Translations under genes and position numbers: made by a program | Shown here: piece after piece, positions 1 through 64,000 of the stretch | How positions within the stretch are numbered: position 1 is the stretch's first letter | Layout: every line of letters begins with the position of its first letter | Notes under the pieces: generated by a model | Told to the model about the DNA's origin: nothing | Seen by the model: only the letters and a program-made list of their open reading frames with translations | Database searches by the model: none | Assembly (NCBI GenBank): GCA_965649825.1 | Contig: OZ287715.1 | Location: 121,766-185,765 of the forward strand | From: Penicillus capitatus | Lineage: Eukaryota; Plantae; Chlorophyta | DNA length: 64,000 nucleotides | Direction: 5' to 3'

Positions 1-1349
1 CTGGTCGGACAGAGCATCTGCCATCGCCTCTTTGCAGGCTTGAATGATCCATTCAGGATCGGAAATGTACTTGAAGAATTCTTCCAATTCAGAAAATGAA
101 ATGGCGGCGGAGGACCTCGATTTCCACACCTCCTTGTAGATATCCTCTTTTGGAAGTCTTGCCGTTTCTGCAACTCTGAATGCTTCTTCATAGTCATTCT
201 GCATAAGCAACGATGATACATGCTCCGAAGGCGATCGTCTCTGGAACACTCCGAAATTCAGTTCTTGTTCTCCAGACCTTCGAAAATCGAAATTCAGACA
301 CCCAAGATCAACGTACAGGTAACAACCTACTCTGTGGTTTGCTGAGGTGTCATCGTCATGATTCCGTTAGGAATACTACGCCCAAGCAGTTGCATGTGTG
401 CATGTGTCGTTTCTGTTGACAGAATACTAAATGCTCCATCTGTCGATCCAACAAACAGCATCCTCCCAATGTCCGTCGTTAACGCCAGAATATCATCATT
501 CCAGAACAATGCATCGTTGGATGTCCTCAGAACATCATCTGGTATGCCAGTGAGTGGCACTTCCACCATTCGGTCCCTCTCCATGCAAAAGAAAACGGGT
601 GGTTGACCATGTCTGGACACCAACAGAGACTTCCCACTGGGAGATAAATCCATTCGACACCACGAGGCACGATCAGGTACAGATTTTCTCCATGACTCAA
701 ATCCAGAGAGCGGATCTCGAAGGTTGTACAGTAATGACCATGCATCGAATGTTCGATTCATTCTCCACACAGTCATATTAAAATCAAGGTTCTTTGCAAC
801 ACCGCCAACAGCACAGATGCGTTTTTGTGGGATCACTGTCATTTGAGGCCAACAGTGGTAGCGATGAACAGACAAGACAGCGTCTGTCCGGCTTGTCAGG
901 GTATAGTGTGTCCATAACTGACCGTCGGAAGCAGCAAGGAGCAGTAGATTCTCCTTCAGAAGTGCAAGAGTTGATAACATCTTCACATGAGATGACAGAT
1001 CCAGCGCCTTGATCTGGACACCCGTGCATGAAAACAGCAATACTGTTCCGTGAAGTGTTCCCACTCCTAACGTCGTTCCACTGCCGGACCAAGACATATC
1101 CACCACCCTGTCGTCTGCACCCATCATCTCCAGTGCGACAAGCACCGAGTTGGCAGTTAGAGAGGGGACTGCTGAGAGTGTTATGAGATGTAGTTCTGTG
1201 CGGTGTTTGAGCACAGCCACACGTGTTCCATCCTCCGACATCGCCGTCACAACATCGGAAGGATGTGTTCTGGGAAGGAATTCGTTATCATCCAGGGCAG
1301 TCTTCCATAAGGACTCGTGGTGCTCATAGAAAAGCAGTGGCGTTGACAT
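1..1349 (-). CDS. NBAS: NBAS/Sec39/MIP2-like protein, N-terminal part (beta-propeller plus start of helical region); runs off window start
   Basis: ORF 327-1349 has a WD-like VVDMSWSGSGTTLGVGTLHGTVLLF segment. The downstream exon (~270 to 1) reads SPSEHVSSLLMQNDYEEAFRVAETARLPKEDIYKEVW...WIIQAC, matching the NBAS pattern EEYEEAL..A....L..D.VY..QW...WVL.EC. Confidence 0.7.
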
Positions 1350-1652
1350 TGCAGGACGTGTTAGTAATGATGTGACATCATGGACTGCTGGTTACTTGAA
1401 CGTCGATGGCTCTCTAATGCGTTTGGATTCGTGCAGCGGTGTCGCTGATTTCGCATCTTCATTCTTTCAGAGCGAAATTCCAGAGAACTGGTGATTTGTC
1501 GTCGAGGGACTTCGGAGAACCTCGTTTCTACCAACGTTGCCCTAAGTGGTCGTCTAGGTACGCGTTTAACACTGCCTCCGTGTGTACGTTCGTTCGCCTA
1601 TGCGTTTCTTTCGCCGAATCCTGTGTTCTGAGACAGAAGTGGCTGTCATCAG

Positions 1653-4600
1653 ATGGATACAAGATACTTTGGTGGTTGCGGCGATCCCTCTAACCCAGGA
1701 TTCCTCGCGACAGGGTTTGACCAGATGAACCCGTTGTCGGTGTTCGACCAAGGGTATCCTCCTCAAAATCACACGAGTCCTGCGTGGTTTGGCTATTCCC
1801 CGAGTCAGGCACCTCAGCGTTTTCCGTTCGTTCCGCCGTCGCCTGTTGGAACGCCATTCGTCGACCTGTCCGGCGAGTCTGTTGGCTGGGGTGGCCAAAT
1901 GATTCCAGACAATAGTGGGTATCGTATTCCATGGTTCGGGAAGACCAAAGGAAAAGGGAACAATACAAGGGGTGGTCGAAGGGGTCGCAACAACAATGGC
2001 AATAATGATCACCATTATCAGCAGCAGCATCAACAACGAAACAGATCACAATGGAATCGAAACAGACGCAGCCATGAAGGTCTGCCTGCTGAGTCTGATG
2101 ACGTCTTGACAGTGGAAGACATCATACGCATGGTTCGCAATTCTCCTGAAAACGCACCCCTTGCGCATGATATCTATCAGAGCATTCGTCATTTTGACAG
2201 TCGTACATGCTCGGTGCTTTTGAAAGATCTCAGCAAATTGGGACTGGGTATGAGGGCCATGGAGATCTTTGACTGGTTAAGGAATTCAGATGAGGCTAAA
2301 GATCTTAAAAGCCTTTGTGATGTCTATACCTACACTGCAATGATTTCTATGTGCATCTATCAACAAGACGTAGACAGAGCATTGCGTCTTGTTGAAGAAA
2401 TGCACGAGAGACGGATCCAAAGAAATGTTCATACCTATACAGCCTTGATGAATGTCTGTATCAAATGCGGAAGGTGTCAGTTGGCGCTGGAGTCCTACAG
2501 GAACATGCGTGAAGACGGCATTGCACCCAATGTGGTGACCTACAACACACTTATTGATATTTATGGAAAGATGGGCCAATGGGAACAGGCTGTCAAGGTC
2601 TTGGTCGACATGAAGAGTGAGGTCAGTCGCAGTGCCTCTGTACATTAGGTATCTGCTCACACGTGTGTTGCTGCTATCAGGGTGTCGAGGCTGTACTGAG
2701 AACATACAACACCTTGATCATTTCGTGCAACATGTGCAATCAGCCAAGAGAGGCTCTGGCTGTGTACAATAGGCTTTTGTCCGAGGGTTTCTGTCCAAAC
2801 GCTACAACGTACAACGCATTGATCTCTGCCTATGGCAAAGCTGGGCAGCTCGACAAGGTCATGGAAGTCTTTCAAGAAATGGTCTGGAAGGGATGCGAGA
2901 GAAGTGTCATCACGTACAGTTCCTTGATTTCTGCCTGTGAGAAAGCGGGTCAGTGGGAGATTGCACTGCAGCTCTTCAATGAAATGCAACACGAAGGATG
3001 CATTCCAAACACTGTGACATACAACTCTCTTATCACAGCCTGCGCCCAAGGTACTTTAACTGAATGCCGACAACGCATCGCGTGAGCACATTTTTGACCT
3101 GATAGGGGCTCAGTGGGAGAAGGCATGTGACGTGTTTGAGCAAATGCGTGTCCAAGGCTGTGCCCCAGACGTCGTCACCTACACGGCGCTTATTAGCGCG
3201 AACGAAAGAGGCGGTCAATGGAGACGCGCTCTCCAGGCATACGAAGAAATGCTCACTCAAGATTGCAAACCGGATGCCATTGTCTACAATGCCATTATCG
3301 ATGCTGTCTGGGAAACTGGTGTCATTTGGGCTCAGCGAAAAGCACTCACAATTTTCGAGTGTGCCAGAAGGCAAGGGCACTTTAAACAGCAACCAATCCG
3401 AAACGTCCATCGAGCAGAAGTCAATCTTCATGCACTGACGGCTGGAGTCGCTGTAATGAGTCTGTACAGCTGGCTGTTAGATTTGAAGTACATACACATA
3501 TGCTCTTACTCATTCACTAACTCTATACTGTGTCCTCTCTTCAGGATACTGGCGTTGAGAGAGGGAGCTCAAGCACTTCCTGTCCAGCTGTGTATCGTGA
3601 CGGATAAGGGACGTACGAGTAAGGAACAAGGAAACTTAGTTGTCAAGGAGGCTGTGGCTGCAATGATGAACTCATGGGGAGCTCCATTCAGGCCCATGCA
3701 CGATTCGATGTATGCAGGCGTCCTGGAAGCATCGGGACGAGACGTAGCTTTGTGGTTGAGTGAAGAACGTTTTGAAGAACGACTTTTTGGGTTTTTCCCC
3801 TGCACGAATCTCCTCCCTTCTAATGCAAATAAGGTAATGATGTGACGTCTTTTACTGTTCTGTCATCTGACGACGGTGTCTGTCCAGTTACCCTTCAAAG
3901 AGGGATTGGCAACGGACATTCCAGTTTTGGCAGATGATCCTTCCTTTGCCAACGAGGCCGCCGTCGAGACGCGGTGCACTGAGGCATTTGCTGCTGTTCA
4001 TCATTTTGAGAGTTCCCATTCTCTGACTCTTCAAGCAATGGGTTTGGCGTACTTACAGCACAGAACCGTCCTCGTGCAGCAGTTGTTTCAATATGGAAAG
4101 AAGCTCAATCTTAGAGAAGAGGTTGCTCACGATGCCGTTCTGCTGATGGACAGAGCCATGTCGACATCCATTCAAATCAAAGAGAACCTCCTGGAACTTC
4201 TGTCTGTCGCATGCCTGGTGCTTGCAATGAAGCAGACTGAGAAGCTTGAGGATCTGCCCAGTGACGAGACTTTGGAACAAGTGACAGACTGCAAGGCATC
4301 CGCAGTTGGCAAAATGGAATGGAATCTGCGTCAGGTTTTAGGAAGCGACACATCAGCCATCTCAACACTGCGCTGCATCATGCTTTATCTGGAAAGACTG
4401 GGATCTCATCTCTTGGATGCACCTTCTGCTTCAGAAGTCTCTGGAGGTGCAGTGGCCTTGGTCGAAAGATCGATGTCCGATCTCACCTTCCTGAACTGCA
4501 GGCCCTCTGTTGTCGCAGCAGCGATACTGTATGCAGAGAGACGTTCTAGAGGCGTGATTCCCTACTGGCCATCGATGTTGGCAAAGCTGACTGGATATCA

Positions 4601-5171
4601 AGACATGAGCTCACCCGAATTGACTGTTGCCATTCGGGGAGCACAGAAATTATGCCAGTGTGGTTCCTCGGACTCTCCAGTCAGTGTGCCAGATGCGACG
4701 ACCCTTCCTAATCTTGCACTGCTGGCTCAGTCAGGAATGGACATGGGAATGTCATCGACATCTCCGGCAGATGCAGCTTCTCTGTTGATGACCAGTGCCT
4801 CGACCAACGACTTCATGCCACCCGTTTGCCATGCCCTCAACCTCGGATTGCTTCATCTGCAGTCCTCAGCATCTCTGTCGGCGGTGGATTCTCTCAATTC
4901 GTTCTCTTCTCTCCAACAGATGCATCAACCCGTAGCAAATGTCGCAGCTGCATCGGCAGAAGATGATCAAGTGACAGCGAATCGTGTCGATGGCGTCGTG
5001 GTTGCACAAGGCGTAGCTGTACCTCCAAGAGTTGTGCAAGGATTAAGTCATGTGACCAGTGGATTCCCAAGCATTCTCCCACATTCGAACAGTTTGCTTG
5101 GATCCAATGCAACCTCCTCACGGATGAATTCCAATGCACTCCGAGTACGTCGTGTCTCTTGTGGCCATTGA
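1653..5171 (+). CDS. PPR-SMR-cyclin fusion protein (multi-exon)
   Basis: Tandem P-type PPR motifs (DVYTYTAMISMC, NVHTYTALMNVC, NVVTYNTLIDIYGK, SVITYSSLISACEK) are followed by an SMR-like VNLHALTAGVA...WL...IVTDKG and then a cyclin box (HRTVLVQQL...HDAVLLMDR...LLSVACLVLAMK). GT-AG introns include 2622-2680 and 3833-3887; the latter joins NANK|LPFKE in frame. The 3' end may extend via one more intron. Confidence 0.85.
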
Positions 5172-7178
5172 TGGATGACATAGGGAATGCGAATGTGTGT
5201 CTTGTTCTTTGTCTAGGTTGTGGCATCAGGCGGGGTTCCGGTAACGGATGTCCGTGAGAATTAATGCATGATCTGTGTTGCTTAACTTGGGTGATTGATT
5301 GATCTGTGGAGGTTCCGATCTGCTTTTTTCATCGTATAAGAGCATCACCTGCGTTTTGTTTTGGTTTGCTTGGTAAGTCGATCATCTGGTCACTTTCGTT
5401 GGTTTGTTTGTTTGTTGGTTGGTTGTGGTACTAGCATTCAGTTCTATTATATTGTGGGATGGGCCATCTACGTGTCTGCAATGTGTCATGGTGTCAATTT
5501 CGATGCCGACCGACACCTGAATTTTGGGATTCACGTTATTCTTGCCTTTATCCTGAGTCTATATTTTTTCCGATCCACTTGTCATGCTAAATGGTTCGAA
5601 TGTTACCGTCTCCATCTGCTTCACGAACATTCCTTGCCAATGCTCTGCGACACCTATTGGCCGGTAGAATGATCATCGAGCTGCGATCCAGTGCCTCTGA
5701 CAACAGCTGTTACCTCTGGACGTGCCGCTTGATGAGAGGGCACTGTAACACAAGTTTTGTTTGACGTCTAGAGGATACAGTTCTTGTTATCAAGCATGGG
5801 TCCACTAACGACAATGATGCTTCCATGACTGGCTGACTTTTCAACTGTCAACAATAACTGTCGTTGACAGTTAAAGAGGCGAGCATCAACAACAATCGAA
5901 GTATTATAAGAGATAAGAGATATTTTGAGCACACGAGAACGTTATAACTGGTGTTGATTTTCACAATAACATAATGCCAACTACAGCAGCAGCAGTCAGG
6001 AGTAAAGATCATGAGCATGGGATCTAGTTTGGGGTAGTAAGTACTCTTTTGATGAGCAGACGAGATCTGCACGACGTCTGGATTGTCTAACGAACGCTGA
6101 TGATGGATTGTTCTTTCAATGGAGACAATGGGATACGTTTGATGATTAAACGATGGACTGATATCGTCAATCATCGTCCAAAAAATCATGAGATTATGGA
6201 TGTTTGTTTTTGTCTGTTCATCGTTCACTTGGTCTTCACGATTGCTTAGCCGTTTGGCGATGACGACGACTCCTCCTCCCTGACAATTACATCCGCTTGA
6301 GCCCACAGAAGAAAGATATCCATTCTTACTAGTATTTGTTCGTTTGTTCGTTTGTTTGCTTCTGTCTTTGCTGTTTGTATGCAAAGGAAGTTATTCTTTA
6401 TCATCCGTCTGAGAATGCATGATCAGCAGTTATTTGTGATTCAGCAAATGTTCTGTGGCATTGGCTCTGACCAAACGTCCTTTCCGACATGCAAATGTTG
6501 TTGTGGTGCATCAGATTCCTCTGCATACAGATACAGACAATCTTGTGATGAGTGCGTGTTCATTACACAGGTGCACGATGTCTCTGTTGACAGCCCATCT
6601 CTCTCCTACGGAGTCTCAATCATGTCTTTTCTAAAATCAGACGATGACAACTATTACACACATGTAGGAGTTTTGTCCATGTTTTGCGCCGACCGAGACA
6701 GTCGATCGGTTGTATGCTGATTCCGAGGAGAACAAAGATGATCGTCAGAAAACAAAACAACATGTCTTCCTTCTTCTTCTTACATACGTCGTCATTGTTA
6801 TTAGTCGGGCGGACTCTGGTGGAAGGGTTGGATTGTTGTTTCTTATATCTCTGATAACATTTTCCAATCCCTAGCGGCTTTAGAATCTCATCAACGTTTG
6901 ATGATGAACCACGGCCTCACTGTGGCACATACGTGAGTTTTGGCTGGTCATTGGTGTGGTCTTCTGTAATTCTTGCTAGCGTTCTTGCCATCTGATCGTT
7001 CGTTCGATTCCATCCCATGATGACACTCTCTCCTCGAGCTTTTAAATAAGTATTGTTTTAATTGTTTTGATTTTTTGTGCACGACAGTGCAGATCTTGTT
7101 ACAGCTCGGTCGGTAGAACATTGTTTAAATCGAACGTCATTTGGTACAAGGACGAGAGACTCGAATGATCAACTTCAG

Positions 7179-7226
7179 CACCACCACCACCACCACCACC
7201 ACCACCACCACCTCATCATCATCATC
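7179..7226. repeat. (CAC)n(CAT)n microsatellite
   Basis: Direct trinucleotide run just 3' of the EndoV stop. Confidence 0.9.
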
Positions 7227-8333
7227 AAAGTTGGTGCTCTCTTGTGTAACATCGAGAACGCAGATCTGCTTGTCGTATCGGTTCAGGAATGCGATGCAGT
7301 GAGCATCTCTTCACGAGATCGATAACGGTTGACAGACGGACTCGATGCCCTACCACCCAACACACAGACAGATGAATGAGGTCGTAAGTGAAACACTTGG
7401 GATAGAGACCGATAGAAACGTAGATAGGGTTTTTGGAATTCGTAAACCCATGATTAAAGAGTGCAACACCCAGGACGTCTCCATGTTTGCCTTTTAGCTC
7501 CAGTGTGTCTCCCCCTATCTCACCCTCACACATTCAAGCACGACCTTATGGTGTGTGGCCGTGTCACGACCTGTGTTGGCCGTTTGACTTTGTCCTCTTC
7601 TTTCTAGTTCGGATATCCTATGTCTGACATCTGCTTTGACTGTTTTTTCGTTCAAGTCATCCACACAGTGCAGCGATTTAGCAACTCCTATGGTGGGATA
7701 ACCAGAAACAACACCGAGATGACACGCTGATCCGAAGCGCTGAGGATGCAGCAATCCATTTCCATCGACAAAGATTACCTAAATACATTCCATACCATGA
7801 CCTGACGGATTCCAAGACGCTTTGATGAAAATAGAATGCAACCTGCGGATTGAAGGCCGTTTGGGATACTCTGTTGATCAAAGACATGAATGGAACAACT
7901 TCTCTGAAGGCCAAGTAGCCTGCCATGTACGGAACCGTCAACTGTACCACCTCAAAATCCTCATAGATAACTTGGAGATCCTATCACTCACTGTACATGC
8001 ATCTTATCCCTTTAGTAAAGGCAGGAATACTGGATACTGCAAAACGACGAGACACGCGACTGCTGTGTTGCTCGATTCGAGAAAGCTGATGTCCACTCCG
8101 CCGATCCGCTGAAGTGCATTCTGACAGAATACACTATTCTATGCGCGTGTCCACTGCTCATTCATATCACGCCTGCTTGGATGGGTCTAGACTCCATTCG
8201 TAATCGTCTGTCACAACGAGTCTGCTTCTGAGCTGAGCTTGAATCCTGATCATTCAGGAGGATGTCATATTCACAGGTGTGACGGGTGTCGATGTTACGC
8301 TGTCCACTGTCTTCTTAGTGCATCGGTATCCAT
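7225..8333 (-). CDS. ENDOV: Endonuclease V (inosine-specific)
   Basis: Spliced: [12 protein letters not shown]|[17 protein letters not shown]...|[13 protein letters not shown]...QYP|DLQVIYED...[12 protein letters not shown]...[20 protein letters not shown]...TIGVAK...PIYVSIG|H...[14 protein letters not shown]. All hallmark EndoV motifs are present. Confidence 0.92.
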
Positions 8334-8374
8334 TTTTGGAGGGGAAATATAATGACGCAAATGAGACCACTGCC

Positions 8375-9236
8375 ATGACCCAGATCACAGTGACGACGAC
8401 AGTGTCCTCTGTGGTGCTGCTGCCAGTTCGACGGACAGTGCTGCACCGAGCGCACTGGCATCCTCAGCCTCTTTGCCATGTGGCGACGTTTTCACAGAGG
8501 CGCTGTGCTCAAGTATATGCGCTCGATGAAGAGAGTGAAGAAGAAAGAGTCTCCACGCCTTCGCCAAAGAGATCTGCCGATTCGACAGACGCCGTCGCCT
8601 CTTTCTTAACGCGACGTTTTGGGTATATCTACCATTTGTTGTCAATAACACTGTATTTGTTGGGATTACTGTGTACATACAGCATTGGTGCTGGACTTGC
8701 TTGGCTTGGTATTCTGACAATCGGCAGTCTAGGAGAACAGATCAAGACACGGTTGGAGGTTAGGAGAGAAGAAGAGGGAGCCAAGGATACGAACAATGCC
8801 AGAACTGTGACTCTGCCATCCGGTGTCGAGTACAGAGATCGGAAAATCGGCGGCGGATCCAGTCCCTATAAGGGTGCACTAACAGCCGTCCGCCTCAAGT
8901 ACCTCTCCTCCACGCTTGAATAATAAGATATGTTCGGCCAGGGGATCTGTGGCCGAGGATCCTGTGACTGTGTTTGAAGATAGCTTTGCCAGTGGAAAGC
9001 AGATCGTATTTCTCTTTGGCAGCCGTCCTTTGAGTGATGCACTCTGCAGTGGACTGGAGGAAGCGATGGAGACGATGCGAGTGGGCGGTGTTCGCGAAGT
9101 GACAGTCCCACCGGATTCAGGATTCGGATCAAAGGGATCTGTTCTCTTCCCCGGAACCAAAAATGAGCAACGCATTCCACCGAATGCCACTCTCACATAT
9201 CTCGTCGAGTTAAAGCGTGTGTCGATCGCTCCTTGA
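8375..9236 (+). CDS. FKBP17-2: Thylakoid FKBP-type PPIase, FKBP17-2-like
   Basis: FLTRRFG|IGAGLAWLGILTIGSLGEQIKTRLEV...TLPSGVEYRDRKIGGG and CSGLEEAMETMRVGGVREVTVPPDSGFG...IPPNATLTYLVEL; transit-peptide-like N-terminus; two GT-AG introns. Confidence 0.88.
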
Positions 9237-9330
9237 TCGTAACATTCGGAGATGTCACATCAACAGAGGCACTGTAAAATACGGGGTTCCATAGAGTGTC
9301 ATTAGATGCTGCTGATCTAGGAGACATGCT

Positions 9331-9832
9331 CTAGTCGAAGAGTGAGAATCCCATATCCTGTAAGAATAGAGGACATGTGTTCTCTGAAATGGATCTAGCT
9401 TCTCCTACCTCGTCTTCCTCTTCCTCTTCTTCCGGTTCTTCTGCTTTCTCTTCCGCAGCTGGTTCCGCTGCTCCTCCACCGCCACCACCGCCACCGGCGA
9501 CAGCGACGGCTCCTGCAGGGACGGCTGCCATCTTTTCCCGCCCGGCACAGATCACTTCATGGATATCTTTTCCTTTCAGCTCAGCCAAGAGACTCTTCAG
9601 TTTATCGGAATCAGCACTGACGCCAACTGGCACGGCAGAACAGGTCTGTTGTGCTGCTTGTCGAAAAGGGCCGTGAAAAAGTACAAACCGCTGTCTAAGA
9701 TCGTTTCGATGTCTTTGGCTGTTGGCTCTGTCTTGCCACCCAGAACGGCCTGCGAGAGGCGATTTGTTTTCAATAAGGGAGACAAAGTATGAGGATGGTT
9801 GGTACAAGTAAATACGCGGCGACGTGTTTCAT
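9331..9832 (-). CDS. RPLP2: 60S acidic ribosomal protein P2
   Basis: MKHVAAYLL|AVLGG...DIETILDS|VGV...LLAELKGKDIHEVI..G.EKM...EEEEEDE|DMGFSLFD*; three GT-AG introns. Confidence 0.96.
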
Positions 9833-9974
9833 GGAGACGCGTTGATGACAGAAGAATCCTTACAAATGCGCCAGAGGAGCACGTCGTCGTCACAGCCGCC
9901 GATTCGATCAGCAACAATCAGTCCATTTCCAATGCGTTCGAGCAGAAATGGACATGAAACATCCAGTGGGTCAA

Positions 9975-10440
9975 TTCAGCTGTTGAAAACGCCGTCGTTG
10001 AACAACAGCGACTCTCGAAGATTCTGTTCAGTGAACGAACTGCCTTGAATCCTGTGTCGAGAGATTATTCGCCCACTAATGAGGGAACCAAGGACATGGA
10101 ATGCCTGTTAGCCATGGCAAGGAAGAAGGTAATGACGTCCTTCAGGTTTCTAAAGCAGTAGATCTGTTAGGCGGATGCACGACCGATACTGGAGGACACT
10201 GCATCAAGAATAGAAACGAGGTGCACCACATTATTCCCAGACGAGGCATGGCTCTCTAAGGATCCACAATGGGAATGCCTTCATGATAAGACCAATCGCG
10301 ACAGATTGGTCTTGTAGTGTGTGCTCAGCAGAGATGCTCGTGAAAGAGGTTCGGCAAATGGAAGAGCCCACGAGAATGGTGGAGGCCCAACTGAACGATT
10401 TAGCGAGGGCATTTTCTGGAGTACATGCTATCATTCACTA
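9975..10440 (+). CDS. Hypothetical small coiled-coil protein, weak resemblance to BLOC-1 subunit 2
   Basis: Exon-like readings WVNSAVENAVVEQQRLSKI...LNPVSRDY...LAMARKK|ADARPILEDTASRIETR...EVRQMEEPTRMVEAQLNDL with a GT-AG intron at ~10129-10170. Start codon not resolved. Confidence 0.3.
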
Positions 10441-10884
10441 GAATATGCGGCAAACTCAAAGGAATATGCTCAATGGATCGACTATATGCATCTCTGCAAC
10501 GCGGTCAGGATATCGGACGTTGGTTGGTAAAATACCTTTAAGATTTTGATCCTTTCGATCGATCTTTACGATGCGATCGTGTACCTTGCATCGAATTCTA
10601 TGCCCAGCAGCAGATATTCGACACATTGTCTGCCACGATGCGAGGGTAGCCATTGGATCACGCAGATGACGTTTCGTCTCCAATAACGCTTAGTATAGAC
10701 GAAGACTGGCTTCGCGATAGTAGCAGTGCGCATGAGATGACGCACTCTTCTCTTCTTTCAATAGAAAGACTCAAGCGAAATCGAATGACAAAAGGCAGTG
10801 TGACAATGCTTGTAACGATGCTTTCGCAATCGAGTGTAGCAAAGGCGTCGTCGTTGGCGAACTGTTGTCTATAAAAACGAGATC

Positions 10885-11789
10885 TTAACGCAGCCTTTTT
10901 TCCTTCACCGGGTCCCAGATCTCTGCTAGAGTCACAAAGGCAATCCAATCGTACAACGCATGAGTAAATGCCGTTGCTGGCAAACCGATGGTATTGTACT
11001 CGACACCCATCAAAGCACCGAAAACAGTTGCCCAGATAAAATAGGTCTTCGTCGCCGAATGACACAAGCCAAACACCAAACTTGTCAAGACTATCCCCCC
11101 AACAGACGCATAGTCTGATGTAATCAGCAACATCTTATCGGTGAGAGCAGACTGCATCCATCCCCTGAAGAATGCCTCCTCCCCAATACCTGCCCCAATT
11201 GCCAAGGCAATTGGACCCTGTAGCACAAAACGAGACAGTTCCTGTGAGGAGTAGCCGTTTTCGGGTGTATGTATATGCATACCCATGATGGCATTTCTTT
11301 CAGAAGGGGAAGCAGCGTCTCCTGAAGCAGGTGTTTGATCTTGAGCAGGGATGGAAATCGATCAGTCAGAGACATCGTTGTCGCCAACGAGAGAACCATA
11401 GGCAGGGTCCACAGCAGACCGCCAACAATATCCACTGGAGCACTCAACTCCTCAAACACATGCAGATCTTCCATTTCACACAACACCATCGCGATGGATT
11501 CCAGATATCATTTGTGTGATGAATAGCAACCTGATGATCTTCCCAGAAAGATGGCGGATATCGTCATCGCCCCATAGAACGCAGAACTCGCTTGAACGAA
11601 CGAGATAGGGTCCCACTGCGACAACGGGGATTTGATTCTTGGCGTTGAGACCTCGTTTCTCCTGTCGCTGCCTTTGCAGTGCAAGGCCGATCGCAGACCT
11701 CTCACTCTTTTCCGTGGATGAATGGCACCGGCAGTGGATGAGTGAGGTGGATGAAAGAGGGTTAAATGTCGGGTGCGAACGACAGACAT
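10885..11789 (-). CDS. CPBP/CAAX amino-terminal protease family membrane protein, probably plastid-targeted
   Basis: AGIGEEAFFRGWMQ (EExxFR), SLVFGLCH, ALTHALYD-type (FTHALYD) motifs; Ser/Arg-rich transit-like N-terminus; exons in ORFs 11508-11801, 11124-11489 and 10885-11286. Confidence 0.85.
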
Positions 11790-11868
11790 CTTCGACAGCA
11801 AATGCTTTCATCAAGGTCATTTCACCTGGCGGCTTTGGTATTCGTCATTTGCATCGACCATTCCCACC

Positions 11869-12802
11869 ATGGTGTCTTTCAAGACGTTGTCGACAGACGA
11901 AGGACTCGCCCAATTGAACACCTACCTCGAAACTCGAAGCTATATCACAGGGTCTCGGCCCTGTCCTCTTTAACCGTTGCATATTTTGTCTCTGTTGCAG
12001 TTACCAAGCCTCCAATGACGATCTGGCTGTCTATTCTGCCTTAAAAACGGCACCGGCGGCATCGAAGTATGTAAATGCAGCGAGATGGTACAAGCACATC
12101 AAGACACTGCTCGGTGCCAGGTGGGCTCTCTCTTTCACAATTTCGAGAGATGCAGGAATAAATGGTGTTCTTCCAGTTTTCCTGGCAAAGCAGAAGGCGT
12201 AACGATAGAAGGAGCTGCTGCTACTGCTGCTGCAGAAAATGGCGCCGCGGAGGAAGAACTCGAGCCAGATGTCATGGCAGATGACGACGATGACGATGAC
12301 GACCTTGATCTCTTCGGCGAAATGACAGAAGAAGAGAAAGCAGCAGCCGAAGAGAAAAAACGCGCTATCGAAGCAAAGAAGGAGAAAGCCAAAGCAAATG
12401 CTCTCAAAGCCAAATCTATGATCATCATTGACGTCAAACCATGGGATGACACAACAGGTCTCTCTCTCTTAAAATCACGAGACAACAAGTGACGTGACGA
12501 TACGGCATTGCAGATATGGCGAAGCTGGAAGAAGAGGTCCGCGGCGTCGTGAAGGATGGACTTCTTTGGGGCGAAAGTAAAGCTCTCTTTCAGGGATGCC
12601 TGTTTTGTACAAAGCGGCGTCTGTTCTGTTCTCAGAGAAATTGGTTCCTGTTGGATTTGGTATTAAGAAGCTCCAGATCACGGCAGTCATTGAAGATGTG
12701 AAGATTGAATCTTTTGATGAGATTATTGAAGATTACTTGCTAAAAGATGGCGAATCTGAGAATATTCAATCCGTAGATATCGTTGCATTCAACAAGATCT
12801 GA
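11869..12802 (+). CDS. EEF1B: Translation elongation factor 1B (beta/alpha) subunit
   Basis: LAQLNTYLETRSYITG|YQAS..D..VY...NAARWYKHI; DDDDDLDLFGE; KSMIIIDVKPWDDTT|DMAKLEE.VR...GLLWG...|KLVPVGFGIKKLQI...IQSVDIVAFNKI*. Confidence 0.95.
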
Positions 12803-14005
12803 TTGATGGGGACGCCAATGAAACAGCATTCATTCTTCAAAGCTTCATGCTGGCTGAAGTGCGTTTTGAATGGCCGTGTTTGACAAAAGACGGTATTCGT
12901 GCGTCACGCAGCAAACATTGACGACAATTGCCAAGAGGGTCGACGTCGCAGCGTCGCTGTTATCTGCATTCTTCTCTCTGTTCTCTTTCGCGATGATGTA
13001 GGGCACCATCGATTGTGAGTTGACAAGTGTGGAGAAAAGCGAAAAGCGCCACGATCAATGTCACAGGCACTCCAGCAAGGAGACTTGTACCCAGTAAGAA
13101 CACATGATCAGAGCAGTGAATCCAAAGAACCTAACAACGAACAGGATTTTGAGCTGTTCGTCATCAGTCGAGGAGTCTTACGCTGGAAATAGATAGATGC
13201 ATTTGCAGCGTGCAATATGTTTGGCAGTCGACGGCGGTAAACATGACTTTGAGAGGCAGAGACACCACCCAGATAGAGGTACCATAGAGCAAATGCAAGA
13301 AATGAGTCACTCAAACCCACATGTTAACAAAGGCTTCTGAAGATAATGAGAAGCAAAATCAAGGTTCCTCCTGCCACTGCTATCGTTCTCAACTGAGAGA
13401 CGACAAAGTGATGATCTCCCTCGAAAGAGGCAAAACACTATACCCAGAGGTCGTTGATGATGGAAGGCGAAACGCCTGTCTTGACGACGACGACGTCGTT
13501 TTCGTCGCCTCCGCTTCTAAGCCGACTTTCAGAGATGACCGTTGCCCGTGGCCTTAGAGCGAAGGCTGGTCCTGCGGGAAGAAGCTTCTGCACGACGTCG
13601 CGGCGACAGGATATTCGACCGCGCCCTGAGCTTCTTCGAAGAGAGAAACGGATGGGGATAAGAAACTGCACAGAAGGTGAAGGTGCATGTCGTTTTGGAC
13701 ATCTGTCCCCCAGAGTGGCCTCGCCGCTCGACTGCGTTGATCTGTGTCTTCTTGATCATGGTGGAAGTGGAGGTGGTCGCATCACTGCCATCACCATTTC
13801 ACTCTCAAATTGACTGATGGGTAGACAGACAGACAGACAGACATCTGAGGTCCAGGCGACGCATTCGGTTACTGAAATCTGAAACGGACTGAGTGGGAAA
13901 CGATGATGGAGAGGAAGGCGCTGACGCTAAGGGATGGCCGTGTGTACGTGTGCCAGTTAGATGGTGCTCATGCTTAATACTGGTCCATGCTGGTCTTAAA
14001 TGAGC

Positions 14006-15352
14006 TCAACGTCCCCTTCTGTCAGGAGGAGGGGAACGAGATCTGTGTCTATAAGGCTCGACTCTCCTGACTTCACTACGTCTTCGAGCATCTCCATAAT
14101 GACCGCCTCCCCTCGCTGCTCCATCTGCATCGTCTCGGCTGTCTGCACGGGGAACTCCTTCGCGTCTTCGATCATCCATGTCTGGACTTCTCCATCTCGG
14201 ATTCGCCTCTCTGCCATTATTATTATTGTTGTTGGCGTAGTTGTTGTTGTAATGTCGCCTGTCACGATCCGTCTGATTCCAACGACGGTGTCCCTCTTCG
14301 CGATCGCGCATCTGTTGTCGACGATCGTAATCCATCCACTGACCCTGTCTCGATGGATCGCTCCTGTGATAGTAATCATCATTACGCTGTCCTCCCTGTG
14401 CTCGATAGCCACCACGCCTAGAACATCCACCACCAAGTAACGAACGAACAAGAACAGAATTGCCAGAACACACACCTGCCATCATAACTGCCGCCGCCAC
14501 CATAGTCTCCACGCTCATTCCTGAACAAAATAACACAGATGTCCTCCCCCGCTGTGGCCACAGTAGATGGAAGTGAAAGGAAGAACACCTACCGGCTGTC
14601 ATAGTGACTGTGCGAATACATTTGATTGGCAGAGTGTGGATCATCACGAGAGTATCTGCGACTTGCCATGGGTGGTTCGTACGAACGTCGACGAGTGTCA
14701 TGAAAGGAACGCTGTCCATTGTAGCCTTCTGAATGTGGCTGATATCTCCTGGGATAATCTCGCGTCCAGTCCCCTCCTCCATCCCTTCTGGATGAGGGTC
14801 GCCTTTCCGGACTACCCGGGCGACGTGGAGATCTGTCTCCTCTGGGTCTCTCAAACGGACGTGCCTTGCTGACGGTCACCACACGGCCATCGATGCGAGT
14901 ATTATGCATGTCCCGAATGGCCCAATCCATGTCTTTCTGCGTTGCAAAGGTGATAAAACCGAATCCCCGTGGACGCTGGGTCGCCAGTTCTCTCATAATC
15001 ATGACTTCTTTTGGATTGTACTGGCGAAAAACTACAGCCATCAGACACCATACCATTTTTAACCGCCACACGAAAAGGCCAAGAACAACGACGCGGAAAG
15101 AATACAGGAGAAATGTCAGCCATACGAGACTGCCTTGCCGACGATGCGCGTATCGACGTATCATTATGTGTATGACGCACTCGAAAAGAGTTCATTCTCA
15201 TCGGTTGCTCTTGATATTCCGCCGACGAACACTTTGAAGACAGCCTCACTGCCTTCGCCTTCAGCGCCTTCCATGTTTGCAGGCACTGGGCTTCGTTCGT
15301 TGTGTCGCTTGTCGCTCATTGGCGTGTCCCCCGGACTGTGCGTCTCGGCCAT
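14006..15352 (-). CDS. RRM-containing, Arg/Asp/Ser-rich RNA-binding protein
   Basis: RNP2 KVFVGGIS and RNP1 RGFGFITF, followed by DGRVVTVSKAR and a long RS/RD/RGG low-complexity tail ending RSRSPPPDRRGR*. Internal exon boundaries are approximate. Confidence 0.8.
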
Positions 15353-15636
15353 CGCGTCAACAAACAGAATGCCGTGCTCGACGTCGCTTCGAATGTTAGA
15401 AGAAGATCATGAGAGCGTTAATGCATGATGGTATAGCCATAATCGTAACGTCAGACACCGGACCATCAGTCAAGAACGTGTAGCGCCACGCGCGTGTTTG
15501 TTTCCCCGACGAAAGACAACAAGAATTTCAAAAACGTTGAATTTGTGTGCACTCTCCGAACGACAGTGTTCTCGCCGAAGTCGCACTTCTGCCGACGGCT
15601 GTTTCTTGGACCGAGGTTTTCAACGCTTCGCCGTTT

Positions 15637-18600
15637 ATGGCTACAGATCCAGAACAGTCCAAAGGTGTCTGCCGTCACCGAGTCTGACGTCTTTGTGGCG
15701 TCCAAGCACACCTTGGAGCGTCGTTTACCAGCCATATGCTCTCTTTCTTAGGCGATACTCCTTCTCCGCTTCCGACAGAAAGTACGAGCACTTTGACGCG
15801 AGAAGGTTCGTTGACGCCGCAATGGATGCAGCCAAAGTCTGGCAGTGGAGTACGGCGCCCGTTCCATATCGTCTTCTCACGTTCTGTGGTGAAGGGGACA
15901 GCATTTTCAGGAGCCCCACACTCGACTCGGTCGCGTCTCGGGAATGACGCCGACCGCCAGACAGACGCGAGCATGCGCAGGCGCTCTGAGTCACTTGGCG
16001 GCAACGAGGCACTGCTGTCCAAAGCCCGTGACCATGAACGTGTGCGTCCTCCAAAGTGGACTCCTGATGACAGAGAGACATGGAAACCGAAAGAGCGTTG
16101 GGCGAATGGGCCAGATAACTCAAAGCGTTGGCTGGATGTACCGACAACTGGCCGACAGAAACGTATGCTATGCTTTCATGTCGCCGTACTCTTGATTGAG
16201 TCTGTGTGTGTGCATCGATGACATCAGAGGGCTGGGGCACAGGTGATGTCCTTTCCAGAAGTCACGGAGACAGATGGAACACAGAGGGAGGCCGTTGGAC
16301 GGAAGAGCGTCGACAGCCAGAGGAGAAGGATTACGTTCCGAAGAATGCAAGATGGAACGACGAAGGTGTTGTTGTCTTGCCACTCACTGTATTGATGTGA
16401 TTTGCATCTATCTGTGCAGAGAGAGCAGAGCGTTGGCGATCGTCAACGAGTGGTCGTAATGACGTGGTCGGTCGTGGCAGAGGGCAGAATCCGAGAGGAC
16501 CTGGTAAGAGATGAATGACATCGTGCATTGGGTGATGGTCTTGAGATATGTTGTGTTTGTCTAGGAGGGAATCGACGGATGATCTCAGATGCGCATGTCA
16601 CATCCGATTTGAATGGGGTGCATGCAGGAGATTCAGGAAGCAGAGTGAAGCAAACAGAGGACGGACGTGTGCGCTACAGCAAGAAGGAATTGCATGATAT
16701 CTGCCACTCTCTTCAGGAAAAGATGGGTCCTGCATTAATGCTGCCCAAGGGAGTGGACACATCGTATCCGTACTTGTTCAAATCAGATGTGAAAATGCCA
16801 TCCGCAGAGGCGAGTCCGAGAGAGCAGAAAGAAGTTGTTCCACAGACACCACCGCCTCCTGCAGCTCCTCCGATGCCAGAAATTGACGGCATTGGGCCTG
16901 ATGAATTGGAAGCGGACTCATGGGTGTACAAAGATCCCAACGGTCAAGTTCAAGGCCCTTTCTCCAAGCAGGAAGTGCTTGCGTGGTGGGAAGAAGGATA
17001 CTTTCCACCTAACCTCCCTGTACAGTCGCAGCTTTCTGCAAAAGAAAACTGGGTGCCACTGGAAAAACTGCTGAAGTTGTGGGGTGTATCGGTCGAGAAT
17101 GGTACTTCGGCGGCAGAAGATCCTCCAAGAGAGGCTGCTCCACCGCCTCGAAAGCTGGAGGGTTGTGATTCTTTGGTGACAGTCGGATCTCACATTTCGA
17201 CCACACTGTTGTCAGATATGAACGCTGACAACGTGGAGGAGATACCCAGCAGCCAACCTGTGACAGAAGCACCTTCTGGTTTTCCGTCGTATTCATCTCA
17301 GCCTCCTCCTCAAGTGCAGCCACAGCAGATGCAGCAAGCACAAATACAGACAGCACCATCACAGTTTCAGAATCCAGTTTCCGATTTGCAGCAGACCATG
17401 CAGAATCTGCTGTTGCAACGCCAAAAGCAGAGTCAACAGGCAGCCGCAGCAGCTGGTGTAAATGTAAGTGGATTGGATTTCTCCAATCCCTCTCTTGGGT
17501 CTACTGGTCTCTCTGGCCTTCGTCCTGGCGTGTCTTTCCCACAGAACAATCCATTTATTGGAGCATACGGCCTGCAACAGCAACAGCAGCAGCGCCCGGC
17601 CGGACTCCAGAACAATGCCTTCTTGACACCTAGTGTGTTGGAAGCATTGCAGCAAAGAGTGAATGCACAGCAGCAGACGTTGAACAGGCCACAGATGCCG
17701 TCGCCTTATGGATTTGATATGAATTCTGGTCTCAGAAATCAGCTGCACAACCAAATGCAAGGACAGGTCAATCTCGCCGCCTTGTTAAACCAGAATCAGA
17801 TGGCTCAGGGAGGCAATGAGCAACGGACTGCTACACCGTCTGACTTACAGAGATTGCTTCAGGCAAAAATGCTGCAACAGGCGCAGCAGGCACAACAGGT
17901 GCAGCAGGTACAACAGGCACAAGGCAATTCTTATGGCGGCCTGAACAATCCCCTTTCTGCTGGAGCTTTTGGAGGCAACATCAGAGCCCCGTTTATGCAG
18001 CAGCCTCAGCAACAAGCTCAGTGGGGAAATCATATGCCAAGCGCCTATGGAGCACTAAATTCACTGTTACAGCAGCGATCTCAGCAGATGAATCCACAAC
18101 AACAACATTTGGCACAGGCCATGCTATTGAACAAACTTCAGGGAATGCATTTTCCCAATCAGCAATTGGGCATGAATCGCCCTCCAGTTCCCAGCCGCGA
18201 ACACCTTTTGTCTCTGGCCCAGCTTCAAGGAAGTGCAGGCGGAGGAGATGAGTCCATGGTAGATGTCTTGGTCCAGCAGAGACAAAGGAATAACATGTCA
18301 CCACCGAACAATGCATTTCAGACACAGCTGGATAACAACTTTGCATTGATGGGACAGAGCACTGCGCCACCTTCATTGCCACCCTTCAACTATCCGAACC
18401 CAAAGCAGATGCCGTTTCCTCAGCACATCCTGCAACAACTGACAGGACGTTCAGAAGGCAATCCAACCACAATGCCCGAAGCTATCAAGGGGCCCAATCC
18501 TCCCATGCTGAGTCTGGATGCGGTTACCAAACCGGATCCCTCTTCTGAGGCACCTCCGCCCAAGCTGTCTCCAGCATCCGATCAACGATCGAAGATGAAT

Positions 18601-19801
18601 GCATGGGGCGTGAACCCAGCGCCAACAAGTCTGTTGATTGGTGGTTTCCCTGATCGTGTGGTGAGTGTTTTTGTGTGTCTAGGCACGACATCTTTGCTGG
18701 AGATTCAGGAACAGGAGAGCAAGAGTGCGCAGCAGCAGAGTATCGTTTCCAAGGAAAAGCCCGCTCCGTCACTGGCTATTGGCCCAGTGTCGGGAGGTGG
18801 CTGGAATGTGCAGCCTATGAAGCCGACACCCCTTGTCGATATCATGCAGGAGGACAAGTCTAAGAAACAGGCCGAAGCTGCAGCACAGTCCAAACCACCA
18901 GCAAATCCGACCCAATCAGCAAAGCACGTTTCTTTGTCTGTTCTGACTCATCTCATCTGAGATGGAAAGGTTTCATGGTGTAGACAAGGCACTGCCTGGA
19001 CCAAAAAAGCAGGACGGAACGGGGCTCAAGCAGTGGCAGGAGATGAATCAGGAAAAGGGGACTCTCTGACGTTCAAGGAGGTAGCTCTGCAGTAGTAGGA
19101 AAGAAGAGCCATGACCATCAAAGCTGGATGTCTTTGTCTTTTAGGAGAAAGAGAGTGGTGGTTTCTGGAATTTAGCATCTACTGAAGTCACGACCGATTC
19201 CTGTGACTTGGATTTTTCTCATGACGCTAGCGAGTCCGAAGTTCAGTTGTTTTCTGGTCAGTTGAAAATCTCCCAGCAGTTTCGCGAATGGTGCAAAATG
19301 AATATGGTTGCGTTGGGTGGATCTGGGGACGTTGCCCTTATCGAATTTCTATTGTCCTTGAAAAGCCGTTCTGAAATTGCTGATTACATCCAGGAGTACT
19401 TTAAAGAAGCCCCCCCAGATAAGCTATCTGTTTTCATTTCGGAATTCTTGAAGAGGAAGGACGCAGACTCATCCCAGATTAAGAAGGAACGTGGCAATCA
19501 AAAAACTAGAAAAAAGACATCGAAGTCGAAAGACCCAAGCAAAACCATCAGCAATGCTGTCGAATTGGATACTGTATCATCTGGAACATCAGAATCTCAT
19601 GGCTTGGATGCACCAGGATCGGGGAAAGGAACATCGATGACGACGACAACGACAACGACAACAACAACGCGCGCAAGGGAGAACAAGTCTAAACCAAAAG
19701 TTAAGAAACAGGCAAAAGGTCAACAAATTCCTGCGGACATGTTGGGCTTCAAATCCAATGTTAACTCGGGTACTGTTTACCGAGGAAACCCTAATGGATA
19801 A
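15637..19801 (+). CDS. GYF-domain protein, EXA1/GIGYF-like
   Basis: N-terminal LTPQWMQPK (EXA1 LSPQWL-type), RYSKKELHDI (4E-binding-like), GYF domain WVYKDPNGQVQGPFSKQEVLAWWEEGYFPPNLPV, Q-rich middle, C-terminal WCK..M..L...D..LIEFL...FISEFLKRK. First exon MATDPEQSK|G joins by a GT-AG intron. Confidence 0.88.
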
Positions 19802-20262
19802 GAACTGACTGATTGATTGACTGACTGACCGACTCTCTGATGTTGGCGTTCTCGTGCTGATCTGCTTGTTGACGATGTACGTGTACGTACGTACTGATTC
19901 TTCTTGATATCGTGTGGAATCCTGTTCCTGCATTATTTTTGAGCTAGATTCACTGTCAGCCATTTAACTGATGAACACCGGATCGATTTCTCTCTCTTTG
20001 TTGATTGTACACTGCGTGCTCTCTTTGCTCAAGTCATGCGATGCCATGCGTTTAATAAGACGACCAACTATGCTATCTGTCAATGACAGGCACCTGCATT
20101 CTTCAATATCGACCGACCAAACATTACAGACATGTCAACCGCCACTGAGAGCAATTCAATCCGGTAATGATACTGTTCATATTCATTCACATGCAGAATG
20201 GGACAACCAACCCATACACAGAGCACGAATGAATGCATGCAAGCATGAGCGAGTGCGCAAGA

Positions 20263-21267
<1,005 letters not shown>

Positions 21268-21438
21268 CTATTCAATTAGATCGAGGGTGAAGTTCGCAAA
21301 CGACCTCAGGCTCAATTGGATTGTACAGCCTACACCTCCTCATGTCCGTTGACAACGGTTTGTCGATGGAATACTGACGGCCTTCTAATGATGATTGCTG
21401 TCTACCAGCAGAGTATCTATCTGCATCACCCATCGCCA

Positions 21439-23440
21439 TCATCTGGAGAGTAACGGATTCCAACTCAGTTTCAGGATGCTCTTGAGTTTCGAGATTTTGA
21501 TCAAGAGGGTCGGACTGAAAACAGTGGCAAGATTCAGAAAAGAAACGGCAAAATTCAAACAGCACAGAAGCAGGACAACAATGATCAAAAGATTCGATTG
21601 TTTAGCGAAAGAAGAAGATTTCAAAGCCATCAAACCAAAGAGAGAAACGCAAAATCCAATGACACCCATAGTTATCTGTGCTCTCCAGATAGACTGATTC
21701 TGCTCTACCTGTACAACCTCTATTCTATCCTGCAACTTTTCAAGTGTCGCTGTCAAGTGCTTCATTTGATCGGTCAGGAGGTCTGTGTTGGACTTGGTTG
21801 TTTTCTGCGCTTTCCATAATTCGTCGATGGTTTGCATCAGTCCTCCTCGAAGCTCATCCACATACTGAGACAAGACGTCTGTACTCCCCTTCAATGTCTG
21901 AACATCCTGATGCATTTTCCGGAAAGTGGACAGGGAAGCTGCTGTGTCTCCATTGCGTGCAACCACCTTCTTGACCAGCGACTCTTCGTCCGATTCTCTC
22001 TGTCGATCTTCTGAAGACACGCGTGTGTGACTCTCATCGTTCTGTTCTATTTGCAGCATGGCAACGAGGGAGGGATCTGCTTCTTCAGGAAGCTTGTTCT
22101 CACGATGCGTATCTTTATCTGCAGATGTAGGAAGATGCATCTCTGATCCTACCGGTGCCACAGATTCTGGATCCTTGCTCTCACTTGTCTTCGTCGGACT
22201 GTCCTGTGTACTGCCTTCATCGTGGACAGCCTCTCCGAGCAGCGTTTCGAGATGATTTGCAGGGCTGAGTCCATAGACACTAATGTCATTTATGGTACAG
22301 GCTGTTCCCATTCCGTGATATGCAACGATCCGAATGCCCACATACTTCACACGACCCTTGGATATCACAGTAAAGTGCTGAGTACCTTTCCTGTTTTCTG
22401 GCTTAAGCTCTGTTAGAAACTGCCACTGGGAACCTTCAAAGTTTACTGGATAGCCTGTCAGATTCTTCGAGACACTCGACAGTCGTCCATAGACTTTCAC
22501 TCTGGCCACACGAGGCGAATACAGTTCTTTCATGGTCATCTCGATCATCTTGACTTTTGCTGTGCGAGAGAGTTCCACGATGAACCATTGATCTGCTTTG
22601 CAATCACTCTTCATGAACGTGTCCTTCTTCCCGTCGATAACTCTCAGTGGATGTCTTGCTTCCTGATTGGCACCGACGATTTTTGCGCCGGCATTGGAGG
22701 CGGCCAGATTGATCCACTCTCCAACATCGTCGGATTCAATGGAATCGATGATTTCATTAATTGACGTTGCTTCGATTGACGCATTCTTCAGTTGTTCACG
22801 GAATTTGTCGAGAGATTCGAATCTCTGTTTCCAGTTTTCATGCTCAGAAGATTCCTGTTTTTGCCGGACATCGGCATCTGTAATGATGGAAGCGGTGGGT
22901 GATGCCACGGACATGTCCTCGAGAACTGAATCATCGCAACGGAAACCAAAGGCATGCAGATAGTGGCACCATCGCAAGAGTTCACGTGAATCGTGTGCCA
23001 GACAGATGGGTTCTTCATATGGCATAACGGCTGAAGATTGGGGGTCCGCGTTATCCTTTGTTCGTCGACCCCGAGCATCCTCAAGTGTCTCTAGGTCGTC
23101 GAGTTTGTGCGTAGACACATCATCTCTTCTGGGTTGTTGCGCCGTCAGATGGGAAAATGGATTCCACTCTTGCGCATAACACATCTAAAGAAATGGGACA
23201 ACGCTCGTTGGAATCTCTATGTCATTTTGCAAAAATGTATGAGACCTCCGATGGATCTTCGTCTTCGAGAGGTGTCGCCGTCGAAGAAGGAATACTGTGA
23301 GACCAGCACATCTCGCTCGATGGGAAGGAGTTTGATAGGTTTCCAGTTCTTGACTGTCTGTATTTTTCGCCCCGTTCACGGCATTCACGCGACGGTATGA
23401 AACAGAGAGCGATGACAAAGATAAAAAAGACAGGAAACAT
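21439..23440 (-). CDS. Mid-SUN domain protein (SUN3-5/SLP1-like)
   Basis: N-terminal hydrophobic segment; INLAASNAGAKIVGANQEA...VIDGKKDTFMKSDC..QWFIVELS...ELYSPRV; coiled coil; C-terminal TM helices. Exon 1 joins ORF 21439-23184 in phase 0. Confidence 0.88.
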
Positions 23441-23514
23441 TCGATACTCGGACACGTTCATCGTGTGACGTTTCAGTTTTGGCGAAGAATGAATATCGAC
23501 AGAATCTCCGACAA

Positions 23515-24067
23515 ATGGACGGGAACGGCGTTGAGTCCTCCAAACCGAACGAAGAGCTGCACATGCTTCCCTGTGAAATCGAATTCACGGGATCCGCCAA
23601 CACGGCAACGCACTTCAACGTCACAGAACGCAACGAAGAGAAAAGCAGGTCCACGTTCGACAGGAAACACTTCAAAATGGATGGTTCAGATCCGAAAACA
23701 TATGAGGCGTTCTTTCGAGGTCGACGACTTCTAGGTCAGTTGCCTGCGTCGCAGTAACGATCTCCTATCCAAGGCCGTCTCTGCAGGTCGACGCTTCGCT
23801 TTACCTGCTGGATATGATGGCTACATCGTGTCCAACGACACAACTGCCGCCGAAGAGTCTGAATGGAAGGTGACAGCAACATTTGATGCTGTCACTCAAT
23901 GGAAGCATGACGAACTGCCTCAAAAGGAAGGCCCATTTCCGAGGTCTATGGAGTGGCTACATGTAGCCCAAGCAGTAATTGCTGCATGACGATGTCGATG
24001 ATGATGATGCCATTTGTGGATGTCGCAGTTGATGCAACCGATCGAGCCGAAGGACTGCGAGAAATGA
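23515..24067 (+). CDS. RNASEH2C: Ribonuclease H2 subunit C
   Basis: LHMLPCEIEFTGSA...YEAFFRGRRLLG|RRFALPAGYDGYIV...TFDAVTQWKHD...WLHVAQA|LMQPIEPKDCEK*. The last intron 23975-24028 is inferred; the unspliced stop would be at 23987-23989. Confidence 0.88.
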
Positions 24068-25183
24068 ACGACATGCGACCCTTTCATCGCCTCTTCTGTG
24101 TATTGGCGACGCTATCTGTGACGAGTGTGTCTGCCGAGTGAGAATAGTACTTACCATTCGATCATTCACGGTGCCTTGTCGCGTTTAGCGCGACGTCTGG
24201 TCGTCTACACATTTCGGGACTGACGATAAGACTTACGACGGCAGCAGAGAAGGACAACGTCCTCACCTTTACTGGCAACTATCCCTCATCCGTTCTTACG
24301 GAACAAGACCTCAATACAAACACGGAATTGACAGTGAGATCCCGAGTAGCAGGGGAATATGATTACGCGACAACGCTTTGAACTTCAGGTAAAGTTTGAA
24401 GTGACCAGCAGCAAGACAGCAGAAAAGAATGTTGTTCCTCGGCAATGTTTTTTGATGTTTCAGTTTAAATCCCTCGACGTGGCAGCATACATTCCTGCAA
24501 AGGCTCAAGATGGAAAGCACTCTATCTCCACGAGTGCCAAGTATCTGCTGCAGCAAATTGGACAGCACGAACGGCTGGAACTGAGTTTAATCGTCGGCGA
24601 TCCGCGTTTTGCGGAAGGAGTCGTTTGGAACTTGGGGACGCTGAAGATGGATCCGAATATTCTCAAAGACAGCGGCATTCAGCATCCACCCCTGCCGAGA
24701 AGACTGCACGAACAGAAAACAAAGCCGGAAATCCATCACATCTTTGTAAGAACGCTTGATAGTAGTCATGCATACAAAGCTCACTAAATACCGTCTTGTC
24801 ATTCCCAGCGTGAGCCAGATCCCCGTCCTTCTGTGCTCTTATCTCTCTTCTTTACGGCGCTCAGTATTTTGCCCCTTGTTCATTGGCTGATTTTGACAAG
24901 ATCTTTACAAACGAACTTCGAAGTGAGAAGCTGATCTTCTCTTGTGCATATGTGAGGACTCTCTCGAATGTAGGGACTACCATCAGCTTCGTCGAGGATG
25001 TGGGTGGTGTTCTTTCATGGAGGTCTGGCGCTGATACTCCTTCTCTATGTACTGTTCTTTCTCCGCCTGAACCTTGTCCAACTGTTTCTGCCTTTGGTCT
25101 GCCTATGTGTATTTGTGTTTTTCACTGGGTATCAGACGCTCTGTGCCGTGGCTGGAACAGCGATTAAAGAAAAAATGGAGTAG
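24064..25183 (+). CDS. RPN2: Oligosaccharyltransferase subunit ribophorin II (RPN2/Swp1), short form
   Basis: Signal peptide MRPFHRLFCVLATLSVTSVSA; LSLIVGD...WNLGTL; KPEIHHIF|REP..RP...SLFFT; FHGGLALILLLYVLFF..LNL; basic/acidic C-terminus. Start at 24064 or in-frame 24073. Confidence 0.88.
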
Positions 25184-25237
25184 ACAGAAGTCATTAGGCG
25201 CAACGAAGTGATGTTAGTCGGGAAGCCATGGCAATGG

Positions 25238-26025
25238 ATGGCCCTTCTCCGCGTCGATGTCCGACTGTGGCGACGCGAGATCGATGCTGCTGCACCGTTG
25301 ATATTTAGAGCCGGTTTAAGCTCAACGCGTCCGGGACCATCTCCGCTCCAGCAGCTTCCCACTGTCGTCACTAAAGAAGGGGAAGCGCAAGAACAGTTAT
25401 CGGTGCCTTCAGAGAACAGGTCTGTATGAAGTCTCGAGTGAGAGTTCGACATTCGTTCCTGCGCTGTAGAGTGGCTCGTGCCAACTATCGACAGTTGCCC
25501 ACAAGCGTAAAGAAATTGACACCAGTGGCCAAACTGGTGCGCAAGATGCGTGTGCAAGATGCTTTGCTGCAGTGTGATCTGATCCACAAGAAAGGCGCTG
25601 TGTTCGTACAGAATGCCATACGCTCTGCACGAGCAAACGGAGTCCACAACGATGGCTTGGATCCATCAAAGCTGTTTGTCGAACAGTGCTATGCAACCAA
25701 CGGTCGTTCGCTGAAAAGGATCAAATACCATGCAAGAGGGAGATTTGGCAGAATGAAAAGACGTCGGACGCATCTGACTGTCATACTGAGAGAAGATCCA
25801 TCGCCTCGACCTTCACCACACCGCATTCAAGACACATGGATGCAGAGACAACTCGATCGAGAACGAGGCATTAAAAAGACGGCGACGGAAAAACATCGAG
25901 ATACGAATGGGTATGTCGCAAGGATGAAGTGGACGACGCAGTTGCGGAAATTGAGATTGAAAGAAACGGAAAAACGTCGCAACGCGAAAAGGGAACTCAA
26001 GAATATGCGGTATGCACGAAGATGA
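25238..26025 (+). CDS. MRPL22: Mitochondrial ribosomal protein uL22m
   Basis: ARANYRQLPTSVKKLTPVAKLVRKMRVQDALLQC...KKGA...SARAN...LKRIKYHARGRFGRMKRRRTHLTVILRE; N-terminal presequence-like exon joined by a GT-AG intron. Confidence 0.88.
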
Positions 26026-27443
26026 AGATGATGATGATGATCACACGGAGCAGAACTCTCTGGTGAACCGTGGAAGGATACTGGTCAAATGTTTGTAAAA
26101 AGGTGATAGGATGGACAAAATGAACCGACTTTGCCTCTTTGTCGGTGCAAATATCCAACAACGATTGCAATCTCTCCTTCCATTTTGTCAAAAGCAAAAA
26201 ATACGCAGAAATGCAATGCGAATCTCGGCCGAAGTGGATATGACACTGATGACGGCAAACAACCACAGGATACTCGCTTCAGGAAAAGACATATGGACTC
26301 CATGTATATCGTGTGCAAGACTGTCTTCTGACTTTTGACAGTGCAGATGTCTATTCGTTGCATCCAATTGTCGTCTTGGGTTCTGTCTGTGTCTATCAAT
26401 CCTCTTGAAGGTTCAGTCCATGAGTAAGTCGTGATGCGATGAGACTTCGGCATCACGATCTGTCCTGCGCTAAATGCATTGCGACAGGGAAAAGCTGATC
26501 AAAGCGTGCTCCATTCTATTCCTTTGTTTGCGCGTGAACGGTTTCTACAAGACTGTTCCGACAATTAACAAGACTTGCACCAAGTGAAACATCCATACTG
26601 TTCAATGCCGTACATAACAATGATAACGATTCTTTGATTACAGCGAATCCACATTTGCAACTTAGAAGAGTAAGTGTGACGTGTCCGAAACTAATGCGGC
26701 CGTTATTCTAATGATGCTGAAAGAGCAAATAGCAGACAGCCTACTTGAGAACGTTTTCTCTTACAGATACCTATTCTTTTAAGTGTCCATCTGATCTGAG
26801 TTCATTCCGATGCACCTAGTACTGCTGCGAAGGCGTAGCGCCACTGGTGACGCCACTTTACCGCCCAAGTGTCATCCAAGCCGTCCTAAGTGGACAAGGT
26901 TTGTTTATTAGAGCCCTCAAATACATGCCAAACCGTTGTGGAAATAATGATAGCAGTTGCAGCAATGAAATGAACTACATGACATATAAAAGGGAAGTCA
27001 AACAGTCGTTCCTGTAGCATTTGGTTCGCGACTCTTCACTTCTTCTTTCTTCCGTGTCACAGACTACTAACGCACATGGTTTCGGAGCATGTGAAGAGTG
27101 AGTCCTCAAGAAAAGGCGAGAAGTACAACGAGCCCGTGTCAGGTAGGTGTCATGGAACGGTTGTACTATCGAATTCGAGGTTAACCCGTCAGTGATTACG
27201 CGCAGCTGCCTGACGCCACGTGGAAATTTTTCCGTCTCGAGCGCATATATGTCGCACTCTCGATGGCGCACGGGAAAGATGGTGTACGCATGCAGGATTT
27301 AGTTTCGATCAACACTCCGAAACCATGTGAAGTTAACGGTAAACCTTCCAGATGACTTGTTTCTGACTACCGATGCGCGTCAACGACATTTGAGGCGACG
27401 CGCTACGAACCACAATTACAATGATATCATTTTGTCAGAAGGA

Positions 27444-27850
27444 TTAAAATGTCACATCGGGACTGTCTAGATTTCCAAGGGTTCTGCCTCCGAAGGGGCG
27501 CTCATAAGGGTTCACTGTCACTTGTCCAGCTACATTCTGGGTATAAATCTGTGAATGTGGACATGTAGAGATCTTAGCTCTGTAAGCGTGAAAGCTTTCC
27601 TTTGACACATCTACAGCACCGTTTATAAATATATACCGTCCCAGCATCGGCATGTGAAATATCACGACACCGGCCTCGTAATAGTTGTCCATACTCTCCT
27701 CGTCGAAAGCGAAGAATGTTGCTCAAAAGGCACAACTGTCAATAATAATGCGACCTTAGTAAAAAACGCCGTTAACTTGTAGAAGATATGCCCGAACGAG
27801 TTGACGCAGAAAAGATCAACTGTCAGGTCTGCAATGACCGCTAACGCCAT
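27444..27850 (-). CDS. Hypothetical protein (exon-like fragments)
   Basis: Protein-like reading FFAFDEESMDNYYEAGVVIFHMPMLGRYIFINGAVDV... plus an upstream exon candidate ending at a GT donor; family not recognised. Confidence 0.3.
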
Positions 27851-27905
27851 TCGTACGACGATGATACGACAGGACGCAAGACGATATCCGACTCGAGAAG
27901 CCACT

Positions 27906-30900
27906 CTAATCAAGCGTCTTGTTCATTTGGATATCCATATAGTGTACCACTTGTGTTCCGCGCCCGACGACGGCGACAACGCAGTGGTGATCAGAGAGAC
28001 ATTGCACATCGAGGCCAATGGGTTCAGGAACTTCACAGATAATGCAGCTATCCTCTTCGACTCTGCTTTCATTGATTCTCCAGCGAATGATGCGCTGATC
28101 TAATCCGATGGTGAATGCATGATTCCCATTGGACCACAATCCCCGGACAGCAGAAGAATGAGCGTGGATCTGCTGCAACCACTGCACTCGGTATGGCCGT
28201 TTCCATACATCCAATGCAGAGTTCGCTGAACAGCAGAGCAAAAGAGATGAAACAATCAAGTTCTGATCGTCGCCGCCAGTCAATAGCAATAGTGATAACC
28301 ACTCTTCACCTTCACTAACACATGCGCTACGAAGACAATGACGCATCGCACATTGAAAGCATCAGAAATACCTTTGTGGTGAACAGATCAATGATAGACT
28401 GTTGACGCCGAGCTGATGGCGTTTCTCAAGCGAAACGATTGGTGAGAGTGATCGCGTGCTGTCAGATTGCGCGTCAAAACACGAGCTATCATTTAACAGA
28501 GATGCGATATCCCACAGATGCACGTCTCCATTTGTTGAACCGCCCGCCACAATCAGAGGAAACGAATAATAACCATCTACATGCAACGATGCATGCACGA
28601 TCCTATCTGCTTTGTAGTGTCGAGCATGCACCTGTCTCTTGGGGAGTATCGATGATAACTGGCTTTGGATCCAGCATCGCATGATCCATAGAGATGATTG
28701 GACTTGTAACGTCCACCAGATTCGCTTTCTTGATCCACAATCGACGATCCCAATCAAACAAAGACAACGAAAGATTTGCAGCTGAAGATGCAACGGCAAG
28801 ATGAAGTTCTGGCACAGCCGTATCTGTCTCCCGAACAAACAGTGCCGAACAGAGATATCGCAGATCGCTTGTCGCGGACATCGTCCTATGATATGGTTTT
28901 GGACGCCAACTCTTATAATGTGGGCTTTGAACTGAAATCGCAGTTGCGGTATCGCCGCCTTGCTCGTGTTCTCTGGGGACAGACAATACAGGGTGTTTCA
29001 ATAGTCTTCTCTCATGGAAACAAATGAATACCACACCTCAGCAGCCATGTCATAATAACTTGTTTGGAGCCAACACCGACGACGATCCACCCGTTCAGGA
29101 AATTGCTCCTTGCGAAGGATAAAGACTTGATGGATGATCCGACTGCAGCAACTCCTATCTCGGTGCAACTTAAGAAACAGTCCGTATCGTTATCTGTCAC
29201 AAAGGCCAGACGTATCAATCGCCATGTGAAAGGGAAGTACCTATAGAGGTCGAGCAGTGCAACAGTTTCACTCTTCCGTCTTCTGAGGCAGTACAAAGAC
29301 GAAGTGCGTTGGAGAGTGAGTTCCCATTTGAGGAAGGGAGGAAGAAAACGTCGTTGATTTCGCGTCCATGATACCCAAAATGCAGATAGCGGTGAACAAA
29401 CTCCCTGTTCAAACAGACAGATCCAAACAAATGGCAACGAACCACAAAATCACAGCATTGATCACTTGGAACTGTGAAAAGGAAATGTCCGTTTAACGAT
29501 GTGCAGTACCGATTGTCCGAAAGCGACGTATACGCCGGCACAAAGATTGCCTGTGATGGTCGCAGAGAAATCGTGGAGCTTGTTTCTGCCACCAACGTCG
29601 ACTGCCATGAGTTGTTGGCCGTTGTCCAGATTTGATAGATAGAAGTAGTTGTGGCGGAATCCGCCGACCATCCGCACGTTATCCTTCATCTCTAAATACT
29701 ACATTGCATCATCTCACACCCATATTTTGTATGGAGAAGATGGATCTTTGCCGTGACACCTCTGCACTGCCGATGTCTTTTAAACGGATCTCTCCTGCTT
29801 CCCTGATCTCGGAGTCTTCTATGCAAAATTGCCGAATGCTGTGATTCTTCGAAGCACTGTAGACAGTGAAAGCTTCTGGATGGCAAAAAATCATTCGTAT
29901 TTTCTCCTTTCCGTGAATAGACTTGAACACTCGTGCAAGTCTGCAATCAAAGGTTCGATTCACCTGCATTCGATAAGAAAGAGCTCTAGATTTGTGGGCC
30001 AGGCTACAAACTGAAGTGTCCAATGTCCACTGTAAGATGTTGCCCTTCGTGTCACCGCAGATGAGAAGATGCATGGTCTCGGTCATGTAGTGGGCCACAC
30101 AGACAATACGCGCTGGGAATGGTGAATCGACATTGAAAAGCACCCCTGCATCTACACCAAACAATAATCCATTGCAGTTTCCGTCGTTGAAATAGAAATT
30201 TGGACAAAGACCTGAATACGGAGCCCCTTCCTCCTCGACGACAGATAGACTGTCTTCCTGCTTACTCATCGGGCTGCAATCGTGTATATGATGAATGCTA
30301 CCAGCAAGACGCCTGGTGGAATCGGCAACAGACATCCAGAAGGACAAACCACTCGGACACAGTGTCAATGAAACCATGAGAAGTGGTTGTCCTTCAAACA
30401 CCTCAAAGGACTGATCATTCAATAACATTCCTAGAACACGCCGTTTTTAGTGTGTATTGATGAATCGCCAGAATCTCTTGCCTTCTTCGATCGTCAGCAG
30501 TGTGACAAAACCTCTGCTGTGTGCAATAGCAAGAAGATCTGCAGATTCGTGATGGGGAATGTCCAGACGCATAACATCACATGAAAGGCATGCCCCAAGT
30601 GAGTTAGGACAAGCATAAATCTCGACAAGAGTTTCATTGTTTTGCCTTGCTTCTGCAGAGGCGTATTGCGAAGAAGTGTCTATGACATCTAAATCGCACA
30701 ACAGCACTCTACCTCTGTCTGTGAAGAGGTAAAGAGAATTGGGCCGGCATGCACTGATGTGCAGACATCGGACGAAATCATTCGGCACTGTCAACTGGGT
30801 TAACTGTTGTCTCGATTCCGATAATGCAGTTGAAACAAGCATCCTCTCCATCTCAGATGGTGCGATTTCAGAACGGGATGTATTGTGCTCCCTTTTCATC

Positions 30901-32277
30901 GACAGAGCATCTGGCCACACCTGAATAGAAGCATCAGCGCCTCCAGTAATGAGCATCTGATCAGGCGTCACAGTACAACACCAAATTCCTCGTCCACAAT
31001 GGCCCTGTAAAGTTGAAGAGATTTAGTGGGCGCCTTCTAAAAAGACTCACGTTACTTTCGCAGATGTGATGCAGTCCCCAGTTTCGACTTGCCAAATGCG
31101 GAATGAACAGTCTTCACTGCACGTGATAAGCAACGATTCGCTGTACTGAATATCCCATATTCTAGCCTTGTGTCCAAATCTGCGAAAACGTGGCTCGTTC
31201 ATTGCGATTTCATCTGTTCATGAAAAATAAGAGAAGGATATGAATGCACCCAGATGCTTGACTTCTGCTTGCAGGTATATACCTGTCAAGATGTCAGGGA
31301 AAACATCCCACAGAGCAACAGTCCGATCTTCTGACACTGACGCCAGAGATCTTCCATTTCTTGACCAACGCAATCTATAGGAAGCGCGAAAGCACTCGCT
31401 CGACAAGAAGCAGATGCATCCTACATACCTCAGAATCGCACCAGAATGTCCTGATTTGGTGTACGTCGCCGGAATGATGCACCCGGTTCGATGCATTGGA
31501 TTCACATCAAAGGACCAGATGAGGATCTCGCCGAAGGCTGTCCCACTGGCAACGATAAATCTGTACTCGGTATCAGAGGCCACGTTCTGATGGCTGGGCA
31601 TGTGATTAGTTCCTTCATCAAGCTGAAGTTCTTTCTGTGTATCATCTCTTTCATTCGAGAGACGTATACAATGCATGTCCATTGAGAACAGAAGTGTCTG
31701 TGTCTCGCATTGCATGACACAGGTACTTTGCCACAATTTCCATTCAGACTCATCTGATCTACCAGACATGCCTTCTATTCTCTCGCCGGATCGCTCCCGG
31801 CCTCTTGTCAAGGTTGACACAATGTGTATGGAATTGTCGCTGAAACCAACAAGAGCCATTTCACTTCTTGGAAGCAACACTGCGTCGAGGATCCAATGCG
31901 GAAAAGAGGTGACGGCCGTCAGGCGATCCACGTGAAGCTCTTTCCTTCGGATGTCTGAGAGCTCCAGTTGGATCGACTGCAAAATGCATCTGTTCCTCCG
32001 AGACGTTTGAAAGGGTGCTCACGGTCAAGAATCGGTCTCCGAACACAAGGATCTCTTTACTCTGATCATTGACGTCGTCGCTGAAGGCAAAACCGTGAAT
32101 CCTGGCGCCATCGAAGACATGGTGTGTCAGCAGACAGGTGTCGCACGAAGACAAGAGGTCGTAAACATGAAGTGCCGGACCCATTCCAGCAAGACACAAT
32201 GAGATGGACTCCTCTGTTCCTCCGAGCAGGGAGCATGTGGACAAGGCGGTGACATCGCCGATGTATTGTCGCCGCAT
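27906..32277 (-). CDS. WDR6: WD repeat protein 6 (Trm734/Rtt10 homologue)
   Basis: N-terminal YIGDVTAL...LAGMGPALHVYDL...VFDGARIHGF; ASGTAFGEILIW; GHSGAI.R.RWS.NGRSLASVSEDRTVALW; FHYGYHGRE-type motif (HFGYHGRE); C-terminal HAHSSAVRGLW...FTIGLDQR...VPEP...VAVVGRGTQ. Many short introns. Confidence 0.9.
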
Positions 32278-33062
32278 GACGATAGACGCGCGCGTCGTCG
32301 TACAAGAACAGCGGTTAACATGAGTGTGAGTACATCTACCCAACTCAATCATCCCTCGAAACCAATGTCAATCACAGCTTTGAGGTTTCGTCGATGAGAT
32401 GGAATCGAAAAACGATTCTAGGAAATCGAATCGAGATTTCTCACTTGAACAGCAGTTGCTGCTGAGCTAATTAATCGAACAATAAATGTAAGCTATAGTA
32501 GATTTACCGGCTAGGGGATTAGGCAAAGGAACCTACTCTTGGGTTTTTGTAATCAGATAAAACGAGGGCATGCATATATACATGCCGCCCTTCACATTCC
32601 TCAGTACACCTTTTATGGAAAGGGAAAGTGGCGACAGTGTTCTTATCGTTTAGCAGTCGACAGCCACTTCTATCAATGATTCTATTGAGAGCCATTGTCA
32701 AGAAGTGGATGACACGTGAAAGTCAGGCGAATGAATGGAACCCACCCATCAACGTATAAACGAATCTCATCGACTATTAGTCGATAAACGCATTCATCAC
32801 AACATCATTTCTCCAACTGATTAAACACAGAAAACAAACAAAACGATCATACAAAACGCGCATCGACGAATGCGCACACACACACTCACTGTCGTCGTCC
32901 AGATTTGCTAAGATATAACTGCTGCAAAGAGACCAACTTTCACCCCAGATGCAAGCCATCTGGGTGCTCACAGCGAAAAATCCGTCTAAGAGATGATTTA
33001 ACAAAATAGGCGAATATGAATGACATGGGCATACTGGTGTTCTGCCGCGTTATCCAATGTTG

Positions 33063-34052
33063 TCAGTACCTCACTGCATTTGACAGACTTCTGTCGGTCA
33101 CGATCGGACTGAAACATCGGTAGCCGACGGGTAACATGACACTTGTGTGTCCAACGTATGGCCATTCAATGTCATCTTGGATTCCTAATCCAGCAATCCA
33201 TTGCTCTGTGTAATCTCTCTGAAAATCGTTTGGACCAGCAGAATGGTATCCAGGGATGTTCTCGGGCCTCACGGGATAAGGAGCGGGCGTCAAGATACAT
33301 GGAACATTCACCAGACCATAACAACCGTAAGGGCGCAGGCATCTGCCGAACTCTCCACAGCTCTGAGCTCTGGAGTGCATTCGAGCTGAGCGGGGCGGGT
33401 GAGAGGAGATGCTGGGCTCATGGGACACCGGCAATGGGATATGTGATGCTGTATGTCTATGATGGGTAGGTGACTCGGCGACAGCATCATCTTCTTGTTT
33501 CGTCATGAACAGCGGGGGTGGCAATGGCTTTCTGCATTCCGCATCACAGGCATCTCTTAGCTGTCTCTGAAATACCACGTAGATTTTCCAGAGTTGTGGC
33601 TGTGCTGCTCCAGATGAGACATGGGATTCCAGCCAAGCACTACGGGTATTGGAAGTTTTCTCCATACTAGTCTCAACGAATCTGTCAAAACCCTTTTCGA
33701 ACATTTCTCTATTTTGGGGAACGAGGCAACGGAATTCTTCGCTAGCTGTCATCTTGAGTTTTTCGACGCGGCGCCTAAGGTATCCTTTCACTTTCTTCGT
33801 CGCACTGTCATCCAATGGCGTCATAACAGAAATTGGCGATGTTCTCTCAACGAGAGCGCTCATTTTTCCGGAAACGATGTCGGCGGAACTTACTTGACGT
33901 AAGTACTCTAACGTGACTCGACTGGCGCGGAGTCGACTCAAAAGCTCCAAAGCACGCAAACGTGTATTCAATAGTGCTTCGTGACAAAAGTCTCGCAAAG
34001 CTTCATTGATTTGCTGAGAGCCAAATTGCACTGCGGGGTCAGACCAATCCAT
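33063..34052 (-). CDS. Hypothetical protein (helical N-half, Pro/His-rich C-half)
   Basis: 329-aa ATG-started ORF with protein-like composition; no family recognised. Confidence 0.5.
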   Translation of the reverse strand: MDWSDPAVQFGSQQINEALRDFCHEALLNTRLRALELLSRLRASRVTLEYLRQVSSADIVSGKMSALVERTSPISVMTPLDDSATKKVKGYLRRRVEKLKMTASEEFRCLVPQNREMFEKGFDRFVETSMEKTSNTRSAWLESHVSSGAAQPQLWKIYVVFQRQLRDACDAECRKPLPPPLFMTKQEDDAVAESPTHHRHTASHIPLPVSHEPSISSHPPRSARMHSRAQSCGEFGRCLRPYGCYGLVNVPCILTPAPYPVRPENIPGYHSAGPNDFQRDYTEQWIAGLGIQDDIEWPYVGHTSVMLPVGYRCFSPIVTDRSLSNAVRY

Positions 34053-34248
34053 TTCTCAGTTCAACAAATGCTGTTTCGTTTTATACGAGATGGACAGCTG
34101 GACGACGTGTCTTTCATAAGCGAGTGCCAAAAAACGTAAGTGTTGGTTAACAACCTTCAATAAAAGACATCTGCTTGGAGAATGATATGTTTGTTTGTTG
34201 AGCAACGAACAATCAGTGAAGACCGCGGAGAACAACGGCCGCGTAGAA

Positions 34249-35641
34249 TTAATCGTTTTGGCCGAAAACCGTCAGCAGGTCCTTGGCTGTTTGTAACAGA
34301 TTTCTGGGACCTTCGAATCGAACGCCGTCTTCGACCTCTTCTTCGGGCGCCGGTACGGTGTTGGTCAGTACGGCGTCCATCATTTTGTCACCCATCATCT
34401 GCGAAAGTGTATCCATCGGGATGATCTCACAGTCCTGTGGGAAATCGATTTCTGAAGGATGGCGGTGATGAGGAACGCACTCGCCTGGGGCGTCTCCCTG
34501 ATGTCATCGACAGGATAGCCATACTGTCGCAGAAATTCTTTCTGCTTTTCAACGAATGCCTTTCCTGGATTGGGAGTTCGAGAATAAATTTGAACGAAGC
34601 TGGTGTCGTTAGCTCCTTGAACGATGGCATAGGTCTCGTAGTCTGTTCGAATGACATCATAGGGCTCCGCAGGAATGAAGGGAATTTGCGGAAATCTAAA
34701 CAGCAGACATAAAGAAGGAGAGACGCGCGGAAACCTTTCGAATATTCACCTCAAAATGCACTTCTCTCGGATCTGCTCTTTTCTTTCAAAGGCCGTCTCA
34801 AATTCGGGAAGCATGTAGAGGTCTCTCGGATTTGCGCATGTCACATCACTTTGACATGGAACACACACGACTTCGGAACAAACAGGGATGGCCTAGAAAC
34901 TCGATACCCTCGAATACCGCTCAATCTGCCTTTGGGACCGCCATGGAAACAGAATGTGTTGACTTCAAGCCGTATTTCATCCTTAGCGTTCTTGATTGGA
35001 ACATAGATGCCTAAGAGGATCCTTGGGCAAAAAGCGAAGCAGACGGGGTGGCTGATGCCTTGCGTGCAGTGACAGTCCTGCTGTCCTTCCCCGGCGAAAC
35101 CTTTCTTCAAAGAAGCGACTTCGTACCAACGCCCAACGTAGCGCATGGGCTCAAACAACTCGATCTTCGGGAGGTTTGCAGAAGCTGCCTGGGTAGCAGT
35201 ATCGCGTATAGCCATTTTCATGCTTGATGAATGCTGTGCCCTATTACCACAGGTGCCAATAGCAGAGCAACAGAAACTGCAAACAGTGCGACTGCGGAGA
35301 CAAAAGGCGCTGTCGTTGCGACATCATAATTTGTCTCTTCGGATACTTGATCCCTCCTAAAACACTCGCGATAATGAGAAAGCTATGGATCGTCTGCAGG
35401 CGCCCAGCAGATTTGTGAAGTCGTCAGTAACGCCAACAGAGCCTATTTTTCCTTGACTGCGTTGCTTGCTCGCATTCACCTACCCTTTATAATTCTGGAA
35501 AAAGCGGTTCGATGCCAACAGTTGCGATGGTCGGCGAGCGGACGAACATGGTGCTGATATTCGTCGAAACGTCGAAAGATGTTGTCTGGGATTGCTTGGC
35601 AAACTGCTGGTGCAGTGGAGGGAGATAGAGGAAACCCTCAT
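34249..35641 (-). CDS. CHL: Chloroplastic lipocalin (CHL/LCNP)
   Basis: RYVGRWYEVASLKKGFAGEGQQDCHCTQG|IY...VNTFCFHGGPKGRLSGIRG...EKCIL|RFPQIPFIP.EPYDVI.TDY..YA.V.G....SFVQIYSRTPNPG...ETPQ|DCE; transit peptide MRVSSISLHCTSS. Confidence 0.93.
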
Positions 35642-35692
35642 TGCGCACTTAGTGACGCATTTGAAACAGTTTGTCGATTGCTTGTCATCATT

Positions 35693-36056
35693 ATGACCTC
35701 CACGGCTGAAAAAACGGAAAACCGACGTGAAGATGAAAAGGAAGTGAAAGGCGAATTTACGCTGGAAGAAGACGACGGATTCGAAGAGTTCGAGGCCGAA
35801 GGTCTTCCACAAAAAGAAACAATCGAGGTAAGACTTCCTTGCTCAAAGACGCAGAAGGGTCCGTCCGTCCCAGAACGTTGAAACGCTGTTTCGATGGAAT
35901 GCTGCGTGTTTGAGTAGTCCACAATTCCGACGTCTTTGTTTGTCGCAGAATGAGGCTGCGTCGCTGTGGGAGACCGATTGGGATGATGAAGATGTCGATG
36001 TAGACTTCTCAGAGAAGCTCAAGATTGAACTCGAGCGTCATCGGAGATCCACGTGA
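35693..36056 (+). CDS. SEM1: 26S proteasome/TREX-2 subunit DSS1/SEM1
   Basis: LEEDDGFEEFEAE...|...LWETDWDDEDVDVDFSEKLKIEL; one intron ~35827-35950. Confidence 0.9.
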
Positions 36057-36152
36057 TCTGTTAAGGATGATGCAAAGAAGAATAGCGCATGCAACAATGT
36101 GGCGACGCTCGTCTCTCTTACTTTGAAAGATGTTCCTCACAAAAGAGATGAC

Positions 36153-36640
36153 CTACCACGTTTGACTCGTGTGCACAGCCTCTTCATCAAATGGTCGTTC
36201 CATTTCATCCAAAGAAGGACCTCTCCACATCAAAAAACTAAAAGCGATGGAAGACGATCGTGATGGTAAACCCAACAAGGCACACATGCCTTGATACAGA
36301 TCCGAGCTTTTGGGACGTTTAAGTTTATCGCGAAGCGTGCACAAATGTCTCCTGAAATCTAAAAAAGATGATCGTCATCGCAACATTCACAAAGATACTA
36401 CACCCATGAACCTGCTTGTTTCTTTCGGCATTCAACCCTGCGATGGCAATCAATTTAGCAAAGGCGCAAGGAGCCTCGGTTAAGCCAAAGCATATAGAAA
36501 CATCTGCCTTCAACGAAACAAGTACACACTGACCAGACAGATACACGAGCGCAGTACGAAGTCGACAACACTTACAGACTCAGATTTGCCGATTCCGTTG
36601 GCCACGAGACCAGATAAGGTCTTGATGATCTCCGATGCGT
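36153..36640 (-). CDS. Hypothetical multi-exon protein
   Basis: Successive protein-like readings MDASEIIKTLSGLVANG..., FAKLIAIAGLNAERNK, DFRRHLCTLRDKLKRP...; model not resolved. Confidence 0.25.
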
Positions 36641-37166
36641 CCATTTTGCCCACAGGAACTGAAGAGCACAGGGATCCGTCATAAACGAAGGAGGACAGGT
36701 TTCCGAATAGAGACGTCTTCTCCGCAATTCCAGGATGTATTCTTCGAAAGGCGATAAGATCATGAACGCGCGCACTGCCGCTAAACGAGTGACCGATCCC
36801 AGCCCTATCGCTTACCGTTTGCGGTAACATTCAATGTCGGCATGCTCAGAACAACCCGATGGTGTGCAATGGTGTCAGTGATGAACATCCACCCACCCAT
36901 TGCTAAGAAAGAATGATTGAAACGTAGAGACACGAGTAACACGAGAATTTAAACGGAAAAGAATGATACGATGCAGACAACAGAATGCATTGTCAGAAAG
37001 ATATGTACTCCTGAACTTAATCATGAAACTTGACAGCATGGGGTGTATGTATTCAATGAACTAAGAAGACTTGTGTTTTCCAGAGTCACAGCAAACTGCT
37101 TTCGAAAAGCCATACTGTATATACACCGCTATCAATCACGTTTTCCACTTTGTACTGTGTCCATCA

Positions 37167-39371
37167 TTAAACGTTACGGACGAGTGCACGTAGTTGTTCC
37201 ATCTGAAGAAAATCTGGACGAAGATCTGCCAACTTTTGTACAGTATCCTTCAGCAACTCGATCCTCTGCAGTTTAGCAACCAGCAGTCGCAGTTCCAACT
37301 GGCTCTCCGAACCAGAGAACGTTCGATCGAGCGCTTCTCTGCGAACGAAGATAGCTTCGACGGGTTCCACTACTTTGACCGTCTGTCTTGAGATGGTGCC
37401 ATGCTCTATGGCTATATCCAATCCGATAATCGATCCCGGTCCTCTTCGAGATTTTCCAGTTGCCTTCGGGGTGGAGGATTGAACAGACTCGTCTGCTGCT
37501 GCAGTTTCCACAAGTTCCTTCAGCTTTGTATGTTGATACGTTGTTCGCCGACCCATTCCTTTCACAACATCAGCCCTAGGGAGGCTTTGAAATCTTGAGA
37601 GCTCTTTGGTGGCAAGTTCTGTGAGTTCTCCCGACGGTTGACTCAACGCATGCATCAACGCTGTACCGGCATCCGATCGAGCCATGCCAGAAGGAAGCTG
37701 GTAATTCGCAGTGTCTGCATCTTGAAAATCAGCATCCCCTTCTGCATCAGAGCTCTCGTGGCCTTGATAACTGCTTGTCGTCACAACACACAGTCCTTTC
37801 TGCAAAGTACCCTGATCATCAACGCCGACACATGACAGGTCTCACTTTGATCAAATAAAAACCAGGTAGTGGATCGCCTTCCTTCACGATGTAGGAGCCT
37901 TCGGCGAAGTGTTCTACCTTCTTGTCGGGTATTTGCTGGAAAACAGTGTGTATACTAGGTGTCAATGCTGCTTCGGATCTGTTGGTCGATGCATCTATTG
38001 TCGGAACAGATAGCATCCTGCACTCGATGCCAGACAGACTCACGGGAACATCCAGATCTCGATGCCTACCGTGAAGAGTGAATGGCAAGAAGACTGGACC
38101 GATCCGTGAACCATTCGTGTTGCATAACCTCTTCCAAAGTAAGTCGCTTTTCTGGGTCCTTCTCAAGAAGACGCTTAATCAAATCCTGAACAGCGACAAT
38201 GGTTGTTGTCGTGGCAACACAGAAGAGAAAGGATACAATGGCACTCGGTGAAACATCTTTCCTTCCATCGTAATCTGGCTCTTCCCTTCGGATCTTCTCA
38301 AAGAGTTCGGATGGAGTGTCGGCGACAAAGGGAAGTTTCAGAAATAGCAAGACATAGAGAACAACTCCAGCGGCATAAACATCCGCCTTCTTTCCATGAT
38401 AGGCCAATCCATCTCCGCTGCACATTTCAGGTGCAAAAAACGTCCGAGTGCCACATGTGTCGAACATTGTGTCGTTTCCATCTGGAATGCGACAGGCAGA
38501 ACCAAAGTCCGTGATCTTGACTTTGCCATTTTCTGTGAGAAGCAGATTGTCAGGTTTAATGTCTCTGTGAACAACTCCTTGATAGTGAAGATAATCCAAT
38601 CCCTTTATTAGATCTCTGAAATGCATTCTCGCGATGTCTTCCGAGAAAACTCTCGGACTTGAGGCAAGGAGTCGCTCTTCCGACAACACTGCCCCACCTT
38701 CGACGTATTCCATGACCATGATCAATTTGTCTTCTGTCGGATCATCGATGACCTGCCCAGACAATGTCGGCATGAAGATTATAATGACACTGCGGGAGAT
38801 GAGACTTCAAAAAGATGGACAATGTTGGGATGTTCGAGGCGCTGCATGACATTTATCTCTCGCAGCAAGTCTTCCTCGGCAACAACGGCACGATTTCGCT
38901 TTCCGGCAAGAAGACGTCTCCGCAACTGTTTCTTGCTGACCACTTTTAAAGCGTAGAGGCAATTGTCGTCGACATTTAGACAAAGCTTGACTCTCCCAAA
39001 CGAACCAGTTCCCAAATCTTTTATTATCAAGTACTGGTTGACGAATGTGTTACCCTGAATGAAGAATACACAATCAGCAAGGACTTCACACGCTGCAGCA
39101 AGTCATCGAACAGTGTCGTCATATCCTACCTTTAGCGAATCCACCTCTATCTTGCTGGTCTGTTTGATATACTGCTCCGAGTCATTCGTGCTGGAAAGAG
39201 GTTCGCCCTCCCCCAGTCTAGGAGGCTCGGTTATTCGTTTCAAGGTTACCATTCCTGCGAACGAACAAAGCACGAGCGCTTCGAGGCGGCGTCTCTCGTC
39301 GTTTAGGTCCGGGCTGTACCTATTTTAGGCTCTTGTCCATTATCAGCCGTCGAAGAGAAGCAACAGCCCAT
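37167..39371 (-). CDS. CaMKK/GRIK (SnRK1-activating)-type Ser/Thr kinase with C-terminal cyclic-nucleotide-binding-like domain
   Basis: MGCCFSS N-terminus; VNQYLIIKDLGTGSFGRVKLC, YALKVVSK, EINVMQRLEHPNIV, IDDPTEDKLIMVMEYVEGG, HRDIKPDNLL, DFGS, GTRTFFAPE; then FAEGSYIVKEGD...FYLIK|KGLCVV ... GPGSIIG...RQTV. Confidence 0.9.
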
Positions 39372-40146
39372 TGAGATACAGGAACCAAGAAGTCGCAATC
39401 GATAACGACGCAATCAAATCAACGCACAACGGACGAAGATGAGGCGAGGCCATGGAGGCACCGAACACCACTGTACGACATCAAGGCACAGAGACTTCAT
39501 CACAGCTGCTCTGTCTGTTTCCACATCATATTAGAAAAGACTTTGAAGTTTGGCTCCACTCCTCTTGTATCACTCGCTGTGACTTTCCTTCCATCGGCGC
39601 TCTCGTTCGAAGTCGTCGACGTCCTCGAGATCGATCTTGTCGCACATGGGGCATCCACCGACTCCGTCTTGCTGTGCCTTGATGCATGCGCCTGTTTTGT
39701 CGAGGATCGCCCAGATGCATTTAGCTCGTCGTCATGAATCCCGAATCGGTCTTTGAACACGCGAAAAGCACAGAGCAACAGCTGTGGGTCGATCAGATCG
39801 TTATCTATCGGATATCGCCTGCAACCGCACATGCACGACCAGTATACCATCTGTTATCATCCTCATGTTGACGGACCTCCTTCTGAGTGTCCGAGAAAGG
39901 CACCAAGCACAGTAGCATATGAGCAAGGTGAGCACTGTGCATCCTCCAAAAGCGACAGCAATGTAGAGATTCGTGCGTTGACTGCGAGGTGGCTGAAGCG
40001 AATGGAAATCAAACGTCGTGTCGGCAGACACGTCATCGGAAGACAGAGAACTGTTCATTGAAAAATTCACTGTGTACTCTGCTGCAGGATTAAGAAAGCA
40101 CGGACGCGTTTCATGCACGTGACGTAGCAGCTAACGAACGGAACAC

Positions 40147-40790
40147 ATGGCACGTTTCTCTTTGGTGCGTAAAGGAGCAATAGATCTCTGGAAGGGATTT
40201 GCAGCTGATCTCCGACTAACGAGACTTCTCGAAACCAAGGCGCCGGAGTCGGTAGAGATTAAGGGAATATCTCGCGAGAAATACAATCAGCGATATGAAG
40301 CGTACCAACAGGAGCTGCGCGAGTTCAGATGGGGAGCAAGGGAACAGATTGATAGAAAGAAGATAGAGGCCGAACGACCAAAAACTGCAGATAACACAAC
40401 CGATGTTTCTCAACGCGGAATGTCAGAAAACGAGAAAAACAGTGAGTCAGTAAAGCTAAAGGCGGAAAGAAGGCAGAAGGAGATGGAGAGAAAGAAGTTA
40501 GCGGTGTTCTCCCCTTCTTCATCGAGTTACTATCTGCAAACCGTGATTGTCTTTGCAGCAAGAGCGAAGGGACGCGTCTTTTAAAAGGGAATCCATCAGA
40601 AGAAAAATACTGGAGGAAGAGGAAGATAAAAGGTAGAACCGTCTGTCTGTCTAATCTCTCAATGTGTGCAGATGTATCTATCTATCTCAGGTATGCCGAA
40701 CTGCTTCAGCAAAGCAGAACGTGGATCACAGAAGATACGTTGGATGATAGAATCAAGAGAGCTTTGGATCAGACTGTCCCCCTTCACTGA
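40147..40790 (+). CDS. Mitochondrial ribosomal protein mS26-like
   Basis: Presequence-like N-terminus, charged coiled coil, C-terminal ELLQQSRTWITEDTLDDRIKRALD resembling the mS26 SK.FIT.E.L..R...ALD motif. Confidence 0.6.
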
Positions 40791-41148
40791 TTACACATAC
40801 GGATTTATGCACGCCTTGCTCAGGAAGAAATGAAAATACTAGAGGTCATTCTGGATACTGTCCTGTCCATTGGACAAGTTTTATGAAAATTGTACACGAC
40901 TTGGTTGACAAATACTGTCTCATGTGTTATCGACGAAGGGAAACAGGTGGAGGGCACAAAACGCAGGTTAATCTGTGAATTCCTTTGAAAGGCAGCAGCA
41001 GGAGGAGGTTCAAGAAAAGTGGGCACGACATTTTTCCAATAACCGTAAGATCGCATTCCCTTTCTGACACAATCACGAAAAAAAACTCAACCCAATCCGG
41101 CAATACTCAATCTCTTATAATGAACGGGATCTTGCCAACCAGTGTCGA

Positions 41149-42640
41149 TCATGCATCGAGGAACGTGATTGGAGCGTTTCCGTATGCAGATTCTACAGTG
41201 GTTCCTGGCACCTGCAGCTGAAATGCAGTAGCCATGGGCTCATGTTCTCTGCTGCACCTCGGCGCTTGATTTGCTGAGTGGTTCATCGACAGCGTGGAAG
41301 ATTGTAAATGAACATTTCCATCAAAATCCATCCGTGACAGAACCCGATGGCTGGCACACTGGTTTGGAGACTTCGCCCAGTTTCTGGCGGCAGCTCTGAA
41401 GGCCTGTCAGATCCAATGCGTTGATAGGCATCGATCGACATGGCAACGAGATAACCTCTCTGCGATGAATAGTCGGACTGGTTGCCATGATATGTTTCAT
41501 CTCTTGGCGCATGTAAGTGTTGTATGGTGAAAGATTCCTGCTGGATTTTGCTTTTGTTCTCTTATGCTTGGTCCTTGCTGAGCCTACATCCCCGTATTTC
41601 GCAGAGGCCTCAGCTAGAGGGAACTTGCTGGCGATGAGGGTCGGACGAATGTTGTCCAAACACTGTCGCTCCTTTACAGTTCTCTTGATCTCTCCGTCCA
41701 CAGCAGCCTGCTACACATCGTATGAGAGGACAGTGATGCCAATACCCATTCCATGCACACGCATATTGATTTTGGGCTCCCTCACCCTTGGACGCCTTGT
41801 TAACGGACGTGGGACTTCGAGCATTTCCAGAGAAATACGTGATCCACCCTGCATGGGTAGTTCGGCAGCACAAATCATTCGCGTCTCCTTCGTCTGTACA
41901 ATGGGCCGATGTGCTGCGGACATCACTCTCGAATGGTCTGCCATATTGCTGTTCCCAGTGGAAACGACCTCTGCTGCGCGTGATGCAGGCCAAGCCTTCA
42001 TCGTCAAGATATGGACATGGAGTGAATGAATGATTTGTGGTCTTACATATGTCGTTGCAGCGTCTTCCACTTTTCTTTCTCTCCTGACTCGGTATGGCGC
42101 AAGTGCTCGATCAAGATTAACTTCCAGAAGCCTAAGAACATGGAATCTCAACTTGGCGGTTGAAGCATGAGTTGACGACCTGCGACATGCGCCACAACGC
42201 ACGATGGCTGGACTCTCGTACTCGCGGAATGGGTCAACGTAAACCTGAACAATGCAGAGTGATTCAGTAATCCTTGCGCGTGTCTATGCGACACTGCAGA
42301 GACAATGCCGTTGAATGGCAAGAAACAGATAGGAAATTCGCCGTGTCTCAGTACGCAGGATGAGAAGTGAGAACATGCATTTACAACAAAAATAGCATGG
42401 ACCTCTGCTGAAAAAGAAGATCGGCATGCTTTGTATTGAGCTAGGCAACGAAACATGTGAAAACAGTGTACTTGAAGCAGTGCATTGCAGTCTGACGCTT
42501 CACAATGTACACGTAAGGGCATGCGGCTATTCAATCGCCGACAGACAGGCGTGGCCATAGTCATACTCAAAACTCTCACTGAGGTCTGAATCGAAGAAGT
42601 AGTATTCGAGTAACCGCAGACGAGGTGACGTAACGGTCAT
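41149..42640 (-). CDS. YABBY-family transcription factor (C2C2 zinc finger + YABBY HMG-like domain)
   Basis: Spliced RVHCEASDCNALLQ|VYVDPFREYESPAIVRCGACR|RLLEVNL (exons 42526-42472, 42244-42180, from 42131) and LSPYNTYMRQEMKHIMATSPTIHRRE|AFRAAARNWAKSP (intron 41404-41455). All junctions are GT-AG and in frame; start codon uncertain. Confidence 0.85.
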
Positions 42641-43107
42641 CGCTATGTTGCCAGATGTGGTCTTTTTGTTTTTTCGACGTGGGGTTACAGCAAGGCAGCT
42701 GCCCAGAATCTTCAAGGCGTTGCGCGATGGTCGCCGCGGCATCCTCAGGATAATGCCGTAATGCCATTGACACCTTGTTTGTTCATAATACTCAGCCAGG
42801 GAGAGGGTGCATTGAGGTTTGATTGTTCCTTTCAGTGGTTTCCAAAACTGAACATCGGGCGGTGTAGCTCGCAAGTCGTCCTTAGCATTCGAATCTCAGA
42901 GGTTCGATTGCTTCCACTTTCCGCTTAAATGCAGTAAGAAGAGCGACAGCGAAACTGAACGACGTGGAATGGTCGACTGCCGAGTCGAACTGTTCGAATG
43001 GGCAAAAGTTGACTATCTGGTCAGGTTGCTGTTTTCCCAATGGGTATCCGTGACCACGGGAACGCGTTCAAAAATCGAACACTGCGCCCAAGGACTCTTC
43101 GATTCGT

Positions 43108-44250
43108 TCATGATGAACATTCAGTCGGTAACGCAGTGTCCTGAATGCAGAAGAAGATACAGTTGAGAATCGCCATTTCTGTCTTTAAGGCATCCCTCTG
43201 CAGCGATGACGTCTCCTTCGTCGTTTGTTCACTGTGTTCGTGGACGATCGCATTACTGAACATGTTGATACAATCTTCAATGTAACTGCAGTTCTCCGAT
43301 GGTAATCTCATAATTCGAACAACTACCGAGAGTTAGTACTGTCAACATACGAATGGTTTAAAAGCAGAAATGAGTAGCTGGAAATCACAAACACTCGACT
43401 TGGGTGATGTATTGGCAAATCGCATTTAGTTCTGAATCAACTAGTGTACCAGATCAGAAGGCTCAGAAATGCTCATCTGTATTTACTGTTTTATCTCATA
43501 TATAGCGGCCATCGCTGCTTTCGTTCTACTCAGAATATTGAAAACTTCTGCAGATAGGGCAGTCCTTTTGTCTCATTGTAGCGAAATCGTGTTGAGCTTC
43601 CTTTTTATTGCGAAGAATGGACCAGTTCCCAAGGGTAAGGTAGAATGCTTCTTTCTTTTTTGGGAAGCGAGACCTGTGAAGTGTAGTACAAGCTGCTTCG
43701 CTTGACGTCAGCATGTTAAGTCCTTTGGCTGGCCATGTTGCCCACATTCAGCATAGACGACAACATTGACCTACACGTTGTTTGGTTTATTTGTCCAGAA
43801 GTCGACAGTTATCCCGAAGTGGTCCATCATTATCCTGAAGTCTGTGCGGATGTTAAGTGCAGTAGGGTTGACATTTGCTAAGAAACAGCGAATGACCAAA
43901 ATCAGATCCAGTTCGAGAGGTGAGCCCGCGTCAGCAAACCTGTTCCTAACATTTTTAGACAACAGAACTCATGGTGGTGACCAAGTCAACCTTGCCAATG
44001 CGCCAAGGTAAGCACACAACCAATGCGGCAGCATCAAAACCACCGAACTATGAAGGTTTGCTCTGAGGTGCGGCGTGCATAGTCTACTCAAAGAATAGTG
44101 ATTCGTAAGGAACACGAATCGGTCATCAGACGGCTTGAGAAACGCGCAAGAAGTTCCGAAGATGTGGCGACAATAGGTTTTTCTTCAATACACGACTTTC
44201 TCTGGCGTCAACCTTCGAATTCGTTTCCCAGTGCATCACGGAACATGTAC
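43108..44250 (-). CDS. Hypothetical multi-exon protein
   Basis: Protein-like spliced reading ...HWLCAYLGALA|RNRFADAGSPLELDLILVIRCFLAN... plus ORFs 43526-43747 and 43108-43311; family unresolved. Confidence 0.25.
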
Positions 44251-44375
44251 ATTAAGGTTGGATCATCGATCACGGCTTCCACGACGCTTAGACCTCGAAC
44301 ATAGAACGTTTGGTCTGACGTGTTCCTTTTGTCCTTTGAGTGACGGACACATTTGCGGAAGTCGAATTGAAACAC

Positions 44376-46400
44376 ATGGCATACGCGAACAGCCCCCTCA
44401 CCAAAGCTGTGTACCGTGGTATTCTGAAGGGGTAAGATCCGGAACCAGTTACACGCGCAGTACACGTTTACATTCTGTATGGTCGGCAATGTCACGTTAG
44501 GTCGAAGACTCTGGAGGAGAGTCCAGCCTTGAAGGTAAAGCGAGCTATTGAGGCCAGATCAACAGGTCTCTGTTCTTCGCGATAGGCGATTCTTCGAAAC
44601 GATGCTGAAGTCCTTCCTTACACGTTCAGGAGAATACTCAATGTTTACTTCGGAATGAAGGATTTCTACATTCCCGTGTCAGACAAGAAATATGACTTGG
44701 TCGACAGAGTAAAGCAAGGAGCAAGTCTGCTGGTAAGAACTCGATCCCATTCATCTCTATCTCTTAGAAACTTGATTTGTACATGAGCGTGACAGCACGT
44801 CCATTGGAGAGAGTCTGCACGTGCTGCGATTCATCAATGAAGCTCTCGAAAAGGGAAGAAAATATCGACTTTTGGGTATGATGACTCTAAAGGTGTCTTT
44901 CTTCCTTTCTGGAAAGTTTGTAGGAAGCAGAAAATCAAGTGCAGCATCGAATGTAATCAATCAGTCATATCTGCCACTTCGCGGATTCCTCTGAATCGCT
45001 CTTAGGGAAATGTGAAGCTGGTAACAGAGCCCTCGCGAGGCGTCGTCTTAATTGCTCATCCGATGCTGACCGGCTGGTTTAAACGATCTGTTGTCTTTAT
45101 GGTAATGCCCTGGACAATGAAAAAGGAAGAAACGCAACGGTCTGCATTTAGTTGTCACATACAGAAGAAGCCTCAGTCGGTCTTTGCATCAATAAGCCAT
45201 TAAGCGTCACGCTGAGAGACATACAGCTGATGGCCAAGAGGTCCAGATGTATATCTTTCCTTTGCGATGCCTATTGCTTTGTTATACAGTGCGTTGTCGA
45301 ACGCGAAGAAAGGGGAAAAAACAGTCAGTTTGCACATAGATAACTATGGAGATGTGAGATTCTCGGTAGAAGTGTGTGGTAGTGCTTTATACATTGTTCT
45401 TGAGAACAGTGTGTCAGGTGGCTACTTCGGGAGACGACTTGTTCATTCCAAGCAAACGGCTCGTATCTTTAGAGGCAACGGCCAGCTACAGACAAGCAAT
45501 GAAGGACGCACAAGACGAAGCCAGATCACTTCATGATTGTTTACTGAAAAAGAAACTGACTGGGGTGACATTGGAGGACGAAGAAAATGAGTCCCTGACT
45601 AGCGCAGAGAAGTTTTTGCAGCATCCGCTGACCATCAGTGACACAAAGGCCAGACTCTTTTGATTTCTGTTGCCGCACGAACCCAACTCTAGGTCGAGTA
45701 TCAACGTACAAAGGCGGAAGGCGAAGAAAGTGATGTTTGCTGGAGATCTTCAGACGACAAGACCGAAGAAGACATGAGTATGAATTCTCCGAGTTCTTCC
45801 GCGCGCACACAATCAGCGGAAAACGTGACTGCATGCATCTTCTACCTGTTAGAACTTATTCTGGAATTTAACGTTTGTTAGGGGAGTACTGACAAGACAT
45901 CCTTTCAGTCTGGTTCCCTCTTGGATACGCGAATTTCTAATGGAGGTCCTGTTCAAGCAATAGGGGCTTTGCACAATATTTCATCGCTATCGGGTGTAAC
46001 AGCTCTTGCAGGAGTCAAGTTTAGCGAAGAAAGGAATCTGCAAATATGGAGACATCAGCCAGGAAACCTACTCTCCGAGAAAGAAAGAATACGACTCTTT
46101 CTTGGAGAGTGTACATGGTCAGATGGGCAGTTGGCAGACGAAGTGAAGCAGGGGTGTTGGATTATGTGCAAAGCTACGAACCAGGAACTGGATTTACTTA
46201 ATGGTGCGTTCTTATTGGCTGCAAACTAGGTGGTCTGTTTAAGTGTTACCGCGTCTGAGGGTTGGTTTGTTGTGTTCCATCTAGGTGATGTACGATTAAC
46301 AAACTCGGATGGTTCGGTATGGAATTATCTCCTGAATGCTCTTGGAGAAGAGTATGCAGATCTTGCAAGGATACCTTACGAACTGCCTGAAGTCCTGTAG
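44376..46400 (+). CDS. YqgE/AlgH (UPF0301, DUF179) family protein with long N-terminal extension
   Basis: VLIAHPML..WFKRSVVF, HTEEASVGLCINKPL, NGGPV, RLFLGECTWSDGQLADEVKQGCW, VWNYLLNALGEEYADLARIP. Upstream exons MAYANSPLTKAVYRGILK|GSKTLEESPALK|AILRND... splice GT-AG in phase. Confidence 0.8.
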
Positions 46401-47031
46401 TAGCACCGACGTTTTTTTCTTCTTGAACAAGATCAGAGATCTTGTGCGAGGGAACACTCTTTGCCTGTCTCGTCATTCTGCCAGTTGTTCGAAGTCTTCT
46501 CAGTCGAAAACTACTGACCTCGCAACAGAACTCTGACAATTTGAGATGATGGGTAGAATTGTGGCTAAGGTCAATTTTCTGTTCGGACAACCGGTTTAAC
46601 AGAGGTTTGTCCTAAAGCTGCACGCAATGCTACAGGGAAGAACTGTAGACTACAGCAACGGTTTTCTGGACATCAGGATACCTACTGAAACGGAACTGGA
46701 ATTCATGCTTCTATCATGGCGAATCGGTTCAGTCATTATCATCATCCAGAATTCAGGTGCGGGCAGGTGCGAACATCGACCTCAATGATCTACTGCGAAG
46801 TCTTCACGAATTCTCAGCAGTCTTGAGACGACATTGAGGTGCTCACTGTAACGGATGGATGGATCTGCGATATATCGACCGTTGGCCATGAAATGGCGAT
46901 CGTGTTGGGATTGTTTGCATTAGTTGAGTGCAATGACTCAGATGCCATGTGTCGGAATGCGAACTCGGTCTTCGCCATTGTTTTCCGCCGTCTGAGAGAA
47001 TATCTCTGTCTTCGACATTGTTTTCCGCCGT

Positions 47032-48353
47032 TTGATAGAATATCGGTGTTGTGTCATTCGCACAACAGAGAAAGCTCTCACGTTGCCATTCAAGACTGCC
47101 TCACGCCTGGACCACGGGAGGCCCCCCCCCTGGACCACGGGAGGCCCCCCCCTGGACCACGGGAGGCCCCCCCTGGACCACGGGAGGCCCCCCCTGGACC
47201 ACGGGAGGCCCCCCCTGGACCACGGGAGGCCCCCCCTGGACCACGGGAGGCCCCCCCCCCTGGACCACGGGAGGCCCCCCCCCCTGGACCACGGGAGGCC
47301 CCCCCCCCTGGACCACGGGAGGCCCCCCCCCCTGGACCACGGGAGGCCCCCCCCCCTGGACCACGGGAGGCCCCCCCCCTGGACCACGGGAGGCCCCCCC
47401 CCCTGGACCACGGGAGGCCCCCCCCCCTGGACCACGGGAGGCCCCCCCTGGACCGTCCTTCATCATCAACGGTGTCGACAAATCAAGCACAGTGGGAAGA
47501 AATCAGGGAAAAGCTGATCAAGAACACAGAGATACATGAACTCCCTCCATCCGAAGCACAGAAGACCATACGTGAAATCACGCGCCTCAAGCGAAGAAAC
47601 CCGGACACTGAAGAGCTCGAGGACTCGTTCACGATACGCGTCCACGCCAACGAGACGACAACGGCAGCGTCCCTTTACCAGGGTCTCCGGGTCCGATACC
47701 CTGAAGAACAAGGTCCACCGCGTGATACGAAGAATCATGCAAGAGACAGACGAAATGTCATCCTGGACCGCGTTTGCGAACTTCTGGATCGGGGCGTTGA
47801 ACGCTGAAAACATTCTACCTGTGGAAAGCCAACCGAAGAAGTTGGAAGTCTTGAATGCAGTTCTCAAGATCAGTCGCGAGAGAAAGTCGGCGTGGCGTGT
47901 GAAGAGAATCGGCGAAAGACACGGTCAGTTCTTCATTAACGTCTGCTACTCGGTTGGCAACCCCTCAGACGCAGCACCAGGCGCAGGACCAGGATCAGAC
48001 TCAGGATCACATCTTAGCCGTTGACGCTCGAAGCCGTTTTCGAAGAAGCTTTTAGAGAATGTTTTTTTACACCAAAAAGTACAATCGTTAGGTCGGTGCT
48101 GGGAAAGCCGTCCTTGTCCACTTGTCTCCATAAGACGAGATCGTCGGCATACATCTGGCAGCACATTCTTCCTGTCGATAACCACGAGCGGAAGCTCGAG
48201 GTTTTGAATGCCGTCTGGAAGATCAGTCGCGAAAGCATATCGTTTTGGCATGTGAATCGCACCAAAGACCGCTACGGGATACTCTTCACGAACATTTGCT
48301 ATTTAGTTGGGCGCTCAGGCACAGGCACAGGCCCAGATCTGAGTCCTTGTTGA
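47032..48353 (+). pseudogene. Fragmented orphan ORF(s) carrying the VNTR and a twice-repeated ~50-aa domain
   Basis: ORFs 47536-48024 and 48021-48353 share ILPV...KLEVLNAV.KISRE....W.V.R.....G..F.N.CY.VG. The pieces lie in different frames. Confidence 0.4.
47106..47453 (+). repeat. VNTR of TGGACCACGGGAGG + C(7-10), 15 full units
   Basis: Counted C-run lengths 9,8,7,7,7,7,10,10,10,10,10,9,10,10,7, giving 21-24 nt units. Confidence 0.97.
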
Positions 48354-48520
48354 GGTTCGCGTGAAGCCGTCCGTGAAAGAGAGAAGCTTTAGTATTAATT
48401 TGCTCTACACCACTGAGTACCTGACGAGAATCGGTTGTCGTACCCGGCCGCGAGGTCGTCAAGCGCGCAGCGACACCGTCCTCACTCTAAGAATGCTGTC
48501 CGGGGACACTCCAGCAAGGT

Positions 48521-48915
48521 GTTGCATCGGCCAAGTCGTTTGGAGAACATGCGGAACCTTCCCGTGCACCCCCATGCGGACCCGTTCAGCGGTTCAGCGG
48601 CTCGTCACATCAGATTTCCAGCTCCGGGTCCGGCAACGAGTCGGCCGCCACCGAGCACGTGAACCAGCTCAGAACACTCCTACCAGCATCCCTGTTGCAT
48701 CGGCCAAGTCGTTTGGAGAACATGCGGAACCTTCCCGTGTACCCCCATGCGGACCCGTTCAGCGGTTCAGCGGGTCGTCACATCAGATTTCCACCAACCG
48801 GCCGGGCAACGAGTCGGCCGCCACCGAGCACGTGAACCAGCTCAGAACACTCCTACCAGCATCCCAGTTGCTTCGGCCAAGTCGTTTGGAGAACATGCAG
48901 GACCTCCCGGAGCGT
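48521..48915 (+). repeat. 173-bp tandem repeat (2 full copies + partial) at the satellite's proximal edge
   Basis: GTTGC(A/T)TCGGCCAAGTCGTTTGGAGAACATGC starts at 48521, 48694 and 48867. Confidence 0.92.
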
Positions 48916-51900
48916 TAATGTGCTCGAGCATTCTAGCGCACACCATCCGTCGGTCGCCGGAGGAACAAGGGTCCCCCCTTTGCTTCGCAACCGTAGCAAA
49001 TGTGTCAGCGCCGGAGGGAACAAGGGTCCCCCCTTTGCTTCGCAACCGTAGCAAATGTGTCAGCGCCGGAGGAACAAGGGTCCCCCCTTTGCTTCAATTG
49101 TTGCGACCCTCAACTACGGTTACAATTGTTGCGACCCTCAACTACGGTTATAAATGTTGCGACCTCAACTACGGTTATAAATGTTGCGACCCGCCGGAGG
49201 GAACAAGGGTCCCCCCTTTGCTTCGCATCCTCGCACCACCCGTCGGTCGCCGGAGGGTACAAGGGTCCCCCCTTTGCTTCAATTGTTACGATCCTCAACT
49301 ACGGTTATAAATGTTGCGACCCTCAACTACGGTTATAATTGTTGCGACCCGCCGGAGGGTACTAGGGTCCCCCCTTTGCTTCGCATCCTCGCACCACCCG
49401 TCGGTCGCCGGAGGAACAAGGGTCCCCCCTTTGCTTCAATTGTTACGATCCTCAACTACGGTTATAAATGTTGCGACCCTCAACTACGGTTATAAATGTT
49501 GCGACCCGCCGGAGGGAACAAGGGTCCCCCCTTTGCTTCGCATCCTCGCACCACCCGTCGGTCGCCGGAGGAACAAGGGTCCCCCCTTGCTTCGCAACCG
49601 TAGCAAATGTGTCGTCATCCCAACCGTAGCAAATGTGTCATCCCAACCGTAGCAGATGTGTCGGTCGCCGAGGTAACAAGGGTCCCCCCTTTGCTTCAAT
49701 TGTTACGACCCGACGCAGGGTACAAGGGTCCCCCCTTTGCTTCAATTGTTACGACCCGACGCAGGGTACAAGGGTCCCCCCTTTGCTTCAATTGTTACGA
49801 CCCGCAGCCGCCGGCGACTTGAGGACCTCGATGGATGCAAACCTGCACGTGGATGCACATGGTGAACTTCTAGGAACATCCCAGTTGCTTCGGCCAAGTC
49901 GTTTGGAGAACATGCGGACCCTCCCGGAGCGCAAACGTGCTCGAGCATTCCAGCGCACACCATCCGTCGGTCGCCGGAGGAACAAGGGTCCCCCCTTGCT
50001 TCGCAACCGTAGCAAATGTGTCATCCCAACCGTAGCAAATGTGTCATCCCAACCGTAGCAAATGTGTCATCCCAACCGTAGCAAATGTGTCATCCCAACC
50101 GTAGCAAATGTGTCATCCCAACCGTAGCAGATGTGTCGGTCGCCGAGGTAACAAGGGTCCCCCCTTTGCTTCAATTGTTACGACCCGCAGCCGCCGGCGA
50201 CTTGAGGACCTCGATGGATGCAAACCTGCACGTGGATGCACATGGTGAACTTCTAGGAACATCCCAGTTGCTTCGGCCAAGTCGCTTGGAGAACATGCGG
50301 ACCCTCCCGGAGCGCTAACGTGCTCGAGCATTCTAGCGCACACCATCCGTCGGTCGCCGGAGGAACAAGGGTCCCCCCTTGCTTCGCAACCGTAGCAAAT
50401 GTGTCATCCCAACCGTAGCAAATGTGTCATCCCAACCGTAGCAGATGTGTCGGTCGCCGAGGTAACAAGGGTCCCCCCTTTGCTTCAATTGTCACGACCC
50501 GACGCAGGGTACAAGGGTCCCCCCTTTGCTTCAATTGTTACGACCCGCAGCCGCCGGCAACTTGAGGACCTCGATGGATGCAAACCTGCACGTGGATGCA
50601 CATGGTGAACTTCTAGGAACATCCCAGTTGCTTCGGCCAAGTCGCTTGGAGAACATGCGGACCCTCCCGGAGCGCTAACGTGCTCGAGCATTCTAGCGCA
50701 CACCATCCGTCGGTCGCCGGAGGAACAAGGGTCCCCCCTTTGCTTCGCAACCGTAGCAAATGTGTCAGCGCCGGAGGGAACAAGGGTCCCCCCTTTGCTT
50801 CGCAACCGTAGCAAATGTGTCAGCGCCGGAGGAACAAGGGTCCCCCCTTTGCTTCAATTGTTGCGACCCTCAACTACGGTTACAATTGTTGCGACCCTCA
50901 ACTACGGTTATAAATGTTGCGACCTCAACTACGGTTATAAATGTTGCGACCCGCCGGAGGGAACAAGGGTCCCCCCTTTGCTTCGCATCCTCGCACCACC
51001 CGTCGGTCGCCGGAGGGTACAAGGGTCCCCCCTTTGCTTCAATTGTTACGATCCTCAACTACGGTTATAAATGTTGCGACCCTCAACTACGGTTATAAAT
51101 GTTGCGACCCGCCGGAGGGTACTAGGGTCCCCCCTTTGCTTCGCATCCTCGCACCACCCGTCGGTCGCCGGAGGAACAAGGGTCCCCCCTTTGCTTCAAT
51201 TGTTACGATCCTCAACTACGGTTATAAATGTTGCGACCCTCAACTACGGTTATAAATGTTGCGACCCGCCGGAGGGAACAAGGGTCCCCCCTTTGCTTCG
51301 CATCCTCGCACCACCCGTCGGTCGCCGGAGGGTACAAGGGTCCCCCCTTTGCTTCAATTGTTACGATCCTCAACTACGGTTATAAATGTTGCGACCCTCA
51401 ACTACGGTTATAAATGTTGCGACCCGCCGGAGGGAACAAGGGTCCCCCCTTTGCTTCGCATCCTCGCACCACCCGTCGGTCGCCGGAGGGTACAAGGGTC
51501 CCCCCTTTGCTTCAATTGTTACGATCCTCAACTACGGTTATAAATGTTGCGACCCTCAACTACGGTTATAAATGTTGCGACCCGCCGGAGGGTACTAGGG
51601 TCCCCCCTTTGCTTCGCATCCTCGCACCACCCGTCGGTCGCCGGAGGAACAAGGGTCCCCCCTTTGCTTCAATTGTTACGATCCTCAACTACGGTTATAA
51701 ATGTTGCGACCCTCAACTACGGTTATAAATGTTGCGACCCGCCGGAGGGAACAAGGGTCCCCCCTTTGCTTCGCATCCTCGCACCACCCGTCGGTCGCCG
51801 GAGGAACAAGGGTCCCCCCTTGCTTCGCAACCGTAGCAAATGTGTCGTCATCCCAACCGTAGCAAATGTGTCATCCCAACCGTAGCAGATGTGTCATCCC

Positions 51901-54900
51901 AACCGTAGCAGATGTGTCGGTCGCCGAGGTAACAAGGGTCCCCCCTTTGCTTCAATTGTTACGACCCGACGCAGGGTACAAGGGTCCCCCCTTTGCTTCA
52001 ATTGTTACGACCCGACGCAGGGTACAAGGGTCCCCCCTTGCTTCGCAACCGTAGCAAATGTGTCATCCCAACCGTAGCAAATGTGTCATCCCAACCGTAG
52101 CAAATGTGTCATCCCAACCGTAGCAGATGTGTCGGTCGCCGAGGTAACAAGGGTCCCCCCTTTGCTTCAATTGTTACGACCCGACGCAGGGTACAAGGGT
52201 CCCCCCTTTGCTTCAATTGTTACGACCCGACGCAGGGTACAAGGGTCCCCCCTTTGCTTCAACTGTTACGACCCGCAGCCGCCGGCGACTTGAGGACCTC
52301 GATGGATGCAAACCTGCACGTGGATGCACATGGTGAACTTCTAGGAACATCCCAGTTGCTTCGGCCAAGTCGTTTGGAGAACATGCGGACCCTCCCGGAG
52401 CGCAAACGTGCTCGAGCATTCCAGCGCACACCATCCGTCGGTCGCCGAGGTAACAAGGGTCCCCCCTTTGCTTCAATTGTTACGACCCGACGCAGGGTAC
52501 AAGGGTCCCCCCTTTGCTTCAACTGTTACGACCCGCAGCCGCCGGCGACTTGAGGACCTCGATGGATGCAAACCTGCACGTGGATGCACATGGTGAACTT
52601 CTAGGAACATCCCAGTTGCTTCGGCCAAGTCGCTTGGAGAATATGCGGACCCTCCCGGAGCGCTAACGTGCTCGAGCATTCTAGCACACACCATCCGTCG
52701 GTCGCCGGAGGAACAAGGGTCCCCCCTTTGCTTCAATTGTTACGACCCGACGCAGGGTACAAGGGTCCCCCCTTTGCTTCAATTGTTACGACCTGCAGCC
52801 GCCGGCGACTTGAGGACCTCGATGGATGCAAACCTGCACGTGGATGCACATGGTGAACTTCTAGGAACATCCCAGTTGCTTCGGCCAAGTCGCTTGGAGA
52901 ACATGCGGACCCTCCCGGAGCGCTAACGTGCTCGAGCATTCTAGCGCACACCATCCGTCGGTCGCCGGAGGAACAAGGGTCCCCCTTGCTTCGCAACCGT
53001 AGCAAATGTGTCATCCCAACCGTAGCAGATGTGTCATCCCAACCGTAGCATATGTGTCGGTCGCCGAGGTAACAAGGGTCCCCCTTTGCTTCAATTGTTA
53101 CGACCCGACGCAGGGTACAAGGGTCCCCCCTTTGCTTCAATTGTTACGACCCGACGCAGGGTACAAGGGTCCCCCCTTTGCTTCAATTGTTACGACCCGC
53201 AGCCGCCGGCGACTTGAGGACCTCGATGGATGCAAACCTGCACGTGGATGCACATGGTGAACTTCTAGGAACATCCCAGTTGCTTCGGCCAAGTCGTTTG
53301 GAGAACATGCGGACCCTCCCGGAGCGCAAACGTGCTCGAGCATTCCAGCGCACACCATCCGTCGGTCGCCGGAGGAACAAGGGTCCCCCCTTGCTTCGCA
53401 ACCGTAGCAAATGTGTCATCGCAACCGTAGCAAATGTGTCATCCCAACCGTAGCAGATGTGTCATCCCAACCGTAGCAAATGTGTCATCCCAACCGTAGC
53501 AGATGTGTCGGTCGCCGAGGTAACAAGGGTCCCCCCTTTGCTTCAATTGTTACGACCCGACGCAGGGTACAAGGGTCCCCCCTTTGCTTCAACTGTTACG
53601 ACCCGCAGCCGCCGGCGACTTGAGGACCTCGATGGATGCAAACCTGCACGTGGATGCACATGGTGAACTTCTAGGAACATCCCAGTTGCTTCGGCCAAGT
53701 CGTTTGGAGAACATGCGGACCCTCCCGGAGCGCAAACGTGCTCGAGCATTCCAGCGCACACCATCCGTCGGTCGCCGAGGTAACAAGGGTCCCCCCTTTG
53801 CTTCAATTGTTACGACCCGACGCAGGGTACAAGGGTCCCCCCTTTGCTTCAACTGTTACGACCCGCAGCCGCCGGCGACTTGAGGACCTCGATGGATGCA
53901 AACCTGCACGTGGATGCACATGGTGAACTTCTAGGAACATCCCAGTTGCTTCGGCCAAGTCGCTTGGAGAATATGCGGACCCTCCCGGAGCGCTAACGTG
54001 CTCGAGCATTCTAGCACACACCATCCGTCGGTCGCCGGAGGAACAAGGGTCCCCCCTTTGCTTCAATTGTTACGACCCGACGCAGGGTACAAGGGTCCCC
54101 CCTTTGCTTCAATTGTTACGACCTGCAGCCGCCGGCGACTTGAGGACCTCGATGGATGCAAACCTGCACGTGGATGCACATGGTGAACTTCTAGGAACAT
54201 CCCAGTTGCTTCGGCCAAGTCGCTTGGAGAACATGCGGACCCTCCCGGAGCGCAAACGTGCTCGAGCATTCCAGCGCACACCATCCGTCGGTCGCCGGAG
54301 GAACAAGGGTCCCCCCTTGCTTCAATTGTTACGATCCTCAACTACGGTTATAAATGTTGCGACCCTCAACTACGGTTATAAATGTTGCGACCCGCCGGAG
54401 GGAACAAGGGTCCCCCCTTTGCTTCGCATCCTCGCACCACCCGTCGGTCGCCGGAGGGTACAAGGGTCCCCCCTTTGCTTCAATTGTTACGATCCTCAAC
54501 TACGGTTATAAATGTTGCGACCCGCCGGAGGGAACAAGGGTCCCCCCTTTGCTTCGCATCCTCGCACCACCCGTCGGTCGCCGGAGGGTACAAGGGTCCC
54601 CCCTTTGCTTCAATTGTTACGATCCTCAACTACGGTTATAAATGTTGCGACCCTCAACTACGGTTATAAATGTTGCGACCCGCCGGAGGGAACAAGGGTC
54701 CCCCCTTTGCTTCGCATCCTCGCAGCACACCCGTCGGTCGCCGGAGGGTACAAGGGTCCCCCCTTTGCTTCAATTGTTACGATCCTCAACTACGGTTATA
54801 AATGTTGCGACCCTCAACTACGGTTATAAATGTTGCGACCCGCCGGAGGGTACTAGGGTCCCCCCTTTGCTTCGCATCCCTCGCACCACCCGTCGGTCGC

Positions 54901-57900
54901 CGGAGGAACAAGGGTCCCCCCTTTGCTTCAATTGTTACGATCCTCAACTACGGTTATAAATGTTGCGACCCTCAACTACGGTTATAAATGTTGCGACCCG
55001 CCGGAGGGAACAAGGGTCCCCCCTTTGCTTCGCATCCTCGCACCACCCGTCGGTCGCCGGAGGAACAAGGGTCCCCCCTTGCTTCGCAACCGTAGCAAAT
55101 GTGTCGTCATCCCAACCGTAGCAAATGTGTCATCCCAACCGTAGCAGATGTGTCATCCCAACCGTAGCAGATGTGTCGGTCGCCGAGGTAACAAGGGTCC
55201 CCCCTTTGCTTCAATTGTTACGACCCGACGCAGGGTACAAGGGTCCCCCCTTTGCTTCAATTGTTACGACCCGACGCAGGGTACAAGGGTCCCCCTTGCT
55301 TCGCAACCGTAGCAAATGTGTCATCCCAACCGTAGCAAATGTGTCATCCCAACCGTAGCAAATGTGTCATCCCAACCGTAGCAGATGTGTCGTCGCCGAG
55401 GTAACAAGGGTCCCCCCTTTGCTTCAATTGTTACGACCCGACGCAGGGTACAAGGGTCCCCCCTTTGCTTCAATTGTTACGACCCGACGCAGGGTACAAG
55501 GGTCCCCCCTTTGCTTCAACTGTTACGACCCGCAGCCGCCGGCGACTTGAGGACCTCGATGGATGCAAACCTGCACGTGGATGCACATGGTGAACTTCTA
55601 GGAACATCCCAGTTGCTTCGGCAAGTCGTTTGGAGAACATGCGGACCCTCCGGAGCGCAAACGTGCTCGAGCATTCCAGCGCACACCATCCGTCGGTCGC
55701 CGAGGTAACAAGGGTCCCCCCTTTGCTTCAATTGTTACGACCCGACGCAGGGTACAAGGGTCCCCCCTTTGCTTCAACTGTTACGACCCGCAGCCGCCGG
55801 CGACTTGAGGACCTCGATGGATGCAAACCTGCACGTGGATGCACATGGTGAACTTCTAGGAACATCCCAGTTGCTTCGGCCAAGTCGCTTGGAGAATATG
55901 CGGACCCTCCCGGAGCGCTAACGTGCTCGAGCATTCTAGCACACACCATCCGTCGGTCGCCGGAGGAACAAGGGTCCCCCCTTTGCTTCAATTGTTACGA
56001 CCTGCAGCCGCCGGCGACTTGAGGACCTCGATGGATGCAAACCTGCACGTGGATGCACATGGTGAACTTCTAGGAACATCCCAGTTGCTTCGGCCAAGTC
56101 GCTTGGAGAACATGCGGACCCTCCCGGAGCGCTAACGTGCTCGAGCATTCTAGCGCACACCATCCGTCGGTCGCCGGAGGAACAAGGGTCCCCCCTTGCT
56201 TCGCAACCGTAGCAAATGTGTCATCCCAACCGTAGCAGATGTGTCATCCCAACCGTAGCATATGTGTCGGTCGCCGAGGTAACAAGGGTCCCCCTTTGCT
56301 TCAATTGTTACGACCCGACGCAGGGTACAAGGGGTCCCCCCTTTGCTTCAATTGTTACGACCCGACGCAGGGTACAAGGGTCCCCCCTTTGCTTCAATTG
56401 TTACGACCCGCAGCCGCCGGCGACTTGAGGACCTCGATGGATGCAAACCTGCACGTGGATGCACATGGTGAACTTCTAGGAACATCCCAGTTGCTTCGGC
56501 CAAGTCGTTTGGAGAACATGCGGACCCTCCCGGAGCGCAAACGTGCTCGAGCATTCCAGCGCACACCATCCGTCGGTCGCCGGAGGAACAAGGGTCCCCC
56601 CTTGCTTCGCAACCGTAGCAAATGTGTCATCGCAACCGTAGCAAATGTGTCATCCCAACCGTAGCAAATGTGTCATCCCAACCGTAGCAGATGTGTCATC
56701 CCAACCGTAGCAGATGTGTCATCCCAACCGTAGCAGATGTGTCATCCCAACCGTAGCAGATGTGTCGGTCGCCGAGGTAACAAGGGTCCCCCCTTTGCTT
56801 CAATTGTTACGACCCGACGCAGGGTACAAGGGTCCCCCCTTTGCTTCAACTGTTACGACCCGCAGCCGCCGGCGACTTGAGGACCTCGATGGATGCAAAC
56901 CTGCACGTGGATGCACATGGTGAACTTCTAGGAACATCCCAGTTGCTTCGGCCAAGTCGTTTGGAGAACATGCGGACCCTCCCGGAGCGCAAACGTGCTC
57001 GAGCATTCCAGCGCACACCATCCGTCGGTCGCCGGAGGAACAAGGGTCCCCCCTTGCTTCGCAACCGTAGCAAATGTGTCATCGCAACCGTAGCAAATGT
57101 GTCATCCCAACCGTAGCAGATGTGTCATCCCAACCGTAGCAAATGTGTCATCCCAACCGTAGCAGATGTGTCGGTCGCCGAGGTAACAAGGGTCCCCCCT
57201 TTGCTTCAATTGTTACGACCCGACGCAGGGTACAAGGGTCCCCCCTTTGCTTCAACTGTTACGACCCGCAGCCGCCGGCGACTTGAGGACCTCGATGGAT
57301 GCAAACCTGCACGTGGATGCACATGGTGAACTTCTAGGAACATCCCAGTTGCTTCGGCCAAGTCGTTTGGAGAACATGCGGACCCTCCCGGAGCGCAAAC
57401 GTGCTCGAGCATTCCAGCGCACACCATCCGTCGGTCGCCGGAGGAACAAGGGTCCCCCCTTGCTTCAATTGTTACGATCCTCAACTACGGTTATAAATGT
57501 TGCGACCCTCAACTACGGTTATAAATGTTGCGACCCGCCGGAGGGAACAAGGGTCCCCCCTTTGCTTCGCATCCTCGCACCACCCGTCGGTCGCCGGAGG
57601 GTACAAGGGTCCCCCCTTTGCTTCAATTGTTACGATCCTCAACTACGGTTATAAATGTGCGACCCTCAACTACGGTTATAATTGTTGCGACCCGCCGGAG
57701 GGTACTAGGGTCCCCCCTTTGCTTCGCATCCTCGCACCACCCGTCGGTCGCCGGAGGAACAAGGGTCCCCCCTTTGCTTCAATTGTTACGATCCTCAACT
57801 ACGGTTATAAATGTTGCGACCCTCAACTACGGTTATAAATGTTGCGACCCGCCGGAGGGAACAAGGGTCCCCCCTTTGCTTCGCATCCTCGCACCACCCG

Positions 57901-60237
57901 TCGGTCGCCGGAGGGTACAAGGGTCCCCCCTTTGCTTCAATTGTTACGATCCTCAACTACGGTTATAAATGTTGCGACCCTCAACTACGGTTATAAATGT
58001 TGCGACCCGCCGGAGGGTACTAGGGTCCCCCCTTTGCTTCGCATCCTCGCACCACCCGTCGGTCGCCGGAGGAACAAGGGTCCCCCCTTTGCTTCAATTG
58101 TTACGATCCTCAACTACGGTTATAAAATGTTGCGACCCTCAACTACGGTTATAAATGTTGCGACCCGCCGGAGGGAACAAGGGTCCCCCTTTGCTTCGCA
58201 TCCTCGCACCACCCGTCGGTCGCCGGAGGAACAAGGGTCCCCCCTTGCTTCGCAACCGTAGCAAATGTGTCGTCATCCCAACCGTAGCAAATGTGTCATC
58301 CCAACCGTAGCAGATGTGTCATCCCAACCGTAGCAGATGTGTCGGTCGCCGAGGTAACAAGGGTCCCCCCTTTGCTTCAATTGTTACGACCCGACGCAGG
58401 GTACAAGGGTCCCCCCTTTGCTTCAATTGTTACGACCCGACGCAGGGTACAAGGGTCCCCCCTTGCTTCGCAACCGTAGCAAATGTGTCATCCCAACCGT
58501 AGCAAATGTGTCATCCCAACCGTAGCAAATGTGTCATCCCAACCGTAGCAGATGTGTCGGTCGCCGAGGTAACAAGGGTCCCCCCCTTTGCTTCAATTGT
58601 TACGACCCGACGCAGGGTACAAGGGTCCCCCCTTTGCTTCAATTGTTACGACCCGACGCAGGGTACAAGGGTCCCCCCTTTGCTTCAACTGTTACGACCC
58701 GCAGCCGCCGGCGACTTGAGGACCTCGATGGATGCAAACCTGCACGTGGATGCACATGGTGAACTTCTAGGAACATCCAGTTGCTTCGGCCAAGTCGTTT
58801 GGAGAACATGCGGACCCTCCCGGAGCGCAAACGTGCTCGAGCATTCCAGCGCACACCATCCGTCGGTCGCCGAGGTAACAAGGGTCCCCCTTTGCTTCAA
58901 TTGTTACGACCCGACGCAGGGTACAAGGGTCCCCCCTTTGCTTCAACTGTTACGACCCGCAGCCGCCGGCGACTTGAGGACCTCGATGGATGCAAACCTG
59001 CACGTGGATGCACATGGTGAACTTCTAGGAACATCCCAGTTGCTTCGGCCAAGTCGCTTGGAGAATATGCGGACCCTCCCGGAGCGCTAACGTGCTCGAG
59101 CATTCTAGCACACACCATCCGTCGGTCGCCGGAGGAACAAGGGTCCCCCCTTTGCTTCAATTGTTACGACCCGACGCAGGGTACAAGGGTCCCCCCTTTG
59201 CTTCAATTGTTACGACCTGCAGCCGCCGGCGACTTGAGGACCTCGATGGATGCAAACCTGCACGTGGATGCACATGGTGAACTTCTAGGAACATCCCAGT
59301 TGCTTCGGCCAAGTCGCTTGGAGAACATGCGGACCCTCCCGGAGCGCTAACGTGCTCGAGCATTCTAGCGCACACCATCCGTCGGTCGCCGGAGGAACAA
59401 GGGTCCCCCCTTGCTTCGCAACCGTAGCAAATGTGTCATCCCAACCGTAGCAGATGTGTCATCCCAACCGTAGCATATGTGTCGGTCGCCGAGGTAACAA
59501 GGGTCCCCCTTTGCTTCAATTGTTACGACCCGACGCAGGGTACAAGGGTCCCCCCTTTGCTTCAATTGTTACGACCCGACGCAGGGTACAAGGGTCCCCC
59601 TTTGCTTCAATTGTTACGACCCGCAGCCGCCGGCGACTTGAGGACCTCGATGGATGCAAACCTGCACGTGGATGCACATGGTGAACTTCTAGGAACATCC
59701 CAGTTGCTTCGGCCAAGTCGTTTGGAGAACATGCGGACCCTCCCGGAGCGCAAACGTGCTCGAGCATTCCAGCGCACACCATCCGTCGGTCGCCGGAGGA
59801 ACAAGGGTCCCCCCTTGCTTCGCAACCGTAGCAAATGTGTCATCGCAACCGTAGCAAATGTGTCATCCCAACCGTAGCAAATGTGTCATCCCAACCGTAG
59901 CAGATGTGTCATCCCAACCGTAGCAGATGTGTCATCCCAACCGTAGCAGATGTGTCGGTCGCCGAGGTAACAAGGGTCCCCCCTTTGCTTCAATTGTTAC
60001 GACCCGACGCAGGGTACAAGGGTCCCCCCTTTGCTTCAACTGTTACGACCCGCAGCCGCCGGCGACTTGAGGACCTCGATGGATGCAAACCTGCACGTGG
60101 ATGCACATGGTGAACTTCTAGGAACATCCCAGTTGCTTCGGCCAAGTCGTTTGGAGAACATGCGGACCCTCCCGGAGCGCAAACGTGCTCGAGCATTCCA
60201 GCGCACACCATCCGTCGGTCGCCGGAGGAACAAGGGT
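48867..60237 (+). repeat. Complex modular satellite with a 20-bp core (AAGGGTCCCCCCTTTGCTTC), internal 23- and 28-bp subrepeats, and a ~3.2 kb higher-order repeat
   Basis: Modules of 46, 56, 102 and 214 bp plus a variable (23-mer)n module, each beginning with the core. Identical variant sites recur at ~3210-bp spacing. Confidence 0.97.
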
Positions 60238-63200
60238 AGTTTGATAATAAATAGTTGATTGACCTTCTCCTGCATTGTCAGATATAACCACGTCATAAGA
60301 GGTAATATCACACTCTGGTCCAGTTACATAATGGTTTTCAAAACAATAAGTCAATTCAACCAATCCTTCTCCAACGTATTCCACATTTTGATAAATCATA
60401 CACCAAAAATCTTCTTGGCAATCCATAAACCGGACCTTGAAAGTGGCAGGGCATTCTTCACCAGTTTCTTCGTCACAAAGAATGATAGTACCTGTCAATC
60501 CTTCATTTGCTACATAATAGTCCCAATCGGTAATATGTAGGAATGCGTTCAATTTAATTCATTCCACCAGGAAATATTGATGTAGGCATGGTTTAGAATG
60601 TTTAAGTATCCGCCATAATCAATGGTAGGGAAGTTACCACAGAATATATAGCCATCCGGGATCATCATTGTTACGGAATACCAATTGAAATAATCAAAAG
60701 GGTTCATATCGGCCATATTCAAACTAATAATCACTTCATCTACCGTGTTACCACCTAATACACAGCCAAAAGAATGAACTGTAAAGCTGGTTTCTAATTC
60801 TTCCGGACAATTGCTGCTGCAAATAAGTACTTCCAGACAGAATTCGTCAGAACTTACCTGACATCCTCCGTCATTGATGTGAAGGGTAATTTTGCCTGCC
60901 ATGGCAGTAGTCAGTGTTAAAGGGGTAATACTTCCAGAACCAGTGTTTAGGATGGAAATACTTCCACTTTCATCTTCCAATTGCCATTCCCAAGAGCTAA
61001 AAGACCCTGGTATCCCATTTAAAATGATATTGTTTTTATCAAGCGTTGTATCACAATATTCATAACATCCACTTAAAAAGGAAGTGAAATCAATGGCGTT
61101 ATCCACAATAGTGGTGGTATTAGATGAACAGCCATTTTCATCGGTGTAGGTAACCGAATAAAAACCATTTTGGCCCGGATAGATGCATTGATCCGTAAAG
61201 TTGACGATATTGGTACCCGACCAAACTACCTCTGTATATGGTGAAGCACAAAGTTCAATGGAATAAGGTTCACAATTAATCGGACCTTCAATGATCTCTG
61301 GGGGAGCAGGATTCCCAAATACGGTTATGGTCGTACTTAATTCAGCACACTCCGTACCTCCGGTACCTAAGGCAATTACCCGGATATCATAAGTGCCAGG
61401 TGAAAAAATACTTAAATCCGGGCCGTTTTCAATGTAACTGGCTGGAATAGGGTTGATTTCCCAATCATAGGTATAACCTTGGGCCGGAGTTACTGATAAA
61501 AAGGCTCCGGAACAGCCATCAATAGCTCCCATAATCCCGGTGGCAAAAGGATCAAATAATTGAAGAGGTAGCGGTTCAGGAACAAAATTACATCCATTAA
61601 CATCTGTGATAGTGACAAAATAAACATCGCTAACCATTACATACGGATTTGGAAGTGTTTCCTGTCCTGTTGGAACAGGACTCCATGAATAAGAAACAAT
61701 AGCTGGACTACCGGGATCTGGATCAAAGGATAATTCCGCCGAAGCACTGCAATCCATATAATCAAAAGAAATTTCTCCATCCATGGTATTTACGGCTATA
61801 TCATATTCTGACTAGATTGGACCGTACATCCGTAAATGGATTCAACCTGTAAATTTTACCTGGTAAGCGTTGGCAGTATTATAAGTTTTGAAAGGTTCGT
61901 AAAGCTGGCTAAACGAACCATCTCCAAAATCCCATAATACGTTCAAAACAAGCTCTTCCTGTAGGTTAGGAGTAAATTGGATGGCTTGTCCTTCACAAGT
62001 CCCAGTTTGAGAGAAACTAAATTCGGCGGAAGGAGAAGCAGGTACTATGATATCATGGCACTGTGCGCATTTGTATGGCTGAAACCCAGTTGAACCTATT
62101 CTTAGACAAGCAGAAATAGTACTTCCGGGAGAAACCCCCGCAATATTGATGGAAGATCCTGTTCCACCTTGTTGATTTCCTCCATCAATTTGATAAACCC
62201 ATTCTTGTTCAACCTGTGTAGGATCCTCGAAATAATTGGATATATCATTGAGCGTGACATCATATTTATCCGGATCAGCGCTACAATCAAAATTCCATTC
62301 GAAATCCGTAATAAAGGGAATTACCACCTGCTCAAAATCACTATCTTCGCAAAGCAATTCAATAGGTTGACCCGTTTCGGGATCTTTCACAACTTCTGTA
62401 CTAATATTTACTATACAAAGGGAATTGGGATCGTAGCTACAGAAGTCCTCAAATTCAAGGATCTGTCCAGAGCACGTTTCAATAAAAACTTGAATATCCA
62501 ACTGAGTTTCAAAGGCAGAGAGCCAAACCCCGTAAACACCGGGTAAGTCTCCTAATACCAGATTGTTTTGGATGAGTTCTCCCTGATTTGAAATAGGTAT
62601 GCTAGAAAAAGTATTGTCCGGCCTTCTTATTAGCCAACGAGGAGCGTAGGCGTCATCAAAATCTGTTATGGTTCCGGAAATATCAATTGCTGCACAAGGG
62701 TCTTGCTGTGAGGCAAAAGACCATTGATCGATGGTTATGGTAATATCATTATCCGGGGGAAGGGAGTCGCAGCAAGGAGTTTCACAATTGTAAAATACTG
62801 GCTCATCATCTGTGTTGGAACAAACACCATTATCCACGATTACGCTATAGTTCCCTGTTTCTGTTATGGTCACAGGTGGGGGACAATCCAGGCAAAACAC
62901 TACACCATCTTTATACCAATCATATGTATAACTAGGATTGAAAGGGATTACATTTAATTGGGAGGTAAAAGGAGTTCCTTCGGGGCAAGGGAGGAAATCC
63001 AAAAAGATAATTTCAGGTTCCGGATTGGCAATAATATCGATAAAATACACTGCTGCCGGCACACCAAAACATCCATTTGGCCGAATGGCCTTTAGAATTA
63101 CCTGATGTTGCCCCGGCGTTTCGAAAATGTAATCTAAAGTGGGGGCATTCCCTCCGGGACAGGCATTCCGTCGACTTCCCACATATAACTATCTGCGGTT

Positions 63201-64000
63201 GTTGCATTGGAGGAAAAAGTAACCGTCTCTCCCTGGCAAGCCTGAGGAGGGCCCACTATTTCTAATTCAAAGGGGGTTAAGGTGACCACTAATTGGTTGG
63301 AGACATTTTGATTACAAACAGACGAAGAAACACTTATAGTAACATCCATTGGGGTTGGATGGTAAAGCCACTGAATTTCCACCTCATCGGTGTTTTGTCC
63401 TGTAACGATACTTCCAAGTGCCGGATCGATCGACCATTGGTAATTAAATCCTCCTGAAACAGATGCAGTATAGGATTCGTAACTGTCGGGACATGGTGTT
63501 TGATTCCCTATAATTTCAATCTCCGGAGTCGTAATTGCCGTAACCATATAGACCGCCGTATCGGAATTACAACTGGCACCTTGATACATGGTTTCGCGCC
63601 AAACCCATATTTCATTATCCGGAGAATCTACGGTCCAGTTATAACTGGTAAAATTTCCCGATTTTTCAGTTGGGATTCCATCTTCCCAAAAAACCCAATG
63701 GATAATATCGAAAGGAACATTATCAAAAACAAAGTAAGTGTACGTTTGATTTAAACACACTTCCGTCGGACCATTAAAGTTCATGATCTCCGGACTTTCC
63801 AACACTTCAATGGCAAAGGTGGAAGGACAAATCGTGCTACCTCCAATAGTAACTTGTACTTCCAAGCTGTAAATGCCTGGTTCGTCAAATAGGTCGCCAG
63901 ATAAATCTACATCTGGCCCCTCTTGGTCTGAGTCGAATAGTATTTCGGCCCCTTGATAAAGCGTCCACCTTATAGTCCCATTTGGAATCGGGCTAAGGGC
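60238..64000 (-). CDS. Bacterial (Bacteroidota-type) large PKD/PKD-like repeat surface protein, broken by indels, truncated at the satellite junction and open at the window end
   Basis: Intronless, AT-richer DNA. Pieces 63134-64000, 61842-63182, 60549-61784 and 60238-60552 read as one protein with EIIGNQTPC...YQWSI...GSIVTGQNTDEVEIQW (PKD-like), VLWDFGDGSFS..EPFKTY (PKD) and YSVTYTDENGCS repeats. Confidence 0.85.

Follow-up and report, generated by a model that had tools for sequence, protein, structure and literature searches.

A conserved head-to-tail string of RNase H2C, ribophorin II and mitoribosomal uL22m genes in a Bryopsidales-like green alga

In the window (the whole 64-kb stretch of DNA analysed, to which all coordinates refer), genes for RNase H2 subunit C (RNase H2C; 23515-24067), ribophorin II (RPN2; 24064-25183) and the ribosomal protein uL22m (25211-26025) follow one another head to tail on the + strand. 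Are they read from one polycistronic nuclear mRNA, or from separate mRNAs whose signals are embedded in neighbouring coding exons? The initial annotation had reported three unrelated + strand genes that abut, and this was borne out, with the identities established by Pfam and the abutment recurring in independent assemblies. Its structural argument that the ORFs lie too close together to fit both a terminator and a promoter between them also holds, the arrangement being conserved. As almost no DNA lies between the three genes and this is kept in relatives, their transcripts must be either shared or overlapping.

The first gene (ORF1) encodes a 133-aa RNase H2C (RNase_H2_suC, PF08615; 4e-23, 82.6 bits against a cut-off of 20.8) in exons 23515-23644, 23690-23734, 23787-23974 and 24029-24067. 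The 54-nt intron 23975-24028, proposed at the outset, was confirmed in the gene model, while the middle intron was corrected to 23735-23786. The protein is not of 148 aa, as first proposed, because an additional GC-AG intron (23645-23689) is removed. The reading frames of the relatives L002 and L027 are kept only by removing this GC-AG intron, and GT-AG introns in L003 and L006 match it in position and phase. A GT-AG intron that would mend the L002 frame was also sought, yet none of the right length class was found and the GC-AG intron alone works. Without that intron ORF1 spans 402 nt, a small first ORF as in bicistrons, and its dN/dS against L002 (0.19) indicates purifying selection.

The second gene (ORF2) encodes a short ribophorin II of the RPN2/Swp1 type (299 aa; exons 24064-24137, 24189-24333, 24389-24745, 24809-24922 and 24974-25183), with orthologues modelled in L002, L003 and L009. 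It carries Ribophorin_II_C (PF25147; 6e-16, 59.4 bits versus a threshold of 27) and the third ribophorin II domain (PF23860; 2e-6, 28.5 bits versus 23.4), and is missing the N-terminal two domains, as are Swp1-type proteins; its N-terminus bears a putative signal-peptide-like segment. A protein search with RPN2 returned a single match. The stop ending at 25183 and a further in-frame ATG at 24073, which follows the RNase H2C stop by 5 nt, are both as initially described, this ATG being an alternative start. An N-terminally extended RPN2 beginning at a run of in-frame ATGs in RNase H2C intron 3 was rejected, as the run is unconserved in L003.

The third gene has exons 25211-25419 and 25470-26025 and encodes 254 aa when read from ATG 25211 (Ribosomal_L22, PF00237; 7e-29, 100.5 bits). 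Its top PDB matches are plant and other mitoribosomal uL22m proteins (Arabidopsis at 2e-23, versus 2e-9 for chloroplast uL22c); judged by these similarities, it is a mitoribosomal uL22m, nearer to the mitochondrial than to the plastid or bacterial forms of uL22. Translation most likely starts at the in-frame ATG 25211, which is kept in the close relative L002 and lies 27 nt after the RPN2 stop; in L003 and L007 the first in-frame uL22m ATG falls at the matching distance of 30-32 nt. The start initially chosen, ATG 25238 after a 54-bp gap, is indeed in frame, but it is the tenth codon, ATG 25211 having been missed. Likewise, the two out-of-frame ATGs noted in that gap exist (25228 and 25234), but from ATG 25211 they lie inside uL22m and not in a spacer. 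The probable spacer (25184-25210) thus measures 27 nt, against 30 nt in L002, 30 nt in L003 and 32 nt in L007, and lacks ATGs in the window as well as in L003 and L007. A stop read-through RPN2-uL22m fusion was also considered and rejected: although the reading frames of the two genes agree in the window and L002, they differ in L007, and a further in-frame stop intervenes in L003.

Synteny in related algae, named by the initial annotation as a check, was found in independent assemblies of diverged relatives, which come from other samples and sources (ENA, Logan and JGI). All three genes adjoin in L002, L027 and L003; partial strings are present in L009 (RNase H2C-RPN2) and L007 (RPN2-uL22m), and in L006, where RPN2 is absent, RNase H2C adjoins uL22m. 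The window is a metagenome contig, for which a chimeric assembly or wrong gene models might be suspected of creating a false abutment; however, the same order and junctions in independent assemblies, together with three intact spliced ORFs, conserved intron positions and dN/dS of 0.16-0.19, refute such an artefact for practical purposes. By these comparisons, the head-to-tail string is old and conserved in a Bryopsidales-like green alga. The host is probably a Bryopsidales-like ulvophyte because the Rab11 of the contig shares 92% identity with Caulerpa lentillifera Rab11, and the original guess of a green alga is upheld by the same match. Among the relatives' contigs no RNA-derived contig of the string was found, all of them retaining introns, and a scan of JGI contigs by RPN2 alignment yielded only relatives at 24-37%, none near RNase H2C or uL22m, and no cDNA of the locus.

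At the first junction, the RPN2 ATG (24064) overlaps the RNase H2C TGA (24065-24067) as ATGA (24064-24067), exactly as the initial annotation had it, and the same overlap is present in L002 and L009. In L003 the RNase H2C TGA has become TGC, so that ORF1 overlaps an intact RPN2 gene by 76 nt. Overall, three lineages have the ATGA overlap, a fourth the 76-nt overlap, and four the 27-32 nt spacer at junction 2. These spacings (−4 and 27 nt) contrast with about 100-460 nt for other same-strand or convergent neighbours in the window and in the relatives' genomes: for example, the Sad1_UNC stop lies 258 nt from the Rab11 ATG in the window (~98 nt in L003), and a convergent pair in the window is 456 nt apart. 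The inter-ORF distance is therefore far below that of other colinear genes, as in green-algal polycistronic loci. Together with the recurrence in independent assemblies, this makes the abutment more than a chance arrangement. The same 64-kb window also contains a 13-kb satellite. Given this satellite and the wider spacers elsewhere, the abutment is local and not a product of genome-wide compaction.

Sites expected to be neutral (non-coding or third-codon positions) were compared with L002, for which the neutral mismatch rate is 0.21. In a block across junction 1 (23997-24146), which runs from the 3′ end of RNase H2C intron 3 through the last exon of that gene and RPN2 exon 1 into RPN2 intron 1, only 2 of 75 such sites are mismatched (P=3.6e-6). 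A second conserved stretch (23450-23514; 3 of 65 sites mismatched, P=2e-4) lies 5′ of the RNase H2C start, within the 330 nt that separate RNase H2C from the divergently oriented Sad1/UNC gene (Sad1_UNC ATG at 23184, − strand), and is probably the 5′-UTR or core promoter of RNase H2C. Neutral-site conservation is strongest at junction 1, where it resembles that of the promoter-proximal RNase H2C stretch and of known UTRs. Neutral sites at junction 2 are not conserved above background against L002, and synonymous sites in distant relatives, a comparison of low power, exhibit no conservation peak near the junctions.

How could the downstream ORFs be reached on a shared mRNA? The initial annotation had invoked leaky scanning by analogy with Chlamydomonas and Chromochloris, and the analogy fails the sequence tests. 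In real green-algal bicistrons the observed/expected ratio of ATGs upstream of ORF2 is 0.43-0.49 and ORF1 is about 290-360 nt, whereas here ATGs are not depleted before ORF2: the ratio in ORF1 is 2.1 in the window, 2.3 in L002, 0.97 in L003 and 1.2 in L006, and in the window 11 ATGs (about twice the expectation, one in an A-3/G+4 context) separate the start of ORF1 from that of ORF2. ORF2 itself is long (900 nt) and ATG-rich (10-19 internal ATGs, some in optimal context; observed/expected 0.7-1.35). Judged by ATG content, leaky scanning does not fit as a route to the downstream ORFs. As for start contexts, the −3/+4 positions at ORF1 are C/G in the window and L002 and C/A in L003, with A at −3 in L006 (no consensus of the organism's own was available for this comparison), and all downstream ORF starts have a purine at −3.

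Termination-reinitiation, the other route initially suggested, is weakened by the stop loss and 76-nt overlap in L003, by the length of the upstream ORFs (133 and 299 codons) and by the lack of junction RNA structure. Predicted folding of 130-nt segments at the junctions is unremarkable (z-scores from −0.04 to 0.41), and the 100 nt upstream of them revealed no 18S/rRNA-complementary motif. Coupled reinitiation is not required, because in L003 ORF1 runs 76 nt past the ATG of an intact RPN2. Moreover, reinitiation after long upstream ORFs is inefficient, as is also argued in PMC11291117. It is improbable that a siphonous ulvophyte makes a tricistronic nuclear mRNA from which the two long downstream ORFs, RPN2 with its ER signal peptide and uL22m, are translated by termination-reinitiation, and not by leaky scanning, at the ATGA and the length-conserved ~30-nt spacer. 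If true, green algae would have another class of polycistron, distinct in mechanism and retained since a deep divergence inside the order.

According to PMC1868727, ulvophytes use UGUAA as their poly(A) signal. The first TGTAA past the string, a candidate chlorophyte poly(A) signal, is at 26094-26098 on the + strand, 69 nt after the uL22m stop; L002 keeps it at a distance of 94 nt. Within the string itself the + strand has a single TGTAA, at 24745 (5510 in L002), where it serves as donor for RPN2 intron 3, over 670 nt downstream of the RNase H2C stop; this donor aside, the window, L002 and L003 lack any TGTAA behind RNase H2C or RPN2. A single terminal TGTAA agrees with the window and with L002, L003 and L006; L007 departs from it, with two such motifs at the very end of RPN2. 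The pattern is to be read against the ~1.3 motifs expected per 2 kb, and such counting is low-powered (0.6-0.7 motifs expected per kb, with control genes here also free of the motif).

Of the possible transcript arrangements, overlapping separate mRNAs with nested start sites are favoured over a polycistronic mRNA, a preference that could about equally prove right or wrong. Since the string has no intergenic DNA, the transcription units would overlap: each ORF would have a separate capped mRNA for its translation, RPN2 transcripts would start within the 3′ part of RNase H2C (its last intron or last exon), uL22m transcripts within the last RPN2 exon, and each upstream gene would have its 3′-UTR and poly(A) site inside the next one. 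What argues for this is that leaky scanning is contradicted and coupled reinitiation unnecessary; that a purine at −3 of the downstream starts is as expected for the first AUGs of mRNAs of their own; and that the neutral-site conservation at junction 1 and the two TGTAA motifs at the RPN2 end of L007 are consistent with embedded signals. The lineage also packs independent transcription units tightly, as seen from the Sad1_UNC/Rab11 spacing and from spliced RNA contigs of relatives, which stop 49-74 nt before the Rab11 ATG, short of Sad1_UNC; in L010 and L011 such contigs connect Rab11 to its convergent neighbour, so that the 3′ ends overlap. Furthermore, an oligosaccharyltransferase (OST) subunit is expected in larger amounts than an RNase H2 subunit, which translation behind a 133-codon ORF would not give. 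Several points run against separate mRNAs, however. Polycistronic nuclear mRNAs with similarly short inter-ORF distances are common in chlorophytes, and by analogy with Chlamydomonas, where outlier spacings mark polycistrons, those seen here (−4 and 27-32 nt) may do the same; the spacer length at junction 2 is preserved across very diverged genomes; the missing TGTAA after RNase H2C and RPN2 and the C at −3 of ORF1 in three lineages, which may be a weak context as in leaky-scanning loci, would suit a shared mRNA better; and synonymous sites in distant relatives have no peak near the junctions, nor is junction 2 conserved against L002.

A tricistronic mRNA, or an RPN2-uL22m bicistronic one, is the main rival, somewhat less probable than separate mRNAs and still a substantial contender. 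A single promoter before RNase H2C and a single poly(A) site behind uL22m would serve the whole mRNA, with the downstream ORFs reached by termination-reinitiation at the ATGA and over the 27-32 nt spacer, or by another non-canonical route, and not through simple leaky scanning. The green-algal host suits it, as chlorophytes have hundreds of exclusively polycistronic loci, some with a stop/start overlap, and so do the small ORF1, the ATG-free spacer, the retained spacings and the persistence of RNase H2C beside uL22m in L006, from which RPN2 is absent. The TGTAA pattern, with its sole in-string motif an intron donor, points the same way but is without power as support, and the ATG enrichment upstream of ORF2, the long upstream ORFs, an L003 overlap incompatible with reinitiation at the overlap, the featureless junctions (z about 0) and the absence of the triplet from the curated bicistron tables searched all tell against it. 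Far less probable still is one primary transcript resolved by spliced-leader trans-splicing, as in nematode or tunicate operons, or by alternative cis-splicing that joins a shared 5′ exon to acceptors shortly before each downstream ATG. Tunicate operons do have similarly short distances between cistrons, and each spacer contains AG dinucleotides (such as tcattAG|gc at 25196-25203, common to L002), but AGs are expected by chance, and an acceptor at junction 1 would fall in the RNase H2C coding sequence without a pyrimidine tract. To our knowledge, spliced-leader trans-splicing has not been described in green algae. Rfam and tRNA scans of the 64-kb window were empty, with neither an SL RNA nor any other Rfam family, although a leader gene could lie elsewhere; trans-splice acceptors could not be recognised.

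The arrangement type is already known, and the present string is a new, well-conserved instance of it. Exclusively polycistronic nuclear loci have been described in Chlamydomonas, Chromochloris and Auxenochlorella (PMC7896298, PMC11291117), with published median inter-ORF distances of 40-260 nt (40 nt in Auxenochlorella) and some stop/start overlaps; mitochondrial, nuclear and secretory-pathway proteins, an OST subunit among them, are over-represented in these loci. At the level of genomic sequence, the string resembles them in its chlorophyte host, its unrelated small same-strand housekeeping ORFs with a small one first, its inter-ORF distances from tens of nt down to a stop/start overlap, its deep collinearity and its mitochondrial, nuclear and ER-pathway products; it differs in that ATGs upstream of ORF2 are enriched, not depleted, and in its 900-nt middle ORF. 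No pair entry with RNase H2C, ribophorin or L22 is present in the one published bicistron supplement searched, and the literature searched reports no nuclear polycistron in Ulvophyceae or Bryopsidales. With termination-reinitiation systems (calicivirus subgenomic RNA, influenza B segment 7 and some fungal or metazoan dicistronic genes) it shares the ATGA, in three lineages, and the short ATG-free spacer at junction 2, but not an upstream rRNA-complementary motif or stable structure, and the overlap is lost in L003. As in the compact genomes of microsporidia, nucleomorphs and Mamiellales picoalgae, start and poly(A) sites are proposed to lie inside neighbours, and L010 and L011 transcripts join convergent genes, yet the genome here is only moderately compact. 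Nematode and tunicate spliced-leader operons likewise group housekeeping genes of one orientation, often mitochondrial ones, with very little DNA between cistrons; here, by contrast, no spliced leader is known or was found, the lineage is different and the ORFs overlap at junction 1.

If the string is transcribed as one mRNA, nuclear polycistrons would extend to Ulvophyceae, and the locus would be a natural case beyond leaky scanning, with long ATG-rich upstream ORFs, in which reinitiation after long ORFs becomes directly testable. If the mRNAs are separate, it would illustrate cleanly, and with conservation in relatives, how promoters and poly(A) sites can sit within the coding exons of neighbours in a genome that elsewhere shows no extreme compaction. 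On both outcomes the locus cautions annotators of bryopsidalean genomes that abutting ORFs and GC-AG introns are real.

The string consists of three genes on the + strand: an RNase H2 subunit C gene (RNase H2C; 23515-24067; Pfam PF08615, 4e-23 with introns removed), a short ribophorin II of the Swp1 type (RPN2; 24064-25183; Pfam C-terminal domain, 6e-16, and third domain, 2e-6) and an organellar uL22 (uL22m; 25211-26025; Pfam PF00237, 7e-29), whose top solved-structure matches are mitoribosomal uL22m (2e-23 for the Arabidopsis mitoribosome versus 2e-9 for chloroplast uL22c). At the RNase H2C/RPN2 boundary (junction 1), the 54-nt intron at 23975-24028, the overlap of the TGA at 24065-24067 with the ATG at 24064 and the second RPN2 ATG at 24073 were all found as described in the initial annotation, as was the RPN2 stop ending at 25183. 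At the RPN2/uL22m boundary (junction 2), the ATG at 25238 from which uL22m had been read is present, but an earlier ATG in the uL22m frame, at 25211 and thus 27 nt past the RPN2 stop, had been overlooked. The two out-of-frame ATGs reported between RPN2 and uL22m do exist, yet they fall inside uL22m if it starts at 25211, and the spacer up to this ATG contains zero ATGs.

Relatives of the locus were found by uL22m and RPN2 searches in other public assemblies; their contigs at the locus all retain introns and are thus genomic DNA. All three genes are present in L002 and L027 (both ENA ERZ26696514; uL22m 82% identical to the window), where the junction is identical (GAGAAATGAACGACATG), and in L003 (Logan SRR33785045; uL22m ~62% identical to the window), where TGA has become TGC, so that the RNase H2C frame extends 76 nt beyond the ATG of an intact RPN2. 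L027, a 4.08-Mb contig from the same sample as L002, carries the string at 99.75% identity to L002 and is probably its other haplotype or a very recent duplicate. L009 (SRR28400122; RPN2 58% identical to the window) begins in the last RNase H2C exon and has the ATGA, while in L007 (JGI) the RPN2 end is followed by uL22m 32 nt later. The abutment recurs in related loci. In L006 (Logan SRR2835676), which is without RPN2, uL22m follows RNase H2C after 143 nt. The RPN2-to-uL22m spacer measures 27 nt in the window, 30 nt in both L002 and L003, and 32 nt in L007, and beyond the close window/L002 pair the spacers have no motif in common. ATG 25211 is also present in L002, and its distance agrees with that of the first in-frame ATG in L003 and L007 (30-32 nt past the RPN2 stop). 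Because RPN2-uL22m adjacency is found on either side of the deepest split in a rough uL22m tree of low resolution, the three-gene string is probably ancestral, with RPN2 probably lost from it in the lineage of loci L005 and L006. Neither RNase H2C nor uL22m was found near distant RPN2 genes of other eukaryotes.

The corrected RNase H2C model has a middle intron at 23735-23786 and an extra GC-AG intron at 23645-23689, detectable only via comparison with L002 and L027. Being 45 nt long, the latter leaves the frame in the window open with or without splicing; the homologous segment is 50 nt in L002 and L027, where the gene is intact only if it is removed. RNase H2C in L002/L027 is under purifying selection (dN/dS 0.19 overall, 0.125 downstream of the intron segment), and L003 and L006 harbour GT-AG introns of identical position and phase. 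A GC-AG intron was also seen in L006 (296-339); predictors that accept GT-AG only would mis-call genes with such introns. RNase H2C intron 3 contains six ATGs in the RPN2 frame, which is open to the RPN2 start (region 23986-24063), and differs from L002 by two indels of 3 nt each; this run, absent in L003, is probably not coding but an ATG microsatellite. Upstream, ATG 23489 (A at −3), which is kept in L002, lies 26 nt before the RNase H2C start in a different frame; the ORF that it opens has 66 codons and would, if transcribed, be an overlapping upstream ORF.

The neighbouring genes are spaced more widely: the Sad1_UNC stop (581-aa ORF adjoining the string) lies 258 nt from the ATG of Rab11 (20258-21182, − strand) in the window and ~98 nt in L003, and in the window 456 nt separate the convergent pair and the divergent spacer is 330 nt. 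Together with recurrence in relatives, this spacing indicates that the abutment of the three genes is real, local and old, and the structural claim that no room exists between the ORFs for a terminator plus promoter stands. No RNA-derived sequence was found for the string itself. Spliced RNA-derived contigs of close relatives covering genes next to the string (L010, SRR28002496; L011, JGI metatranscriptome) stop 49-74 nt upstream of the Rab11 ATG, do not continue into Sad1_UNC, and link Rab11 with its convergent neighbour. Thus, in this lineage, independent start sites can lie very near an upstream gene and neighbouring transcripts overlap. The window and L002 are colinear over 19238-31754, apart from 26010-27802 downstream of uL22m, which is unalignable with the corresponding 2.1 kb in L002.

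At neutral sites (non-coding plus third codon positions), the window and L002 differ by 21% in the background, yet across junction 1 (23997-24146) only 2 of 75 are mismatched (P=3.6e-6). This conservation indicates that junction 1 carries some non-coding function, which could be that of an RPN2 5′ UTR or promoter, an RNase H2C 3′ UTR or a coupling element. The stretch directly upstream of the RNase H2C ATG is more weakly conserved (3 of 65 mismatched), and junction 2 is at background level. Known UTR regions can hardly differ at all between the window and L002: the interval 19850-20199, which separates the convergent stops of the GYF-domain gene and Rab11, matches L002 at 98-100% identity. As L010 and L011 join both genes, their 3′ UTRs overlap, under strong constraint. 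RPN2 intron 3 (24746-24808) is likewise unusually well conserved relative to L002, showing 4 mismatches in 63 positions (P about 0.001).

Green algae are known to have ORFs that abut or overlap as well as nuclear polycistrons, and stop/start overlaps occur in Auxenochlorella. Leaky scanning is the experimentally shown mechanism for green-algal bicistrons; its published signatures are a short 5′ UTR, an ORF1 that is small (median 291-357 nt) and has a weak start context, and ATG depletion upstream of ORF2 (observed/expected 0.43-0.49) (PMC11291117). The analogy to such polycistrons, drawn in the initial annotation, fails on ATG content. ORF1 (RNase H2C) is 402 nt, and its start (C-3/G+4 in the window and L002, C-3/A+4 in L003, A-3 in L006) appears at most a partial fit. 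Between the starts of ORF1 and ORF2 (RPN2) the window has 11 ATGs, among them ATG 23817 in an A-3/G+4 context, and observed/expected ratios upstream of ORF2 are ~2.1, 2.3, 0.97 and 1.2 in the window, L002, L003 and L006, respectively, so ATGs are not depleted. ORF2 spans 900 nt and holds 10-19 internal ATGs, of which two in the window are in optimal context; that uL22m would be reached by scanning past all upstream ATGs is not credible.

We favour, with about even confidence, separately initiated mRNAs, in which RNase H2C, RPN2 and uL22m would each have their own initiation and the transcripts would overlap. This preference rests on the ATG content, on the overlap in L003, on all downstream starts having a purine at −3, on how tightly independent units are packed nearby, and on the expectation that an OST subunit is made in excess of an RNase H2 subunit. 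A true polycistronic mRNA translated by a non-leaky route is a serious rival, though we rate it at appreciably below even: such loci are common in chlorophytes, and the spacings of the string are conserved outliers. Termination-reinitiation accords with the ATGA overlap and with a short spacer devoid of ATGs, but the upstream ORFs are long for it (133 and 299 codons), the overlap is dispensable, as L003 shows, and the junction segments do not fold more stably than shuffled sequences (z −0.04 to 0.41). A single precursor resolved by trans- or alternative splicing is very improbable. A read-through fusion of RPN2 and uL22m is excluded by L003 and L007, and an assembly or model artefact is excluded for practical purposes by the presence of the string in several other public assemblies. 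In ulvophytes, TGTAA serves as the poly(A) signal (PMC1868727); on the + strand within the string of the window none was found except one at an intron donor. Chance expectation is only ~1.3 over this length, and control genes here are also without the motif. The next TGTAA lies 69-94 nt past the uL22m stop (window and L002), and L007 has two at the RPN2 end. The triplet had no match in one published bicistron supplement, and a literature search returned no nuclear polycistron in Bryopsidales or Ulvophyceae. The string is a well-conserved new case of a known arrangement; reinitiation, if shown, would make it a new variant.

The window is eukaryotic DNA, with introns of 45-63 nt and ~47% G+C outside a satellite block. 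Its Rab11 shares 92% identity with a Caulerpa lentillifera protein and ~76-80% with Rab11/YPTC6 of mosses and other chlorophytes, by which the host is most likely a Bryopsidales-like ulvophyte green alga; a green-algal frame of reference was thus justified. Its G+C differs from the values published for Ostreobium (52.4%) and Caulerpa (40.4%), so the window belongs to neither of these genomes. The 13-kb block at 47000-60250 (56-62% G+C, negative GC skew throughout) consists of nested satellite repeats with unit lengths of 23, 28, 46, ~157, ~260 and ~406 nt, starting with a 24-nt unit repeated 15 times (47106-47448), and its only ORFs are those generated by the repeats. At 3132-5171, a PPR-SMR ORF with its end at 3845 is followed by a cyclin ORF that is open from 3876. 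Splicing from GT 3834 to AG 3887 would delete 54 nt in frame and fuse the two; unspliced, the cyclin ORF has its first Met at ~4035, immediately before the cyclin box and ~190 nt from PPR-SMR. These two ORFs may represent a second conjoined or abutting pair within the window.

Follow-up and report, generated by a model that had tools for sequence, protein, structure and literature searches.

A five-exon gene on the minus strand of the window

The gene considered here lies on the minus strand of the window, that is, the whole 64-kb stretch of DNA analyzed. A sequence-only reading had placed a two-domain gene at positions 41149-42640, quoting a finger peptide and a YABBY-domain peptide and proposing three introns, at 42245-42471, 42132-42179 and 41404-41455. 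Both peptides were found on the minus strand, the first as ...PLRVHCEASDCNALLQ/VYVDPFREYESPAIVRCGACR(R)/LLEVNL... and the second as ...SPYNTYMRQEMKHIMATSPTIHRRE/AFRAAARNWAK (slashes mark splice junctions). Each of the three introns has GT-AG ends and keeps the reading frame, and the spliced frame shows the finger to be split over exons 1, 2 and 3, as had been claimed. The set of exons was, however, not complete, since with these three introns alone the frame meets a TAG at 41711-41713 (...LSYDV-stop-QAAVDG...). As such, a fourth intron is required. When every in-frame GT...AG removal was enumerated, 41711-41785 proved to be the best site pair. Similarly, the end of the gene at 41149 held, but not its start at 42640, as the coding sequence opens at an ATG at 42564, which is the first ATG of the gene and has a stop codon in frame upstream of it.

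The resulting model (model A) comprises five exons and a coding sequence of 1014 nt (42564-41149, minus strand), encoding 337 residues followed by a TGA stop codon. Its parts are as follows:

42472..42564, minus strand: exon 1, residues 1-31, with the ATG at 42564 and the first zinc knuckle, C21-x4-C26
42502-42504 and 42487-42489, minus strand: first-knuckle codons for C21 and C26, respectively, in exon 1
42245..42471, minus strand: intron 1, 227 nt, phase 0, CAAG/GTACAC...TTGTTCAG/GT
42180..42244, minus strand: exon 2, residues 32-53 (last codon partial), VYVDPFREYESPAIVRCGACR, with the second knuckle, C48-x2-C51
42132..42179, minus strand: intron 2, 48 nt, phase 2, GCAG/GTCGTC...GTTCTTAG/G
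41786..42131, minus strand: exon 3, residues 53-168, with the end of the finger (LLEVNL), a predicted helix at residues 59-80 and a disordered linker
41954-41974 and 41795-41812, minus strand: exon 3 linker motifs AEVVSTG and PRPLTR, respectively, conserved and common to the closest relative, P0001
41711..41785, minus strand: intron 3, 75 nt, phase 0, AAGG/GTGAGG...GATGTGTAG/CAG, absent from the sequence-only reading
41456..41710, minus strand: exon 4, residues 169-253, with linker, basic arm and the first part of the YABBY domain, ending ...TIHRRE
41546-41575 and 41456-41563, minus strand: exon 4 basic arm RTKHKRTKAK and first part of the YABBY domain, respectively
41404..41455, minus strand: intron 4, 52 nt, phase 0, AGAG/GTTATC...TCTGACAG/GC
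41149..41403, minus strand: exon 5, residues 254-337 and the TGA at 41149-41151, with the second YABBY-domain helix and then an unconserved tail
41362-41403, minus strand: second YABBY-domain helix, AFRAAARNWAKSPN, in exon 5

In every case, the exonic side of the donor ends in AG or GG. Intron 4 falls within the YABBY domain, where it separates HRRE from AFRAAARNW. The acceptor of intron 3 is a tandem (TAG/CAG), introducing a one-codon uncertainty that affects neither domain. It is also possible that exon 3 contains an additional in-frame intron of 51 nt (42046-41996, TAT/GTAAGA...GATGAAG/G), which would leave both domains unaffected. Introns of 48-75 nt are normal for this genome, given that the two similar-looking GT-AG introns of the adjoining RabA-like gene (~20400-20950) are equally short, at ~55 and ~80 nt. 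The GC3 value of the coding sequence, 0.49, is the same as that of four neighboring genes. No second copy of the YABBY gene was found within the 64-kb window.

Two other ways of reading the exons were rejected. In model B (250 residues), the donor TAT/GTAAGA at 42046 is joined to 41711, such that most of exon 3 is skipped and conserved motifs are lost. This model was set aside because the skipped AEVVSTG and VPRPLTRR match linker motifs of relatives, the counterparts being AETVSTG and KPRPLSR in P0001, and PPPLSR or PPPLTR in Bryopsis and Caulerpa. A genetic code in which TAG specifies Gln would avoid intron 3. This was rejected because neither TAA nor TAG occurs among the 810 codons of a neighboring ORF, 104 of which specify Gln, and because the alignment with P0001 is gapped at intron 3. 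The genome uses the standard genetic code.

Relatives of the encoded protein

An exhaustive phmmer search of 1.84 billion protein representatives (threshold E <= 1e-3) yielded 95 matches. The best of these, P0001 (E 1.7e-29), is a protein of 324 residues containing both domains, encoded by an uninterrupted ORF on a 1273-nt contig from run SRR28002475 that is apparently a transcript. BLASTP aligned the window protein with P0001 in one HSP over residues 15-279 (36% identity, E 3e-46). When P0001 was compared with the genomic DNA by tblastn, a 16-residue gap fell exactly at intron 2 and a 22-residue gap fell inside the 25-codon interval of intron 3, while at introns 1 and 4 the alignment broke, to resume beyond. 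In this manner, P0001 supports, independently and across species, both the splice model and the presence of the two domains on one mRNA. The splice model depends on the canonical splice sites and on comparison with this relative, the overall identity being 36%.

These results bear on the possibility of a pseudogene, silent or in decay, in which the exons remain recognizable but give rise to no functional spliced mRNA. An in-frame TAG must indeed be spliced out, and a strong donor-like GTAAGA is found inside exon 3. Still, once the four canonical introns are removed, neither a frameshift nor a stop is encountered over 337 codons, the four cysteines and all of the family-invariant residues (see below) are intact, the linker motifs are conserved with P0001 and codon composition is that of the neighboring genes. 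A pseudogene is accordingly considered improbable, and an intact gene is the reading pursued here.

The nearest relatives of the protein are chlorophyte proteins, in agreement with the earlier description of the genome as being of chlorophyte type. Those that could be named include proteins from Bryopsis sp. KO-2023 (GMH40088.1 and GMH35452.1), Caulerpa lentillifera (g1296 and g8211), Chlamydomonas eustigma (GAX78539.1, listed in UniRef as 'YABBY protein C-terminal domain-containing protein'), Trebouxia sp. C0004 (KAL0039631.1), Nannochloris desiccata and Chloropicon primus (QDZ21048.1, 'YABBY protein'). The homologs from Bryopsis, C. eustigma, Trebouxia and C. primus are two-domain proteins. 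The Caulerpa and Nannochloris relatives carry the C-terminal domain, which is also present in several unnamed marine clusters. A YABBY from Huperzia selago (P0013) and land-plant-type YABBYs match residues 17-180 of the query. BLASTP comparison with a land-plant-type YABBY gave two HSPs in conserved order, each with 44% identity. Micromonas was not identified among the homology-search matches. A word-index search with the spliced protein returned no match, which is no evidence that relatives are absent, and the same type of search with a two-domain profile returned only seven matches, mostly proteins with the C-terminal domain only.

That a small zinc-ribbon gene and an adjacent YABBY-domain gene were wrongly fused by the model, as the C-domain-only annotation of P0005, P0007, Caulerpa P0009 and P0010 and the long, disordered linker might suggest, is highly unlikely, given that the apparent P0001 transcript has both domains in one ORF that is colinear through the linker, that the Bryopsis, C. 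eustigma, Trebouxia and Chloropicon proteins contain two domains and that some of the C-domain-only entries are ORF-style predictions from genomic contigs, which would miss upstream exons. The single five-exon gene is therefore retained.

The C-terminal YABBY domain

Residues 218-267 match the Pfam YABBY family (PF04690; cut-off 28.6 bits) with 44.3 bits for the full model, 43.7 bits for a shorter model and 47.9 bits for the domain alone (E = 2e-12 to 2e-11). The Pfam check proposed earlier for the spliced protein was thus borne out, at 44-48 bits. Taken with the phmmer and BLASTP values for P0001, these E-values put the match well outside what chance would produce. In a family alignment of 43 sequences, the window protein keeps the residue of every invariant column, namely, S229, Y231, N232, E238, F255, A258, A259 and W262. 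In a neighbor-joining tree based on 48 C-domain columns, the protein groups with P0001 and the Bryopsis/Caulerpa proteins, with weak bootstrap values of 32% and 44%.

The C-terminal domain alone is nonetheless insufficient for assignment to the YABBY family, since small Glomeromycota proteins (64-90 residues) score 58-67 bits with PF04690, above their own HMG_box scores. Such assignment also needs the finger and the order of the domains, both of which are present in the spliced model of the window gene.

The N-terminal zinc finger

The N-terminal region contains four cysteines in the arrangement C21-x4-C26-x21-C48-x2-C51. Its top Pfam match is YABBY_N (PF24868; cut-off 28.6 bits), which covers residues 19-64 with a sub-cut-off score of 22.4-25.8 bits (E 8e-6 to 9e-5). 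Zn_ribbon_12 is a secondary match. Because the named chlorophyte relatives score similarly weakly with YABBY_N (16.9-30 bits), the low score reflects a model centered on land plants rather than a defect in the gene. Two profiles, one built from nine chlorophyte fingers and the other from fourteen land-plant fingers, were compared using hhalign and aligned over 40 columns with 97.1% probability (E 5.5e-11, 43% identity). The profiles differ only in that the first knuckle of the chlorophyte finger is longer by two residues, reading C-x4-C, as opposed to C-x2-C in land plants. By this profile comparison, the window finger is homologous to land-plant YABBY fingers.

Predicted structure

AlphaFold2, run with the family alignment, modeled residues 11-80 as four short strands and a helix (residues 59-80) with pLDDT values of 82-96, such that this region is predicted to form a zinc-ribbon-like finger. 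Residues 221-270 were modeled as two helices (residues 230-245 and 251-264; pLDDT 83-98), corresponding to the helix-loop-helix of a YABBY domain. The linker between the two modules, some 150 residues long, was predicted to be disordered. A Foldseek search against the PDB returned nothing significant (E >= 1). The top matches were the HMG boxes of TOX, TFAM, UBF and SOX, with ~42 residues aligned at ~1.7 Å. A sequence search of the PDB with the protein found no YABBY structure.

The resemblance of the YABBY domain to the HMG box raises the question of whether the locus instead encodes a generic HMG-box or HMG-like protein bearing an unrelated zinc ribbon. In line with such a protein, HMG_box (PF00505) is a secondary Pfam match and HMG boxes head the Foldseek results, as does Zn_ribbon_12 appear among the matches of the finger, while PF04690 also matches the small fungal proteins. 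Yet, at 14.5-18.2 bits, HMG_box lies below its cut-off of 25.4 bits and ~30 bits below YABBY, two helices are predicted rather than three, profile comparison links the finger to that of land-plant YABBYs with 97% probability and named YABBYs match both domains in the same order. HMG-box proteins, moreover, do not have the YABBY finger, even if their first two helices superpose on those of the window C-terminal domain (Foldseek E >= 1). As such, placement of the C-terminal domain with HMG boxes, named beforehand as the outcome that would overturn the assignment, did not occur in the Pfam comparison, and a generic HMG-box protein is very improbable. A YABBY-family protein remains the preferred assignment.

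Genomic surroundings and gene calls

As judged by Pfam, the neighboring genes are ordinary eukaryotic genes, encoding PPR, cyclin, GYF, Sad1/UNC, kinase, uL22m, Rce1 and P-protein family members. The best PDB match of the neighboring uL22m is Arabidopsis AT1G52370 (6xyw, 77.6 bits). No rRNA, tRNA or Rfam family was found within the window, and TGTAA, the chlorophyte poly(A) signal, is not enriched downstream of stop codons. The affinities of the YABBY protein, the adjoining PPR genes and the match of uL22m to Arabidopsis offer a limited basis for placing the host among the green algae, probably within the core chlorophytes.

A database ORF, P0008, shares its start methionine with exon 1 and represents only a fragment of the gene. 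P0008 comes from contig ctg340228_45x_l of the metagenome assembly ERZ25074695, for which the gene calls are of the prokaryote style only. This accounts for the gene being absent from the ORF track. Two single-exon neighbors, encoding uL22m and the Sad1/UNC protein, are identical in that contig. Prokaryote-style calls on eukaryotic contigs in metagenome assemblies hide intron-split regulators of this kind.

Comparison with known YABBY proteins

The YABBY-like proteins of core chlorophytes compared here (Bryopsis, Caulerpa, C. eustigma, Trebouxia and P0001) share with the window protein, where the full length is known, a finger, a long disordered linker, a basic arm and a YABBY domain, with 48-52% identity over the matched stretches. 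They also share the variant first knuckle CEA.DC (C-x4-C; CEASDC in the window) and the linker motif [QRV]P[PR]PL[ST]R (VPRPLTRR in the window, with one Pro replaced by Arg). A tail reading NWAKSP..C is common to Bryopsis, Caulerpa, P0001 and the window (NWAKSPNQC). Otherwise, the linker and tail of the window protein are unrelated to those of the core-chlorophyte relatives. At 36% identity overall to P0001, the window gene matches no known species' gene. It also differs from several relatives in gene structure, its YABBY domain being split by an intron, whereas the genomic ORFs of P0005 and P0007 run uninterrupted through this domain. The protein of C. primus (QDZ21048.1) is likewise a two-domain protein, but with the C-x2-C knuckle of land plants and a more divergent C-terminal domain (24.9 bits with PF04690). 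The prasinophyte homologs, from Chloropicon and Micromonas (PMC8074164), show that the YABBY family is older than land plants.

Land-plant YABBYs (FIL/CRC/INO-type, HsYABBY and Anthoceros) have both domains in the same order as in the window protein, with the match to H. selago HsYABBY extending over window residues 19-180. The land-plant conserved residues S-x-YN-x-[FY] and P-x-I-x-H-[RK]-EAF-x-x-AA-x-NWA are kept. The differences concern the first knuckle (C-x4-C in the window vs. C-x2-C in land plants), the linker (~150 vs. roughly 60-90 residues) and the tail ('KSPNQC' vs. 'HFPHIHFGL').

In the literature consulted, Micromonas is cited as the only case of an algal YABBY (PMC8074164, PMC12567131), the YABBY-like gene in question having been described by Worden et al. 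(2009), as cited in PMC8074164. Outside seed plants, YABBYs are otherwise reported from hornworts and Huperzia (PMC8074164, PMC8075897, PMC10030945), and red-algal predictions are disputed (PMC12567131). A literature search found no paper on YABBY in Ulvophyceae, Trebouxiophyceae, Chlorophyceae or Chloropicon. Accordingly, the statement that the family is only sporadically reported beyond seed plants stands for the literature consulted (PMC8074164, PMC12567131) but not for the databases, where many chlorophyte homologs are found. The databases already hold two-domain chlorophyte homologs, some named YABBY, to which the window gene adds one example. Independently of the window locus, YABBYs are common in chlorophytes, where they make up a recognizable subgroup.

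Interpretation of the locus

With a probability of about 0.85, the locus is a nuclear, single-copy, five-exon gene of a green alga that encodes a 337-residue transcription factor of the YABBY family. By analogy with well-known plant YABBYs (see, e.g., PMC8074164), the finger would coordinate one Zn2+ ion via C21, C26, C48 and C51 and may mediate protein-protein contacts, such as dimerization. On the same grounds, the basic arm RTKHKRTKAK and the helix-loop-helix would contact DNA much as helices 1 and 2 of an HMG box do. The protein would be expected to act in the nucleus, as either an activator or a repressor of transcription.

The best relative being only 36% identical overall, the host may belong to a chlorophyte lineage that has yet to be sequenced. 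The chances are about even that this is so and that the window gene forms, with its relatives, a chlorophyte-wide YABBY subfamily not described in the literature consulted. Such a subfamily would be marked by the C-x4-C first knuckle, the NWAKSP..C tail and, in the linker, a conserved P-P-P-L-[ST]-R motif, and would range over Ulvophyceae, Chlorophyceae and Trebouxiophyceae. The P-P-P-L-[ST]-R motif could be a docking site for a partner.

YABBY factors are familiar as builders of flat leaves. The part that land-plant YABBYs play in leaf or organ polarity cannot be transferred unchanged to an alga. At the same time, the window gene and the relatives retrieved with it show complete two-domain YABBY genes to be common throughout the green algae, giant-celled seaweeds such as Bryopsis and Caulerpa among them. 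Should the proposed subfamily prove true, two-domain YABBYs would date back to the ancestor of green plants and would have been kept widely among green algae, and an ancestral, pre-leaf function would become testable, for instance in Bryopsis, where RNAi is established (PMC12961179). The question moves from whether algae have YABBY at all to what YABBY does in the absence of leaves.

Stop codons and neighboring genes

The usage of stop codons was considered across window positions 1-46000; of 15 long ORFs checked here, nine have TGA as their stop codon. TGA closes all of the likely true gene ends in this region, namely, those of the genes encoding the SUN, uL22m, GYF, cyclin and YABBY proteins. 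Use of the standard genetic code is indicated all the same.

Two further genes were delineated in the same region:

1653-3845, plus strand: PPR-repeat gene, made up of two or more ORF blocks, 1653-2648 and 3132-3845 among them
~20400-20950, minus strand: gene for a RabA/Rab11-like GTPase, interrupted by two GT-AG introns (~55 and ~80 nt)

To judge which intron sizes and splice-site contexts are usual in this genome, the RabA/Rab11-like gene was taken as the reference. In the PPR-repeat gene, the C-terminal part of block 3132-3845 resembles an SMR domain when inspected by eye; no SMR domain was reported in this gene by Pfam at E <= 0.001.

The satellite and the right-hand end of the window

This part of the window contains the following features:

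47106-60237: complex tandem satellite of ~13 kb, GC-rich (56%)
47106-47448: 24-nt repeat opening the satellite, translated as PGPREAPP repeats within ORF 46839-47807
60549-63865, minus strand: long ORFs in 42%-GC DNA, with PKD domains (PF18911, PF19408)

The satellite, which begins ~4.5 kb from the YABBY gene on the upstream side of that gene and is built of nested units of 23, 46, 157, 260 and 406 nt, may be subtelomeric. At 60237|60238, a satellite unit is broken off at ...ACAAGGGT and the 42%-GC DNA adjoins abruptly. The ORFs in this DNA look bacterial, being similar to Bacteroidota surface proteins; for the 411-aa ORF among them, no record was found in the collection. The junction is probably a chimeric join or else two sequences set end to end. 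Placed by its exact matches to two genes, ENA metagenome contig ctg340228_45x_l would reach its end at window position ~57751. As the same satellite runs beyond this point, as far as 60237, the window is not simply that contig.

The YABBY C-terminal domain outside two-domain proteins

Among the relatives retrieved by the YABBY searches, P0012 (Logan contig, 204 aa) contains two YABBY C-terminal domains in tandem (104.8 bits, two stretches), an unusual architecture, and lacks the zinc finger. The finger is likewise absent from P0108-P0111, small proteins (64-90 aa) of the arbuscular-mycorrhizal fungi Rhizophagus clarus, R. irregularis and Funneliformis caledonium, one of which carries the UniRef name 'Axial regulator YABBY 4'. 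The domain in these fungal proteins scored 58-67 bits against Pfam YABBY (C-terminal), as compared to 36-38 bits against HMG_box, and could have arisen through shared ancestry with the HMG-box, convergence or transfer from plants.

Follow-up and report, generated by a model that had tools for sequence, protein, structure and literature searches.

How does a satellite array come to be built from repeat units that differ from one another in length and sequence, all of them hinged on the same short box? The locus studied here lies in a window of 64 kb, the whole stretch of DNA that was analysed, and carries a non-coding satellite array of 11.7 kb whose unlike units have a single 20-base box in common. 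This 20-mer, AAGGGTCCCCCCTTTGCTTC, occurs 79 times in exact form in a scan of the window, and 86 times when up to two mismatches are permitted (0 matches in 100 shuffles). Once slack in homopolymer length is allowed, 111 complete cores are found between 48967 and 60037, all on the + strand, with none on the - strand or elsewhere in the 64-kb window. An earlier note on this DNA had estimated the copies of the core at on the order of 100, and the count of 111 complete cores plus one truncated core bears this out. The span of 48967-60237 given there for the array needs adjustment at both ends: the satellite is real, but it begins earlier, at 48520, and 60237 is an artificial junction, so that the array is truncated there. 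GC content drops from 57% to 42% at this point.

Parsing of the array into units of core plus payload recovered the five payload classes described previously. Class A consists of a 23-mer repeated 3-7 times (16 units), with a single-copy form, a0, supplying four more units. Class B carries a payload of 26 bp (46 bp including the core, n=32) and class C one of 194 bp (214 bp including the core, n=21), class D is made of 1-3 copies of a 28-mer (n=19, with the 102-bp form in 16 of the 19), and class E has a payload of 35-38 bp (~56 bp including the core, n=19). Unit lengths within this one array are 46, ~56, 74-129, 100-192 and 214 bp, and the tails that precede the core read GGAGGAAC, GAGGGAAC, GAGGGTAC, GAGGTAAC or CAGGGTAC. 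The two rules of order proposed for these modules also hold, with E following D in 19/19 D units and B standing directly before C in 19/21 C units. We attach no weight to the suggestion that the 158-bp D plus E unit is nucleosome-sized, since 158 bp is one among about ten periodicities.

Table 1. Features of the array and its surroundings (positions in the window).
Feature	Position	Strand	Basis
C-rich 24-bp minisatellite, about 1 kb ahead of the array	47106..47448	+	TRF and copy comparison
Unique DNA (~160 bp) between the end of L016 homology and the first satellite sequence	48361..48519	.	Alignments
Incomplete long module ahead of the first unit, with 2.3 copies of the 173-bp subrepeat and a C-type tail ending ...GTCGGTCGCCGGAGGAAC	48520..48966	+	TRF; alignment to L008 module
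Mosaic satellite: 111 units of 20-bp box plus payload A/B/C/D/E	48967..60231	+	Core/payload parsing; unit order same in public record
Higher-order block 1: a0 a0 D3 E D2 E D2 E A3 B B C A6 C A3 B C	48967..50726	+	Unit parsing
Higher-order block 2: a0 a0 D3 E (D2 E)x5 A4 B B A4 B B C B C B C A3 B B C A5 B C B C B C	50727..54304	+	Parsing, self-alignment
Higher-order block 3: first unit recombinant (TT-type core + D payload)	54305..57447	+	Offsets 3143-3256 bp, 97.6-99.3% identity
Higher-order block 4: first unit again a TT-core + D recombinant	57448..60231	+	98.3% identical to 50994-53790
Truncated 112th core, AAGGGT only	60232..60237	+	Marks the artificial array end
Foreign flank outside the satellite: PKD-repeat ORFs, frame breaks, Bacteroidota-like, mid-ORF cut at the junction	60238..64000	-	ORF/homology search

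What had been read as a grammar of modules owes much to a level of organisation that was absent from the first description. When the array is aligned to itself, matches 1.1-2.8 kb long appear at offsets of 3143-3256 and 6428 bp, with identities of 97.6-99.3%, and reveal a higher-order unit of ~3.2 kb that has been copied about 3.5 times, giving four blocks (Table 1); the units inside a block differ in length and in sequence, while the blocks themselves are nearly alike. The D-E and B-C pairings stand, but the rules of order largely reflect copying of this one superunit, and thus few independent events lie behind them.

Nor are the five modules independent kinds. Alignments show that all of them derive, by nested deletions and expansions, from a single long monomer. 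Class C aligns to a 406-bp module from a second locus (L008) in two blocks, at 94% and 92.5% identity, which overlap on an internal direct repeat, and the segment preceding the array (48361-48966) is 88% identical to the same module, with extra 173-bp subrepeats. E matches the last 39 nt of C at 32/36 positions, D1 reads as a single 28-mer plus a B-like unit (23/26), the B payload of the window differs from the B-like unit at 2/26 positions, and a0 matches E at 26/35.

We propose that the ancestral long monomer would have run from the box AAGGGTCCCCCCTTTGCTTC through a head, AATTGTTACGACCC, and an interior with at least one subrepeat of 165-173 bp to a tail of the form ...GTCGGTCGCCGGAGG(G)(A/T)AC. 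Internal deletion could then have given rise to the shorter units, with B representing head plus tail, E the box fused to the final ~37 bp of the long monomer, and C the long module less one subrepeat. Slippage-type micro-expansion may have produced class D, through a 28-mer made from the head, and class A, through a 23-mer made from an E-like payload. These units would next have been joined, by unequal crossing-over or gene conversion, into repeats of 158/316 bp, 260 bp and 406-452 bp, and these in turn into the ~3.2-kb unit, whose copying about 3.5 times would generate the apparent grammar. The direction from long to short, rather than from short to long, is undated and is favoured by parsimony. 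We place the probability of this explanation as a whole at roughly three in four, a figure that includes the assignment of the locus to a lineage-specific, non-coding, multi-locus family of satellite DNA.

The points at which modules switch can be located through linked variants. A TT variant of the core stands ahead of 16/16 A payloads and is found elsewhere only at 54305 and 57448, both of them block boundaries; a TAGGG variant is preceded in 6/6 cases by the D tail GGGTAC; and the A-type tail GAGGTAAC occurs in four C units, followed each time by B. Because higher-order copying multiplies each exchange, few independent events lie behind this linkage. The earlier proposal that shuffling takes place at the core is upheld insofar as modules change at the conserved block, and the linked variants place exchange inside it; however, transitions between unlike monomers fall within the tail as well as the box. 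Tail and box together (~30-40 bp) are the only homology that all units share, and since exchange needs homology the junctions of unlike units fall there. Switching at the sole common homology is what homology-dependent unequal exchange predicts, so a special hinge is unnecessary. The exchange itself was probably unequal crossing-over or gene conversion.

A similar design is found outside the window. A near-identical public contig of this locus (ENA ERZ25074695 ctg340228) shows the same linked-variant pattern and contains all 86 overlapping units in identical order; the mosaic is thus not a one-off assembly accident. In the same organism the box is also joined to different payloads, of 53, 124, 386 and 630 bp, on three further contigs (L008, L009 and L010), and the flanks of the arrays at the four loci are mutually unrelated. 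Three of the four arrays (window/ctg340228, L008 and L009) enter a contig end with their cores in the same orientation, and the fourth, L010, spans 2 kb and is flanked by unique DNA to left and right; it sits on a 5x contig whose origin is uncertain. A further contig, L016, holds an array-less copy of the proximal flank that is 95% identical and continues for 56 kb with genes. The 24-bp minisatellite is present in 15 copies in the window, 16 in the public record and 5 in L016. The nearest named homologue of a flanking gene is a EukProt entry from Caulerpa lentillifera, at 44% identity, which is too remote to assign a lineage.

Wider searches returned little. A scan of JGI metagenomes with the 20-mer gave five single matches, and the three that were examined (L002-L004) lay in unrelated contexts, two of them belonging to a single unrelated repeat and the third being a perfect hairpin, likewise unrelated. 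Exact array ORFs, used as queries to reach what lies beyond the array, recovered only the same contig, and a search for a syntenic array in a related species, using the last conserved exon, found no match. We rejected a viral origin, as the 20-mer is absent from IMG/VR, and a tRNA or SINE origin, as the window contains no tRNA. The array was likewise rejected as a coding repeat protein: ORFs of the array region have no Pfam match, they are open in several frames, and a translated array ORF has homologues only in other arrays. A scan of the array for bacterial promoters and terminators yielded 0 and 0, and is uninformative for a eukaryote.

The entry of arrays into contig ends in constant orientation mildly favours a subtelomeric position. 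Here the arrays would be subtelomeric repeats, comparable to the Sultan and Subrin elements of green algae, lying distal to the last genes, ahead of the telomere, in an orientation set relative to the chromosome end; the proposal concerns where the arrays lie and can stand alongside derivation from one long monomer. Three independent arrays (window/ctg340228, L008 and L009) run from unique DNA through the array into the contig end with cores co-oriented towards it, although agreement in 3/3 cases has a chance P of 0.25. The public contig of the window locus stops 34.5 kb past SUN, and in a related species whose SUN protein is 88% identical a 4.08-Mb contig continues for 38.3 kb past the SUN orthologue on its array side before it ends, the corresponding distance for a 0.46-Mb contig being 33.4 kb. 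Genes extend up to a distance of about 2.5 kb from the array, and the succession of genes, G/C-rich minisatellite, ~0.9-kb spacer and array resembles the Chlamydomonas plan (PMC8287924). Against this, no telomere-type repeats of 22 motif types at three or more copies were found in the window or in L007-L016, where the terminal arrays are all cut by contig ends and their far sides lie beyond them. No proximal spacer is common to the three arrays, unlike the algal case, and when their proximal flanks are compared the only homology is a 550-bp inverted match between L008 and L009 (74.5%). The interstitial array of L010 and the gene-bearing extension of the array-less L016 also speak against it. 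We consider a subtelomeric position a reasonable possibility, to be held tentatively.

At the four loci no other element is as well conserved as the box, which is exact in 26/26 units of L008, 27/27 of L009, 9/12 of L010 and 79/111 of the window, while its flanks vary. The inexact cores of the window differ in homopolymer length or by one A-to-T change at position 1, and one core of L010 has a G-to-A change. Between loci, box and head are 98-100% identical and interiors 80-94%. Homology-driven exchange leaves near-zero substitution in the box, against 80% identity in interiors, unexplained, and constraint or a conversion bias is therefore needed; we infer that the box is kept either by constraint, through a putative bound factor, or by biased conversion. 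Its earlier description as a hairpin core appears overstated, as the box forms a 5-bp stem of -3.3 kcal/mol (z=-2.6 alone) that is unremarkable in a 46-nt context (z +0.9 and +0.7 for the two strands), and a stable hairpin is not supported.

By analogy with the Meloidogyne 19-bp box and the CENP-B box, the box may be a protein-binding site that acts as a centromere determinant, and the arrays centromeric chromatin. Selection for binding would then fix the box while payloads drift, which is again compatible with the long-monomer account. An exact box in 53/53 units of two other loci is consistent with this reading, as are its GC-richness relative to the genome, its short dyad, the breaking of the assembly by arrays at several contigs and the close formal parallel with CenH3-associated mosaic repeats of M. 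incognita (PMC8097292). However, the dyad is weak, and conservation of the long module reaches past the box into the head. The array-less flank copy of L016 and the short interstitial array of L010 would both be odd for an essential centromere, and breaks in internal arrays should leave contig ends of both orientations, where all three found here share one (a weak argument, at P=0.25). We regard this reading as unlikely. Less likely again is the related proposal that a dedicated DNA-binding or nicking protein recognises the box, marks the arrays as centromere or chromosome-end chromatin and promotes the shuffling of units; if true, it would provide a second, independent, non-nematode case in which a conserved box defines the functional satellite. 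A functional box would place a new lineage among the few cases in which a short invariant motif, and not the whole monomer, is conserved, and would be relevant to the question of how repeats at centromeres or chromosome ends remain recognisable despite fast evolution.

We give little credence to an origin of the satellite in tandem repeats inside an LTR retrotransposon, with later amplification. Such an origin is described for many plant satellites (PMC7004042), and here the L010 array lies ~0.5 kb upstream of a long ORF ending in a CCHC zinc knuckle, while L016 has reverse-transcriptase (YFDDILV) and integrase-C-like fragments at the would-be array start. Yet the L010 ORF has no Pfam match and no LTRs were identified, the array flanks differ at all four loci, and the retroelement fragments of L016 have no homology to the satellite.

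It is highly improbable that misassembly of a simpler repeat created the mosaic. The array in the window does terminate in a chimeric join: 60237/60238 is a junction with Saprospiraceae-like bacterial DNA and is not biological, a second genome scan having found a relative of the flank at 30% identity in a Saprospiraceae MAG (NCBIfam and the first genome scan gave no match). Singletons, which are probable errors, cluster past ~54 kb, and the window and public versions differ within repeats. Nevertheless, the shared order of 86 units, the recurrence of the same design with other payloads at three further loci and the consistent presence of TT-core and similar variants in both versions argue against it. 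An rDNA intergenic spacer, with its sub-repeat families and common motifs, is largely refuted: the likeness is purely one of form (a number of GC-rich sub-repeat families that all point the same way), the DNA immediately upstream holds protein-coding genes, the family occupies at least four different loci, and Rfam at the gathering threshold found no rRNA or other family in the 64-kb window or L008-L010 (its E-value mode, on 46400-54400, gave only one chance miRNA match).

Derivation from one long monomer, followed by unequal exchange and higher-order copying, remains our preferred explanation. At present the main value of the locus is as a clean worked example of how unlike modules arise from one monomer by deletion and micro-expansion, and of how higher-order copying generates apparent rules. 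In practical terms, this satellite family is where assemblies of the organism break, and the foreign bacterial join at 60237/60238 is now flagged.

Several known systems share parts of this design. Arrays of rDNA intergenic spacers, such as the Xenopus 60/81-bp repeats, comprise sub-repeat families with a common motif. The present array resembles them in having several sub-repeat families, a common motif and one orientation, and differs in that it has no adjacent rRNA genes and belongs to a multi-locus family. Like primate alpha-satellite, it arranges diverged monomers, which repeatedly carry a short conserved box (there, the CENP-B box), in higher-order units of several kb with about 98-99% identity between copies; its monomers range from 46 to 214 bp, in contrast to a uniform 171 bp, and every unit bears the box. 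A centromere role forms no part of this likeness.

Green-algal species-specific subtelomeric arrays (Sultan, Subrin, Subrecs and Subrel; PMC8287924) lie in direct orientation at several contig or chromosome ends, with copies closer within an array than between arrays and with indel variants of the unit, features that recur here. A G/C-rich short repeat and a spacer on the proximal side are shared with Chlamydomonas, and many algal arrays also lie on telomere-less contigs in consistent orientation (PMC8287924). The present arrays differ in showing no telomere repeats and no spacer common to loci, in the interstitial position of one of them (L010), and in units far more heterogeneous than a single element of 350-850 bp.

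The closest precedent is provided by the conserved-box satellites of Meloidogyne. Satellites of M. chitwoodi and M. fallax carry two conserved boxes, Box 1 and Box 2, where monomers meet (PMC3694981), and the CenH3-associated mosaic tandem repeats of M. incognita, of 45-83 bp, have a completely conserved 19-bp dyad box in common (PMC8097292). Here as in Meloidogyne, tandem arrays are built from monomers of unequal length and low mutual similarity, each bearing one fully conserved, GC-rich box of ~17-20 bp with a short dyad; unlike monomers meet at the box; and simple and higher-order arrays, as well as mosaics of several monomer families, exist side by side. The two cases have no sequence relationship and come from different organisms, the dyad is weaker here (-3.3 vs -5.4 kcal/mol), and the association with CenH3 belongs to the nematode arrays. 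What sets the present case apart is that its modules can be shown to descend from a single long monomer by nested deletions and expansions. Conserved-box arrays are already known from nematodes, and the array described here is a tidy and fairly ordinary example of the kind.

A dense, one-stranded tandem array occupies positions 48967-60237 of the window. The 20-mer AAGGGTCCCCCCTTTGCTTC, the core (hereafter the box) with which each unit opens, has 86 matches at ≤2 mismatches against none in shuffled sequence, and allowing homopolymer slack brings the count to 111 complete cores, near the roughly 100 copies estimated in an earlier note on this DNA. Among the 111, 79 are exact, 16 have TT for TTT, six start with TAGGG, and the others differ in the length of the C-run or G-run. 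Every core lies on the + strand, and the rest of the 64-kb window contained none. Splitting the array at the cores recovered the five payload classes that the note had described (Table), together with the two pairings it had claimed: E directly follows D in 19/19 cases, and B directly precedes C in 19/21. The observation of a modular array is confirmed.

Table. Payload classes and higher-order blocks of the window array, with further loci of the satellite family
Feature	Position	Length or composition	Units or coverage
Payload A		23-mer x3-7	16 units, plus 4 single-copy 'a0' units
Payload B		46 bp including core	32 units
Payload C		214 bp including core	21 units
Payload D		28-mer x1-3	19 units
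Payload E		~56 bp including core	19 units
Higher-order block 1 (from unit string)	48967-50726
Higher-order block 2 (from unit string)	50727-54304
Higher-order block 3 (from unit string)	54305-57447
Higher-order block 4 (from unit string)	57448-60231
L008, contig of ENA ERZ25074695	array at contig start	635-kb contig	42x
L009, contig of ENA ERZ25074695	array at contig end	48-kb contig	48x
L010, ERZ25074695 ctg175826_5x_l	1012-3130, unique DNA either side	2-kb array, 6-kb contig	5x

The classes had been presented as five different modules. Sequence comparison finds them nested instead, with one long monomer accounting for all. Payload C aligns to a 406-bp module of contig L008 in two blocks (94% and 92.5% identity) that overlap on an internal direct repeat, and C is therefore the L008 module minus one 165-173-bp subrepeat. 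E matches the last ~39 nt of C (32/36 identical), and a B-like unit consists of the head and tail of C. D1 is one 28-mer plus the B-like unit (23/26), with D2 containing one more 28-mer; a0 resembles E (26/35), and A is a0 with additional 23-mers. All five classes may thus be products of deletion and micro-expansion from a single monomer composed of box, head, subrepeats and tail. Immediately ahead of the first core, 48361-48966 contains a long module with 2.3 subrepeats, 88% identical to the L008 406-bp module, which places the true start of the satellite near 48520.

Self-alignment of the array produced matches of 1.1-2.8 kb, offset by 3143-3256 bp and 6428 bp, with 97.6-99.3% identity. The proposed 'grammar' of unit order is therefore mostly a ~3.2-kb superunit in ~3.5 copies, and independent junction events are few; the pairings hold, but as rules they largely restate the copying of this superunit. 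Further TRF periods occur at 23, 28, 46, 55, 158, 214, 260, 315, 406 and 452 bp, a series in which the 158-bp period, singled out in the note as nucleosome-sized, has no special standing.

Variant boxes are linked to particular neighbours. The TT form stands ahead of all 16 A payloads, whichever unit precedes (B, C or E), and otherwise occurs only in the first unit of block 3 and of block 4, both of them D units, so the crossover that duplicated the superunit falls after the T-run and ahead of the payload. The D tail GGGTAC comes immediately before every TAGGG box (6/6), and the A-type tail GAGGTAAC is carried by four C units, each then followed by B, as are 15 of the 16 A units. This pattern of TT-box, TAGGG and tail linkage is also seen in the near-identical public record ENA ERZ25074695 ctg340228_45x_l. 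Within the box, the left portion goes with the payload before it and the right portion with the payload after it. Shuffling at the core, as originally suggested, fits these breakpoints, which are spread across tail and box; any homology-dependent unequal exchange would also give junctions there, because tail plus box is the sole sequence common to all units.

Calling the core a hairpin was an overstatement. Its AAGGG/CCCTT inverted repeat forms a 5-bp stem (-3.3 kcal/mol, z=-2.6 for the 20-mer alone), neither strand of the 46-nt unit folds better than shuffled sequence (z=+0.9, +0.7), and folds of two units and of the A context give z ~ -1. At 1615-1644 of L004, a GC-rich metagenome contig unrelated to the satellite, a chance match to the 20-mer lies inside a perfect 11-bp-stem hairpin, GAAGCAAAGGG-TCC-CCCTTTGCTTC.

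A protein-collection search with a translated array ORF revealed members of the family on three additional contigs of this ENA assembly (L008, L009 and L010; Table). Their units carry an exact box in 26/26, 27/27 and 9/12 cases respectively, and payloads differ from those of the window (53, 124, 36, 386 and 630 bp, plus 27-mer runs). Between loci, box and head are 98-100% identical and interiors 80-94%; the near lack of box substitutions suggests that the box may be under constraint or biased conversion. No rRNA genes were found in the window or in L008-L010. Downstream of the L010 array, 3928-6153 encodes a 742-aa ORF ending in a CCHC zinc knuckle (CANCNARNHATEEC), for which a Pfam search returned no match; the zinc knuckle hints at a possible retroelement link for this array.

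The left 46 kb of the window is eukaryotic (~48% GC, short ORFs), with cyclin, GYF, PPR, SUN, WD40, Ras and ribophorin exons; among named homologues of the SUN protein, a EukProt Caulerpa lentillifera entry comes nearest (44% identity). The public contig ctg340228_45x_l (308,862 bp) terminates within the array, and its first 13.8 kb, reversed, is 99.6% identical to window 43916-57720. Unit order agrees for 86/86 common units, and unique DNA shows no differences: all 53 differing columns fall within a 24-bp minisatellite or within satellite sequence beyond 53973. The two records are different sequence versions, and several window singletons after ~54 kb that disrupt otherwise regular units (e.g. 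54725, 54878, 55290, 55391, 55621, 55649, 56331, 57657) look like errors. The minisatellite (47106-47448; CCTGGACCACGGGAGG then 7-9 C) lies ~1 kb ahead of the array in 15 copies, with 16 in the public record and five in L016 (ERZ25074695 ctg336954_24x_l), and is preceded by a 40-bp direct duplication (46964-47044). Just ahead of the array, a small ORF (...LEVLNAV.KISRE...) without a match in a Pfam search is tandemly duplicated (47790-48024 and 48150-48353); L016 has one copy (4703-4972).

At 60237/60238 the box breaks off following AAGGGT, with GC falling from 57% to 42%. From there to 64000 the - strand carries a run of PKD-domain ORFs whose reading frames are broken around 63134-63182, 61784-61842 and 60549-60552; one of these ORFs (60118-60552) continues across the junction. 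This flank is Bacteroidota-like DNA, with its best relative in a Saprospiraceae MAG (30% identity), and the public contig lacks the join. The junction is likely an assembly chimera or contig concatenation rather than biological, and the array in the window is therefore incomplete.

Evidence on a subtelomeric position points both ways, with two observations in favour. Cores in the window, L008 and L009 keep a constant orientation, directed from unique DNA to the contig end. In a related species (ERZ26696514 ctg303589 and ctg303836), where SUN is 88% identical and L22, ribophorin, SUN, Ras and GYF are syntenic, a 0.46-Mb contig ends 33.4 kb and a 4.08-Mb contig 38.3 kb beyond its SUN orthologue on the array side; the public contig of the window locus ends 34.5 kb past SUN. 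The following count against such a position or are neutral: no telomere repeats were found in the window or the other loci searched, proximal flanks are unrelated from locus to locus with no common spacer, and the L010 array is interstitial. Furthermore, 449-4980 of L016 is a 95% copy of window 43473-48361 without any box; at its break (5062-5760) lie a reverse-transcriptase fragment (YFDDILV) and an integrase-C-like stretch, followed by ordinary genes including pyruvate kinase at ~11.5 kb. With half the coverage (24x), L016 may represent either an alternative haplotype or a segmental duplication.

The interpretation first offered is partly supported. The evidence best supports a lineage-specific conserved-box satellite family, which would evolve by deletion, slippage and unequal exchange, with the box placed where units meet because units have this homology in common. 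In Chlamydomonas, a G-rich microsatellite lies proximal to subtelomeric arrays, and the window minisatellite is similarly placed. Green-algal subtelomeric arrays (PMC8287924) are closest in layout. The closest precedent is found in the conserved-box satellites of Meloidogyne, where divergent satellites retain 17-20-bp boxes at the very points where higher-order repeats switch from one monomer to an unlike one (PMC3694981), and where CenH3-associated mosaic repeats of 45-83 bp in M. incognita have in common a completely conserved 19-bp dyad box (PMC8097292). The conserved-box principle is already known; what is new here is the lineage, in an array where the evidence for derivation of module from module is unusually clear.
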